Below, one piece after another: positions 1 through 64,000 of a DNA stretch of 64,000 nt (positions are counted from its first letter, which is position 1; each line of letters opens with the position of its first letter). The notes beneath the pieces were generated by a model, which was not told the origin of the DNA, made no database searches, and saw only the letters and a program-made list of their open reading frames with translations. A program made the translations under genes and the position numbers. This stretch comes from Macrostomum lignano (lineage: Eukaryota), in assembly GCA_002269645.1 (NCBI GenBank), contig NIVC01000356.1, forward strand, positions 434,001 through 498,000. The letters are read 5' to 3'.

Positions 1-504
1 GGTATTAGTGTATACCTGGTCCAGTAAGGAAAAAAGTACAAGACTACATTTATATGCTAGGACTAAAAATGTTTTTAACTTTGTATTTCAAAGTTATGCT
101 TTTTTATTTTTGAATTCATTATTGATGCAGAGTAACAAACTTAAAAAGTATGCACTTTTGTAATATACTAAAAATATAATTATAAAAAAAGTACTTTAAA
201 TACTTTTATTTGCTAAAAATTAAGAAAAAAGTTTTTCAAGGCAAAGTTAAAAAAATGTTTTTTATTATTCCTTGTTATGTGAATCCATGTTAATGGTGTT
301 GCATGTAACATGTTTTACATAAAGGCACTTTATTTGATCCTAATATGTATATAGGTATGCCATAGATCTAAGCCAAAAAATTTCCATTGTGTCATGTATG
401 CTGGAATATATGTTGATATATGCTGAAAAATGGCAAGTACCTGTCCTTTGTTATACAGTGGGAAATCCCTCCTAGTATACATGTCGCCTTTCAAACTATA
501 GGTA

Positions 505-1440
505 ATGCACGAGTGGACTTCCATTCCCACTGAAATCCATCAGTTGAAATTCTATGATTTGAATCCCATCTTCCAAATCATCTCTAAATCCTCTGTAAAA
601 CCTTTCAAATACCATATCTTGTTTTCCCTGTTTGCAAAAACTGACTGCCATTGTCCAGACTCAGACTCTTCTGTCTCCTCTCTCTTCTTTGCTCTCTTAT
701 CTCTAGTCTCATCTCTCATCTTTGTGCCCTGTGCTCTCATTTTTATCCTCTTCTTTCTCCTCACTAAATTCTCCTCTCTACATTTTCATCTCTCTCATTT
801 GTGAACTACTCTCTCCTGTCTCCTGTCTCCCCTCTTCTCTCCTCTCTTATCTCTCATCTCCACCCTCTTATCTATTGTCTCTCCTCTACCCTCTTTCTTC
901 TATTTCTCTCTCCTCTCTGCTTTCAATTTTCATATCTCCTATATGCTCTCACCTTCTCCTTTCTTATCTCCCATCTTTCTACCCTCCTTTCTACCATCTC
1001 CTGTCTTCTCTATTCTCTTTTATCTCTTATTCTCTAATCTCACTTTTCTTTTTTTTCCTTTCTCTTCTCATATTCTCCCCTCTCTTCTCTAATCTCTAAT
1101 CTCTTCTCTCTCTTATTTTCTCACTCATCTTTTTTCTCATTGCATCTCTCTTCTCTCCTCTCCTCACTACTTTCTTCTCTTAACTTTTTCATCTCTCATC
1201 CCTCATCTCACTCTTCTTTCTAGAAAACCTGGCGTAAGTTCCTAGGACCTTGGCATACATTTTAATATGAAGTGGCATAGATTTTTTAGGGGGGACTTTT
1301 TAATCTGGCATATACCATGACATGATCCTAACTATGGCCCCTGTGGACAAAGGTTAGGGTGGCTTTTTTTATAAACAGACCGCCAACCTCTACTAGAAAG
1401 ACAGAAGGGCCAAAAAGGTTAAGAAATCAGTTTTCTGCTT
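505..1440. repeat. Dispersed repeat with CT-rich low-complexity core
   Basis: 505-720 (ctgaaatccatcag...tttgcaaaaactgactgcc) recurs at ~27460-27700. 1330-1440 (ggccaaaaaggttaagaaa...ttttctgctttt) recurs at ~28460-28560. 660-1220 is pyrimidine-rich low-complexity sequence. Confidence 0.6.
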
Positions 1441-3113
1441 TTTTAGGGATCTTAAAATGTGAAAATGAAATATTAAAATAGCCTAAAGCCAATTCTAGAC
1501 AATTTTCTGTTTTCCCATCCCATATAAGTTTCTTCTATGTTGAGTTGCAAGTAGCCTAGGATAGGGGTTCCAGTGAGGTTTTGAAACATTTTTTATTCTT
1601 GGATATTTTTGGGCAGCTAAGTAGATCTCTGCAACCAAAATCCAAAATGGCCTCACTTGTTAATTTCTGTCAAGGAATAAAAAAGTTATAGCATTTTTAG
1701 TTGTATAAAATTTTGTAATTCCTTATGGCATTTTTGCATTACGGCCTGTGACCTTTTTTGCACAAAAAGTACAATTTTTCATATACTTTTATTTATAACT
1801 TTTTTGTCCCTTATCCAATTTTAATATGTTTGGTGTCATTTTTTTGCATTTTTTATATTTTTTGTGGCCCTATTAGAGTCTTTTTAAAGACTAAAGGGCC
1901 TTGGCTAGTAGGCCTGGTTGGAGTCGGCTAGATATGCTGAAAATCATATGTGCAAATGTGTATTACATGTATATATGTGCATTTTTACAATACATAGTAT
2001 TGTTCTTTTGAATATATATTTTTTTAGGTATTTAGCATTTTTACCAAGATGTACAGAGCAAATTCTGATCATATTTAACTGAATTTTCTTACTTTTTAGG
2101 CCTAGGCCAAGGCTAGGGACAGTCATTAGTTAGTATATTTCAATCCATCTTGCTCACATGTATTGACATTATAACTGCAGTCATATTGCTCATACACCAA
2201 TTTCAGCAATGAGCAGTGCCAGTGATGAAAACAGGCCTCCAGATGCCCCAGGGCCAGATCCAGTGCTGATAGTGACAGTTGGGAAGGCATTGCAGTTAAC
2301 CCAAAACTGCAAGGTCCCAGAGGCGATGCAGCACCTCATGCAGCATGTGGGTCTGCCTGCGAGTCATGTTGGCAGCTTGGCAACAAAGAATATCATGAAG
2401 AGGATAGCCAGGCTTCACCAAATAAAAAAAACGAAAAAAATCTGCAAATTTACCATTTATCTACTACAAGTAGACGCGCATTTTTTGGCAGGTTAACTTA
2501 AATATTGACCCTGCGGCAAACTTTCATGCAATGGGACTTATACCATGTCATTCAGCATGGAAATCTGCATATTAAACATGTTTAATTTCCTTGTCTCCGC
2601 ATCTGTGAAGACAGACATCAACTTTATTGTCTTTTTAATGGCAGTTTACATGTATAAAGGAACAGAGGCTCAGCTGCCTTGCGGCAAGTCATTCGAGATG
2701 CCTCTTTTTGGCAAAATGGAGCAAAGGTTACCCACATATCAAATTGAATTGTTTAAAATGCGGCCTTTCATGACGACACAAAGAAAAACGTGTTGAAAAT
2801 TTTCAACTGACAGTAGAGGGGCCTTAGAAATTTTTTTTTCATTTTTTTATTGCAAAATTTATGCTTTACTATATCCTTTATTCATTCCTTTCATTTAATT
2901 TGTTATTCCTAGCACGCTTTAAGGTGATATTTCAATTGGCCGTATGAAACCTCATTTTTACGATTGGCTTCATTTCATATTTGTGACGCTTTTTGTGGTA
3001 ACTTTCGACATGTTACCACAAAACATAACTTTTTTCTTATGTCATACTATAAGAAGGTTCAACACATTTTGGAAAGTATAATTTGTCTAGTTTCTGTTGT
3101 ATATTTCAGTTTG

Positions 3114-3400
3114 TCTTTATTTCGTAATTTAGTACCTTTTTTCTTCATTCTACGTACCATACTCCGGAAGGTGACTGGTACGCCGGAGATTTCCGGCGTA
3201 CCAAATGAGTTTTCCGAAAAATTGGCGTACCACCATTGGCGTACCACCAATTCGAAAAAGCATTTGGCGTACCACCTTTGGCGTACCACCAAGCTGAAGT
3301 TGAATTGGCGTACCACTTTTAGCGTACCATAGGCACCACCAGGCAAAAAAATTGTTGCCAGAGTAAAAACTTTTTGTAATTTTGCGTAAATTACGACATA
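3114..3400. mobile_element. MITE-like element with internal hairpin and repeated GGCGTACCA motifs
   Basis: Perfect 12-bp stem tggtacgccgga/tccggcgtacca at ~3176-3203, then about 6 ggcgtacca(cc) motifs. Imperfect inverted ends (tcgtaattta / taaattacga). No TSD established. Confidence 0.4.
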
Positions 3401-4080
3401 CAAGATACAACTACATCACACGACAATGTATTTTACGTAAAAAATTGCATATATTTTTTCCTGCATTGTATAACTTGATTAATCATTTTATAAATATATT
3501 AATAAAATAATTTAGCCTAGTATTATTGGTAAATAAATTTCTGAGCGCTGATTATATCTGTTATTTTTTAATAATTGTTAAAGTTTGTCCGCCATATTTT
3601 TACCGTTTTCAAAGTCAAAATGTTTATTATTTCTTTCGTACTAACATTAACATACGATTTTTAGTGCCGCAACATTATACACTGAGGGACCCCCATGTCT
3701 TTCTTTTGGCATACCACTGGCATACCACTTGGGAATCCTCCTTTTTCCTTCCGGCGTACCACATTACACCATCCGGACTATGGTCTACATAGGACACATT
3801 TTCACATTTTTCGTGTTTTGGGACATATTTCACAAACCTCATCGGAACCCCTACCTAGGAGGAGTTACATTACATACACACACACATACAAATAACACAT
3901 CAGTTTTATTATATTGAAATAGCCTAAAGCCGATTCCAGAAAATTTGCAGTTTTCCTATATAAGTTTCAATGCTAAGTTGCAAGTAGGCCTAGCCTAGGA
4001 GGAGTTACGTTATATACACATATATACACACATACATACAAACAACACATCAGTTTTGGCATTAGGAGATGATTGATAGA

Positions 4081-4378
4081 CATACATGCGCAACAGTCGG
4101 CCAAGTCGGCCGATCTGGCCGACCGATTTGGCGGCCAACCAAGAAAGTCGCAAAAATGCCCACCCAAAAAAACACCCAAGTAATAGTACTAAGTAGCTGA
4201 CGAGGCATTTTAGCTTACTAAGACAGTCATAGTTACTCCTGCCGTTTACCCAAAGTTGCGTTAATTTTGCTTTAGGGTTTTTTTACATGTAAGTCGCATT
4301 TTTGGCCAAAAACTACGTCGCATTTTTGTTAAAACTAAGTCGCACGGCCGACCGAATTTTGGAGGTTGCGCATGTATG
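4081..4378. mobile_element. Non-autonomous hAT-type DNA transposon (298 bp)
   Basis: Perfect 14-bp TIR CATACATGCGCAAC...GTTGCGCATGTATG with 8-bp TSD ttgataga (4073-4080, 4379-4386). CA..TG ends and an 8-bp TSD are typical of hAT. Confidence 0.85.
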
Positions 4379-4600
4379 TTGATAGATAGGCATAGCAAAA
4401 ATCATTCCAGCGTGCATATGCCACCTTCTTGACTATGGCCTATATGCAAAAAGTTGTATATCAAAAATAAAGTTTTATGGCCCAAAGTCAAACAGTAACA
4501 ATACAAGGTTTTTTAATTATTATGGCCAAACTTCTTGTTTAAAAAGTAGGCCCCCTAAATACAAAAATTGATGCTTAAATATGCAAGAATAAACACATAC

Positions 4601-4690
4601 ATCACCACGAACGAGAACGTCAGCAGTTGTGACAGCTTCTATTTCTTCTGTTCCGTTCGTAATAATCACAAGTGCAGTCTTCTTCGACAT
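4601..4690 (-). CDS. PARK7: DJ-1/PfpI family (PARK7) first coding exon; remaining exons not found in this window
   Basis: MSKKTALVIITNGTEEIEAVTTADVLVRGD matches the DJ-1 N-terminus (human [30 protein letters not shown]). The 90-bp exon ends at a GTATGT donor, phase 0, after codon 30. Confidence 0.85.
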
Positions 4691-4848
4691 ACTTTTAAAT
4701 GAGATATTAAATAAACCAAAATTCAATGAAGCCTGAAAACTTTTTTAAATTGATTGATTGCGCAATGTTGTCAACAAAAAATGCAAGCATAATGCTTAAT
4801 CTGTTTTATAGCGCGGCTTAAAGCGGTCTTGTTGCATTCGTTTCTCGT

Positions 4849-7800
4849 GGGTGATTCTCATCGAGAGGTTTTAGAGGTTTTGAGGTTTTTCAGAGGTTTC
4901 ATTTCGAACAAATATTTTTGCACAAAATTTTTAATACTGTACAAAAATTGAAATCCTATTTAAATTTTCTAATGAATACAAATTTTCTTTAGGAAATAGC
5001 TCGGAGGTTTTGGATTCTTTTTAATTTTGCTTCTTATAGGCACGCGCGGAAATTATTTAACTTAGGCAACTATTTTTATGCTTTAAGAAAGTGGTTTTTT
5101 AAAAACACTACACGCAACACAACACACTGGTAATGTCATCGTTGCCATTGGCATTTACATTCAAGGTGCAAAAATAAAATAAAAAAATATTCGACTTGAA
5201 GGCGCTGCTTGAAATATACTGAAAACATATAGACAGCTGTTTCATCCGTTTCCTGTTTTGACTTGAGTGCTGCATACCATTTTGCATTCGAATTATGTAA
5301 AGACATTGACGACCTGCATGCATACTGCCTCAGAGAAGTAAATAGAAGAATTAATATTGTCTCAATGTTTTTTATAAATATATGAGGGCCTAGAATTACA
5401 AGTATGCATTTTACTTTTTATTACTTAAAGCAAAGCATTTTACTTTTAATCATAAAATTTATTTTAATTATTAAAAGCTATTAGCTTTTCTCTCATAAAT
5501 AACACTAGTTGCACAACTGTTACTGCTGACAAAAGCTCTAACACCTTAGATTTAGTTCTTATACAAACAAAATGCTTGCAGTAAGACTTTGTACATATAT
5601 TGCACCACCTTTGTTTGATGCTAAAAATCTATGTTGAGCAATAAGCTAGATAGCCGATACCAATATTTTTACTAGAGTTGAAACTAAAAAGTCATTGGAC
5701 ACATTTTTGACATTGTTTATTTAAAAATATTATAATTTCTTCAATATAAATGTATTATTGGCATCTTTAAAGATTGCAAGAACAAATCATTATGTTTATT
5801 GACTTTTGAAATTGATTGTTTATGAAAAGTTTTAGATGAAAGTAATCAATACCTTTTATTTCAACATACTTTGTTTCAGCTGCCAATACCATGCCTGAAC
5901 TACCGCTTGCCTGGTCTCCTGCCTGCATTCTGAGCCTGTACAGGCCAACAATGCTTCATGTTTGTCTAATCTAATAACAGGCATTATGGCATTCCATGTC
6001 CTATACCCACTTATGTTGCGACTCAGTGCAACCTAGCTCGCCATCGCCACCCTTAGAGCTTTGGCAGGCTGGTTGCTTTTGTGGTGGCAATTGGTTTGGT
6101 TGTCAGCATACAGAAGATGGCTGTGCTCTAGCTACTATCCTTGTGCTCTTTTACCTTGGGGTTGCAATAGGGGCCTCGCGGCCTATTCGCGGCGCCTGTG
6201 CCCCCCGTCAGTAGTAAGTAAGTAAGTAGCTACTAACCAGATGACATCGACCAACAGCCTAGGGGCTAATCTACTGCGCACTGCCTTCGAGATGAGTGAC
6301 TGAAGTTCTTCAACTGCTTGCTGGCTGACGCGCTACAGCCTTCGTTTTAGCAGGCATTGTCTTTCATATGCGCATTAACTTTAGTTAAGAAAAGTTAAGA
6401 ACTTCACTTTCATCTGAGTAAATAACAAGAAAAGACTTATATCCTCTCATGTAAATATCTGAAATGTGAACTTTTAAACTGTTTTGATTTGACTCTCAAA
6501 GAATATTTATAATATAGTGTATTTAGGCAATGTAACAGCAATGTATGGATAAATATACATACTGATAAAGAAAATACAAAACATTCCTTCTTTGTTTTTG
6601 AAATGCATTCTTGCAATGTTCGATGTTTTAAAAATGAAGGGCCTAAAAAAATAAGGCAAGACCAATTGGCAACTACCGTGAAGCTCATTTGCTTGTATCA
6701 AGTTGGCGTACGCTGGCTGACATTGGGTTATCTATCAGGCTTGGAGTCTTGCCGCACTAAACCCTTGAAAAAACGTTAGCCAGCCTTTTGAGATGCAGCA
6801 TAGCATTCCAGGTTCAATGACATGTCTATGAAGATGCATCCTACATTGTCATACATGCGCAACTTTGGGAATCACCCGGCCGTTTCTATTGGCAACACAC
6901 ACATGTAAGTCGCTATTGGCTGAGAGCAGTCACGTGACTACTATTCCGTCCAATAGCGACTTACATGTGTGTGTTGCCAATAGAAACGGCCGAGGGAATC
7001 CCAAGGTTGCGCCCAAGCATGTACATTGTCAAGACCACCAAGGTGATCGAGACCTCAATATTGTAGGGTGAGGAACATGGGCAATGCTTCTCCAGTGCGC
7101 AGTTTCTGCTGTGGCCAGCAAAGTGCAATCGGGCAGTCGCATTATGTCAGTTGTAGTGAGTTCCATTTGGATCAGTAACACTCGGCTGCTGCTGCTGGAC
7201 AAAAATGATTGGTGTGAGTTCCCTTGGCACAATTCCTACAGGGCAATCAGGTGGGCTGCAAATTCCTCTCCAAGATTGGCACCAGCATGCCTGACATTGC
7301 TTTTCATGGCCTCCAATTGAGACTATCGAACCAGTTGATGCTGGAAGCCCAAAAATGTGACAATTGGACTCAAGTGATGCAATGATGAGCAACAATGCTA
7401 TAGTTGAGCCGCGCCAAAAGCATATCACGCCAACCGTGACTTCTAGAAGCATATCATCTTATGCAATGGTATTTTAGCAAGCCATTGCTTTGCACAAATT
7501 CCCATAGTTTGATAGGTTCTGGAAAGATGGCACGATTGAGAAATACAATGTTAGTCATACATTTTAGTATATGGGTGTAGTGTAAGTACTTAACTTCATA
7601 AGAAAATCTAAAGATTTAGAGCCTTCTCCCCAACATGGTTGGCACCATGCATTTCATTGGCATGATAATTACTGTGGATGATAAGAGAGTATATTTGTTT
7701 AATATTAAAACAATTTACTTATAAAGTAAATTAAAAATTGAATAAAAATGTGATAACTAGGCATACATAAGGGCAAGCTACTATTTACTTTGAATATTTG

Positions 7801-8789
7801 CATAAAAAGACAAAAACTAAAGTAAGATACTAATGTATAAGAATAATAGAAATTGTACTCAACTATATCAACTTAAATTATAACTGAATATAAAGCTATT
7901 AATAAATTATATTTAAAATTGAAAATGTAAAAATTTCAGATCATTAGAGCTTTCAATTTTATAGGTAGAGGTAAAGCTGTAAAATAAAAAATTGCCATTT
8001 TTAAAGCTTTGTGAAGAGAATTATTCACTAGTATTAGAGGCTTAGGTAATAAATTTTTATCTTATGTGCATTGTGTGTTAGGATTTAGGATGATGATGTA
8101 AAAATAGTAAATAATAGAAAATATAAAAATAAAAGTTTTAGTATAATGGATGTAAAATAAAAAAAGAATATCAAATAAGTGAAAAAAATAATTTTATTTT
8201 ACATTATAGATGCCTAGTTAAATACTTAGGGCCTTTAGTTAGTTAGACTAACAATCTATATTAAATAGCGACTGATACTGACTTGATGAAAAAATACTGA
8301 CTTGGTCTTGTTAGTCTTCATTTAGTTAGTCTGGCTTAAAAATTGATAGCTTTCTTAAGACCAAGTCAAAAACAATATGAAATTCATATTAATAAATAGT
8401 GTCTGTTTTTAATTACATGGACAGGTCAAGTAGAAATTAGGATAGTTACGAATATGCATTAAAATAGAACAACACACACTTGTGACTATTCGCAACTTTG
8501 CGCTTATGAAATGAAAAGGAAGCAATAAAAATGGCATGGCATAAAATGTGTCAGACTACCACTTCGCATAAAAACAGTTAAATAATTTCCGCGCGTGCCT
8601 ATCAAAAGCAAAATTAAAAAGAATTCAAAACCTCCGAGCTATTTTCTAAAGAAAATTTGTATTCATTAGTAAATTTCAGTAAGATTTCAATTTTTGTACA
8701 GTATTAAAAATTTTGTGCAAAAATATTTGTTCGAAATGAAACCTCTGAAAAACCTCAAAACCTCTAAAACCTCTCGATGAGAATCACCC
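4849..8789. mobile_element. Non-autonomous Mutator-like (MULE) element, 3941 bp
   Basis: ~214-bp TIRs (4849-5062 and 8576-8789, starting GGGTGATTCTCATCGAGAGG) with perfect 9-bp TSD gtttctcgt (4840-4848, 8790-8798). No transposase ORF recognised inside. Confidence 0.85.
6850..7021 (+). mobile_element. 172-bp palindromic hAT-type MITE, nested in the MULE
   Basis: Ends CATACATGCGCAAC / GTTGCGCCCAAGCATG, 8-bp TSD tacattgt (6842-6849, 7022-7029), long internal inverted repeat. Other copies at 14719 and 55425. Confidence 0.9.
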
Positions 8790-10112
8790 GTTTCTCGTAA
8801 GATTGTTAATTAAATTCTATAAAAAAATTAACAAACCATTTTTAAAGTATAAAGTTAGTAGACAGCTAATGTAGTAAAATGAATTAAACAGTTCAAATTT
8901 TTTTAAAAATAATTAATTTTGTTGTTGGTTGGTCAGATTGTCAAATTCCATTTCGTCACATAGGCTACAGATTAAGTAACCAGGAATGAGCGAAATCTTT
9001 ACTGTAAATTACTAGTACTACGGCGTAGCAAACAAATATATTACTTATAGCTGTACTCTTAATTTTTCATAAACTAATCATTGAAATTGTGGATGACAAT
9101 GTTTTGTAAACTAGATTACAAAAACGTACACAAAACTAAACCGGCAAATTTGACATGCTTAATTAATCACTCTCAGTTGGTGAAATGCTAAAGATTTAGA
9201 GAAGTAAGCACTAAATCTATTTTCACTTTGGATTTTAATAAACATAATCACATACAAGCATATATTTCGCCATCTGCGATAACTGACTAAAAAGTGCATG
9301 GTAAAAGCGCGCGCGGCCGTCGAAGAATGGAAACATGTATATAGCTGCATGTTGTATCAGAAGAAATTGACGCAAAAACCCTCTGGTTGACTTTTCAATT
9401 CAATGTAGGATCGAAAACAAAATAGAACGGACACACCTGCAACCGGAGTCTGCACACGTGCGGACCTCGGACAATTAAAAATATTCAAATTATTTATTAT
9501 TAAATTATTATTTTATTATTTTCTTTTACATGTACATAGTACGAGTGAATTTACATGTAAATAGAATTCGTTATACATGGATGATGAAATGACAGGAATA
9601 TGAATGAGGTGATAAAGTGAACGCGCGTACAAGCTTACATGGTGAATGTACATTGCATGTGCTCACTACATAGTTTAATTATAACAACTGTACTGCTATG
9701 TACATGTATACTACACATGTACTGATGTACAGTGTAAAGTGAATTCGTTTCAGAGTTCATAATGAGAATAATCATGGATGAGTTGATAATGTTGAAACGC
9801 GCGTTGCAGGCTAGTGTAAAAAATTGTACTCACCATACATGTACATGTAAAAGTACATGATATGCAATTCAGTACCATGAAAGCAAGTGGTGCGACCGTG
9901 ACGGAAAAAACAAAAAAATTAAAAAAATACGCAAAGGACAAAAACAATTGGACTGAAATTATGGAACTCAAAAAACGCGTTCAGAAACTCTAACAGGTGG
10001 ATCGGAATGAACTGCAGTAAACTACCTGCACATGCAGTTGTTATGACAGTCACTCTAGATAGCAATGACGAATTTCTAGACAAAGTCCCAGCTATACGAG
10101 CTCGATGCAAAT

Positions 10113-11341
10113 TCACAGCTTGCCACCGCGGCGCTCGGCTCGGTCGTCCTCCCGGTCGGCAGCGGTGATCGCGCGTCGACTGCGACTCGGCTGCTCGGCC
10201 TGGGGACGCTCGAGGGCGTGTCGACGTCGCCTACCGCCGGCTGCCGCGTCGTCGTCGGCGGCCATGAGAGCCGTTGCCCGGCCGTGCCATTCGCGATCGA
10301 ATGAGTCGACTTCGCCTGTTAGAGAATGGAATTGAGGAGCGAAATGTGCTTGTAATGGATTGCTAATCTAACCCATGAGAATTTCATGTAGTTGAGTAGA
10401 ATAAGTTGCTGATGGAAACTTACCTTCGCTAATGCCTGAATACTTGTGATCCTCGTGCTGATCGCCGGTGCCCATGTTTCGGCGACGTTCTACCACGTGT
10501 CCCCTGGCGCCAATGTGCCGGCCATGGGCGGCGCGTTCCTCTTGAGCTCTGGTGTCGCGAACGGCTCGTCTGCAAAGGTAAGAAGTTGGAGAACATTTCA
10601 AAAGGTTTTTGCTTGTGGCTTTCAACTCATTTCCAGATCGGAAAAAGCAGCTGAGATCCTGCAGAGGTGCCAACAGCAGTTTGCGAAAGCTTACCTGGTC
10701 TCGCGGACGCCCCCAGGACCGGATCGAGTCTCGGACATGGCTTGATAAACGTGCGGCTCGCCTTTCTCGCCGTCATATTGGCGCGAGTACACGGACGCGT
10801 GGCTGTACATGTGACCGTCGAAATCGTCGCGCGAGGCCGCCTCCTCCATCTGGCGCATCCGGTCGCCCATGTCGGCCATCATGCGCTGCATGCCGGTCAT
10901 CATCTGCAATATTATAAAGTTATGTTGAAATCTTCTGGACCAAACCGACTGCAATCAATGAGTTCAATAGTCGGACCAAGCACTATTATAGAAAGACCAA
11001 GACACCCCGGAAAACAGTGTAGCAGATCGTAAAAACAAAGAAAAAGTTATCTACGGTTTTAAATGTTTGCTTACCTGGTTGAACTGGCGCTCAAACGACG
11101 CCAAACCCCCAAACATAGACGAATATGGTGCCATTGCGAAGTCATCTCCCGCGCCTCGTTCCGGCCTGCGCTCGGCAACTTGACGCTGCTGGCGGGATCC
11201 ATGATCGTATCGATCAAGCTGACGGCTTTTGGTCCCTCCATGCTCGTCGTCAAAGGCGGCAGCGTCCGGTCGTTGGCGAACCTGTCGAGTTGGGTAGTGC
11301 TCACCGGAGCGATAGTCGCGGGCGCCGCGGTCTTCTAGCAT
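10113..11341 (-). CDS. MLF: Myeloid leukemia factor (MLF1/2 family), ~274 aa
   Basis: Exons 11075-11341 (acceptor at 11378 implies an upstream exon), 10695-10903, 10424-10569, 10113-10315; all GT-AG and phase-consistent. MLF motifs VYQAMSETRSGPGGVRETRRAVRD, HIGARGHVVERRRNMGTGDQHE, FDREW. Confidence 0.85.
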
Positions 11342-14300
11342 GGCGTGATCTCGCCGCTGTCGTCTGAATGGCGAGTTTCTGAAAGTCGAAAAAAACAAAA
11401 AAAAAGAATCAACAAAGGAACAAGTCAATTTGAAGTTTCCAGGATAAAAAATTTCAAACAATCCCGGATGTTTTGTAGCTTATAAAAACTTGCATATCCG
11501 GAAAATCTGAATCAAGGATGTTACAGAAAAACAATTTTCAAAGGCATATATTTGACAATATACGCGTGTAGTTTTTATATTCAAATTACACGTTAACACA
11601 GCTGTAGCATTCCACTTCAATTAAAATTGAAGACTATAAAAAATGTTGGAGCCGCTAATCTAAAGTGGTATAACTACTACGTACTTTTAAATTTATGTCT
11701 TTGTCCATCTGCACGAGAAAAAGATTGGTCACTGAACTTACCCAAAGTCAAAAAATGGATCAGACTCGAACTCTCTGAATGCACTGCTAAACATTTTGAA
11801 GCTAGCGGATGTTTTAATTTAGTGTGCGCTTATTGCTTTGAGAAGCTTACGAGAGGCAGAGTTTCAGCTTGCGTTGTGTTTGCTTACAGCGGGCATATCT
11901 TCGGAGCGGGCTACACAAAGTGCTTAAATATGCAAACTATTATTGTCCAGAGAAGAAAAGAAGTTTCTAGAATATTCTTTAAAGTAAAAAAATTAGCTGA
12001 AAGATACTTAAAGTACTATTTTAATGAATAAATATTTCTAATTTTTTATAATTTAACGTATAAAATTACAAAAAACAAAAACGCTTTTTTAGTTTGTTAT
12101 AATGTGCATAGAAATAATTTAAAATGAATATATTCAACGAATTGGTAACAAATGTATTCATGCTTACCACGTGCACAGAAATAAAACTGTACTATTGCCT
12201 ATATTTTTTTTTAAATACTGTATTGCTGCTTTATTAGAATATTAAATATGATAACATAAATACAAATAGCTGTTTTTGGGAATTATTTTCGAAAAAACTT
12301 TCGACTTTTTTTATTTAAACGAAGATTTTTACATTTTTGTGGGTCATTTGAGCTCAGTGTATACATTGAGTAAATCAATAAGTCCTGGCAAACTACATGT
12401 AATGTTTCAAGTCGTACATCTGCATAAATATGCTTGAAATGATGTATGGTCAAAAATATAAGTATGGCTTAACTTTACAAAACTTACTTTACACCTAACC
12501 TAATACATATTTTTTGTAAAATAAATTTGCTTTGTAATATTTTCTCAAATTTAGAACTTGAATCATGTCTAACTATATTATTCCTTTTTAGCGATTTATA
12601 CTGTTTTAAAGTGATAAAACTGTTCTGAGTACTATATTAAAACAAAAAATTTACAAAAGAATGGCACTCTTATTGCCATTTAAAAAGGCTTGGTTGAAAA
12701 ACTTAACTATTACCTATTTTATTAAGTGTCTATTTCTGAGATTTTAAATGCCTATCTAGAGCAAACTGTCTTCTGCAGATGAATTAGTGCAAAGCCTAAT
12801 TATAGTGATAATGCATATATAAGTGTAGTACGAATTGATAAGCTTTAATTAATATAATAGTAAAAATAATTTTAAGCAATTCACATAGTTATGTATATGT
12901 ATATATGTATTATGTATTTGTAATAGGGCAGTTTTTAGGAACGGGAATTAATGCAGGTTTAAATGTGCTTTTGCCTACTATCAGTAGTTTCAACCCGGGG
13001 AAATAATTAGAGCAGGTGTAAGTGGCTAAAATCGGGGTTCCTTTAGAACTACAGAGCAGTTGGGCTCTTGGGAAAGAAAACCGTTTGGAGTGTCTTCTCC
13101 TGTCCTCGAACAGTTAAACTTAGAATTCACGAAGGAAGTGGTAAGATGGGAAAAATTAAAGGAAATATAATTTAGGCTTGCACAGAGGAGTCTTGCCTCT
13201 AATATTGGGAATCTTGCCCAACGCACAACGGGAATAAAACTAGGAACTAATGTAAAATAACCTTTTGTACGCATTTCTTTTATTATTAAATATTTCCAAA
13301 CTGTTAAACTATAATCTTTGGTGTCCTGACTCACTTATTTAATCTAAGTACTAGAATTAGGGAAAGCAGGAAACCTGGTGGCAGCGAACTACCGAAATCT
13401 CAACCAGTAAAATCCACTAGTAATAAAATCCTTAGCAAATAGAAACCAGTAGCTTATCCGCGAGGTACACGGCTTGTCCATATTATATATATGTATTATT
13501 GTATATTCCTGCACTGACATGCGCTTACGCTAACCACATTTTGCTTCCACCGTTATTGACATTAAAGATAGTGTAAATATGCAATAAGAAATAAAGTATA
13601 ACACCAGAGACTTGCTCGTTTTTAAGTACCAACTACAGATTTCGGAATGAAATTTCTAGGTTGCTGTAACTGACTTAAAAGTTTTGCTAGATAAATTCTT
13701 TATATTTGAATTTGCTGACTAATACTTAGCTTACTTTACATGTAAATTTATAAAAATGATATATACGGGAAGACAGCAGCTTAGGCCTACTGCAATAAAT
13801 CATCAGGATTAGCATCATTATGACAAAGCATTGTTGTATTGCACCATTGGATAATTTGGATAGAAAACACAACCGCTAATTATTGCTATCAACTAATTGG
13901 ACAAAACAACTAGAGTTAGCTACTAAAAGTAGGATATAGCTAGAATAAAATAATAAAAATGGCTATTTGCTGGAACGCACTAGACAATAATAAATAATAC
14001 CTTACTGCTAGAACAGCAAAAATATCGAACTCACTACTTAGTAATAAAAATAGAGTTCAGAGAAACGCAAATTCATATTATTAAGTTTGGCGCATGAAAC
14101 TCTCAGTGGCAAATAGATATGGAATAACATCGATTGAATGCCAGAAGACTCGGAAGCGCTAATTTTAAATTTCTACACAAACCGGAAATGAAATCAAACT
14201 ATAAATTTCATAATTAATATACTATAAAATTTGTTACAGCGTGCAGTGCCAACAGATAAAAAAGTTTTCTAAATTGTGACATTTCCTACAATAGCAATAA

Positions 14301-14718
14301 GGGACCCCAAGAAAAATGTTCAAAATATTGTTGGATGATACAAATCCAGTTTTGACTGTACCATGTCCATACGGTTGAAATTGATCCCAAAAGAGCGTCA
14401 TTAGCAACAGAACTTTCGTTACCATAGATCACTCCGGAAAGTACATAATTATTTGATTTCCGGTGTTGATTTTAAATTCTGACCCCAGATTTCTGACTTT
14501 GTTGGACTGGCCTTCACCCAGGCAGAGCTTCTGCACATTCAGCAGGTGGCAACAGGTGGCAACAGGCACTATGGACACCCTGTTGTGAATTTCTCTAGTT
14601 CCGCTTATCAAGCCTCGACAGTGGGCGAACCTTAACTGCTGGACTCTCAAGTCGGTGACCAACGGAGTCAGAGCTGATGCAGACACATGTGGTAGACGAC
14701 GTGCTGATGAAATTTGGG

Positions 14719-14875
14719 GCTTGGGCGCAACCTAGGTATTAACCCAGCCGTTTCTATTGGCAACACACATTTGACTGCTCTAAGCCAATAGCGACTTACA
14801 TGTGTGTGTGTGTGTGTGGTGTGTGTGTGTTGCCAATAGAAACGGCCGGGTGATTCCCAAGGTTGCGCATGTATG
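14719..14875 (-). mobile_element. Third copy of the 172-bp hAT-type MITE (inverted, partly deleted, GT-expanded)
   Basis: gcttgggcgcaacc...gccgtttctattggcaacacac...gttgccaatagaaacggccgggtgattcccaaggttgcgcatgtatg. One end is degraded and no TSD is visible. Confidence 0.8.
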
Positions 14876-15087
14876 ACTATTGAATACGATACGACTTGAT
14901 TGCGCTGACGACTTTATTCTTGTTTGAGAAGGTGCGCAACAAAATGTTTGTCCCTTGGTAGTTCGACGGGCGGAAAAATGGCTTGGAATTTCTGCTAATT
15001 CCCTAATGTCAAAAGCATGAGCGCTGCAAATAAGAGCGCCCCCGTTCCAGGTCTAACATAAATCGTTCACAATGCGTCGTTCAACTC

Positions 15088-18000
15088 TCAGCCAAGCGTG
15101 ATCCAAACTTGATCGTCGCTAACAAAGCTCTGCTCGGACAGAGTCCTGGGCACCGAGTCGCTCTCGTACACGGACTCGTGCTTAGCCAGAATGCGCAGCA
15201 GCGGGCGCAGACGGAGCCACCATTGCGTGTCGGCGCGGGGCATCCGCAGCTTGAAGTCGGTGACTGGCAGCAGCTCGCTGAGGGGCCGGATGGCCGTGCC
15301 GCGCCGCGTGATGCCGATGATGCCGGCCCTGGCCAGGTGCGAGTCCACCGACAGGCTGTCGATGTCGTCGCCGCAATCGGCTGCGTCTCCGACGGCTTCT
15401 CCATCTGTGGAGTTATTGGTAGCCGCCGCAGTTGCCGCGCTGTGCGCGCGCAGAAACCAATCGGCGCTTTTGACGCCGAACTTTGTGGCCAAGTTGCGGT
15501 CGTAGGGCGATGGCGTGCCGCCTGTCGGGGTTATTTGGGGTCTTTGGCGTCTGGCTGTTTGCCTGCCTGCCTGTCTGTCTGCCTGCCTGGTTTACTGTGT
15601 CCTAGTGTCTGTCTGTTTGACCGCCTGCCTGTCTGTTTTAGTGTCTTAGTGTCTGTTTACCCCTTTGTCTGCCTGCTTGCCTGTCTGTTTTAGTGTCTTA
15701 GTGTTGTCTGTCTGCCTATCTGCCTGCCTGTCTGTTTTAATGTGTGTCTTAGTGTCAGTGTCTGTCTGTCTGTCTGCCTATCTGCCTGCCTGCCTGTTTA
15801 GTGTGTCTTAGTGTCAGTGTCTGTCTGTCTGTCTGCCTATCTGCCTGCCTGTCTGTTTAGTGTGTCTTAGTGTCAGTGTCTGTCTGTCTGTCTGCCTATC
15901 TGCCTGCCTGCCTGTTTAGTGTGTCTTAGTGTCAGTGTCTGTCTGTCTGTCTGCCTATCTGCCTGCCTGTCTGTTTAGTGTGTCTTAGTGTCAGTGTCTG
16001 TCTGTCTGTCTGCCTATCTGCCTGCCTGCCTGTTTAGTGTGTCTTAGTGTCTGTCTGTCTGACTGCCTGTCTGCCATCTGTTTTAGTGTGTGTCTTAGTG
16101 TCCGTCTGTCTGACTGCCTGCCTGTCTGTTTAGTGTGTCTTAGTGTCCGTCTGTCTGACTGCATGTCTGTCTGTTTTAGTGTCTTAGTGTCTGTCTGCTT
16201 GCCCGGCTGCCTGCCCAGTCGCATTCCAGTTTTATGCTTGGTCAGCTGTGGTCAGAGGATTCAATTCCTTTTCGGTGTCATTAAAACACGCTATTTACAT
16301 GTAAAGTGAATATAATAAAGATAACAAATAAAATTTTTGCTGTGTTTTGTTCGTGTAGATTAGCTTTTTTTTAACTGACGCGCAATAGTCAACAGCCTCT
16401 TCACTCAGTCAAACTATACTGTTTTGCGTTGGTCTAGACAGGGTCTGGGGGTTAATTCCACATTGACTCAACTATTTCCAGTTGTCTCCAACAAACACTG
16501 GGTTAGCTGTCAAAACTAGCATTAGCAAAGTTCAGGGTCCAGCGATTTACTAGGCGTCAACTCAACAGAGGCTTATGCAGACACGCAGTGAATTGTGGAG
16601 GTTTGGGTCTTATCGAAGTTTCTGCACTGCAAGTTTAATTTGCTGACCTCTCTATGAACTCGCCAAATAAAATTTGTTGACTAGCTGTTCGGTCGTATTG
16701 CACTGCGTAGGACAGCCAGTAATGAGTGGCACAGTTAGCAGTTGCTGCTTTTATCTCGTATTTCTGATTAAAGCATGATTTGTTGCAGCCTTTAATCTGC
16801 TGCTTACCGAATTTTTTATCTGATGTTTTCTGCTCCCTGTTCAGGGTAATCGGAAGATTTCTGAAAGATGGCTATGGGATTGTTCAGGGGTGGCCATGGG
16901 AACCTTTAGGGTAGCCATGGGATACTTCAGGCTAGCCATGGGATCCTTCAGGGACCAGGGTGGCCATGTGATCCTTCAGACTAGCCATGGGATCCCTCAG
17001 GCTAGCCATGGGATCCTTCAGGGTAGCCATGTGATCCTTCAGGGTAGCTATGTGATCCTTCAGGGTGGCCATGGGATCCTTCAGGGTAGCCATGGGATAT
17101 AGTTTTTTTATCCTTCAGGGTGGCCATAGGATCTTTCAGGGTGGCCATTGATCCTTTAGGGTGGCCATGGATCCTTCAGGGTGGCCATGGATCCTTCAGG
17201 GTGGCCATGGGATCTTTGGTGTGGCCATGAGATCTTTCAGGGTGGCCATGGGATCCTTCAGGAGTGGCTATGGCATTCTATGGTTGGCCATGAGATTGTT
17301 CAGATGTTAATTAATGAACAAAGAGGTGTGTTAGGTAATGTGTTAATAGCACAGAGGCGCGGCTCCACTCACCCTGCTGCATGTGTCCCAGCACATTGGA
17401 TCGGCAGTCAAACACGCCTTTGCCCTCCTCTTTGAACACCCGATAGACAAAGTCGGTGCTGTAATTCTCATTGGCATTCTCGTTGCGCAGAATCAGTCCA
17501 ATCTGCTGGGCGCTGCCGTCGGCCATTTTCTTTTTAAGATGCCGGACATCGTCGAGCAGCACGGAGAGGTCGAATTTGTCCTCGGTGATGTAGGCGGCGT
17601 CAGCTCCGCCGGCCAGTCCGGCCAGGGTGGCCAAATAGCCGCAGTTGCCGCCCATGGTTTCCACAACAAACACCCGACGCTGGGTGCCAACGGCCGACTG
17701 TTTGAGCTTGTCGATTATTTGAGCAATCTCGTTCAGAGCGGTGTCGGCCCCGATTGAAAAGTCCGTGCCAGGCACATTGTTGGAGATGGTGCAGGGCGCC
17801 AGCAGCAGGGGTATGCCGAAGACCGGGTAGGTCAAACGGCTCTCGTGCAGCTGCACCATGGAGGTGTAGGCTTCGAATCCGCCGATTAGTAGGATGCCGC
17901 TTAGGTTGCCGACTTTGGCTAGCGCGTCGGAGATCTGATTGGCCATTGAAAGTCGGAAAATCAGCCGTTCAGAGTCAGGCAATGAGCCGTTGAGAGTCAG

Positions 18001-21000
18001 ACAGAGAGTTGCTGACAGTCAAGAAATCAGCCATTGAGAGTCAGACAGAGAGCTGCTGACAGTCAAGAAACGAGCCGTTGAGAGTCAGACAGAGAGCTGC
18101 TGACAGTCAAGAAACGAGCCGTTGAGAGTCAGACAGTGAGTTGCTGACAGTCAAGAAATGAGCCGTTGAGAGTCAGACAGTGAGTTGCTGACAGTCAAGA
18201 AATGAGCCATTGAGAGTCAGACAGAGAGCTGCTGACAGTCAAGAAACGAGCCGTTGAGAGTCAGACAGAGAGCTGCTGACAGTCAAGAAACGAGCCGTTG
18301 AGAGTCAGACAGAGAGCTGCTGACAGTCAAGAAATGAGCCGTTGAGAGTCAGACAGAGAGCTGCTGACAGTCAAGAAACGAGCCGTTGAGAGTCAGACAG
18401 AGAGCTGCTGACAGTCAAGAAATGAGCCGTTGAGAGTCAGACAGAGCTGCTGACAGTCAAGAAACGAGCCGTTGAGAGTCAGACAGAGAGCTGCTGACAG
18501 TCAAGAAACGAGCCGTTGAGAGTCAGACAGAGAGCTGCTGACAGTCAAGAAATGAGCCGTTGAGAGTCAGACAGAGAGTTGCTGACAGTCAAGAAACGAG
18601 CCATTGAGAGTCAGACAGAGAGCTGCTGACAGTCAAGAAATGAGCCGTTGAGAGTCAGACAGAGCTGCTGACAGTCAAGAAATGAGCCGTTGAGAGTCAG
18701 ACAGTGAGTTGCTGACAGTCAAGAAATGAGCCGTTGAGAGTCAGACAGAGAGCTGCTGACAGTCAAGAAATGAGCCGTTGAGAGTCAGACAGAGAGCTGC
18801 TGACAGTCAAGAAACGAGCCGTTGAGAGTCAGACAGAGAGCTGCTGACAGTCAAGAAACGAGCCGTTGAGAGTCAGACAGAGAGTTGCTGACAGTCAAGA
18901 AATGAGCCGTTGAGTCAGACAGAGAGCTGCTGACAGTCAAGAAACGAGCCGTTGAGAGTCAGACAGAGAGCTGCTGAGAGTCAAGAAATGAGCCGTTGAG
19001 AGTCAGACAGAGCTGCTGACAGTCAAGAAATGAGCCGTTGAGAGTCAGACAGAGAGTTGCTGACAGTCAAGAAATGAGCCGTTGAGAGTCAGACAGTGAG
19101 TTGCTGACAGTCAAGAAATGAGCCGTTGAGAGTCAGACAGTGAGTTGCTGACGGTCAAGAAATGAGCCGTTGAGAGTCAGACAGAGAGCTGCTGACAGTC
19201 AAGAAACGAGCCGTTGAGAGTCAGACAGAGAGCTGCTGACAGTCAAGAAACGAGCCGTTGAGAGTCAGACAGAGAGCTGCTGACAGTCAAGAAATGAGCC
19301 GTTGAGAGTCAGACAGAGAGCTGCTGACAGTCAAGAAATGAGCCGTTGAGAGTCAGACAGAGAGCTGCTGACAGTCAAGAAACGAGCCGTTGAGAGTCAG
19401 ACAGAGAGCTGCTGACAGTCAAGAAACGAGCCGTTGAGAGTCAGACAGAGAGTTGCTGACAGTCAAGAAATGAGCCGTTGAGAGTCAGACAGAGAACTGC
19501 TGACAGTCAAGAAATGAGGCGTTGAGAGTCAAACAGAGAGTTGCTGACAGTCAAGAAACGAGCCGTTGAGAGTCAGACAGAGAGTTGCTGACAGTCAAGA
19601 AACGAGCCGTTGAGAGTCAGACAGAGAGCTGCTGACAGTCAAGAAACGAGCCGTTGAGAGTCAGACAGAGAGTTGCTGACAGTCAAGAAACGAGCCGTTG
19701 AGAGTCAGACAGAGAGCTGCTGACAGTCAAGAAACGAGCCGTTGAGAGTCAGACAGTGAGCCTCAGAGAGACGGCAGGTGGATTTGAAATTATGACTGCG
19801 TGAGATAAGCACTATGAAACCAAGGCCATACAGGATACTTTAACTGATTATCAGCCCACCTTGTCCAGTCCAACTTCCGCTGCCGTGGCCCGCTTGGTGC
19901 CAAGAAAGCTGCCCCCAGTGGCTGTCAGGCCGGTCACGCACTCCCAGGTTAATTGGCGAATATTGCCCCGGGCCAAGCCTTCAAAGCTGCCGTTGACGCC
20001 GAGCACGCGGAAGCCGTTGCTAATGCCGGTGCGCACGAACGAGCGAATGCAGGCGTTGGCGCCGCAGGCGGGGGCTCCAACCATCACTACTAACAGAGTT
20101 GGGGAGGCCGTCCGGGACTGCAGACTGGCCGCGGGTGAGTGCAGCTTCTTTAGTGTCCGGTAGGTGATGAGGTTATTCTGGAACGACTTGCCGCGCAGCT
20201 CAACGGACCTGCACATTTTAGAGAAGGTTATTGCTTTGTTGCTGACGAAATCGGCAAGTAGAACTCAATAATAATTTGCTGCCCTCAAGTTACTCAAGGG
20301 GGGAGGAGCTTCATAAGACAGAAATTTCACAACGCCGAAAATTATGCATGGTCCTTGTTATATTGTTTTCTACGATATGAACTTTCGGTCTTAAAAAGGG
20401 CCTTGCATATTAAGTTTTCGATAATGTGAAATTTCGGTCTTATGAAGGACCATGCAGTAGTTATCAGCGTTGTGAAACTTTGGTCTTATAAAAGCGACCC
20501 ACTCAAAGCACTCTCTCGGAAGTTCTCATCTGATCCCCAGCATCCATTAAGGTCCTTAAATGACCCTTGAAACATCCACTCCGGATTCTCAAATCACCTT
20601 GAAACACCCACTCGGGATTCTCAAATCACCTTGAAACACCCACTCGGGATTCTCAAATGACCTTGAAACACCCACTCGGGAATTTCAAATGACCTTGAAA
20701 CACCCACTCGGGATTCTTAAATGACCTTGAAACACCCACTCAGGATTCTGCAATGACTTAAAAGCATTGGTTTTTGTAACATCTAAAACTCTAAAACACA
20801 CCTGGCATACTCCTTAGCCATGATAGCCTCATTAACCGCCTTAGTTCGCTGAACGCAGTCCATGAGGTTCAGCCGCACAGCCTGATTGGCCTCCAAACTG
20901 ACAACGGTTGACGGCAAGTCGGGATCTGCGCGGGCGTCAACCAACGCCAGGACGGCTTCAGCAGCCATCCGGCAGCCCAGCAGGCGATCGAAAGCCGACG

Positions 21001-24000
21001 GCGCGCCGCCGCGCTGCACGTGGCCGAGCACGGTGATCCGGGTGTCGTAGTTTAGGCGCTGCACAATGGCGTCGCGAACCGAAGCGGCGCTAATCGGCGA
21101 ACCTTCCTTATCGATGGCGCCCTCGGCCACGATTACAATGTTGAGCCGCTTGCCGCCCTGAGTGCGAGCCTGCGGGGTGGAAGGTCGGTGTGAACACACG
21201 CGGGCGACTGGGTATTGGGCCTGACACACTGTAACCCATCAGCTGCTAGCACAAGACCTGACCTGACTCACCACTAAGGTAATTAACCAGATAAGCTGAT
21301 CACCAACCAGCTGATCTGATTCACCAAGGCAATTAACCAGCCGACCTGACCCACTAAGGCAATTAACCAGCTGACCTGACCCACCAAGGCAATTAACCAG
21401 CCGACCTGATCCACTAAGGCAATTAACCAGCTGACCTGACCCACCAAGGCAATTAACCAGCTGACCTGACCCACCAAGGCAATTAACCAGCTGACCTGAC
21501 TCACCAAAGCAATTAACCAGCTGACCTGACCCACCAAGGCAATTAATCAGCTGACCTGACCCACCAAGGCAATTAACCAGCTGACCTGACCCACCAAAGC
21601 AATTAATTAGCTGACCTGACCCACCAAGGCAATTAACCAGCTGACCTGACCCACCAAGGCAATTCACCAGCTGACCTGACCCACCAAGGCAATTAACCAG
21701 CTGACCTAACCCATCAAGGCAATTAACCAGCTGACCTGACCTAACCAAAGCAATTAATCAGCTGACCTGACCCACCAAGGCAATTAACCAGCTGACCTGA
21801 CCTAACCAAAGCAATTAATCAGCTGACCTGACCCACCAACAAGCTGACCTGACACACCAAGGCAATTATTCAGCTGACCTGACCTACCATTCACCAAGGC
21901 AATTAATCAGCTGACCTGACCCAACCAAGGCAATTAATCAGCTGACCTGACCCAACCAAGGCAATTAATCAGCTGACCTGACCCACCAAGGCAATTAACC
22001 AGCTGACCTGACCCACCAAGGCAATTAACCAGCTGACCTGACCCACCAACAAGCTGACCTGACACACCAAGGCAATTATTCAGCTGACCTGACCTACCAT
22101 TCACCAAGGCAATTAACCAGCTGACCTAACCCATCAAGGCAATTAACCAGCTGACCTGACCTAACCAAAGCAATTAATCAGCTGACCTGACCCACCAAGG
22201 CAATTAACCAGCTGACCTGACCCACCAACAAGCTGACCTGACACACCAAGGCAATTATTCAGCTGACCTGACCTACCATTCACCAAGGCAATTAATCAGC
22301 TGACCTGACCCAACCAAGGCAATTAATCAGCTGACCTGACCTAACCAAAGCAATTAATCAGCTGACCTGACCTACCATTCACCAAGGCAATTAATCAGCT
22401 GACCTGACCCAACCAAGGCAATTAATCAGCTGACCTGACCCAACCAAGGCAATTAATCAGCTGACCTGACCCACCAAGGCAATTAATCAGCTGATCTGAC
22501 CCACCAAGGCCGCAAACAAAGCAACCAACCTTGCTCAGATGGTTGCACATCACGTCGGGCCAATCGGGCGCCGGCGGCTCCTCCGGGATGAACAAGAAGT
22601 CAGCCTCGCAGCATAGGGCGGACACCAGCGCCAGGTAGCCGCAGTGCCGGCCCATCACCTCCATGACGAATGCCCGCTGATGGCTCTGAGCAGTTGTTAC
22701 AATGGCGTCGCAAGCCTCCATAATGCGATGCAGGGCGGAGTCTGTGCCAATAGTCATATCTGTGCCGCAGAAGTCGTTATCAATGGAGCCGACCATGCCA
22801 GCAATGTGCAGCAGGCCGTAGTCCATCCTCTGTCGCTCGGTGATGGCGCCGGACCTGTGCAGATCTTCTAGCAGAGCTGGCCACTCGCGTCGGAATAGGT
22901 CCGCGCCTGGAAGGCAAGAACGCGATGCACTTTATATTTTTGCACTCTTTAATTTAAATGTTTAGGCATTGATTTTTTATTTTAATGATACTCTGGATTT
23001 CTGGGAATCTGGAAATTCTGGGATTCTTGAATGTCCGGTGTTTAATTAAGCTTCCTGTGATCATGAGTGTCGGAGATTCGGGCTTCAACAATTAAAGAGG
23101 TTAGAACAAAGACTTTAGGAATTTCAGTAAGGGTATATTAAATATTTATAACTGTGGCGTTTGTGCCCCGGACATTATGAACTCTTAGTGTTTTGCGTAT
23201 GCACCTTCCCTTTGTCTGAATCACTGCGTGTCTGTCTGGTTCCAACATCTCTCTCTGTCTGTCTGTCCGTCTGCGTGTGATCACCCCATTGTCCGTATCT
23301 CTCTGTCTATGTGCGTCCCACTCATGCCTTCCCTCTACGAAGCTCGGGGCGTACCCACCCCAAATATACTTCCTTAAAGGTGCCTCCCACTCCGCTTGGG
23401 AAGGGCACATCTTTTCCGGTATCGCAATTCTCAGCTCAGCAGAGCAAACTAATTCGTGCAACAAGCCAGCCTTTGCCTTCAAAGTTATTACAATAACCTA
23501 AATGTTAGCATTTATAATTTTTGGGTAGTCTAACTTTAGATTCGGATTCTGATATAAAAGGAATAAGGAATTCAAGGACTGTGTTGAAGTTACTAGATAT
23601 GAACATCAGGATTTAAGCATCTAGAAGTTGACAAGCCGTAGAATCAAGATTAGAAAGTTTTGAATTTCCCTCACCTGTCAGCGAGCCGTCGCCTCCAATC
23701 ACCACCAGGTTATTAATACCGCGCCTAACTAAATTGCGAGCCGCTAAAAGGCGCCCTTCGCGCGTACGGAATCGCGCCGACCGAGCCGACCCGATAATGG
23801 TGCCGCCCAGCTGGGTCACATTGGACACCGAGGCCCACGTAGCTTCGCGGATTATCTCGCGGTTGAGCGGCGGCTCTCCGTCACCGATCATGCCCTGGGT
23901 GGGTAACGGCGAGAGCGACAAACTTATACTAGCTGAAGTTTTGACGATAGAATCAAGTTGTCGACGGCCAGACTACTTGCTAATGTCTATGGCCAGACTA

Positions 24001-24637
24001 CTTGCTAGTGTCTATGGCCAGACGATTTGCTAATGTCTATGGCCAGACTACTCACTAATGTCTATGGCCACACTATTTGCTAAGTCTATGGCCAGACTAC
24101 TTGCTAATGTCTATGGCCAGACGATTTGCTAATGTCTATGGCCAGACTACTTGCTAATGTCTATGGCCAGGCTACTTGCTAATGTCTATGGCCAGGCTAC
24201 TTGCTAATGTCTATGGCCAGGCTACTTGCTAATGTCTATGGCCAGGCTACTTGCTAATGTCTATGGCCAGGCTACTTGCTAATGTCTATGGCCAGGCTAC
24301 TTGCTAATGTCTATGGCCAGGCTACTTGCTAACGTCTAGGACCAGGCTACTTGCTTATGTCTAGGCTATGTTCCTTTTATATCTATGACTAGGCTGTGCC
24401 TATTTATGTCTACAGTTAGGCTATGGGCTTATTTCTATGACTAGGCTTTGTGCCTATTTCTATCCATTATGAGTAATTTGCCAAACAAATTACCTCGTAT
24501 CCTTCATAAACCAAATAGACTCGAAATCCGCAGTAGATGCCCATTCTAACTGTGGCTCGAATTGCCGGATTCATGCCCTGCGAGTCGCCGCCAGAAGTGA
24601 GCACAGCCAGGGCGGGACGTTCACCCTGCGGCAGCAT
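15088..24637 (-). CDS. PFK: ATP-dependent 6-phosphofructokinase, eukaryotic two-lobed type, ~817 aa, 7 coding exons
   Basis: Exons 24494-24637, 23675-23894, 22530-22906, 20802-21169, 19860-20208, 17373-17934, 15088-15521 total 2454 bp in frame. Motifs [94 protein letters not shown]. An acceptor at ~24660 suggests an unlocated upstream exon. Confidence 0.95.
15555..16215. repeat. CTGT/CTGC-based compound satellite with ~59-bp higher-order unit (last PFK intron)
   Basis: gtgtgtcttagtgtcagtgtctgtctgtctgtctgcctatctgcctgcc... recurs at 15801, 15860, 15919. Confidence 0.85.
16865..17260. repeat. 21-bp minisatellite (last PFK intron)
   Basis: Unit cttcagggtggccatgggatc, ~18 degenerate copies. Confidence 0.85.
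17960..19765. repeat. 44-bp minisatellite filling PFK intron 5
   Basis: Unit gagccgttgagagtcagacagagagctgctgacagtcaagaaa(c/t), ~40 highly similar copies. Confidence 0.95.
20560..20760. repeat. 32-bp minisatellite in PFK intron 4
   Basis: Unit ccttgaaacacccactcgggattctcaaat(c/g)a, ~6 copies. A MITE-like inverted repeat (cataagac.gaaa / tttcggtcttat) lies at ~20295-20500. Confidence 0.8.
21270..22510. repeat. 30-bp minisatellite filling PFK intron 3
   Basis: Unit caattaa(c/t)cagctgacctgacccaccaagg, ~40 copies. Confidence 0.95.
23968..24345. repeat. 25-bp minisatellite in PFK intron 1
   Basis: Unit tacttgctaatgtctatggccaggc, ~15 copies. Confidence 0.9.
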
Positions 24638-26750
24638 TCTGAGCAGTGTCTCGGTACAGCCTACCAGTTTTGATAAAAATATCATTGCTAGATTGGGTGC
24701 AATGTTTTTTCTCAATTTTCTAAGATTTTCTTGACAGAAGCAACAAATCAAAATATCTTAGACCAATTTTTAAACATCTTGTCTAAAAATGGTTATGATA
24801 AAAATCAAACTTCTGTGAGTGTTATAAGGCAGTCATTTTATAACCAATCATGTCACAGAAAATTTGTAATTACTTTAAGAATTAGGTTTCAATTTCTAGC
24901 TGAAATGCTATTAGAAAAAAATAATTATAGAAATTAGATAAAAAATTGGCAGCACTTAAAAAAACTTTGGATCTAGTTGATAATAAGATCAATGACTATT
25001 AATTAAAATGATAAAATGAAAATTGGTTTTGTTAAATTATATAGCAAAGATTGCAAAGATTATTAGAAACTGGGAATTGAAATTGAATAAAAAGGCTATC
25101 ATTTTCAGAGCTAAAAAGCAGTCTAAAAACATGTTAACAACAATGCATACCTCCAACTTCAAATGCTAAAATGAGTGCAATAATTTTAAATTGTCTGTTG
25201 TTGAATTTTATAAATATATTTGATTGAATGCAAAAGACAGAAATTAACCATGCAATAAAACAATTAGTGAGTCACTATTTATTCTAGCATCCTACATTTT
25301 TCTTTCTACTTTTAATAAGATGAAAGCCAGTAATAATAATATCAATTTAAACCAATATTAGTATAAGTACTTTTTAATTTAAAAACTATTAAAATAGTAA
25401 TTATAAACCTGAAAAAACATTTTGACAATCTAAAAATGACTATATTTGCATATACAAAACTTGTTTTTTACAATAAAAATCACTTATAGTATTTTACAAA
25501 ATACTTACATGATCTTCGACTACCACTGGCATGCACAAAAAGTGAACCAGCCATTTGTTTCTTTTACTGAAAAAAGAAATAATACTTTTATTAGTGATGT
25601 GCAAACTATACCAAATATTATTAAATGCCATGTATTTCATATTCAATGAGATTGAGAACTGACACAATGCAAAGCAATTGGTGGTTTGAGTATGGTAAAT
25701 AGAGTAAAGGCTTATTTACACTGCAATCAAATGAAAGACCAAATCACATCATTTGTTTGACTAAAGAATTTCTAAATTTTTATGTGATCACTTGAAATCT
25801 TAGCTAACTTAGAAAATTTTTAAATTCAGCAACAAAGTTAATAATACGAAGGCTAGTTGATCAACTAGAATGCTATACATTGGTTGCTTGCCTTTTATAC
25901 AACATGCCAAGTTGCACAATACACAAAACTCAAATCAAACCATTCTATTTAAACAACTTTCAATATAGTCTGACTGTCACTTCAAAATTGACTGGTTATC
26001 ACACTAGTTATGTTATTAACTAATTTATTATTTTCCATCACATGAGCCAAAAGTTGCAAACTCTGGCCCGCAGGCCAAATGTGGCCTATAAAGCCTCTTT
26101 ATCTAACCTTTGCAGTCTTTTGAAACTGCACAATAGCAATCTGGCCTATTCAATGTTTGATACTTCTTAGCGCTCTTCTCTTGTCTTGTCTCTTCTTTGC
26201 TCCTCCCTTTTTTCTTTTCTATTCTCCTAGTCTAATTCATCTTTCCTCTTGTCTTATTTCCTTTTTGCTCCTTTATTTCCTCATCTCTTCTTTCTCCTAT
26301 CTTCTTTCTTTTTTATTCCTTTTCATCTCCTCTTTCTTCTAGACTGCAATCATGATCTAGAGTCTAGGTTCTTTATCTAGCCCTTGGAATAAAAAGTTTG
26401 CCAACCCTTGACATAAGCAAAATGAGTAAGTGTGTAAAAACAATGCCTGTTGATTGCTGCTAGAATCCCTGATAAACAAGGTGCAACTGCAAGAAAATCC
26501 TATTCTATGGGCCTACAACTTTTGGCATCATAATAATCAAAATACCAAGAAAGGAAGATAAAAAAGTATAATATGCTAGGTTTTTTGTTAGGCCTAGCTT
26601 GCGTCATATGCCAGTTATATCAACAAGAGCCTTGGCTTTGCCCTCTATATACTAGTATAGATTGTAGACTAGTATTGAATCCAAAGCATAAAATAGTTTT
26701 CTCAAACTTGCTGAAAATATGTATGATTTAGTATTAGACTTAGCTGGAGA

Positions 26751-26946
26751 CAGTAGTGCAACTAGAAATTTTTTGAGGGCAGATTCTGGAAAGTAAAGTC
26801 CCAAGAGGGAGGGGGCAGAGGGGTGGCTTTGTTTTTGGTAAAAATTTGCTTAGTCCTCCTTTTTGACTATTGACTTTGTTTTTTGGATTTCCACTTAATA
26901 TGGGGGGCAACTGTCCCCTTTTCTGCCCCCTCTGGTTGCACCATTG
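26751..26946. mobile_element. hAT-type MITE (196 bp)
   Basis: TIR cagtagtgcaactag / ctggttgcaccattg; 8-bp TSD gctggaga / gctagaga (1 mismatch). Confidence 0.65.
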
Positions 26947-27766
26947 GCTAGAGATATATGCATACAGTATTTCTTATGCAACTAATTGAAAAACTTGTAT
27001 CACCCTCCTCTAAACCTTAGCCTAGGTACCTAGTCATTCTTCTCAGTATATCTTATATATGTCTAACTCTAATGATTACAGTGTTAGTGCTTGTGATCAT
27101 TCATAAAAGTCAGTTGATGGCATGAAAAACTGAGGTGATTGTCAAAGATTTGTTAATCATCAACTGAAATTTTGTGTGATCACTTGAAAATTGGCCTCAT
27201 TTGATTGCCTTCTTAAGCATTCATACAGTCTCCGCAATTTATCAAATATGATTTTTTAAAATACAAGGAAAGTAGGCCTAACTTTTAATATCTCACTGCA
27301 GTCTCTACTGTCATACTGATAAGATTTATTATTGAACAATATAGGTCCTAGTAATATAGCAAGCCTATAGTCATGTGATTTGTGAGTAATGTTATATATA
27401 ATGAGGCCAACTCCTCCATTGGTAGAGTAAGGGGAAGAACTCCTATCGCCAGAATTTCATTTTCTGAAATCCATCAGCTGAATCCAATGACATGAATCCC
27501 ATCGTCTAAATCCTCTCCAAATCCTCTATTAAGCTCCCAAAAACCATGTTATTTTACCTGTTTGCAAAAACTGACTGCCTGCCATCATCCAGACTGACTC
27601 TTGCCTGTCTTCTCTCTCCTCTTTGCTCTCTCATCTCTAATCTCTCCTATCTCCTCTCTGCTCTCATCTCCTTGCTTATCTATCATTTCTTATCTCATGG
27701 GGGTTTTATTAGCATTGAACCCAGAACACGCGTCATCCACCCCTCCAATATATAGCAACCTGCGAG

Positions 27767-28451
27767 TAGAGCTGTCACGAGATCTCGACGAGACAAGATT
27801 CGAGACAAGATCTTGACATTTTTTCTCGTCTTGAGAAATCTTGAATTTTGTCAAGAAATTTGAGACAAGATTCAAGAATTTTTCTGCTACCTTTTTTTCA
27901 AAAGCTTTTAAGTGATAAGATATAAAAAGGGGAGCAAATTTTCATATAAATACAACTATTTGTTGTAACACGCTTGATAGGGTAATTTTCAAATGGTAAA
28001 ATCTAGCCAATGTTGAGTAGTTATTTAACAAACGTCGTTATATACGAGTTTGCATTGCATATGCACTCTTTTAGTTATCATTTCAGTTCTGCAGCAAGGT
28101 GTATCATAGCAGACTGGAAGACAATCTACACAGGTCTTTTGACGAATTAGTAATAGACATAGTAGGGCCAAGGGCCTATATGCTACAAGCATAAATTCTT
28201 ATGAATAAATAGCAAAGAAATTAAACTAGAATTAAGAAAGTATTCTGGAAAATCTAAAAAATATATTTTAGAATTGTATCTTATCAAGAAATTTAAGACA
28301 AGATAAGGCAAGATAAGAGCAAGACAAGATGCGATTCTGAAATCTATTTTTTAGATTTACTTTGTCTTGTCTCATCTCGAAATTCTCAACTTATAAGCCT
28401 TTCTTGTCTCAAATCTCGTCTTGAATAAAATCTCTAATTTTGACAGCTCTA
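27767..28451. mobile_element. Non-autonomous hAT element (685 bp)
   Basis: TIR TAGAGCTGTCA / TGACAGCTCTA; 8-bp TSD cctgcgag / cctgcggg; subterminal gagacaagat repeats at both ends. It interrupts the dispersed repeat also seen at 505-1440. Confidence 0.8.
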
Positions 28452-30305
28452 CCTGCGGGGGGAGGTTGGGGTGGTTGTTTTTACAACTATGCCACTACCC
28501 CTCCACTGGAGAGGCAAAGTGGCCAAAGAAGGTTAAGAAAACTGTTTTCTGCTTTTTTAACAGACCTAACTTTTAAATGTTAACATTAAAATAGCCTTTG
28601 TTGCATAGGAAAATTCTGCATTGATACATGTAAGTGTCGCATTTGAGTTGGCAGCCGTCTAGAAGGAGATATGCGTTAAACCCGGCCGGTCGATCGATCC
28701 ACTCAGCTTTAGATATAAGATAGGCCTTAGGCCTAACATAAATGGGGCATAACCATTATAGCCTTATAGTTATATCTAAATACACTAAATCTTAAATATA
28801 CTAAATAATAAATATACTGCACATACATAGGCGCTAGTGGCCTAGTATATAAGATATGTAGGTAAAGGTAATTGTAATGTAGCATCAGCTGCCGTTCGCG
28901 TCGCATTATTGGCACTGTTGCCGCGCCGCCGATCAAGCTTATTTGAGTTTAGCACATGCTGGCATGCTGGCTGCAGCTGGCACTAGGTGAGGGTTAAATT
29001 TTTTAAATCGTTTTAGGTAAGTGGTTTATCATTGCGCGCAAAAACTGTTTCTTCTTAGCTATTCTGAAAGGAAAAAGATACAATTTAAAATCAGAGGTCA
29101 TTATTCGAATTTATCGAAATAGTTTGTTTTATTCATAGAAGTATTTATCGTCGTTGGACAATTCAAGCGTTGACAAGCAAAGTTCTCGAGTAAAAATTCG
29201 CATATGCTATATGTATGCCACATCTAAACGAATATATGAAGTAATGCAGAAAATAACAAGGATTTATCCCCCCGTAAAAGCTATGGGAGGATATGCCAAT
29301 GCTTTGTCCCCCGCTGCCCCCACTTTGCTAAATTAAGTGCCTGTCTGTGGTCCCAAAATAAGTACTGCTTGCGGCGCCAAGATGAGTGCCTGCGGCGCCA
29401 ATGATCGATTGCCTGCTATAGGATCGGGAATTCACTGGTATAGGAAATTCTTTTGAGAACGGTTCGTTTAAACAGAGCAATTGGCGAGGCAAGCAATTAA
29501 ATTAAGATAAGACAGGGGAAAGCCGAGCCAAATAAAATAGTTAGTACGAAGGCCGCAGGCGGGTAACCAACAGAGACCTAGCAAAATAAAAGTCAAGTTC
29601 ACAGCATCCTCCATCAGATTACAAAGGCGAGGCGGTGAGTCGAGAGAGGTGAGTGACAGGCGAGAGGCAGCGGACTGGAGAAGAGCCACTGAGGGCGGCA
29701 CGTACCATGGGCTGCGGGAAGGGGAGCCGCCTGAACGCCTAAAGTACATGTAAGCAGTCAACTCCGATAGACGGGCGTGGCCGAACTGAAGATTTGTGCG
29801 GAAAGTGCAGTGCAAGACTCCAAGACTGCGCAGGAGCTGATCTCCCAATCGCTCGAGCTCAACCAACGCAAGTAACCTGCATGTGTAAAGTCAAAACCAG
29901 AAAAAGCGGTTTCAAATTGTTGATGTACCCCTTGCCGTGGCTATAACCACGTGAAATCCACCCCGCCTGCGGCAGGGGACAAAACTGTTAAATATTATAA
30001 AATAGATGAAGCCTTTGGCCCCAAGCGGTCAACTTTTGTTCTTGGTATAGCTTTCCGCAATTATTCCATTTAAGTTCATTTGAGCTTCGAGACAAGCAAA
30101 AAGGAGCCAACCACGGTCTCGATTGTACATGTAAAGACGTCCCAATTAAGCAGCAAACGATTCGCTAGACGAGTAGACTAAAATCGGATAGGAAGTAAAG
30201 AGGATCTTTTACACTTTTGGCTGCAAAATAAGTGCTAAAAACACCGATTGCCAAAATAATGTGTGAATTTAGTCCTGTAGAATTCTTGGCAATTGTGCCC
30301 CCACC

Positions 30306-30462
30306 CAGGGGCGTAGCCAAGGGGGGGGGGACACTGGGGACATGTCCCCCCCCGGAAAGGCAAAATTTTTTTATTACCTTTGTTTTTTTCTTCCATCGCT
30401 AACATCGGAGACGGATCTATGGCTCTGTCCCCCCCCTGACGCGAATCCTGGCTACGCGCCTG
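30306..30462. mobile_element. hAT-type MITE nested in another MITE
   Basis: TIR caggggcgtagcca / tggctacgcgcctg; TSD cccccacc / ccaccacc. The host element without the insertion is present at ~34550-34715. Confidence 0.7.
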
Positions 30463-32137
30463 CCACCACCATAAAATCCATGGCGACGCCCCTGGCTACT
30501 GCATGGTTTCGGTTTCGACGACCACCGAATATTCCTTTGGTCTCGACTAAATCCATTCGGCGGTCTCGATCACTTCGATTAGAGAAACGAACCAGCACAG
30601 GTAAAACATTAACAGCAGAGTGTAGTTACGTCCGGAGTCAGCAATGCTTTCTCACCACCCCTCTAACCACTCTGTGACCTTCGCTATATTGAGCAAGTTC
30701 AAAATAACACAGAAGTAAACTATACATGTAATAATTTGGAAGAAGTCTGTCCATATATGAAAAAGGTAGGGAATAACAAACCGCCAATGCAGGTGCGAAC
30801 ATCAGGATTGACAGCCATCTCCGGCTTATCCCACTGGTTCAGTCCAATTCATATACCTATGATCTTTCGGTCTTGTAAATTCTTTTATACAATTTTCGTA
30901 GACTGATCTAGTGGATTGCTGCTATACACTTTAGGGGGCTTACAGTCGAGATCGCGGTTGGCTTTTTGTTATTAGCTTTTGACTTAAATAACTCACGTTG
31001 AGACGATTACTGAGACTGATCTCTCTAAAACGCCGAGTTGAGCCACTCGGGCTGAGGTGTCGGCGTCGCCTATGTATACATTCTCCTCCTTTTCCCGGTG
31101 TGGCTATGGAAAAGTAAGTCCGAGGATGCATTTCTCAGGCCGAGGCGAAGGTCGATCTATTTGTTACATACAACTATAGCAGGACTGAGAACTATTTCTC
31201 AGGCCTCGTTTAGGGAATGAGAAATGGTTCTCAGTCCTCCTACAACCGATAAATTACCATAGAAGTTGTTGTTCCTCAGGAAAAGGATGAGACTGGGAAA
31301 GAGGCGAGAAAATGCACTTTTTATAGGTGAATTTATATTATAAACTTTCTATGCTTTCATCTCCTGCCTCTGGCGAGGTGGATTTCGCGCAACATGTATA
31401 GCATGACAGATTCAGGTGCTCCCGATGCTCCTCCCCGCTGGCATCTAAATTTCCCAAAATTTCTTATAATACGTGTAAGAAGTATACTTAATGACTTAAG
31501 TACATACAACTTTCTATTAATTTTACTGCTTATTAGAGTAGGATGAAAATTCTCTGAAAAAAAATTAATTAACTTCGTTTCGACTTAAAATTATGGATCG
31601 CAGTAAATTTGATTTTTTTAATAAATAAATAAATTTGTGACTCATTGTGCTTCGATGACCAAATATCTGCAGCATCTATCTAACTACTGACTTCTACCTT
31701 TGACTACTCAACAAAGTATTAATTGCTTCGTTTATAAAATTTATCTAAATACAGTCTCTTCATTTAAGCATGTTTGATAAACTTACTGTACCTACAGTAC
31801 AAGCCAGTACAATGCATACGGTCAGTATATTTTTTAGGTAGCAAAACATTGACGAGGGGTTTTCCCATAATTAAAGTTAACTAATTATTAGTAAATTAAC
31901 GAATCGATCGAGCTTAATAGAATTTTTTAAAAGCAACAATTTTTTAGATAAGGCCGTAGCAATAAACAGATCCAGACTGATTGAAACCATGTTAAAATTG
32001 TGCTTGCTTTTACCTAACCAAATGCAACGGATGTCTGGGATGATGCCAGTTTCGGAATGCACGTTCGTGCGTTTCGGACTACTAAGTTAAAAATTGGGAA
32101 TTAAAAGTTCAAAGCCCTAGCTTTGTTTAAAAATCAC

Positions 32138-33115
32138 GGGTCGCCATCACAAGCTCGAAAAGTCACAAGCTCTAAACCTAACCCCAAACCCTAACCCTAA
32201 GGCACAAGCTCTAAAAACCTAACCCCAACCCTAACCCTACCCTAACCCTAACCCTAACCCTTTTCGAGCTGTTGTGTCCCGAGACGGACCAGCCAGCTAC
32301 GTCTTGCGCTCTGTACGAGCAGGAAAACGCAGCCCCAGTCCTGCTGCTTGCCAACCCACTGTCGCACAAACGCGCAGGCAGTAGGCCAGCAACCAGGGTC
32401 GCAGCGAACGCACAGGCCCCGGTGACAAAGTCCTAGAGGCACTTGACCCCGAAATAACAGGAACAGAACGATACTTACTGTGGCGCGGATACTTGGCGCG
32501 CTGGGCGTCTATGTTGAACACGATTGTTGGCACGCTTGTTTTTGGTTTATTGTCATATACTATTTGCGGCGAAGGAGTCAGAGGAGAAGCGGTCGCATGG
32601 GGGGGAGAGGACAGGAGCGCACGCCAATAAATATCTGCCAGCACAACATGGGGTGGGGCAAAAGCTGCAGGGTAAGAGAAAAGGCGGGGTGCGTAGAGAG
32701 AGCGAGCGGGGATTGGCTGCAGCCACACAAAACGCGACTGGGGGTAGAAAACCAGAATTACAGAAAACAGCGACAGCCAATGAGAGAGCACGGAGGGGGA
32801 GGGATAATAATAATCAGGGGTGAGAAAGTTGCAGACATAGGCTGGACAAATAAACAACTACAATAATAGTTCATCAATTGATTGGGTCTAGTGCAGTGGC
32901 ACCAAAAAAATAAATAAAGTCTAAGAAAATAGCTCACAACAAGTTGCAAGCATGGAAGGGGTGGGGAGGGTTGGCAGAGGGAGAGAGAGAGAGAGAGAGA
33001 TAGAGAGACTACAGTAAGGGCAAATACATTGAGTTACGAATTCACAACAGAGCTTGTGATGGTGGTTGCTAAACCTTTTCGACGATGTGACTTTTCAGGC
33101 TTGTGATGTGACTCC
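32138..33115. mobile_element. TIR element carrying interstitial (CCCTAA)n telomere-like repeats
   Basis: Left end gggtcgccatcacaagctcgaaaag; degenerate CCCTAA tracts at 32175-32260; right arm ttttcgagc|ttgtgatgg is split by the LTR at 32270. Confidence 0.6.
32270..33049. mobile_element. Solo LTR (780 bp), Ty3/Gypsy-like 4-bp TSD
   Basis: Termini TGTTGTG...CACAACA, TSD gagc (32266-32269, 33050-33053). Internal CCAAT/ATTGG boxes, GC boxes and AATAAA at ~32912. Confidence 0.75.
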
Positions 33116-33628
33116 AATTAAATCACTCGCTAGAAAGGCTTGTATGTATAATTCGTTTTTGCAGAGAATGCCGTCGTCTATATGGCCCAAAAGGAACTGA
33201 CTGCGCAGTGTAAACGTCTGGGGACCTTCTGACCATATAGAATTCGCATTAAAATTGGCTGGTTTCACATGTATGTTTCGCAGAATAAATATATCGATTA
33301 AAATTTCGATCTGGACTGAGAAACTATATCTGGACATCCTGGCTTGTAGTTTATACTTTGTTAAGCGAGTTAATTACTATTACAATGTCTGTGCTTACAA
33401 GTTTGTCAAGTGACAACTGAACGTCCCTGTTGCTAATTTAGCTCAAGGCTCACTATATGTATTCGTGCAAAGTCGATTTCTTGAATTATGCTGGCTATAT
33501 AGAACCATTGATAACAGTTAAAAAAGGTACAGCTCGTATCATCCAATGCGATAACTAAATATATAATTAGCCAAGCCAAGGTTGTTGAATGTAATTGCTA
33601 CCGCAGCCCGGCAGTGTCCCATGCAGAG

Positions 33629-35035
33629 TTACATCATCAGCTGCTGTTGGAAACTGCTGAAAGCCAGCAGCAGGCCGACATAAAAGCCGGTCATCTGCAC
33701 AGCCAGTCCTACAGTCCAACAGTCGGGAGCTAGCAGCACATTCTTGAAGACGATGCTGCCACCGCTCTTTGTAGTCATCTCTGCCGGTGGTGGCGACGTT
33801 GAGTGGGACGGTGACGTGGCTGTTGACGTACGAGTAGACTCGCCATTGCATGTAATTGCAGCTTCTAGCACTGCAATGCGATGTAGGAGCATAGGTGGGC
33901 GGCATATTAGTCAATTACTGTAGATCCGGCTACAGCCACTCTTTACAGTGACAACCGGTGGTTGGCCCTCAAGGGCGTTAATTGCACGTGCAGAGCCAAG
34001 CCGAGAGTCCAATTTAGCCCCAAATTAATTTGACTGCACTAGGAATCGAGCCTGGGCCGCTGGCACATCAGAGCGCCGCGTTAGACCTCTAGGCTGCCCC
34101 CCCACAAATGAACTCCAACTTCCAGGTACGCTTTTGAAAGCTTAAAATTTCATTGGATTCAAAAAATTTAACCGCTGGAAACTGTTTCAAACCGACGAAA
34201 AATATTGATTTAACTTAACTACGCTTCTCTGGCAAGCTAAAATGACCTACATTACAGAGCTTTAGGCTATTCGTTGCGTCTATAGAACGCACTCAGGTAA
34301 AAAAGCCACCAGCTCGAGGGGTTCTAGTGACGTACGCTTCAGTGGCTGGTGTACATACATGTACGTACATGTACGAGCATACGTCAGAACGGCCACGTTT
34401 ACATACAGAGGCATCACGTTGACATGCCGCCCGCCCCCCCCCCCGTAAAAACTATGGGAGAACATTCCCCAATGCTTTGCCTAAGCCCTAAACCCACCGG
34501 CCTTGTGACCCGTTGTGAAATCAATAATTTTGTTTAAAAATAGCGCTTGTGGCGACAAAATGAGTGCCTGTCTGCGGCGCCGGAATGAGCGCTAACAACA
34601 CCAATTCTCAAAATAATGTATGCATGCTGGAATCAGGAACATGTAGACGTCATGTACATGTAGAATTCTTTGCGTTGTCCGCCCCACCATAAAGTCCATG
34701 GCGACGCCCCATGGACGGGCTATATGTACTCTTAAAGAGACGTCAAAAAGAGACCGCCATTGTAGCAGAAGCTCCATAAACGGTTCATTCCGCACCTTCC
34801 AGAGGATGAAAAAGTTAAACATGTAGATTTAAAAACCTTTAAAATATGCGCGATTGACCCTTTAAGTCTTGGAGACATATATATGTACATGTACCGCCCT
34901 AAAATACCACACGGGTACGTCGGGCTGGTCTCATTAATTTCCCACAACGTAATATTGTGCATGTCAACTGCATGGCTGTTCGCAGTACTCACCCAAGAGG
35001 CTCACTCCGAGGAAAAACATTTTCCGTAGATTCAT
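33629..35035 (-). CDS. Predicted 94-aa secreted/GPI-anchored or single-pass mucin-like microprotein (2 exons)
   Basis: Exon 34993-35035 (GTGAGT donor, phase 1) joins exon 33629-33870 (cattgcag acceptor, phase 1): MNLRKMFFLGVSLLVLEAAITC-NGESTRTSTATSPSHSTSPPPAEMTTKSGGS-IVFKNVLLAPDCWTVGLAVQMTGFYVGLLLAFSSFQQQLMM. Confidence 0.65.
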
Positions 35036-35707
35036 TATTTATCAGGTTTCAGGTTAGTTACTATGCAGTAGCCTACAGCACAAAGGTATGAATTAGCAGT
35101 ATAAGATGTGTGTCTAACTGCAATCCAAATGCGATCGCGATGAAGGTTTTGATATATCATTGAAGCTGATAAACTGTTTACATCTATTGGATGATTTTGA
35201 CCGTAAGTCAGTTAAAATTAGCACCATTGATCTAATTTTATTCCTCATGAAGGTATGCGGATCGGAGAAGCCAGTTTTGGAGTATTTTAAGATCTTAAGT
35301 TTAAATGGCATTTCTTGTGTGCTACCAAAGCCGCAGGAAGTCAATCTGCTTTTACTATAGAAAGGTAGAATTTTTCGATTTTTAGCAAAGGCTAGCTGAA
35401 AAATTACACTAAAGAGACGGGATCGCAGAAATTTGGCCGGAACTTGCTTGGAATGTCGATATCTTCGGTAGCAGCAAGGAAAAGATACCTGTAGTTCGTA
35501 TAATCTGTTTGATTGGATTTTCAGGCGTATAGGCTAGCATCCACAATCCTGTGAACAGTTAACTTGTGCAGAGTTAAACATCCGTAAACTTTGCCAAAAC
35601 TGGGGTGGGGCGAAAATCTCTCGCAAAACTGCTTTTACGTACTCTTTTGGCATTACATGTAGGGGGTAAAGTTATTCTATCTATCGCTTTAGCCAAGCAC
35701 TAGCAAT

Positions 35708-35885
35708 CAGTGTTGGGCACAATTCCGATACTCCGATACTCCGATACTATCGGCGATACCTTTTGGGTATCGGAGTATCGGAAACCGATACTTTTTTTGA
35801 CGGTATCGAACTTCGGTAACTTCCGATACAGTTTTCAAATTTTCCCGATAGTCCGATAGTCCGATACTTTTAAAATTTTGAGCCT
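35708..35885. mobile_element. End of a hAT-type element with subterminal CCGATA repeats
   Basis: Starts cagtgttgggca, followed by ~10 direct/inverted ccgata(c) motifs. Partner end and TSD not established. Confidence 0.5.
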
Positions 35886-36719
35886 GCAAACAATAAAAAT
35901 TTCGTTAAAATGAATGAAAAAGTTGCCTAATTGTACAGAAAGTAATGATAAATCCTTCACTTCTAGGTCAATGAAGCTGAAATAAATCAATACTTTCGTC
36001 CTTAAAATTAGTTTTTAGAACTTTAAAAAAAACAGTTTTTAAACTGCCTGCGCCATATATACTTTATCAATTAGTTAGTAATTAGTAATTATCATAAAAA
36101 TGATATTATTTAGTCAATTATCATGCTGCAACTTCTGCAACACTGTCACTGCCAGCCACTGATTGCCGATCGATTCTACAATTTCTTTAATATAGTGCAT
36201 ACACGAGTACTACACTAGTAACACGAGCAATTTATTGAACGATGCGTACATGCAGTCAGCAATACGCTCGTAAATAAAGGAATGCACTATTTTGGGCGCA
36301 TATATTGGGCAAGGCCAAGTTGAGTAAAGGGAAGAGAAGTGACGCGATTTACTTAGATTTTACATTTTAGAGAGCGGAGGGGCGAGGTGTTGCCCAATCA
36401 GAGGTGAGGCTATAAAGTCTGTACCTCGGCTTAGAGCATTTTGGTCTGGCTGGCTGGCTACATGTACATGTAGTGCACCCAACCCAAAAAACAAGACTGA
36501 GGGGCGCCCAATATACAAGGAGCAAATATTATTCACGCAAATCCATTAAAAAAGCACATTTTCTTGAGGACCGATGCCTTCTTCAGTTTTATAAATTACC
36601 TTATTCGAGTAAAATCGTCATGGACAAAGATGTTTGCTATGAATCTCTTCTTTATAAAAGTCATAGAAGTACACAACAAAATTAGCCTTCACAAAAATAG
36701 CAGGCATTCCCCACAAGAC

Positions 36720-36905
36720 GAAAGCACCCCCATATAGCAAGCATCCCCCAGACAGCAAGCATCCCCTAGACAGCAAGCATTCCCCAGATAGCATGCATCT
36801 CCCAGATAGCAAGAAGCATCCCCCAGACAGCAAGCATCCCCCAGACAGAAGCAACCCCTTAGACAGCAAGCATCCCCCAGACAGCAAGCATCCCCCAGGA
36901 TAGCA
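36720..36905. repeat. 18-bp minisatellite
   Basis: Unit gacagcaagcatccccca, ~9 copies. Confidence 0.85.
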
Positions 36906-39900
36906 AAGCATCCACCAGACAGCTTGCATTTGACCGGATTCGCTGCTCTGCCAACGCACTCCTTGCCCGTAGCTATACAGAAATCGAGAAATCGACGTTG
37001 AGCTTGTTTATCGAGTCTATCGACGTTTGGATGCTGCGTGGTTTTCGCACAGAAGCTATAGGTCTCCATATAAGGGGCTTCTATAAAGTACGCTCGTACA
37101 TTCTGCATGGATATACATGTACTGCATGTACAACACGTTCCCAAGCACGCATTATGTATATGCTCGTATAAACATGTACCTAGCTAAACATATGCAAGTA
37201 GCTGTACGGAGGTACGAGTGCACCCAAAGTGCACTAACCCTCGTACATTCTTCGAGCTGGTTAGTCCGATCGGCCAGAAGGTGGAGTTGTTCCAGGGGGT
37301 ATATTCGAAGGCAATTCGCGGGGGCCTTCCGAAGCGTTACCCTGTCATAGGAGCGCATTTGCACCAATGCACATCGACATAACATCATGTAAAAGCGATT
37401 TAATTGCGTTGGCGCGCGCAGGCATTGCCACGCACAGCTGGTATCTGCACTTCACACTTCATCATCACTTCACAGAGCATCTGCGAAGTGATATGAACTC
37501 GAGCTACTTGCATAGGCGCGCAATTTTTGGTTAGAGCTAGGTGGCACAAGAGCGCAAGAAGCAAGGGAGCCTATCGAATGAAGACGAGTCGGATCGACCT
37601 ACGGCGACTATGTTGTACAGAAAGTCCGATAGTGGAACTCTTCTGTGAGTTACCGTTTGCACAAATAAAGGTTTCTTAGGACGCGTTGTTGACAAGGCGG
37701 TCTTCTAAGGGTCGTTGGGCACAGTCACGATGTTACTCCCAAAGGAGAAGAACGTTTTTTTACTCAAAGCTATACGCTGAAGCAGCAAGCAGCAAAATTT
37801 AGTGATTTTCCATGCCAGCTGTTTAACAAGGAGACTCGATCGAGCGATTTCCGGCGGTGAGCATTGGATTGGCAAAAATTATACTCCATGCAATCAATAC
37901 ATGTACATGTATTTGTATCTGGGTGCGCCTTCGCCATTTTGCACTTCTAAAACTTTGCGTCTGCGCGTTTATGCGATCAGTGCGTGCCTATATGCTAGTG
38001 CGCTAGCTACTAATATTCCCCAAAGCGCGCTTATGCCATGGTGAGCTTACAGATGTAGTAGTCTTTTATAGTCATAGTCTTCGTAGCGAGTTTTTGCAGC
38101 GAGTACCGTGCATCTCTAGCGAATGCGTGTATTTAAGCGTGCAATATTTTGGAATGTGGTCTGTTTGTAGTCTGTACCGAGTACAGATCGTGTATGTTAT
38201 AGTACAGTGCAAGAGGGGCTGTTGGCCATACATGCGCAGAGCGGTCATAATAGGCCAGGAGCTGAGAGAATCGCTGGGCCACACATGCACACGCCACACA
38301 CGCTACAGTTTGGACGTGACATAAAAATCTACATCGCATCTATGTAGGAGACGTAGTTAGAAACCCTACAGGCTACAGGGCCTATTATGTATGCATGGGC
38401 GTACACTTCGTACAGCATATCGAAGTCCGAGAGCAAGTTACATGCTTCTTCACGTTTAAACAAAGAAAAAGTAATGGTTTGCTTATTAAAACACGAATTG
38501 TTTTGAAAACAACAGTTAAGCTTTCTGATGTTATAATTAAATATTTTTAAATCGTTGTATTTGTAGAACATCTTTATTTTAGTTGTAGGTGTTAATGTTT
38601 AAATAAAAAATATTAGCCTTCTTTTTCGACCACTTTATAAATAATGACATGTATCAAGGAATGAATGCAGAATTTAATTTACTTACCTAATTTCTGAAAA
38701 TACCTGTTGCACTTTACAAGTTCGAAACGCTTAAGACGTGTAGTTTTGTTGTTTATACAGTTACAAATCATTGACTGCTTAATATATTATAACTGCTGAC
38801 TTAATGAACAGTCGATTGTTATGTTGTAGAATTTGTAGCCTAACCATTAGTAAAGTAAAATCGGCCTAGTACTAAAAAAACAATTTTGTGAGCAAAGAGC
38901 AGTGGCTCAACCTAACTATGCAGGAGATACCAAGCAAATTTGGACCAAAGTTCAGCTTGCCCCCATTTGGGGTCTTCAATTCAGTCTTTAAAACATTGCA
39001 ACTGCAATCTCCCTTGGCCATCACAGAATTTAAAATTTATTATTGTGCCACTGCAAAAACCAACAGAATAGTAGGCCTAACCATTTGAGATTTTGCGAAA
39101 TTGAGTCATACAGCCTTATATAATTGCAATTTTAGCCAACTTTTATATCTGAAAAATGTAGTAAAATTCCTAAATATAGTAGGCTTATATAATAAATAAA
39201 CCTTTTGAATTAGCCTATACTCTTTTTCTATTAAATATAAACATATTAATAATGAATTAAGTCTATTTTCTACTTATTAAATAAGTTTACAGTCATTGAT
39301 ATCAACAACTATGCTTTGATGAATGATAAATTAGATTATTATAAAGTATAGACTACAATTGTAAACATGTGTAGTTTGCAAGGAGAAGCATTTTCAATTA
39401 ATTTTAGTAAAAAGGGACAAGCCAAAAAAGTCCAAAAATGCTAACTAATGTATAAAATATAATTATTATAATATTGTTTTATTTCAAGATGGTACATTTT
39501 TGCTTTTAGGAAGATTTTAGATACTATTATACAAATTGAAGCAATTTTTATTTATTTATACTATATGACCATAAGGAGGCAAGGAGTCATATCTATTTGA
39601 TTTTAATTAACCCTTAAGCATGCACATAGTTTATATCTATATGCAAACACATTTAGAACTATCATTTTTGTCCATCACATAGGCTTGTCATCTAAACATA
39701 TTGCAAAAGGCTATCATAGGCTTGTAATATAGGATGTATCAAATAGGCCTGTCATACAATGTATATCACATGGGTCCATCATACAGAATGTATCATAGAG
39801 GCCTATCACACAGGGTATATCACATGGGTCTATCAGAATGTATCATATAGGCCTGTTCTCATCATCAACTAGTGTACAATCTATTGGCAAATATGCACTC

Positions 39901-40077
39901 AAAATTTCATAAGTATACTGGTAGACTTGATCACTGATGCATTGTCCTATTTTATTATAATAGGGAGTCTGAACTAATACTACTCATTTGTAACAATACT
40001 AATGCTAGTTATTGTATCTATCACTAAAAGTAACAACAATCCCAAAAGTCAGTACTATATTTTAATTATTTTTTCAG

Positions 40078-40820
40078 TCGTCCCCCTGTCAGAAGTTTGC
40101 CTGTGCCATACAGGACTGTCTGGCGCGTAAGCCACTTTTCTTATAATCACACAGATACTAAAATAACTTGATCAGCCACTCAGGCATATATGCTTAGTAA
40201 AAAGGCTTTCTACTTTCAGTTCAATAGCATAAGCTATTTTATAAAAAGTAAAGGCAGCTGAAATGACTTTGATAAGTTTAGAAGCCCAAGCTTGCAGGCG
40301 TAAACAGCTTGCAGCTTGCTAATTGGTTCAGCAATAATGTACATTAGCCAGTCCACTGAAAGGCAATAAAAATTGGGTGGCGGGGGGTAGTGTTGAAAGG
40401 CTCGATTTGAGGGTTTAAGCTGGGGGTAAGAGCCAATAAATGAGCCTTGGCTTTAAAAATACATTAAAATGCTTCTGTTTAACTTACTACTGAACTGAAA
40501 GTAGTTCACACGCAAATGTGCTGAGTGGCCCATCTAGTTTTTCTAGTATCTGTGTATAATCATGACTGTTGCGACTTAGTTACTTAGTGCATTATATGCT
40601 GTATTTGAGCTTTTCAACAGGTCACAACTACAACCCGGAGGAGTGTCGCTCGGCTGTGCAAAATCTGATTGATTGTTGCGCAAGATTTCGTCACGTACGG
40701 CAGAGCTGCTGCGAGCTGGGTGGCGGCAACTCTTCAGCTGCTGCTAATCCTGTTTCTCAATCGGCTAAATCTTCTACACATAGACAGGATTCTGCTGGGG
40801 TATCTTCCTATAGCCAATGA
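40078..40820 (+). CDS. CMC4: Twin CX9C mitochondrial intermembrane protein CMC4 (p8-MTCP1 family); start codon in an upstream exon
   Basis: Exons 40078-40126 and 40621-40820: SSPCQKFACAIQDCLARHNYNPEECRSAVQNLIDCCARF, matching the CMC4 pattern PCQK.AC.IQ.CL....Y....C..V...L..CC. Confidence 0.85.
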
Positions 40821-40999
40821 GAAAGATGTGTAATAATTGTCGAGATTTCAAAAACTGTTTGTCTACTAATTATAAGTCCGATGCTTATAGCTTAATATTT
40901 GCTTAAAAATGTACTTACTTGTGTGATCGTGGTAGGGCTTAATTTAATTATTGTCAATAGTTTGTTCATTATTTTGTCCATTCTTAATAAAGTAGAAGT

Positions 41000-42730
41000 T
41001 TCAAGTCCCGATTTGACAGCTTCAAGTCCCGATTTGACAGCTTCAAGTCCCGATTTGACAGCTTCAAGTCCCGATTTGACAGCTTCAAGTCCCGATTTGA
41101 CAGCTTCAAGTCCCGATTTGACAGCTTCAAGTCCCGATTTGACAGCTTCAAGTCCCATTTTGACAGCTTCAAGTCCCATTTTGACAGCTTCAAGTCCCGA
41201 TTTGACAGTTTCAAGTCCCGATTTGACAGCTTCAAGTCCCGATTTGACAGCTTCGAGTCCCGATTTGACAGCTTCAAGTCCCGATTTGACAGCTTCAAGT
41301 CCCGATTTGACAGCTTCAAGTCCCGATTTGACAGCTTCAAGTCCCGATTTGGCAGTTTCAAGTCCCGATTTGGCAGTTTCAAGTCCCGATTTGACAGCTT
41401 CGAGTCCCGATTTGACAGCTTCAAGTCCCGATTTGACAGCTTCAAGTCCCATTTTGACAGCTTCAAGTCCCATTTTGACAGCTTCAAGTCCCGATTTGAC
41501 AGTTTCAAGTCCCGATTTGACAGCTTCAAGTCCCGATTTGACAGCTTCAAGTCCCATTTTGACAGCTTCAAGTCCCGTTTTGACAGCTTCGAGTCCCATT
41601 TTGACAGCTTCAAGTCCCGATTTGACAGCTTCAAGTCCCGATTTGACAGCTTCAAGTCCCGATTTGACAGCTTCGAGTCCCGATTTGACAGCTTCAAGTC
41701 CCGTTTTGACAGCTTCGAGTCCCATTTTGACAGCTTCAAGTCCCGATTTGACAGCTTCAAGTCCCGATTTGACAGCTTCGAGTCCCGATTTGACAGCTTC
41801 AAGTCCCGATTTGACAGCTTCAAGTCCCATTTTGACAGCTTCAAGTCCCGTTTTGACAGCTTCGAGTCCCGATTTGACAGCATCAAGTCCCGATTTGACA
41901 GCTTCAAGTCCCGATTTGACAGCTTCAAGTCCCGATTTGACAGCTTCAAGTCCCGATTTGACAGCTTCAAGTCCCGATTTGACAGCTTCAAGTCCCGATT
42001 TGACAGCTTCAAGTCCCGATTTGGCAGTTTCAAGTCCCGATTTGGCAGTTTCAAGTCCCGATTTGACAGCTTCAAGTCCCGATTTGACAGCTTCAAGTCC
42101 CGATTTGACAGCTTCAAGTCCCATTTTGACAGCTTCAAGTCCCATTTTGACAGCTTCAAGTCCCGATTTGACAGTTTCAAGTCCCGATTTGACAGCTTCA
42201 AGTCCCGATTTGACAGCTTCAAGTCCCATTTTGACAGCTTCAAGTCCCGTTTTGACAGCTTCGAGTCCCATTTTGACAGCTTCAAGTCCCGATTTGACAG
42301 CTTCAAGTCCCGATTTGACAGCTTCGAGTCCCGATTTGACAGCTTCAAGTCCCGATTTGACAGCTTCAAGTCCCATTTTGACAGCTTCAAGTCCCGTTTT
42401 GACAGCTTCGAGTCCCATTTTGACAGCTTCAAGTCCCGATTTGACAGCTTCAAGTCCCGATTTGACAGCTTCGAGTCCCGATTTGACAGCTTCAAGTCCC
42501 GATTTGACAGCTTCAAGTCCCGATTTGACAGCTTCAAGTCCCGATTTGACAGCTTCAAGTCCCGATTTGGCAGTTTCAATTCCCGATTTGGCAGTTTCAA
42601 GTCCCGATTTGACAGCTTCAAGTCCCGTTTTGACAGCTTCAAGTTACGATTTGACAGCTTCAAGTCCCGATTTGACAGCTTCAAGTCCCGAGCTGTCAAA
42701 TCGGGACTCAAAGCTGTCAAATCGGGACTC
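41000..42730. repeat. 21-bp minisatellite (~80 copies) with higher-order structure and a terminal inversion
   Basis: Unit acagcttcaagtcccgatttg; two inverted units at 42691-42730. Confidence 0.95.
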
Positions 42731-43019
42731 GGAGCGAAGACTTCAGAACCCTAAAAAAGATCTTCAAGCCGCCTTAATGTCCGCAATAAAATAGTTGCAC
42801 GCCTATGTACTAAATTTATTCTGAAAGTCAAGCATTTGTTCCATACAAAAAATCATTTTATTCGTGTAGGATTTCTTGTAAAATTCACAAGCTGCTTATA
42901 AATACATAATTGTTTCATCAGATAAACTTTAAGTTCTTTAACATTTTTGCAGCTAAAGTTTTATTATTTATTTGTATATTTCCATTGTCTCATATCCTCA
43001 GTTGCTAAACCACCGCCAG

Positions 43020-43866
43020 CCTCCAGATCCTCAGCTGCTGGGCCAGCCTCCCAGAGTGTCAGTTGCTGGGCCAGCCTCCCAGATCCTCAGCTGCTGGGCC
43101 AGCCTCCCAGATCCTCAGGTGCTGGGCCAGCCTCCCAGATCCTCAGCTGCTGGGCCAGCCTCCCAGATCCTCAGGTGCTGGGCCAGCCTCCCAGATCCTC
43201 AGCTGCTGGGCCAGCCTCCCAGATCCTCAGCTGCTGGGCCAGCCTCCCAGATCCTCAGGTGCTGGGCCAGCCTCCCAGATCCTCAGCTGCTGGGCCAGCC
43301 TCCCAGATCCTCAGCTGCTGGGCCAGCCTCCCAGATCCTCGGGTGCTGGGCCAGCCTCCCAGATCCTCAGCTGCTGGGCCAGCCTCCCAGATCCTCAGGT
43401 GCTGGGCCAGCCTCCCAGATCCTCAGCTGCTGGGCCAGCCTCCCAGATCCTCAGCTGCTGGGCCAGCCTCCCAGATCCTCAGGTGCTGGGCCAGCCTCCC
43501 AGATCCTCAGCTGCTGGGCCAGCCTCCCAGATCCTCAGCTGCTGGGCCAGCCTCCCAGATCCTCAGCTGCTGGGCCAGCCTCCCAGATCCTCAGCTGCTG
43601 GGCCAGCCTCCCAAATCCTCAGCTGCTGGGCCAGCCTCCCAGATCCTGGGGTGCTGGGCCAGCCTCCCAGATCCTCAGCTGCTGGGCCAGCCTCCCAGAT
43701 CCTCAGGTGCTGGGCCAGCCTCCCAGATCCTCAGGTGCTGGGCCAGCCTCCCAGATCCTCAGGTGCTGGGCCAGCCTCCCAGATCCTCAGCTGCTGGGCC
43801 AGCCTCCCAGATCCTCAGGTGCTGGGCCAGCCTCCCAAATCCTCAGTTGCTGGGCCAGCCTCCCAG
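43020..43866. repeat. 28-bp minisatellite (~30 copies) immediately 5' of the nuclear receptor CDS
   Basis: Unit cctcagctgctgggccagcctcccagat; the same unit recurs at 48646-48760. Confidence 0.95.
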
Positions 43867-43915
43867 GTTGCCAGTCAAGCGCTGCAATCGCACTATCCTA
43901 ACTATTGTTTTTCCC

Positions 43916-45859
43916 ATGCCAAAGCAACGCGAATCAAAGCAGCAAGCCTGGCGGCTTCAGAAGCGCCAGCAGTCTGAGCTGAGTGAGCTGGCGGATGCTC
44001 AGCAACAGCAGCCGCAGGGGGAGGCAGGCTCAGTCTGCTCCGTGTGCGGCTGCGACAGGCCAGCGGGCTGCCATTACGGCGCGGTGACCTGCCACGCCTG
44101 CAAGTCGTTTTTCAAGCGCACAGTGCAACACTCGCTGGCCTACGCCTGCATGCGGCTGGCCCGCCACTGCGCTCTCGTGTCCGAGCGGACTCGCGCCTGC
44201 GGCTACTGCCGATTCAGGAAATGCCTTCGCGTCGGGATGCGGCCCCAGCTGGTTAGGTCGTTGAGCGACTGTGTCAACGACGATCAGGATCAGGCATCGT
44301 CTTTGGCCTCATCGACCGCCACCGTCGCTGCCGCAGCCGCCGCCACTCCGTCTGTGGAAGCCGCGGTCGCTGCAGTTGAGGCCGATCTGGTCGAGATTGA
44401 GCCGTTCACCATTGATCAGTCCGGCCTGGACGGACTGCCATTGGAGGAGCGGGTCATCCGGTGCGTCACTCTGGCCTGTGACGGATTTTTAAGCTCTCTG
44501 ATTGTCTGGGCCAAGCGAGTGTCTGGCTTCAATCAGCTGATCATGCAGGACCGAGTGGCCCTGATACAGCGCCGCTGGATGGTGGTGATGATACTGGGGA
44601 TGGCCCGCAGTTCGCATCCGTACACGGACACGCTGCACTTTTGTAGCAATTTCCAGCTGAGCGAAGAGCAGGTAAGCTAATTGCATTCAATATTTTTATC
44701 TATCAGCTTTTCGATCATATCGTCAACCTGTCAATTTTGGTACCTTGTAATCTTATCAAATTTGTCAGCTAATCAAATCTATCAACCTTGTCAACCTATC
44801 AATCAAATCTGTCAACCTTGTCAACCTATCAATCAAGTCTATCAACCTTGAAAACCTATCAATAAGTCTATCAACCCTGAAAACCTATCAATCAAGTCTA
44901 TCAACCTTGAAAACCTATCAATAAGTCTATCAACCTTGTCAAACTATTAATCAAATCTGTCAACCTTGTCAACCTATCAATCAAATCTGTCAACCTTGTC
45001 AACCTATCAATCAAATCTGTCAACCTTGTCAACCCATCAATCAAGTCTATCAACCTTGTCAACCTATCAATCATGTCTATCAACCTTGAAAACCTATCAA
45101 TAAGTCTATCAACCTTGTCAAACTATTAATCAAATCTGTCAACCTTGTCAACCTATCAATCAAATCTGTCAACCTTGTCAACCCATCAATCAAGTCTATC
45201 AACCTTGTCAAACTATCAATCAAATCTGTCAACCTTGTCAACCTATCAATCATGTCTATCAACCTTGTCAACCTATCAATCAAAATTGTCAACCTTGTCA
45301 ACCTATCAATCAAATCTGTCAACCTTGTCAACCTATCAATCAAATCTATCAACCTTGTCAACCTATCAATCAAGTCTATCAATCGTGTCAATCTATCAAT
45401 CAAATCTATCAATCGTGTCAATCTATCAACAAATCTATCAACCTTGTCAACCCATCAACCCAGGCGAGCAGCTTCCGCCTGCCCCGCATTGACCCCCGGG
45501 TGCGCACAATCTGCCAGCGCTACACGCAGCTCAACGTGACCCCGCTGGAGACAAATCTCTTAAGCTATGTTTTGTTCCTGGAGAGCAGCTGCTACTTTGA
45601 TTGGGCCAATCAGGCCGCCATTGAAGAGCTGCAGCTGGGGTATCTTCGCAGGCTCCGTCAGGCCTGTCGCGGCGGAGTGCGCCTGGGTGTCCTGCTGCAG
45701 CTGCACAACGACTTGATGGCAGCCCAGCTGCTCGCTCTCGGCTACATGGACCGGACACTTAACCTGGAGGGCCGGCCACTGCCGCCGCTGGCTAATGAAG
45801 TTCTACAGCACGTGCTGGCGCTCGGCCTTCCCGTCAGCGAGCCCCACAGATACTTCTGA
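43916..45859 (+). CDS. Divergent NR3-type (estrogen-related-receptor-like) nuclear receptor, ~383 aa
   Basis: Exons 43916-44671 and 45464-45859 (phase 0). C4 zinc-finger DBD CSVC...HYGAVTCHACKSFFKRTVQ...CGYCRFRKCLRVGM. LBD WAKRVSGFNQLIMQDRVALIQRRWM..ILGMARSSHPYTDTLHF resembles ERR [40 protein letters not shown]. Confidence 0.8.
44780..45460. repeat. 30-bp minisatellite filling the nuclear receptor intron
   Basis: Unit tcaaccttgtcaacctatcaatcaaatctg; runs up to the 45463 acceptor. Confidence 0.9.
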
Positions 45860-46450
45860 TCCCATATCCTCAAATAGTCTGATCCCATATCCCTTAATAG
45901 TCTGATCCCATATCTCCTAGATCCCATATCCCCTGATAGTCTGATCCCATATCCCTTAATAGTCTGATCCCATATCCCCTAATAGTCTGATCCCATGCCC
46001 CCCTAATAGTCTGATCCCATTCCCCCTAATAGTCTGATCCCATTCCCCCTAATAGTCTGATTCCATTTCCTTTGATAGCTCGTAGCCTGATCCCATATCC
46101 CTTAATAGTCTGATCCCATATCTCCTAGATATCTTCTGATAATCTGATCCCAAATCCCCTAGTGGTCTGATCCCATATCCCCTGATAGTCTGATTTAATG
46201 TCTCCTAATACTCTGATCCCATATCCCCTGATAGTCTGATCCCAAATCCCCTAATAGTCTGATCCCATATCCCCAAAAAGTCTGATCCCATATCCACTAA
46301 TAGTTTGATCCCATACCCCCTAATAGTCTGATCCCATATCCCGAAAAAGTCTGATCTCATATCCCCCGATAGTCTGATCCCATTTCCCCCGATAGGTTGA
46401 TCCCATATCCCGAAATATTCTGATCACATATCCCCTGATAGTCTGATCCC
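45860..46450. repeat. 23-bp minisatellite starting at the receptor stop codon
   Basis: Unit tctgatcccatatcccctaatag. The first unit overlaps the TGA stop at 45857-45859. Confidence 0.9.
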
Positions 46451-46914
46451 ATATCTCCAGGTAATTTCTAGCTATTCTGACTCCGAGTTCTTATTTTATA
46501 TCCCAATTCTAATATTATTATCGAAATTGTGGAAATGTTTAGTAACTGTTATTTGCAGGTATGTCAGAATTCTTTTATGTACCGGTAGTTACTACTCATA
46601 ATTTCTTCTAGTTTTATTTTTCTAACAGTTACCAATGATCAAAAGAACAGTTTTTATTGGTGTCGTTGTTGTGGTAGTGTAAATACCGTATTAGCATATT
46701 GGTTATTTGCTTTTAACTCCTGTTGTTAATGCTGCAGGAGTTGTTATTGTTGCTGTAGTTCGAGTGTGAATCTTTCTACAGTATTTTAGTGTCGTGCGAC
46801 TTCTCTGCTAATGCTATCTGTTGTTTACCGATTGTTGTGAGCTGCGATGCTTTGAGGCTGTGTGCATTGATTTGTACTTTTACTAATAATTTTGCCGCGA
46901 TGCACGGGCAATTT

Positions 46915-47630
46915 CTGTGTGCTGCCACCCCATCTCTATTCCTCCGTGTGCTGCTACCCCCAACCTCTATCCCTCTGTGTGCTGCTACCCCACTCCAATA
47001 TCCCTCTGTGTGCTGCTACCCCACTCCAATATCCCTCTGTGTGCTGCTACCCCACTCCAATATCCCTCTGTGTGCTGCTACCCCACTCCAATATCCCTCT
47101 GTGTGCTGCTACCCCACTACAATATCCCTCTGTGTGCTGCTACCCCACTCCAATATCCCTCTGTGTGCTGCTACCCCACTACAATATCCCTCTGTGTGCT
47201 GCTACCCCACTCCAATATCCCCCTGTGTGCTGCTACCCCCAACCTCTATCCCTCTGTGTGCTGCTACCCCCAACCTCTATCCCTCTGTGTGCTGCTACCC
47301 CCAACCTCTATCCCCCTGTGTGCTGCTACCCCCAACCTCTATCCCTCTGTGTTCTGCTACCCCCAACCTCTATCCCTCTGTGTGCTGCCACCCCCAACCT
47401 CTATCCCTCTGTGTGCTGCTACCCCCAACCTCTATCCCTCTGTGTGCTGCTACCCCCTAACCTCTATCCCCCTGTGTGCTGCTACCCCCAATCTCTATCC
47501 CTCTGTGTGCTGCTACCCCGTCTCTATTCCTCCGTGTTCTGCTACCCCCAACCAGCCAACCTCTATCCCTCTGTGTGCTGCTACCCCACTCCAATATCCC
47601 TCGGTATGCTGCTACCCCACTCCGATATCT
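46915..47630. repeat. 31-bp minisatellite with two variant blocks
   Basis: ctgtgtgctgctaccccactccaatatccct, then ctgtgtgctgctacccccaacctctatccct. Confidence 0.9.
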
Positions 47631-47944
47631 TTCGGTACCCTTTAAGCTTCTCTGTTTGAATTTTAAGCCGTGAATATGCCTGTCTACTTTGCTTTTATGT
47701 TTGCTTGTAGGTTTCTTGTCTTACTTTCTGACTCTGTGGACCATAATGTGAAACTATAAATAAGTAAATATCTCATATGAAGAACTGGATTCTTTTTTTT
47801 CTATCTGTATTTAAAACAAACAATTTCTAAATAATAATGTGTGCAATTGAACCACTATATTTAAATGGAATTTGCTTTGAAGCCTATTTTATAGAAACAT
47901 TTCTTTCTTATATATTAAATTCTAAGTCAGCTGTATCTAGATGG

Positions 47945-48485
47945 CAGTGTGTGGAACCCGTGAAGTGGCAGTGTGGGGGAACCGGTGAGATGGTGTGGGG
48001 GAACCGGTGAGATAGCAGTGTGGGGGAGCCGGTAAGATGGAAGTATGAGGGAACCGGTGAGATGGTGTGGGTGAACCAGTGAGATAGCAGTGTGGGGGAA
48101 CAGGTGAGATGGCAGTGTTGGAGAACCGGTGAGATGGCAGTGTGGGGGAACAGGTGAGATGGCAGTGTGAGGAAACAGGTGAGATGGCAGTGTGGGGGAA
48201 CCGGTGAGATGGCAGTGTGAGGAAACAGGTGAGATGGCAGTGTGAGGAAACAGGTGAGATGGCAGTGTGAGGGAACCGGTGAGATGGCAGTGTTGGAGAA
48301 CCGGTGAGATGGCAGTGTTGGAGAACCGGTGAGATGGCAGTGTGAGGGAACCGGTGAGATGGCAGTGTGGGGGAACAGGTGAGATGGCAGTGTGGGGGAA
48401 CCGGTGAGATGACAGTGTGGGGGAACCGGTGAGATGACAGTGTGGGGGAACCGGTGAGATGACAGTGTGGGGGAACCGGTGAGAT
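47945..48485. repeat. 25-bp minisatellite
   Basis: Unit ggtgagatggcagtgtgggggaacc, ~21 copies. Confidence 0.9.
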
Positions 48486-48518
48486 TGCAGACTGCAGGAT
48501 AACCAAACACCCCTGCAG

Positions 48519-49563
48519 TTTCAGTTGCGGATGTCGGCCAATCAGCAACACTGGGAGGCGATGCGGCGGGAGCGTCAGTTCCAGCGTCGGGCCTTTGCGC
48601 AGCAGAAAATGCAGGTGCGTTCGATCTGGTTGATTTTTCTGATTGTCTCCCAGATCCTCAGTTGCTGGGCCAGCCTCCCAGATCCTCAGTTGCTGGGCCA
48701 GCCTCCCAGATCCTCAGTTGCTGGGTCAGCTTCCCAGATCCCCAGTTGCTGGGTCAGCTGTAACATTTGATTTAGTCAACATTTGCCTGGTCAATTTATC
48801 CACATTATACAGCTAGATAGCTAGCATTGCTGAGTCAAACTTGCTATTCATATACATCTATTTGATCAGGCCGCCGGCTCGGACCCGTCAATGAAGGGCA
48901 CCTTGGACAGCGAGTTGCGCGCCCAACAGCAGGCTTTAGACGCGGCGACCAGGCGACACGCCGAGCTGACGGCCGACGCTGCCGCCACCGCCAGTGGCGC
49001 CGACGCGACTGCCGAGTCTTCGGCTAAGCTGCCGCGCCGTTTCACGGTGGGTTGCTGAATTATACTACTTAATAGGTTCTGCTTATACTACTAATTGGTC
49101 GTCTTAAATGTGTTTTCTGATCGCAAGCGTAGGGTCCTCACTATTTAGGTCCTGACGATCGGCTCATGCGGTAAACGCAGCTGACTCTCGCGCCACGACT
49201 AAGGTTCGAGGTTCGATTCTGTGCACGGCTACATTAATTTGGTACTTGTGCAGGAAACTTGAACAACCCCCAAGGAATAGAGTGTACACATGCCCGACGG
49301 TCAGGGCCTCTGTGTATGAGTGCGTGCCTGTGTACAGTACTGGTGCGCTTGTATGTGCTCAGGATCAGCGAAATGGGCAGAATCACCTCAGCACAGAGAA
49401 GTGGCAAACTGTGCTACTAAAAGTAGAAACATAGGCTTTTATGCAAATAGTTATTAAATTTTCATTTCCAGTCGATCAACTACGCCCAGCAGTGGTGACC
49501 GATGTGCGATGGATCTCTGAAGACGTGACGGACGAGATCGAAAATAAAAGCATGACAGACTAA
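48519..49563 (+). CDS. Uncharacterised spliced protein, helical/coiled-coil-like; 5' end and final frame uncertain
   Basis: GC-rich exons 48519-48614 (FQLRMSANQQHWEAMRRERQFQRRAFAQQKMQ) and 48870-49046 (AAGSDPSMKGTLDSELRAQQQALDAATRRHAELT...LPRRFT) join in phase 0. The terminal exon begins at 49472. Confidence 0.6.
49145..49430 (+). mobile_element. tRNA-derived SINE-like element (intronic)
   Basis: Pol III A-box-like cggctcatgcggtaaacgc (~49160) and B-box ggttcgattc (~49210). No complete cloverleaf. The 3' extent is approximate. Confidence 0.5.
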
Positions 49564-50274
49564 ATTGCTTATGTTTTGTTCATTCCTAAATTCTTTCGCT
49601 AAATTGCTCGTAAAATCAGTTTTTTTGCAACTTTTCTCACTTTTTGTTGTTTTTATTCTCTCTAATTTTTATACGATATTTTTATTATCTTTTCCTAGCC
49701 GCTTTTTGGACTAGCTGCTCAAATTTATCCACTGAATTCAATGAATGCTCAACTGCGCTTCACTGTTTTTGCTACACTCTGCTTTGTTAAGCAATTTTTT
49801 TGGTCAGCTCTTACTATGATTTTTTATTGATCAAGTACAAACTAATAAATATTGCTTTTATAGTGCTTTATCTTTGTGTTCATAAAGTTGATTGAAAACA
49901 CCAACATTTGCGACAAGGATTATTATTGATCAGGAGGTCACATTGATCCCGGGGAGGTGGAGGTCATGTTGATCTTAGGAAGGTCACGTTGATTTGAAGG
50001 CGATTACATCAATCTGAGGAAGATTGCATTAACCTGAGGGAGGTCACACTGATCGGAGGAAGGTCACATAGATATGATCGAGGGAGGTCACGCTGATTTG
50101 AGGGACGTCACTCACGTAAGTCATGGGTCGCTTAACCTATCGAAGAGTAATAAAGCTGCTGAACTTTTGGGAAAGGTAGTACAAGCGGTTATGTACAGTG
50201 TAGGCAAAATTAATTGAGTTAATGGTCATGGCGATGGCCCGTAGGTAAGTACAGTAGTTTGCTGAATTGGTACA

Positions 50275-50600
50275 CAGTGGCTGCGCAGTATCTCTGATTA
50301 GGGGGGCAGTAGTTAGGTGGTCACCCCCCTTCCCCTTAGGTGGTAACCCCCTTCTAAGAAAGTAAAAAATTACGAACAAATTATGACACACTTCTTACAA
50401 AATGAATGAACAACACGAAATTTCTTATAAAAATGCATTTTTTATCATTGATGCAAGTTGCATAACAGGGGGTGACTATCTGCCCTCCCTTCCTTGGGTC
50501 TTTTTGAGGGCCGTGGGGATGGGGTGGTCACCCCCCTTGAGGCAGTGACCTGTGGTCACCCGGGGGCAGCTGCCCCCCTGCCCCCTCTGCGCCGCCACTG
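50275..50600. mobile_element. GC-rich MITE (hAT-like ends)
   Basis: TIR cagtggctgcgcag / ctgcgccgccactg with internal ggggtgacc/ggtcacccc motifs. No clear TSD. Confidence 0.55.
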
Positions 50601-51049
50601 CACTTGTAAGATAGATTCTAATTAAAGTTTTATTGGAATTTCTGGGTCGATTATTTCGGCACTGATCTATTACCGGGAATAATATTACTATTGAAATATC
50701 TATCTATGATTGTGGGGCCTGTAGTAAGGCTCACTGTTTTCGGGCGTCATCGCCACTTAACCTTCATTTTCCTATTGACATTAGTTTATTGGAGGTGGAG
50801 GATGTGATCGAACCCTGGAATGAAGGGAAGCCAACCCTGGATGAACCGGCAGTCTCGGGTCGGGTCGCCGTCCCTTGCGGCCTTAGTTGCACTTTAAGCT
50901 GAGCGACGAGAGTGAATTGAGCGAAGGCGGGCTGTGTGGGGGAGCATATGAAATAATCCAGGGTAGGCCGCGTCGGCTCGGACCCTGGATGTGTAATGGG
51001 CATGCCAGCGTGTGTTAGTTAGTTAGTATGGCCCTCTCCTCACTCTCTG

Positions 51050-51700
51050 ACCCTGGGCGTTCCAGCCGCCAAATTATCTGCCCCGCTCTGGAGTGGAGGG
51101 GAGGCGGGTTAGGAAAGTAGAGTGCGCCAGGACTCCTTCCTCTCTTCCCCCTTCTGCCCGCGCAGTCCTCGCCAGTCTGTTCTGAACTTCTGGTCCGGGA
51201 CGATTTTCATTGGCTGCGGGCCTCTAATTTTTTTCCTGCCCCTCTGCCGTCAAATACGCGCGCGCGCTGTTTGGTTAGGCTTGGACTTCTTTTTACCTCC
51301 CTACCTTTCTCTCCTGTCTTCTCTTTTCTCGTTTTCTTTCCGTGTCCAGGCCCCGCTGCGCCTCTAAAGATTACAATTAATCACGAACCAGCCGCCCCTC
51401 CTTTTTTCTGTCTCTGCTCTCCGTATTTTCTTTCGCCAGCCCCAGCAGGCCGTCCCACCCACCCCCTCTAGTTGAGACAGACAGAACTTATTCTTACATT
51501 TACGAGCCGCCCGGTCGCTTTTTTGGTCTCGACTTGAAAGTAACAGACTGAGAGGCCAGTGCACGGCAGGACAGGAGAGACGAGGAGCGGACGAGAGACA
51601 GAAGAAGATAGCTCTCAACACTGGCCCGATCCGTACTCGACAAAATAAAAGCAAACCGAGCAACAAACAAAGATAGACAGACGGAATTAAGAAGCAATGT
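51050..51700 (+). promoter_or_regulatory. CpG-rich putative promoter/5' region of the MEK gene
   Basis: GC boxes, inverted CCAAT (~51209), (CG)n run, purine-rich leader-like stretch ~1.6-2.2 kb upstream of the MEK ATG. Positional inference only. Confidence 0.3.
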
Positions 51701-52649
51701 TTGTATCGAATAATTGACCGCTTAAGATTGACTAAACAACTCTGGTGCAGAAATTCTTGTATTAAAACAACAAGCTTGGAGAAGGCTTTTTATTAAATCA
51801 GTTCTATTATTTGCGCCAATCAATAAGTGTGTTGCTGTAAGTAAATTTTTTTATGTCTGTTAAACTGGCATTCGTTGTCGCATCGTTTTGGGATTGGGCC
51901 AGCAGTTAAAAAGGAGTGCGTCTAAGCGTCTTGATTGACCAGAACTTACTTAGCGCTAGTATTCAAATTGAAATTGGTTCTGTTATTATGATGCATACAA
52001 ACAAAACCAACTTCTCGCATTTGACACAGATTTTTAAATCTAAAACTTTACCTGTGGCTGTGATTGTACGAATCACGCCAGAAAAAACTCGCACCCTTTT
52101 AAATGTGGCTAATTAAGGCAATTATTCAACTGCTTGCCGTACCCTGTACGTACATGCGGCTTGTGTTAGCCCTGATTGTTTGTTATAATTGTTACTTCCA
52201 TTGTTTTATTGATTATTTTTAAAGCGTTAAAAAGGCCTACTTTACTGAGCTATATAGCTAGCAAGCTGGAACCCGAGTCATTAATTAACTCATTTCTGAT
52301 TTCTGAATATATATTTCAAATTTTTTAGAACATTATATTACATTGTGAGCGGAGAAATCGTTATATATATAAAATAAGATCGTTATATATATAAAATAAC
52401 GATCCGATAGCACGGAGTCGTAAACATGGGTGTATTAAATTAAAGAAAAACTCAAACCCGACTACAGACGGAGATAAGATAAGCCTGCCGAATGAAAGAT
52501 ATTCGTTTTTTCCTACTGTTTCAAATCTTCGTCAGTTGCCCTCACTGACACTTCATGTACAAGCTTGACTATGTCCTTGCTATTGCTTCGAGCTATACTG
52601 CTGATGGCAGATCGGGTATGGTTTTAAGTTCCAGTTTAAGTCTCCAGTG

Positions 52650-53165
52650 GTCCGCCCTGTTCTTTTCCGCTCTTCGTCTGCTCTTTTTTCGCTCCCCGGT
52701 CCGCCCTTTTCTCCCCCCTGGAAGTCCGCCCTGTACTTTTCCGCTCCCTGGTCCGCCTTGTTCTCTCCCCCCTGGTAGTCCGCCCTGTTCTTTTCCGCTC
52801 CCTGGTCCGCCCTGTTCTTTTCCGCTCCCTGGTCCGCCCTGTTCTGTTCCGCTCTTCGTCTGCTCTTTTTCCGCTCCCCGGTCCGCCCTGCTCTTTTCCG
52901 CTCTTCGTCTGCTTTTCTCCGCTCCCCGGTCCGCCCTGTTCTCCCCCCTGATGGTCCGCCCTGTTCTTTTCCGGTTGCCCCCGGTCCGCCCTGTTCTCCC
53001 TCCCCCGTCTGGTAGTCCGCCCTGTTCTTTTCCGCTCCCTGGTTCGCCCTGTTCTCCCCCCGCCCCCTGGTGGTCCGCCGTTCTTTTCCGCTCCCGATCT
53101 GCTCTTCCGCCTCCCTCATCGTCCGCCCAGTTCCTCCACCCCAGCTGGTCCCGACCAGTTTCTCC
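52650..53165. repeat. ~26-bp C-rich minisatellite upstream of MEK exon 1
   Basis: Variable unit ggtccgccctgttcttttccgctccc. Confidence 0.8.
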
Positions 53166-53293
53166 GCCCCTGAACCGCCGTTGCAGTTGAAGCCCAGATC
53201 AAGTTCAATCGATTCATAAGCCAATAAACAGCTTCAGTTGCATTCCGAATCCTTGCCAATCCCAGGAAGCGGACACAGCCAGACGCAGTCCCG

Positions 53294-56026
53294 ATGTCAT
53301 CAGACCAACCGGCGGCCCCGCCAACGGGCAGGAAGAAGCCGGTCAACCTGACCCTGACCGCTACGGTAACCATAGCAACGCCGTCGCCCAGCTCATCCTC
53401 GGGACCGTCAGATTCAGCCGCCTCAACGATCACGTCGTCGTCGGGCGCATTCGCTTCGGGCGCAGCGGCGTCGGAGTCGATAGACGCCAGCGCGAAGCTC
53501 AACGACGATGGCGCCGAGCTAGACGCCAGCCAGCGAAAGAAGCTGCTCGAGTTTGTGCAGCGAAAGCGCGCAATTGCCGAGCTGCGAAACGACGATTTCA
53601 CCGACATAGTCGAATTGGGCAGCGGCTCCTCCGGCGTGGTGCAACGAGTGCTGCACCAGCCCACGGGCCAAGTGATGGCCAGAAAGCTCATTTATTTGGA
53701 GATCAAACCTACTGTGCGATCGCAGATCATTCGCGAGCTGGAGGTGAGCAATGAGCATTGGCATTGAGCACTGAGCATTGAGCACCGAGCATTGAGCATT
53801 GAGCACCGAGCATTGAGCATTGAGCACTGAGCATTGAGCATTGAGCACTGAGCATTAAGCACTGAGCATTTAGAAATGAGAACTGAGCATTAAGCATTGA
53901 GTACTGAGCATTGATACCGAGCATTGAAGAATTGAGCAGTGAGACCAACCTACCCAAATCAATGTCTAACCCACCCAAACCCATCTCTAACCTACCCAAA
54001 TCTCTAACCTACCCAAATCAATGTCTAACCCACCCAAACCCATCTCTAACCTACCCAAATCTCTAACCTACCCAAATCAATGTCTAACCCACCCAAACCC
54101 ATCTCTAACCTACCCAAATCTCTAACCTACCCAAATCAATGTCTAACCCACCCAAACCCATCTCTAACCTACCCAAATCCATCTCTAACCTACCCAAATC
54201 CGTCTCTAACTTACCCAAACCCGTCTCTAACCTACCCAAATCCATCTCTAATCTACTCAATCCCTCTAACCTACCCAATCCCTCTCTAACCTACCCAAAT
54301 CCATCTCTAACCTACCCAAATCCGTCTCTAACTTACCCAAACCCGTCTCTAACCTACCCACATCCATCTCTAACCTACCCAATCCCTCTCTTACTTACCC
54401 AAATCCATCTCTAACCTACCCAAATCCTCTCTAACCTACCCAATTCCTCTCTAACCTATCCAATCCCTCTAACCTACCCAATCCCTCTCTAACCTACCAA
54501 TCCTACCTAAGACTTGCATCTAACCGTCGTGGCTACTCAATCTCAGTGTAAACCTACCAATTCAAACGGTCAATCCCAAATTCCAGGTCCTGCACTCCTG
54601 CAAAAGTCCCTACATCGTTGGCTACTTCGGCTCATTTCTAGCTGACTCTTCCGCCACCATCTGCATCTGCATGGAGTACATGAACGCTGGCTCCCTGGAT
54701 CTGGTGCTCAAGCAGGCTGGCAGATTGCCCGAACCGATTGTGGCCAAGATCACCCAGTCTGTGCTTCGAGGTTTGGTTTATCTGCGACAGATCAACTGCT
54801 TGCACAGGTAGGTGGGCGGAGTGATGCCTAATTAGTGTTGATATCTGGGATTTCCTATTGGGCGATGGCCGTTAAAGAAGATTTCAGATGAAGCAACTAG
54901 AGAAGCTGGAGACTGTGGTAGAGCAATGAAATTACGGATGATGCACAGGAGTGCTGGGAGAATTCAACAGCCTAGGATCAAGTAGGACGAGGAATTGACC
55001 TAGGAAGATTTATCAACCGAGTTTCAACTCCAACAAAGCAGCTCCGTACGCCGCTGCCCCATTTACAGAGACGTGAAGCCGTCCAACATTCTGGTAAACC
55101 TCGATGGCGAGTGCAAGCTGTGCGACTTCGGCGTGTCCGGCCAGCTGATTGACAGCATGGCTGACAGCTTCGTTGGCACCAGATCGTACATGGCGCCCGA
55201 GCGGCTGAACGGCGAGGAATATTCCATCCTGTCAGACATCTGGTCTCTCGGCCTGAGCTTGATCGAAGTTTCCACCGGGCGCTACCCGATCCCGGAGCCG
55301 GACAGCCGGGATTACACCAGCGTTTTCAGCAGCGACCGCCAGCAGAACCTGCTGGACCACCGGGAGGCCGCTGTGCAAGGGAAACCGCTTAAAGGTAGGG
55401 GCTGAGACATTGGAGAGTGGGGTGCATACATGAGCAACCTTGGGAATCACTCGGCCGTTTCTATTGGCAACACACACATTTAAGTCGCTATTGGCTGAGA
55501 GCATTCACGTGACTACTATTCCGTCCAATAGCGACTTACACGTGTGTGTTGCCAATAGAAACGACCGGGTGAATCCCTAGGTTGCACCCAAGCATGGTGG
55601 GGTGGGTGAGGGAGTGAGGTGGGTGAGGGAGTGAGGCGGGTGAGGGAGTGAGGTGGGTGAGGGAGCAAGTGTTAAAGGAAGAGCTGACGTGCATCATTCT
55701 TATGCAAGGATATGCAGCCGATACAAATTCTACCCCTAAAAAATTGCCCGCTCCCAGGCATGAGCGACTCGCAGACCGGGCCCACCCAGATGGCAATATT
55801 CGAGCTGCTTTCCTACATTGTCTACCAGCAGCCGCCGAAGCTGCCCAGCTTCGCCTTCAGCGAGCAATTCTGCGAATTCGTTGACTGCTGCCTGCGCAAG
55901 GATACAAAGGAGAGAACAAGGCTAGCGGGCCTGCAGGAGCTGGAGTTCCCGCGCATGTACGACTCAGACGAGGCCATCTCGCTTGGGTCCTACCTCAGAG
56001 CGCTGTTAAAAACTCCATTGAAGTAG
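53294..56026 (+). CDS. MAP2K1: Dual-specificity MAP kinase kinase MEK1/2 (Dsor1), ~421 aa, 4 exons
   Basis: Exons 53294-53743, 54587-54807, 55069-55394, 55758-56026 (1266 bp). D-domain [93 protein letters not shown]. Confidence 0.95.
53744..54510. repeat. Two tandem arrays in MEK intron 1
   Basis: 7-bp TGAGCA(C/T) array at 53745-53940, then ~21-bp ccatctctaacctacccaaat array at 53945-54510. Confidence 0.9.
55425..55596 (+). mobile_element. 172-bp palindromic hAT-type MITE in MEK intron 3
   Basis: Same family and length as 6850-7021; 8-bp TSD gtggggtg (55417-55424, 55597-55604). Confidence 0.9.
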
Positions 56027-59000
56027 CGGCCGCTTGGATTTTGTTAATTGTGTATGTTAATGAAAGTTGCTGCCTTTCTTATATATCTTGTTTTCTAAAA
56101 ATATGATACCATTTTGCCGAATGGTTTCAAAGTTTCTTGTCCCGCTTTTCCCATGGACAGCTGTAAGCAGAAGGATGCTCGCAGATGGTGAAAATCTCAC
56201 TGGAGTTCAAAATGCATTAGTACTGAGTTCCCGATATCTTCTGGACTAGCTATTTCTCCTGAACTGCTACCGATAACAGGCAGTCGATCAATTTTTTTAT
56301 CAAGGACCACTAGCAGCATATCCTGTAGAGTACGCATTCTGACACACCTATTGGCCAGAAATTATGCCGTCCATACATCTTCTGTAGAGTCAGGATCAAC
56401 AGTTAAAATCGGCCTCCAAAAAATTTCCACAAATCACGAGTGTAGCGTCCTGGTATACTGCTAGTGGTCCTTGTTTTTTATAAGAGGCAGGGTTATGTGT
56501 GCATCCTGGCGCACTTTAAGCGACATTGTCACACGACCGGCGAGAGGCATTGCTGCCCATTCCACCGACTCCCCTGAGCAGGCACACACTCACACTGAAG
56601 TTTACAGCGGCCCTAACGTTTGAGCATTTTGCCGTTGTCTAAATTTACTGCTTTTAATTTTTTCTCGCGATCTACTTGTGAACCAATCTTGGGCGAAGCA
56701 CACGCTTGTTCCCTATGAAACTTGGAAGTCTAGAAGGTGAGACACTGTCAGTGTTCTCCTGCTTCGCTCGTAAAAATCCAGGGTGACCAGGGATAGCCTT
56801 AGCAATTCGTTGTTGCTTCATTGGGTTTCGGATTTTAAACATTAGTTCTGAGTAGCCGTACATGTAGCGCTTATATTAGAGTTTCTGTGGAGTTTGAAAG
56901 AATTTAAAAAGTCCCATTCTATACGTACTACTCTACTGTTTGTAGGTGAAACGTTCTAACTTGTAAGGCTATTTTAAATAAAACAAAATATAATTTGTCA
57001 CAAACTAGAGAGCAAAACATTGGGCATCGAAGTACTTTTAAAGAGAAAATTGGATTGTAATTGGTTTTCAGTGTCATCTCCGAATTTGCAATGCCCCAGT
57101 ATTTTAACAATTGTTTCTGGCTCAGTACAATGCACACTTGCTTCTTTTAGGTCTAAAAGTGCCCCCAGCATATACCGCAGCTCTGTTATGCGCTCTTTTG
57201 TCTGTCTTTTGTCTATCCGTTGTCCAATGCCTATGCTTTATTCAGATCTTTGTCCGTAGAGAGATTGAATAGTTTTTATCTAATTTGACTAACAATTTCC
57301 TTTCTTCTTTAAAATTGCAGCTTTCATTTGCTGGTTATAATTGTAAAATTTTTATGCCAATCGATGACTTCGTAATTTTACCATCAAATTCGTTACATTG
57401 ATCTGAGCTCCAATTGATGCTAAATGTTCCAACATTAATCCTAATGCACTACCATATGAGATCCATATTCAGTCATTGAAATATGACCACAATATGACGC
57501 CATAGATTCAGATTCCACTTGTCAGCAAAGAATTTTCTGCATATATTTAACTCAAAATAAACTTCAACAATTTCAGTAGTGCATAACCCTGCAATGAATT
57601 GTGCTTATTGTTACTGTGTTTAACAAAGCTAAATAAGCAGTACAATTTAAGCTTTATTAAAATTATTTGATAAGACGGAAATTGACAATTACTATAGTAA
57701 GGACTATGATTTCTTTTAAATGAGCTGGAGGACCCTGTAAAGCTAAGGAACGCATATTTATCGAATCTAGTGCATTTAGTGCATTTAAGACTGATCAAAG
57801 TCTATTAAAACATTTAAGAAAGTAACAGATTTTTCACGGAGATCATGTAGCATTGATCGAGCTAGGACTGCACGCGTCTATTATACATATATAGCAGCTC
57901 TGTGTGGAGGCGAGAGCGCCAGAACGGTGCCTTTGCTTGTTGGGTACGCTGACTCTCGTTTGATAGCGCCACTCGCACCCTGCGACAAAAAGCCACGTCA
58001 CGTCGAGTGTAGTGTACGCGGTGAATGTCTACTGCCCATGCCTCCGTTTTACATGTACTTAGTGTTTTTACGTTTTCAAGTGTTTTTACGTACGTTTTAA
58101 TAATTCTTAAATTCCTACTGTATTAATAGGTTTATTATTTTATTTCTGTATACATACGTAACTCCATGAATCCGGTCAGTCGTCAGTCAGTCGATCGATC
58201 AGTCGGTAATCTGCAATCAAGTCCTGCAATCAGTCAATTTGTCAGTCAGTCAGTCAGTCCTTCGTGCTCTGCCGAGGCAAAAAATCACAACGTGCGCCGT
58301 GTTGTACAGTTTTAGGAAAACGAAACATTAACAAAATATAATGTAAAACTGTTACAAATATACTATAGTTTAGTGTAATTAGCAATAACTAGGGTATTTT
58401 AAGTTATATTATAATATTTTTTAATATCGTAACATTTTTAACATAACAAATTTTAACATAAATGTCTTCAAATCTTCCAAGAAAATAAAAAGCAGTACAA
58501 AAACAATATAACTTTGAATATTTGACTCCCTATAGCGAGTGTATCCCTTCAGTTTATGAGATAAAAAGTTATACTTTGGTAACTTTGGATCTGGTTCTAG
58601 AACCAGAACAAGCAATTAGGGCCTATGAAACGCCACACTTAGAGAGCCTCTTCACGGCAATCGATTCCAGAACCAGAATCGGTTCGGATTTCCAAGAAAA
58701 AAAGCAGTATAACTATTTAACTTTGTTGAATGTTTGACTGCCTTAACAGCCTCACTTTGCACAATTTTTCACTTTCTTCTTGGCTATTGCCATTTATTAA
58801 TCAAATTTTAAAGCACTAGTATCCCTCTAGTTTAGGAGACAGAAAGTTATACTTTACAAATTGGTTCTGGTTCTAGAACCAGAACAAGCAATATGAAGAG
58901 CCTCAGAGACACGGCGGCCGCGTCTATAACCTAATCCAAAAACTTATAGAAATGGCAGCCGTGTCTCTAATAGTGCCTAAGACTAGTCTATACTTATAGA

Positions 59001-59749
59001 CACGGCCAGCTCTAATATTATATTAAGCTCTAATATTATAGACCGTGTCTCTAATAGTGTGATTAGTGCCTAAGTTTAGGCCCTATACTTACAACTTATA
59101 GACATGGCAAGTTGGCGACTGTGTCCATACAATATAGAATGCATGCATCTAACACTGGAGACAGTGGCCATGTCTATAATACCTTCATAGCACCAGCAGC
59201 AGTGAGCAGTGTCATTAATATTAAATGGCAAATGAATTTATTGCCACAATTTAAAGCAACAGTAGCTACCATGGTTTCCTGTTGATTCGTCTGCCGCCAA
59301 TTTGTCTGCTCAGCAGACGAACTGGCAAACGAATTCGTCTGCTAGCCAATAAGATTTGAGGAAGAAAAGGAGGGAAAGGGTGATGGAAACCTGCTTTAAT
59401 CTTCTTTTAATGAATGATTTTCTCGCTGTATATAGTATAGGCTATATGTGTAGTGTTATATAGCACATAAATATTCAGAAATTATGTAATACAATATAGT
59501 AACTGCATCTCTTAACTTGATAACTTGATCTCTTGATCTATAAGTTAAAAACAAGTACTTAAATGATTTTAAGCGCCATTTTAACGTCCTCAGTAAAAAC
59601 AAAACAAATGACAAGATTTTATTTAAAAAATCGATAAGTATTTATAAACACTGTTTTAAGAGTTATATAATTTTTTCATTTTTAGAATACCAGATACCTG
59701 TTTCAATACCTATCTACTCTCTTAGCTCCCCTTCTTCTCTTTTCCCGCT

Positions 59750-60870
59750 CAGAGAGGGTGAAAGAGTGGCGACATTGTTGGATGAGAGAGTAAGGTTGAG
59801 TGAGAGGGTGAGTGAGAGGGTGAGTGAGAGAGTGGCAAGAGGGTGAGAGGGTGAGTGGCGAGAGGGTGAGAGGGTGAGTGAGAGAGTGGCAAGAGGGTGA
59901 GAGGGTGAGTGGCGAGAGGGTGAGAGGGTGAGTGAGAGAGTGGCAAGAGGGTGAGAGGGTGAGTGGCGAGAGGGTGAGAGGGTGAGTGAGAGAGTGGCAA
60001 GAGGGTGAGAGGGTGAGTGGTGAGAGGGTGAGTGGTGAGAGGGTGAGGGAGAGAGTGGCGAGAGGGTAAGAGGGTGAGTGGTGAGAGGGTGAGAGGTGAG
60101 TAAGAGAGTGGCGAGAGGGTGAGTGAGAGAGTGGCAAGAGGGTGAGAGGGTGAGTGGCGAGAGGGTGAGAGGGTGAGTGAGAGAGTGGCAAGAGGGTGAG
60201 AGGGTGAGTGGCAAGAGGGTGAGAGGGTGAGTGGCGAGAGGGTGAGAGGGTGAGTGAGAGAGTGGCAAGAGGGTGAGAGGGTGAGTGGCAAGAGGGTGAG
60301 AGGGTGAGTGGCGAGAGGGTGAGAGGGTGAGTGAGAGAGTGGCAAGAGGGTGAGAGGGTGAGTGGCGAGAGGGTGAGAGGGTGAGTGAGAGAGTGGCAAG
60401 AGGGTGAGAGGGTGAGTGGTGAGAGGGTGAGGGATAGAGTGGCGAGAGGGTAAGAGGGTGAGTGGTGAGAGGGTGAGAGGTGAGTAAGAGAGTGGCGAGA
60501 GGGTGAGTGAGAGAGTGGCAAGAGGGTGAGAGGGTGAGTGGCGAGAGGGTGAGAGGGTGAGTGAGAGAGTGGCAAGAGGGTGAGAGGGTGAGTGGCGAGA
60601 GGGTGAGTGGCAAGAGGGTGAGAGGGTGAGTGGCGAGAGGGTGAGAGGGTGAGTGGTGAGAGGGTGAGGGAGAGAGTGGCGAGAGGGTAAGAGGGTGAGT
60701 GGTGAGAGGGTGAGAGGTGAGTAAGAGAGTGGCGAGAGGGTGAGTGAGAGAGTGGCGAGAGGGTGAGTCAGAGAGTGGTGAGAGGGTGAGAGGGTGAGTG
60801 AGAGAGTGGCGAGAGGGTGAGTCAGAGAGTGGTGAGAGGGTGAGAGGGTGAGTGAGAGAATGGTGAGTGG
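59750..60870. repeat. Polypurine-biased compound satellite (GAGAGGGTGAGTG family)
   Basis: ~1.1 kb built from gagagggt, gagtg and gagagtggcaa modules; the + strand is almost free of C. Confidence 0.95.
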
Positions 60871-61796
60871 TCGTTTTTGCAGTCCATTGACCTCATACCG
60901 GTTCTAATGCAGTTCATTAGATTAAGAATGTCTTCAAATTTGCAGGTTTAATTTATTGCCCAAGCATAAATCTATCGCGAGAAAAATCAAGCTTATACAT
61001 GTAAATAGTACGAGTAGCATTAATAAAGTTGTCCAAGTGTGTAGCAATTAGCTGGCAATATAGAGAACAAATCATGTGTTGTGCATTGATAGCGGGGGGG
61101 GGGGCATTGTGTTGCTAAGCCGCTGCTAAATGCATGGTTAGTCGAGACCAGTCGAGGAATTTACTAAGCCTAAGTTCTAGCAATGCTGTATGACGCAATA
61201 TGGTATGTGCAAAGATGCATGGGACTAAACTTGCAGAATAAGAACGAATCAATTATATAATAGAATAGAATAATAGAATAGAATTCTTATAGAATGAACT
61301 CGTACGAACCACCAATTCCAATCCATTTGTAAACAATCAATTGCTTCACTTATAAATTTCACTCACCAGTTTTAGCACGTTAAGTAACACTAAGTCTAAC
61401 TCACACAAAACCTTATTGTTCTCCACGTTGTGTTAGTTTGTTTTGCTTTACTGTTTCGTATTTAGCTTTTATACGAGCTATAGAAGAGAACGAAATGACA
61501 TCACGAACTTATTATGCACCACACATGTTATTTAAGAGCATCTGTAATTGCAATATATTTAACCTAAATCGTACTTACATGAAAGACAAAGCCTTCCACT
61601 GCAATATGTATATCAAATGCCTTAACCTACAGGCTAGGCGATAATAAATCATACACGATGCAAATACATACACTGTAGTACGCATGCCTGTTTTCATTAC
61701 TTTTATAGTTAGTTCAAGATAAAAAATGTGAATCCCAAAAAAGTTATAATGGGATTGAAGCTTGAAAATCACGCAGTGATTTGCTTGGGATAGAAA

Positions 61797-63684
61797 TCAC
61801 GCAGTAGACAATTTGGTGAACTTGGCTGTGAGCTGGGTGCAAATAGTCAGAAGGCGCAGGACGTCAGCTTCTTCGCGAGCGCTGCTCTCGAACTCACGCC
61901 AGGCAGATTGAAGCTTCTCCTCTCGTCGCCTGTAAACTGGCCTCACTCGCCGTGCGACACCGACTGAAGCTTGCAGCTGTTGAGCATGCAGGACTGCCAA
62001 TGTCGATTGCTGCGCCAGAAGGTCCGCCAAAGCATACAAATTCAGGTTGCCTTTCCTGGCTCGTCGATTGAGGGCCAGGTGCCAGCCCTCGACTGAATTG
62101 TTTGTGCGCTCCCTCTGCCTGTAGACAGATAGTTCGTCCAGACTCCAGATACTGCTTGACAGCCATGTCTGCTCCACGTAGCGACACAGCCGCACTAATG
62201 CCTCGGAGTTTGCTGAATCCACCAGAGTTCCGAATGCAGTATAGATATGCGGCGCTGGCAGGTAGATGAGAGCCATCAGCTTCTTGCAAAAAAGCTGTGT
62301 CTCCTTATCGGTTGTGTAGGTCGCGGAAAGGCCAAGGTCTTGGATTTTTCGAAAAATGCTCTGTGCGAAGTGAAATGAGCATCCCTGCAGCTGAGCGTCG
62401 GGGCAGGTTTGATGCAAAGCCTCCCGCATAGCTGCTTCAAAGTCGAGCACAGCTGCCGTGGGTCGAGCTCCTGTCAGCTCGATCAGCCGCTCAAGTACAT
62501 GAACGTAGTCGTGTTTTGATCTTCCAGACATAAGGATTAAGCACAGAGGTACCTGCTTTTCCTTTCCGTCTTGATGGATAAGACCGTGAACTAAAAATGT
62601 ACAGGATTTGATTATTATTTAGTATTAAACGTTTAGTATAGTTGGATTTAGTATTTAGTAGTTTAGTATCAGTAAGATTTAGTTATATAGATTAGTATTA
62701 AAAGATTTAAAGCAAATTAAAAAGTAACTCACCGGAATAAAGCTGCATAAACGGATTTTTAACAACGTAGAATGTTCCATCCATGAACCATTGATTCATA
62801 GTAGTCAGAATCTCCAGTTGCTCATCAGTGGCAAACAACAAATGGCGCTTATGGGTTCTGGCCACGGTGATGTCCGCTTTGAGAAAGTTGGAGTGGAGGG
62901 CCAGCTCTTGAAGTTCAAATCGAAGATCATGTGGATGAGGAGGCTGGCTTCCTGCGCGATATCGGTTAGCGTTTCTAGCCAGCTGCTCAACTGCTGGAAG
63001 ATTAGCGCCCTGCTCACCTCGCAGTGCCTGTGCTATTAGGGCGCTTTCAGCAATCTCTGCCGCTGATTCAAATCGGCATCGCTTTGCTTCGTGCTTCACT
63101 TCCCATTGAATTTCTCTTTTGAGGCCGCCGGCCATGTTGGGCTCGCATATGTGTTGCCGGCTTACATGAAAAGCGCCATCAATTGTCTCTTTAACGGAGC
63201 CGTTACAGTTCAAAGCACCGTTTCGAACCACGCATTTCCAGTATTTACACCCAGCTTTACCTCCATTTCTTCCCAGAATATAACCACGGGAAGATACAAG
63301 CAAATCGCCGCCACGTTCGCTTACGCCCCGCTTTAGTTGAAACTGCTCTGGCTCCACTTGCAAGGGCATTACTTGAGCAGGAAGAGCTGCCGGTGGCGCG
63401 GCGAAAGCTGCTGGTGGATTGTCAAAAGCTGGCAGATCGGCGAAAGCTGCTGGCGGATCGGCAAAGGCTGCAGGCAGATCGGCGGGAGCTGCTGGTGGCT
63501 CGGCGAAAGCTGCTGGTGGATCGGCAAAAGCTGGCAGATCGGCGAAAGCTGCTGGTGGATCGGCAAAAGCTGGCAGCTCGGCGGGAGCTGCTGGTGGCTC
63601 GGCGAAAGCTGCTGGCGGATCGGCTGAACCCAGATCAGAAAACTGGCTTGTGCCAACCTCACCAGCACCATTGAGCGTCTGGGT
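61797..63684 (-). mobile_element. Spliced Mutator (MULE) transposase with FLYWCH domain, intact DDE
   Basis: Exons 62733-63684 and 61797-62590, intron 62591-62732 (GTGAGT..TTTTAG, phase 1). FLYWCH-like LLVSSRGY...YWKC...C.GSV....HIC. Catalytic motifs MDGTF, VLDFE, GCSFH, RTNNSVEGWH. In-frame ATG at 63369 gives 476 aa. Confidence 0.9.
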
Positions 63685-63862
63685 CTGTGTGTGTGAAAAA
63701 TTTGTTATCGCTTTGTACTACGAGATTTACATCAAGCTTAAACTTTGCAGCATGGCCGAAATATCAACAATTACATGTACCGTAGCATAGCATGTAAATT
63801 ACAGTAATTAATATATAATAGAATCCTTCATACTACACAGTAGGTGCTGCCAGTCTCTTACC

Positions 63863-64000
63863 TCATTTTTTTCCAGTGCACTTTGAGCATTGCCAATTAA
63901 AGGAATGTTCCATCAAAGCATGGTATTCCTTTCGTCTCAAACCAGTGCCGCAAAGACGGTGCTGCCATAGCTGACAAGAATCGCACTGTAAAGCATGCTG
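63863..64000 (-). CDS. C-terminal part of a PHD zinc finger (runs off the window), upstream of the MULE transposase
   Basis: QHALQCDSCQLWQHRLCGTGLRRKEYHALMEHSFNWQCSKCTGKK*: the C-x2-C-x4-H-x2-C...W-x-C-x2-C part of a PHD. A GTAAGA donor follows at 63861. Confidence 0.8.
   Translation of the reverse strand, partial: QHALQCDSCQLWQHRLCGTGLRRKEYHALMEHSFNWQCSKCTGKK

Follow-up and report, generated by a model that had tools for sequence, protein, structure and literature searches.

MlUn1 of Macrostomum lignano, a nuclear receptor most probably of NR3 origin with a plausibly altered half-site preference

The estrogen-related receptors (ERRs, NR3B) read DNA with the P-box CEACKA, and the locus described here raises the question of what became of an ERR-like receptor in which this box reads CHACKS. 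The gene lies in a window of 64,000 nucleotides, i.e., the whole stretch of DNA analysed, and its product is 100% identical to PAA84904.1 (NIVC01000356.1, GCA_002269645.1), a Macrostomum lignano record with the title "hypothetical protein BOX15_Mlig028721g2, partial" (gene Mlig028721.g2). PAA84904.1 was entered as MLUN1 in Wu & LoVerde 2021 (PMC8363021), and the 68-aa DNA-binding domain (DBD) read from the window equals the MlUn1 DBD in the accessible part of supplementary file 3 of that study without a mismatch. In the portions of the paper available, MlUn1 is classed among "divergent NRs, atypical P-box" with no subfamily given, and a comparison table states that Cheng et al. 2021 placed PAA84904.1 together with PAA66082.1 under NR3 (ERR). 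The original prediction from this DNA treated the gene as new, but it was already present in both published censuses (Wu & LoVerde 2021; Cheng et al. 2021). The same prediction regarded a known clade with this P-box as evidence against its reading, and in part this applies, since Wu & LoVerde 2021 (PMC8363021) list a group of four CHACKS carriers, MlUn1-4. As a catalogue entry, MlUn1 is thus known from the literature together with its unusual P-box and a tentative placement in NR3/ERR. The available portions of the two census papers (PMC8363021; Cheng et al. 2021) hold no discussion of the His residue, the spacing changes, the ligand-binding domain (LBD), the AF-2 or the function of MlUn1. Our search of open-literature text found no relevant discussion of CHACKS or other His-first P-box strings, and no DNA-binding, expression-level or functional data on MlUn1. 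The gene itself has little discovery value; the value lies in the follow-up.

MlUn1 consists of two exons on the forward strand (+), 43916-45859, and encodes a product of 383 aa; all coding and splice features given below are on the same strand. Exon 1 (43916-44671), whose frame is open from its ATG (43916) onward, encodes the N-terminal region, the DBD, the hinge and the first part of the LBD (aa 1-252). Exon 2 (45464-45859) follows a phase-0 AG acceptor, completes the LBD (aa 253-383) and includes the stop codon. The single phase-0 intron (44672-45463, 792 bp) runs from a GT donor at 44672 to an AG acceptor at 45462-45463, and the resulting splice junction, SEEQ/ASSF, is the same in the window model and in the deposited PAA84904.1. 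GC content is 62% in the exons versus 34% in the intron, nearly all of which is a 30-bp tandem array (44771-45458). Copies of the half-site-like AGGTTGAcaAGGTTGA within the intron were rejected as binding sites; they represent one repeat unit amplified many times. Two further arrays detected by Tandem Repeats Finder, to which no strand is assigned, provide the context of the gene: a non-coding array of 30 copies of a 28-bp unit (43015-43866) ends 50 bp upstream of the ATG, and 26 copies of a 23-bp unit (45855-46455) begin at the stop codon. A long upstream open reading frame (42947 onward) that runs through the 28-bp array was rejected as coding because none of the three forward frames has a stop within the array, and because 43925 is the first position of the transcript-based CDS. 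Both deposited copies of the protein begin at Q4, directly 3' of an AG at 43923-43924, which is a candidate spliced-leader trans-splice acceptor. The 3' end of the M. lignano spliced leader is ATG (PMC8629364), and if this AG is the acceptor, as we infer, the leader ATG would be in frame.

The sole source of the GenBank annotation of GCA_002269645.1 was genome-guided RNA-seq transcripts (PMC5730564). The transcript-derived model and the shared splice junction of the deposited protein are indirect evidence that MlUn1 is transcribed. The reading frame has no internal stops, the intron is a canonical GT-AG intron and all eight of the eight zinc-binding cysteines are present. A second genomic copy, PAA66082.1 (locus L003), also has an intact reading frame and canonical splice sites, with the same intron at a length of 432 bp in comparison to 792 bp in the window. 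The two copies differ at three synonymous and four non-synonymous positions, and none of the four amino acid changes falls within the DBD. We considered it very improbable that MlUn1 is a duplicate without function or one that is decaying into a pseudogene. Intact reading frames with canonical splice sites in two copies, the transcript-derived gene model (PMC5730564), the retention of all zinc ligands and LBD signature residues, and an LBD that is modelled with confidence (pLDDT >90) all argue against such decay. The same is true of the pattern of conservation between paralogues, with much stronger conservation of the DBD than of the hinge (for MlUn1 and MlUn4, identity is 77% over the DBD and about 40% over the LBD, and the hinges are not alignable). 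Decay would be in line with the massive recent duplication of the M. lignano genome (PMC5730564), with the location of the gene amid minisatellite arrays, and with the related MlUn3, whose DBD lacks the HYGAV segment in the accessible listing; moreover, pN/pS between the two copies is 0.43, a value that comes from 7 differences, too few for a selection test, and is not clearly below 1.

The DBD extends from C41 to M108 (44036-44239), in agreement with the originally proposed 44035-44240, and comprises two C4 zinc modules. Well beyond what chance would give, it matches Pfam zf-C4 (PF00105) over residues 40-109 (E=1.2e-19, 70.9 bits, cut-off 21.1), with zinc cysteines at C41, C44, C59, C62, C78, C85, C95 and C98. 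Finger 1 reads C41-S-V-C44, followed by the 14 residues GCDRPAGCHYGAVT and C59-H-A-C62-K-S, so that its pattern is C-x2-C-x14-C-x2-C, with 14 residues where 13 are canonical. The P-box C-H-A-C-K-S (44090-44107) was read directly from its codons, TGC CAC GCC TGC AAG TCG, with the His codon CAC at 44093-44095, and it is located within a predicted helix (residues 60-71, pLDDT >90 in the AlphaFold model). The D-box, C78-MRLARH-C85 (44147-44170), likewise by direct reading, is C-x6-C, one residue longer than the canonical x5; finger 2 continues with nine residues and C95-GY-C98. In the AlphaFold model the D-box is poorly predicted, with a block mean pLDDT of 56 for residues 81-90. Finger 1 also contains two additional cysteines, C46 (GCD) and C52 (GCH). 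All of these readings bear out the original prediction, which had reported CHACKS in place of CEACKA, x14 in finger 1, extra cysteines in the contexts GCDR and GCHY, and the longer D-box. A role of Cys46 as a replacement zinc ligand was judged unnecessary because the paralogue MlERR3 carries this insertion too, with no Cys in it. In MlUn1, the effect of the insertions might be weaker DNA binding or dimerisation. The DBD features are uncommon but not unique. Among 168 DBDs drawn from the best 151 relatives, finger 1 has x13 spacing in 160 and x14 in 7, the D-box has five residues (x5) in 145 and six (x6) in 15, and CHACKS is found only in MlUn1 and one paralogue.

The LBD is recognized by Pfam Hormone_recep (PF00104; E=1.1e-7, 32 bits, cut-off 23.5), and exon 2 alone still gives a weak match. 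Mean pLDDT of the AlphaFold model is 83.6, with most of the LBD above 90. Based on the C4 DBD and the LBD fold, MlUn1 is a nuclear receptor. In the alignment, the ERR motifs correspond to its stretches WAKRVSGF...DRVALIQ (helices 3-5) and SHPYTDTL, as the original prediction of an ERR-like helix 3-5 and a PY.D.L motif had it. Foldseek comparison of the LBD with solved nuclear-receptor LBDs gave TM scores of 0.74-0.85, and the best LBD-only structural matches were all NR3, including oyster ER (4n1y, TM 0.85) and ERR-alpha (1xb7, TM 0.84, 25% identity).

The C-terminus had been described as lacking an obvious acidic AF-2 motif, and in this point the original prediction does not stand. Residues PLANEVLQ of MlUn1 align with KLFLEMLD of ERR and PLLSEML of MlERR, with Glu364 (45797-45799) conserved. 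The AF-2 core L361-A-N-E364-V-L366 (LANEVL) is less hydrophobic than the LFLEML of ERR. Structure prediction of helix 12 had been suggested as a check, and in the AlphaFold model residues 360-372 (PLANEVLQHVLAL, 45785-45823) are assigned as a DSSP helix, the predicted helix 12, with block mean pLDDT values of 85 (351-360) and 91 (361-370) in its vicinity. The helix-3 clamp Lys is also retained (K200, in WAK). Since helix-3 Lys, helix-12 Glu and the predicted helix 12 are all kept, MlUn1 probably contacts coactivators through an ordinary AF-2 groove, and the non-canonical coactivator use proposed earlier finds no support.

To which subfamily this receptor belongs was addressed by homology searches and trees. 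An exhaustive search of 1.84 billion representative sequences returned 7,642 matches, headed by MlUn4, MlERR3, a read-archive LBD fragment, then MlERR4, MlUn6 and MlERR1, and then canonical ERRs. With the LBD alone, phmmer ranked the M. lignano family first, followed by ERR (61-43 bits), steroid receptors (46-35 bits), and HNF4/RXR of NR2 (about 40 bits). Word-indexed protein searches gave three matches for the full-length query, none for the DBD alone, and self plus one fragment for the LBD alone. Neighbour-joining trees with bootstrap were built from 86 sequences (70 DBD and 211 LBD columns), a sample picked by similarity to the query in which NR1, NR4, NR5 and NR6 references are thin. The M. 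lignano clade of MlERR1-4 and MlUn1-7 received bootstrap values of 80% (LBD), 75% (DBD) and 97% (both), and we conclude from the sequence comparisons that MlUn1 is one of a set of NR3/ERR-related receptors that expanded specifically in Macrostomum. The grouping of ERR, ER and steroid receptors (SR) with this family reached 87% on DBD and LBD together and 54% on the LBD alone, in a sample picked by similarity. A bipartition uniting exclusively the family and ERR appeared in 0% of replicates (LBD-only and combined) or in 0-2% (DBD-only). Neighbour joining instead set the family beside the steroid receptors at about 50%, a placement that is probably a long-branch effect. In the accessible part of Wu & LoVerde 2021 (PMC8363021) the MlERRs fall within ERR with a BPP of 0.56.

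A fast-evolving receptor of another subfamily, e.g., NR2, could have been drawn to NR3 by long branches and by the sampling. Mean DBD identity is indeed nearly equal, 48% to ERR and 45% to NR2, the NR3 support from the LBD alone is only 54%, and Wu & LoVerde left MlUn1 unplaced and called it "divergent" in the available portions of their study (PMC8363021). The top full-length phmmer match in the PDB is RXR-alpha, and this too could be taken to favour NR2; RXR-alpha was discounted as the closest relative because a PDB chain seldom comprises the DBD together with the LBD, and the ranking favours those that do. We regard a non-NR3 origin as improbable, given that NR3 receptors lead the ranking by LBD alone and make up its structural neighbours, that the family clade takes in four CEACKA genes, that NR3 plus the family has 87% bootstrap on DBD and LBD, and that Cheng et al. 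2021 also chose NR3 (as given in the comparison table of PMC8363021). MlUn1 is most probably of NR3 origin.

It is not, however, an ERR in the strict sense. In place of the ERR P-box CEACKA it has CHACKS, and in place of x13 finger 1 and a 5-residue D-box it has x14 and x6. Where ERRs have the basic A-box RGGRQKYKR, MlUn1 reads GMRPQLVRSLSD, and its hinge, GMRPQLVRSLSDCVNDDQDQ, contains neither RGGR nor a basic cluster; the alignment revealed that this A-box is missing in the entire M. lignano family. The charge clamp of AF-2 Glu and helix-3 Lys is an ERR feature that MlUn1 does share (E364, K200). A fair label would be "ERR-derived, no longer ERR-type". The original idea of a diverged, ERR-like NR3 paralogue is therefore upheld as to NR3, by the search order, the bootstrap values of 87% (both domains) and 54% (LBD), the NR3 neighbours of the LBD and the resemblance to MlERR3, but not as to strict ERR identity, for which P-box, A-box and spacing fail; the DBD and LBD phylogeny that had been proposed as a check grouped the gene with NR3 at the same values and did not recover a clade of the family with ERR alone. 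In the alignment, only MlUn1, MlUn4 and MlERR3 have finger 1 and the D-box each lengthened by one residue. Because MlERR3 carries CEACKA, their ancestor would have been a CEACKA receptor with already altered spacing, and the sequences point to such an ancestor with both insertions, similar to MlERR3 today, as the source of the four CHACKS genes MlUn1-4.

The remaining question is what the change of the P-box does. At recognition-helix sites 1-4, MlUn1 has H-A-K-S in comparison to E-A-K-A of ERR, with changes at sites 1 and 4 only. The 13 listed DBDs of the M. lignano family are invariant at sites 2 and 3 (A, K), with E, N, V or H at site 1 and A, S or T at site 4. Combinatorial scans of ancestral steroid receptors have demonstrated that sites 1 and 4, which sit over the bases that vary between response elements, have the largest effects on specificity, whereas sites 2 and 3 act mainly on non-specific affinity (PMC11105156). 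Since only sites 1 and 4 have changed (EAKA to HAKS), an altered half-site preference of MlUn1, as put forward in the original prediction, is plausible, and since the family varies only at the specificity sites, target-site diversification after duplication is the simplest reading. The main rival is a functional receptor of unchanged specificity, in which HAKS still binds half-sites of the AGGTCA type, and what distinguishes the paralogues is their expression, partners or ligand instead of their targets. This rival draws on the scans as well, in which thousands of diverse helix variants remain active from the ERE (PMC11105156), and on the site 3 Lys and FFKR residues kept in MlUn1. The confinement of the family variation to two specificity sites, never the affinity sites, is what diversified specificity would lead one to expect, and CHACKS is conserved in four genes that are otherwise about 40-50% identical; we therefore consider unchanged specificity rather doubtful, while giving it real weight.

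Altered specificity would work as follows. MlUn1, having kept the zinc ligands and the DBD fold, would act as a DNA-binding transcription factor. Its affinity-type contacts are retained, namely Ala at site 2, Lys at site 3 and the Lys/Arg of FFKR, while the two sites over the variable central bases of AGNNCA have changed, from Glu to His at site 1 and from Ala to Ser at site 4. As judged from these residues, MlUn1-4 most likely prefer a half-site unlike AGGTCA at its central positions, and the targets of MlUn1 would thereby be separate from those of the CEACKA paralogues. The ERRE bound by the ERR group is TNAAGGTCA, and the A-box, the basic C-terminal extension of ERRs, reads its TNA extension. 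Due to the missing basic A-box and the altered D-box, ERR-style monomer binding of the extended ERRE is unlikely for MlUn1; dimeric binding that follows a spacing rule peculiar to MlUn1 is more likely, and the longer D-box may change the dimer geometry. The whole explanation, a DNA-binding transcription factor with a centrally changed half-site, likely dimeric, and with an NR3-type LBD and an ordinary AF-2, has in our judgment a slightly better than even chance of being correct.

Alternatively, MlUn1 could mainly work without reading DNA directly, for example by heterodimerising or by modulating the MlERR paralogues in a dominant-negative manner, with little contribution from the altered DBD. 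The confidently modelled recognition helix, and the conservation between MlUn1 and MlUn4, which is highest in the DBD (77%) and speaks for its use, make this role extremely improbable, even though the D-box is both altered and poorly modelled, finger 1 carries extra cysteines and the A-box is lost.

Returning to altered specificity, the four CHACKS genes invite a broader reading, in which the Macrostomum NR3 expansion is a natural replay of the steroid-receptor switch. The paralogues would have diversified after duplication at recognition-helix sites 1 and 4 only (E/N/V/H with A/S/T), and the HAKS group, whose finger-1 loop and D-box are longer, would recognise a response element distinct from ERE/ERRE and from SRE, at a dimer spacing of its own. 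We put this forward tentatively, as a possibility. If true, it would constitute a new nuclear-receptor response-element class outside nematodes, and target-site diversification in this family would be a second, independent case of such diversification following nuclear-receptor duplication. MlUn1 offers a natural His-first P-box within NR3, the one subfamily with an exhaustive experimental recognition-helix map, and since 160,000 variants were mapped against 16 AGNNCA response elements (PMC11838366), the half-site prediction for HAKS is checkable against existing data. M. lignano is, in addition, a genetically manipulable flatworm.

Within the species, MlUn2-4 are the nearest parallel; according to the accessible listing they share with MlUn1 the C-x6-C D-box, CHACKS and the first extra Cys, and the x14 loop is found in MlUn2 and MlUn4, with the HYGAV segment absent from the listed MlUn3 DBD. 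The closest relatives of MlUn1 with the ERR P-box are, by sequence, MlERR1-4. Among them MlERR3 (PAA81301.1) aligns over MlUn1 residues 38-369 (E=4.9e-51), has both insertions, and resembles MlUn1 in the GM(R/E)PxxxR hinge and the PLLSEML-type AF-2; it differs in having CEACKA instead of CHACKS and in lacking the extra Cys. The ERRs (NR3B) provide the best matches outside Macrostomum, both in full length and with the LBD alone. They share FFKRT(V/I)Q, WAKxxPGF...D(Q/R)xxLLQ, the S-x-PY beta-turn motif, the AF-2 Glu and the LBD fold with MlUn1, and differ in CEACKA, x13, the x5 D-box and the A-box RGGRQKYKR, with an LBD identity to MlUn1 of about 23%.

A natural parallel to the EAKA to HAKS change of MlUn1 is the AncSR1 to AncSR2 transition of the steroid receptors, whose EGKA to GSKV recognition-helix switch was reportedly worked out in McKeown 2014 and Starr 2017. 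Both changes affect one set of four helix sites within one subfamily, and from AncSR1 to AncSR2 a change at specificity sites after duplication led to a new response element (PMC11105156, PMC11838366). They differ in the residues involved, which are H and S in MlUn1, and in that the MlUn1 change was accompanied by two loop insertions.

The MlUn1 receptor gene (43916-45859) has a second genomic copy on contig NIVC01001592.1 (PAA66082.1, Mlig007341.g1), which carries 7 coding differences from the copy in the window. Across the aligned columns, the 1 kb upstream of the two genes is ~0.5% diverged, while the downstream 600 bp is ~12% diverged. The intron is 432 bp in the second copy versus 792 bp in the window, and it is shorter because it contains fewer 30-bp units. 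Within this unit lies AGGTTGAcaAGGTTGA, a direct repeat resembling a nuclear-receptor half-site, which is present 17 times on the minus strand of the MlUn1 intron (44782-45453) when one mismatch is allowed. The occurrence of a half-site-like element inside a receptor gene is curious; its copy number says nothing about function, since a single 30-bp unit has been amplified many times.

Repeats of this kind are not confined to the intron, and MlUn1 is enclosed by minisatellite arrays with units of 21, 28, 30, 23, 31 and 25 bp, in 20-80 copies each (41000-42691, 43015-43866, 44771-45458, 45855-46455, 46914-47618, 47939-48490 and 48647-48758). The ATG of the gene is located 50 bp past the end of the 28-bp array, and the 28-bp unit appears again downstream of the gene, in 4 copies at 48647-48758.

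In both MlUn1 copies, the deposited 'partial' coding sequence starts at 43925 (within 43916-43927) and is immediately preceded by an AG. The spliced leader of M. lignano has ATG at its 3' end (PMC8629364), and trans-splicing of the leader at the AG before 43925 would generate an in-frame start, M-QRESK. Because the UniRef model P0170 has Gln at the position of Met1 of the window protein, the true start may lie elsewhere than at the genomic ATG.

Other genes were found on both sides of the receptor. A multi-exon 6-phosphofructokinase gene is encoded on the minus strand at 17314-24757, where five ORF segments match Pfam PFK (E 1e-51 to 7e-11). One of its introns harbors a tandem array in which TCAAGGTCA occurs three times (20658-20730), a count that is not in excess over chance. 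On the plus strand, exons at 54524-56023 match Pfam Pkinase (E down to 7e-27); by its sequence this protein kinase gene may encode a MAP kinase kinase. An ORF with a MULE transposase domain on the minus strand (61800-62618; E=4e-11) is probably a remnant of a DNA transposon.

Among the high-ranking matches to the MlUn1 DNA-binding domain (DBD) were proteins with 3-6 nuclear-receptor DBDs per chain (representative proteins P0010-P0013, P0016, P0019, P0021, P0022, P0025, P0029 and P0032). Their P-boxes are very unusual, e.g., CHACGI, CDACAW and CRSCEE, and these proteins could be either genuine receptors with several DBDs or the product of fused gene models. The 55-aa ENA entry P0171 was placed in the 90%-identity cluster of MlUn1, yet it has no real similarity to the receptor, and its membership is probably a clustering artefact.

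A related ligand-binding domain, 56% identical to the MlUn1 protein, is encoded by L001, a 1032-bp genomic contig from Logan SRR31628425, and the hinge VGMRPQLVRSL is common to both. Unlike in MlUn1, an intron immediately precedes VGM in L001, and a second intron follows IDALQ. The CHACKS-type lineage is therefore also present in a further paralogue or a different species, where its gene structure is not that of MlUn1.

Follow-up and report, generated by a model that had tools for sequence, protein, structure and literature searches.

The right-hand end of the window, that is, the whole stretch of 64,000 nucleotides of Macrostomum lignano DNA analysed here, carries on its minus strand a gene for a Mutator-like (MULE) transposase that can be read as three exons separated by two short introns (Table 1). 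Both the 5' end of the gene and that of the element lie beyond position 64000, outside the window. Translation of the minus strand from 64000 to 63862 gives QHALQCDSCQLWQHRLCGTGLRRKEYHALMEHSFNWQCSKCTGKK followed by a stop codon. This first exon comprises the C-terminal ~41 residues of a PHD finger (about two-thirds of the domain), then TGKK and the stop. The visible part of the finger has the spacing C-x2-C-x4-H-x2-C ... C-x2-C, where six of the eight zinc ligands (C3, C4, H, C6, C7, and C8) can be recognized, the first Cys pair being beyond the window edge. At its 3' end the exon reads GGA AAA AAA TGA G with the donor GTAAGA next to it, and a single G (63862) stands between the TGA and the donor, which begins at 63861. 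Exon 2 encodes, in this order, 20 unique codons, a minisatellite linker of the DPPAAFA type, the first ATG, a FLYWCH-like zinc finger, and the early part of the MULE domain.

The two introns differ in the evidence on which they stand. Intron 2 interrupts the codon of V213, and its excision rebuilds the conserved motif PFMQLYSVHGLI, which is collinear with QLFSVHSFI and QLYIFHGYV of intronless homologs; with this alignment, intron 2 can be taken as certain. For intron 1, which is in phase 0 if the homopolymer of exon 1 is read with six A, splicing is predicted; the linker is not conserved, so this prediction rests on the nucleotide sequence and not on a protein alignment. The GC content is 0.53 for exons 2 and 3 together, 0.35 for intron 1, 0.21 for intron 2, and 0.35 for the 3' flank. 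Elsewhere, the window is rich in minisatellites unrelated to the element, and it also contains a PFK gene whose best identity to animal sequences is 65%, the matches being spread over insects, a rotifer, a chelicerate, and vertebrates.

Table 1. Features of the PHD and transposase locus in window coordinates.
Feature	Position	Strand	Basis or remark
Exon 1	63862..64000	-	Runs off the window edge at 64000
A7 homopolymer	63866-63872	-	Sequence
TGA stop of exon 1	63865-63863	-	Sequence
Predicted intron 1	63861..63685	-	177 bp, GAG/GTAAGA ... TTTTTCACACACACAG/A; cacacacag end
Exon 2	62733..63684	-	Starts ACC CAG at 63684 in the transposase frame
Coding minisatellite linker, 21/39/102-bp units	63385-63624	-	DPPAAFA-type repeat
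First ATG of transposase frame	63369-63367	-	105 codons past the exon 2 start
FLYWCH-like zinc finger	about 63321-63145	-	Alignment with homologs
Catalytic D197	62781-62779	-	Exon 2
Intron 2	62732..62591	-	142 bp, CCG/GTGAGT ... TTTTTAG/TT, phase 1
Exon 3	61797..62590	-	Remaining MULE DDE domain and C-terminal helical region
Catalytic D262	62444-62442	-	Exon 3
C283/H286 of CxxH motif		-	Exon 3; family alignment
Catalytic E380	62090-62088	-	Exon 3
Transposase TGA stop	61799-61797	-	Exon 3 end
Minisatellite, 23/46/54-bp units, 1.08 kb	59793..60870	.	~0.9 kb downstream of the transposase stop

The initial annotation of this DNA had proposed that the PHD exon is one base away from fusion with the transposase, and its coordinates and arithmetic (the end of the PHD, the 177-bp interval, the ACC acceptor, the 105 codons, and the run of seven A) are all exact. 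Its claim that a run of six A would give one PHD-linker-FLYWCH-DDE protein is borne out by computation, because removal of one A from A7 generates a single frame of 627 codons covering the PHD, the linker, the FLYWCH, and the MULE domain. In this case, the exon end would read GGA AAA AAT GAG, joining both frames. With A7, as assembled, the product would be a PHD peptide of about 65 residues uncoupled from the enzyme. Two ways of rescuing the A7 form were considered and rejected. Readthrough of the stop codon leads, after splicing, to a 0 frame that stops again 9 codons later; alternative splicing cannot bypass the TGA, which sits upstream of the donor, and the sole upstream GT (AA/GTGCAC), if used as donor, is out of phase and would delete the last zinc ligand.

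The openness of the transposase frame upstream of its first ATG had also been noted. About 80 of these 105 codons belong to the coding minisatellite, in which almost all frames of either strand are open, and for this reason the openness constitutes weak evidence. A stronger support comes from the relatives of the transposase: wherever a homolog carries the PHD, a linker of low complexity and variable sequence occupies this place.

A homology search with a 476-residue query, corresponding to the spliced protein from ATG 63369 with the linker left out, gave 19 relatives. An exhaustive HMMER search against 15 billion proteins gave 11,003 relatives with E<=1e-3, of which 310 had E<=1e-30; the identity did not exceed about 38-49% in any of them, and the ORF of exon 3 was itself absent from the recorded sequences. 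The top match (P0001, 603 residues) begins with MNHAACVVCFNDVRRLQQGLQCDECHCWQHRTCGSGISQLEYRALQQLDCFQWRCNNC. This is an entire PHD, the exon of the window corresponding to its second half, and it continues with a Q-rich linker, a FLYWCH, and a MULE domain. Besides P0001 and P0020, the two top-scoring relatives, at least 14 further proteins share this N-terminal PHD, with the signature C..C..V..RQQALQCD.C..WQHR.CGTGI...Y......W.C..C from residues 2-19, after which linker, FLYWCH, and MULE follow. At least 16 intact homologs have the whole architecture in one ORF. For example, the ORFs of P0001, P0003, and P0008 run through their DNA contigs without a break, and the precomputed domain matches are to PF27108 PHD_Pygo and MULE.

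The PHD is a recurrent but not a universal component of the family. A complete PHD at residues 2-19 is present in 16 of the 167 proteins examined, and 4 more have an N-terminally clipped one; all eight zinc ligands are present in 14 homologs. Among the 76 representatives that cover the start of the FLYWCH, the PHD is present in 15, whereas 34 lack it in spite of a long N-terminus and the N-terminus of 27 is short. The PHD is dispensable in at least part of the family, as ~27 of the 76 N-terminally complete relatives do without any. Considering the 50 members with long N-termini, the PHD is found in about 19-20 and is the sole recurrent extra domain; a Pfam scan of the same set detects MULE in 48, FLYWCH in 35, the generic PHD in 6, and all other domains as singletons. 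Named members come from Branchiostoma floridae, with four loci (XP_035686596.1, XP_035663079.1, XP_035670971.1, and XP_035689955.1), and from Engraulis encrasicolus (XP_063077820.1), all annotated as 'uncharacterized protein', while further homologs lie on marine metagenome contigs. The lineage is widespread, from amphioxus and a teleost to many contigs of marine eukaryotes, yet annotated only as 'uncharacterized'.

With this family at hand, it can be asked whether the PHD exon of the window belongs to the transposase or to a separate upstream host gene, for instance a Pygopus- or MLL-like one, in which case the transposase would start at ATG 63369. A separate gene would agree with the fact that the exon stops in its own frame, that the sequence upstream is hidden beyond the window edge, and that PHD-less FLYWCH-MULE transposases occur. 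However, when a PHD profile was built from 14 transposase homologs, leaving the window sequence out, the truncated window PHD scored 54.9 bits, more than the complete PHD of human Pygo1 (42.7 bits on the same profile), so that the fragment fits the transposase family better than the full-length PHD of Pygo1 does. Moreover, strand and order are the same as in the homologs and the spacing is similar, and a consensus donor directly follows the stop, with a phase-compatible acceptor 177 bp further. The generic Pfam PHD model gives 21.4 bits on the window fragment against a cut-off of 24, a value below threshold because the window edge truncates the domain. In the alignment of the window with the 14 homolog PHDs, the ligands and the Trp (C, C, W, H, C, C, C) are invariant. 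Also, the hypothetical A6 protein aligns from end to end with 12 PHD-bearing homologs, which have Q-rich or P/S-rich linkers at the place of the DPPAAFA repeat. The recurrence of PHD-linker-FLYWCH-MULE as a single polypeptide in the relatives upholds the assignment made in the initial annotation and makes a separate gene very unlikely. As judged from these comparisons, the PHD exon is with high probability the ancestral N-terminal module of the transposase gene and not a piece of a neighbouring host gene.

The enzyme itself is well conserved. The MULE domain (PF10551) matches residues 194-289 of the window protein with 50.4 bits, against a cut-off of 27.6, and D197 (MDGTF), D262 (LDFE), C283/H286 (GCSFH), and E380 (TNNSVEGWH) fall in invariant or near-invariant family columns. 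Of 90 strongly conserved columns, the window protein agrees with 84 (0.93), the homologs ranging from 0.87 to 1.00. The FLYWCH (PF04500) scores 13.6 bits in the window copy, below the cut-off of 23.6; it was accepted on the grounds of its alignment with homologs above the threshold (35 of 50), and C197, R200, C206, and H224, which are invariant, are kept in it (numbering of family alignment A1). Apart from the frameshift, then, the window copy looks intact at the level of its coding sequence.

The clearest picture of a complete element is given by the contig that encodes P0008 (L001). Here, the ORF (6001-7674) is located between GGTGTCGAGTTGTTTCGCTGCAA (5204-5226) and an imperfect inverted copy of it (8208-8230), which constitute imperfect terminal inverted repeats (TIRs) of 23 bp, and immediately outside them there is a perfect 8-bp direct repeat, GATGTAAC (5196-5203 and 8231-8238). 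The element measures 3,027 bp and has a 99-bp subterminal tandem repeat. It is a bona fide insertion, and from its TIRs and target site duplication (TSD) at least one member of the family looks freshly mobile. TIRs were not found in the short contigs L002 and L003. In the window, the TIR motif of L001 is absent, inspection of 58400-59900 by eye revealed no obvious TIR, and neither self-BLAST nor tblastn detected a second copy or a flank repeat within the 64 kb. The 1.08-kb minisatellite downstream of the transposase stop could belong to the element as a subterminal array, as it resembles the minisatellites that aphid Phantom and Rehavkus elements are reported to have behind their ORF (PMC6446971); however, its membership is uncertain given the many unrelated minisatellites of the window.

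A further question at this locus is what the extra A means. The explanation we favor, and consider somewhat better than even, is a genuine and recent inactivating indel in the homopolymer of an otherwise intact young copy. A real mutation is preferred because A-runs mutate with particular frequency and the majority of transposon copies are defective. In order of likelihood, it is followed by an assembly error and, last, by recoding or an NMD switch. An error of sequencing, assembly, or polishing, by which the true locus would be A6 and would encode an intact, possibly active full-length transposase, is the less likely second choice. Homopolymers are the commonest place for indel errors in long reads, and the lesion falls within one of 7 bases, in a gene with ~627 codons devoid of any other stop or frameshift, with consensus sites at both introns, with the DDE and CxxH residues present, and with 93% of the family-conserved positions kept, as in the intact homologs. 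Also, polishing of multi-copy repeats may bring in variants from paralogs. On the other hand, transposon copies are mostly defective, and among real mutations, too, indels in homopolymers are the commonest; moreover, no frame break occurs in ~2 kb of conserved host PFK exons or in the nuclear-receptor ORF, which also lie in the window, so the assembly is not full of indels, although this is a weak test.

The third candidate takes A7 as a genuine recoding or regulatory switch, in which a +1 frameshift at AAA-UGA-G, or transcriptional slippage, would produce a little full-length transposase. In such a case, the P-site tRNA-Lys would slip from AAA to AAU, and the default outcome would be the free PHD peptide and/or NMD, throttling transposition. 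Obligatory shifts at AAA-UAA/UAG are characteristic of Euplotes, and +1 shifting stimulated by stop codons occurs in antizyme and RF2. The shift needed here, +1 at AAA before a stop, is of the Euplotes type, the remainder of the gene is intact, and a moderately stable hairpin can be predicted downstream in the spliced mRNA. Nonetheless, this structure lacks significance (z = -1.68), since 10 of 200 shuffled sequences fold equally well, and it begins ~17 nt past the stop. Furthermore, no homolog with a split PHD was found, all PHD-bearing relatives being simple fusions, and the host is a metazoan with the standard code, as judged from its nuclear receptor and PFK genes, where efficient shifting at AAA-stop is not known. 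Recoding is thus quite improbable, and even more so its specific version in which the A7-TGA switch would determine how much free Pygo-like PHD peptide is made relative to a full-length MULE transposase that reads chromatin. If true, a DNA transposon of a metazoan would in this way limit itself through a control coupled to chromatin, with the free PHD peptide as a possible competitor for H3K4me sites, or as a regulator. The frameshift of this copy is probably mundane, most likely a common disabling mutation or else a sequencing error. Given an internal transcript, the A7 locus could still yield, from ATG 63369, a FLYWCH-MULE protein devoid of the PHD, and many relatives have this architecture.

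Regarding the type of PHD, the family profile compared with the PDB retrieves Pygo1/2 as the best match (E 8.4e-11), then the third PHD of MLL1 (1e-7) and the sixth PHD of KMT2C/D. An AF2 model of the P0001 PHD, that is, of the homolog and not of the truncated window copy, has a pLDDT of 90.3, and its best fold matches are the human and fly Pygo PHDs (PDB codes: 2vpg, 2dx8, and 3zpv), with TM of 0.79-0.85 and rmsd of 1.3-1.7 Å; MLL3, AL1, BPTF, MLL1 PHD3, and DIDO come next. Several of the matched PDB entries are complexes with H3K4me2/3 peptides, while in those of MLL3 and MLL4 PHD6 the partner is histone H4.

In Pygo1, W366, Y341, and D352 make up the cage for methylated K4, above V350 and A356, and the W366E substitution abolishes binding; T3 of H3 lies among A356, I357, W366, and Y379 (PMC2726290). 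In the transposase PHDs, the equivalent of W366, the pocket divider, is invariant and those of V350, A356, and Y379 are conserved; the position of E360 is often acidic in the family, being D in the window. However, the equivalent of Y341 is aromatic in only some members and that of D352 is not conserved, so two of the three residues that wall the Pygo cage are not conserved and the preference for methyl-lysine is uncertain. Judging by sequence, by the modelled fold, and by analogy with Pygo, this PHD may bind the N-terminal tail of H3, probably in a K4-methylated state. Pygopus (PDB codes: 2vpe, 2vpg, 2dx8, and 3zpv), MLL1 PHD3, and KMT2C-D PHD6 are the best matches in both profile and fold. 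Unlike in Pygopus, there is no sign of a cofactor of the BCL9/HD1 type, and the host protein is a transposase instead of a Wnt co-activator or a methyltransferase.

The whole protein can be compared with several transposases and recombinases. Marquez and Pritham are said to have described, in 2010, the Phantom subclass of Mutator-like elements. Phantom transposases have an N-terminal FLYWCH and a MULE domain (PMC3169594, PMC6446971). The window gene shares with them an N-terminal FLYWCH-like zinc finger, the MULE DDE domain, and an animal host (FLYWCH being reported from Branchiostoma); at the element level, the Phantom TSD is 8-10 bp, compared with 8 bp in the homolog on L001, and some Phantom members have a minisatellite after the ORF. 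The difference is the additional Pygo-like PHD with its long disordered linker upstream of the FLYWCH, the match to Phantom being by published descriptions. By architecture, the window gene is a MULE of the Phantom type whose association with a PHD is independent, and by its catalytic core it is not Rehavkus.

Rehavkus elements are related to MULEs and combine a PHD finger with a minisatellite before the 3' TIR (PMC6446971; bioRxiv 10.1101/2024.12.02.626372); they also have long TIRs and a 9-bp TSD. A transposase with a PHD finger and animal hosts are features in common with the window gene, and an identity with Rehavkus was considered from the PHD and the 3' minisatellite. It was discarded, since the catalytic core has no detectable similarity: with six published Rehavkus cores, phmmer gives no match to the window protein (E>10), and a Rehavkus profile gives none either. 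The motifs are different as well, being D[AS]TGS, CxAH, and a long insert before E in the Rehavkus core, versus DGTF, DFE, CSFH, and TNNxxEGWH in the window. As the catalytic cores are unrelated at a detectable level, the PHD would have been associated with this transposase independently of Rehavkus.

Another arrangement is found in some MULE-type WRKY-GCM1 transposases with a C-terminal PHD, described by Babu et al. in 2006 (PMC1702500). These proteins resemble the window gene in having a MULE domain, a DNA-binding domain of the WRKY-GCM1 fold, and a PHD as accessory module. However, their PHD is C-terminal and their N-terminus carries classic zinc fingers, whereas the PHD described here occupies the N-terminus and belongs to the Pygo type.

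A functional parallel is offered by RAG2, whose PHD reads H3K4me3 and is coupled to a cut-and-paste recombinase (PMC5175335). MULE transposition is reported to resemble hAT, Transib, and V(D)J recombination in its chemistry (PMC5499845). A DDE cut-and-paste enzyme with a PHD is common to RAG1/RAG2 and the protein described here; steering by H3K4me is a feature of RAG and would apply here by analogy. Nonetheless, the PHD of RAG is at the C-terminus of a separate subunit, RAG2, whereas here it is at the transposase's own N-terminus, and the two enzymes belong to different superfamilies.

The initial annotation had ranked this locus as its best candidate for an undescribed system. This goes too far: PHDs on MULE-related transposases are already known from Rehavkus and from the C-terminal PHD proteins (PMC1702500), and the RAG2 paradigm is established, so that the general idea is not new; on the other hand, an N-terminal Pygo-like PHD on a Phantom-type transposase was not found described. 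More precisely, the searchable literature, to which neither the original Phantom paper nor Repbase belongs, contained no description of an N-terminal PHD on a FLYWCH-MULE transposase. The architecture is both real and widespread, and in precisely this form it seems to have gone undescribed; it represents a variation on the themes of the Phantom MULEs, the PHD-MULEs, and RAG2.

Taken together, the locus is best explained, with fair confidence, as a Phantom-type MULE transposase gene whose PHD-linker-FLYWCH-DDE organization is typical of the family and whose present copy is frameshifted by an extra A. The ancestral chain would consist of a Pygopus-like PHD, a disordered low-complexity linker, a FLYWCH of the WRKY-GCM1 fold, and a DDE/RNase-H domain with CxxH, encoded in M. 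lignano by a gene with two short spliceosomal introns, the second backed by alignment and the first predicted. The FLYWCH would bind the element ends and the DDE domain would perform the cut-and-paste reaction, while the PHD would dock the transposase on H3 tails, probably K4-methylated ones. Such docking would bias the landing site or the timing of activity, comparable to the effect of the RAG2 PHD on RAG1. As assembled, the extra A of this copy creates the TGA one base ahead of the exon 1 donor and cuts the PHD off from the enzyme.

Outside RAG2-PHD/H3K4me3, chromodomain integrases, and the tethering factors of retroelements, how DNA transposons choose their targets in chromatin is largely obscure. 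Mutator elements have a long-noted preference for the 5' regions of genes. If the PHD reads H3K4 methylation, RAG1/RAG2 would have in this family a natural analogue made of a single chain, which would also offer a mechanistic handle on this preference, and chromatin-guided transposition would become directly testable with a small protein. Finally, the locus gives a useful warning, as an indel in a homopolymer can conceal a domain architecture from gene predictors.

The element that carries the transposase homolog P0008 is complete in L001, a DNA sequence taken from an 834-kb contig (ENA assembly ERZ25072999), and is bordered by a perfect 8-bp target site duplication (TSD), GATGTAAC. Its limits, together with its terminal inverted repeats (TIRs) and a subterminal tandem repeat, are collected in the table with the features of the window.

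In the transposase gene of the window, the linker between the PHD finger and the FLYWCH domain is itself a tandem repeat. The linkers of the homologs are also of low complexity, although their composition is quite different, being Q-rich or P/S-rich, whereas the window linker is built of (D/E)(P/L)PAAFA units. Repeat expansion appears to be the way in which the PHD-FLYWCH linker evolves. Also, a C10 homopolymer (minus-strand reading) is found at about 61105-61114, in the AT-rich 3' flank of this gene.

For the anchovy homolog P0083 (Engraulis encrasicolus, XP_063077820.1), the 1885-residue gene model has the family PHD at its start, and nine of its stretches match the transposase. This model is probably a merger into one of several transposase copies, either tandem or nested.

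Minisatellites are unusually abundant across this region of the genome, which weakens the case for counting the array at 59793-60870, downstream of the transposase gene, as part of the transposon. For example, the very regular array at 40892-42794 has several frames open on both strands, with the readings GLEAVKS, SSPDLTA, and NRDLKLS. The nuclear-receptor ORF that follows it opens with a minisatellite of about 1 kb in coding phase (units GQPPRSSAAGPASQIL...). It then continues into a C4 zinc finger of the nuclear-receptor type, scoring 71 bits, and into the first part of a ligand-binding domain.

Features of the P0008 element and of the window
Feature	Position	Strand	Remarks
Complete P0008 element	L001 5196-8238		3,027 bp; positions include flanking TSD
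TIRs of P0008 element	L001 5204-5226 and 8208-8230		23 bp, imperfect
Subterminal tandem repeat of P0008 element	L001 5590-5839		99-bp repeat
6-Phosphofructokinase gene (host)	window 15106-24610	minus	at least 6 exons, kb-sized introns
Minisatellite array	window 21239-21748		long spurious ORFs
Minisatellite, very regular	window 40892-42794		~1.9 kb; directly upstream of nuclear-receptor ORF
Nuclear-receptor ORF	window 42947-44680	+	single long ORF
Minisatellite array	window 46789-47660		long spurious ORFs
Minisatellite array	window 47908-48551		long spurious ORFs
Minisatellite array	window 52555-53190		long spurious ORFs
Kinase exon	window 53294-53767	+	Ser-rich N-terminus, then protein-kinase domain start (...ARK)
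PHD-FLYWCH linker	window 63385-63624		21/39/102-bp tandem repeat; encodes (D/E)(P/L)PAAFA units

Finally, the host 6-phosphofructokinase reaches a top database identity of only ~65%, with matches scattered among insects, a rotifer, a chelicerate, and vertebrates; the DNA is accordingly that of a metazoan whose lineage is sparsely represented in the databases. The motif in the kinase exon looks MAP2K-like; the Pfam Pkinase score of this ORF (22.7 bits) is below the cut-off of 31.7 because the ORF covers no more of the domain than its initial ~50 residues.
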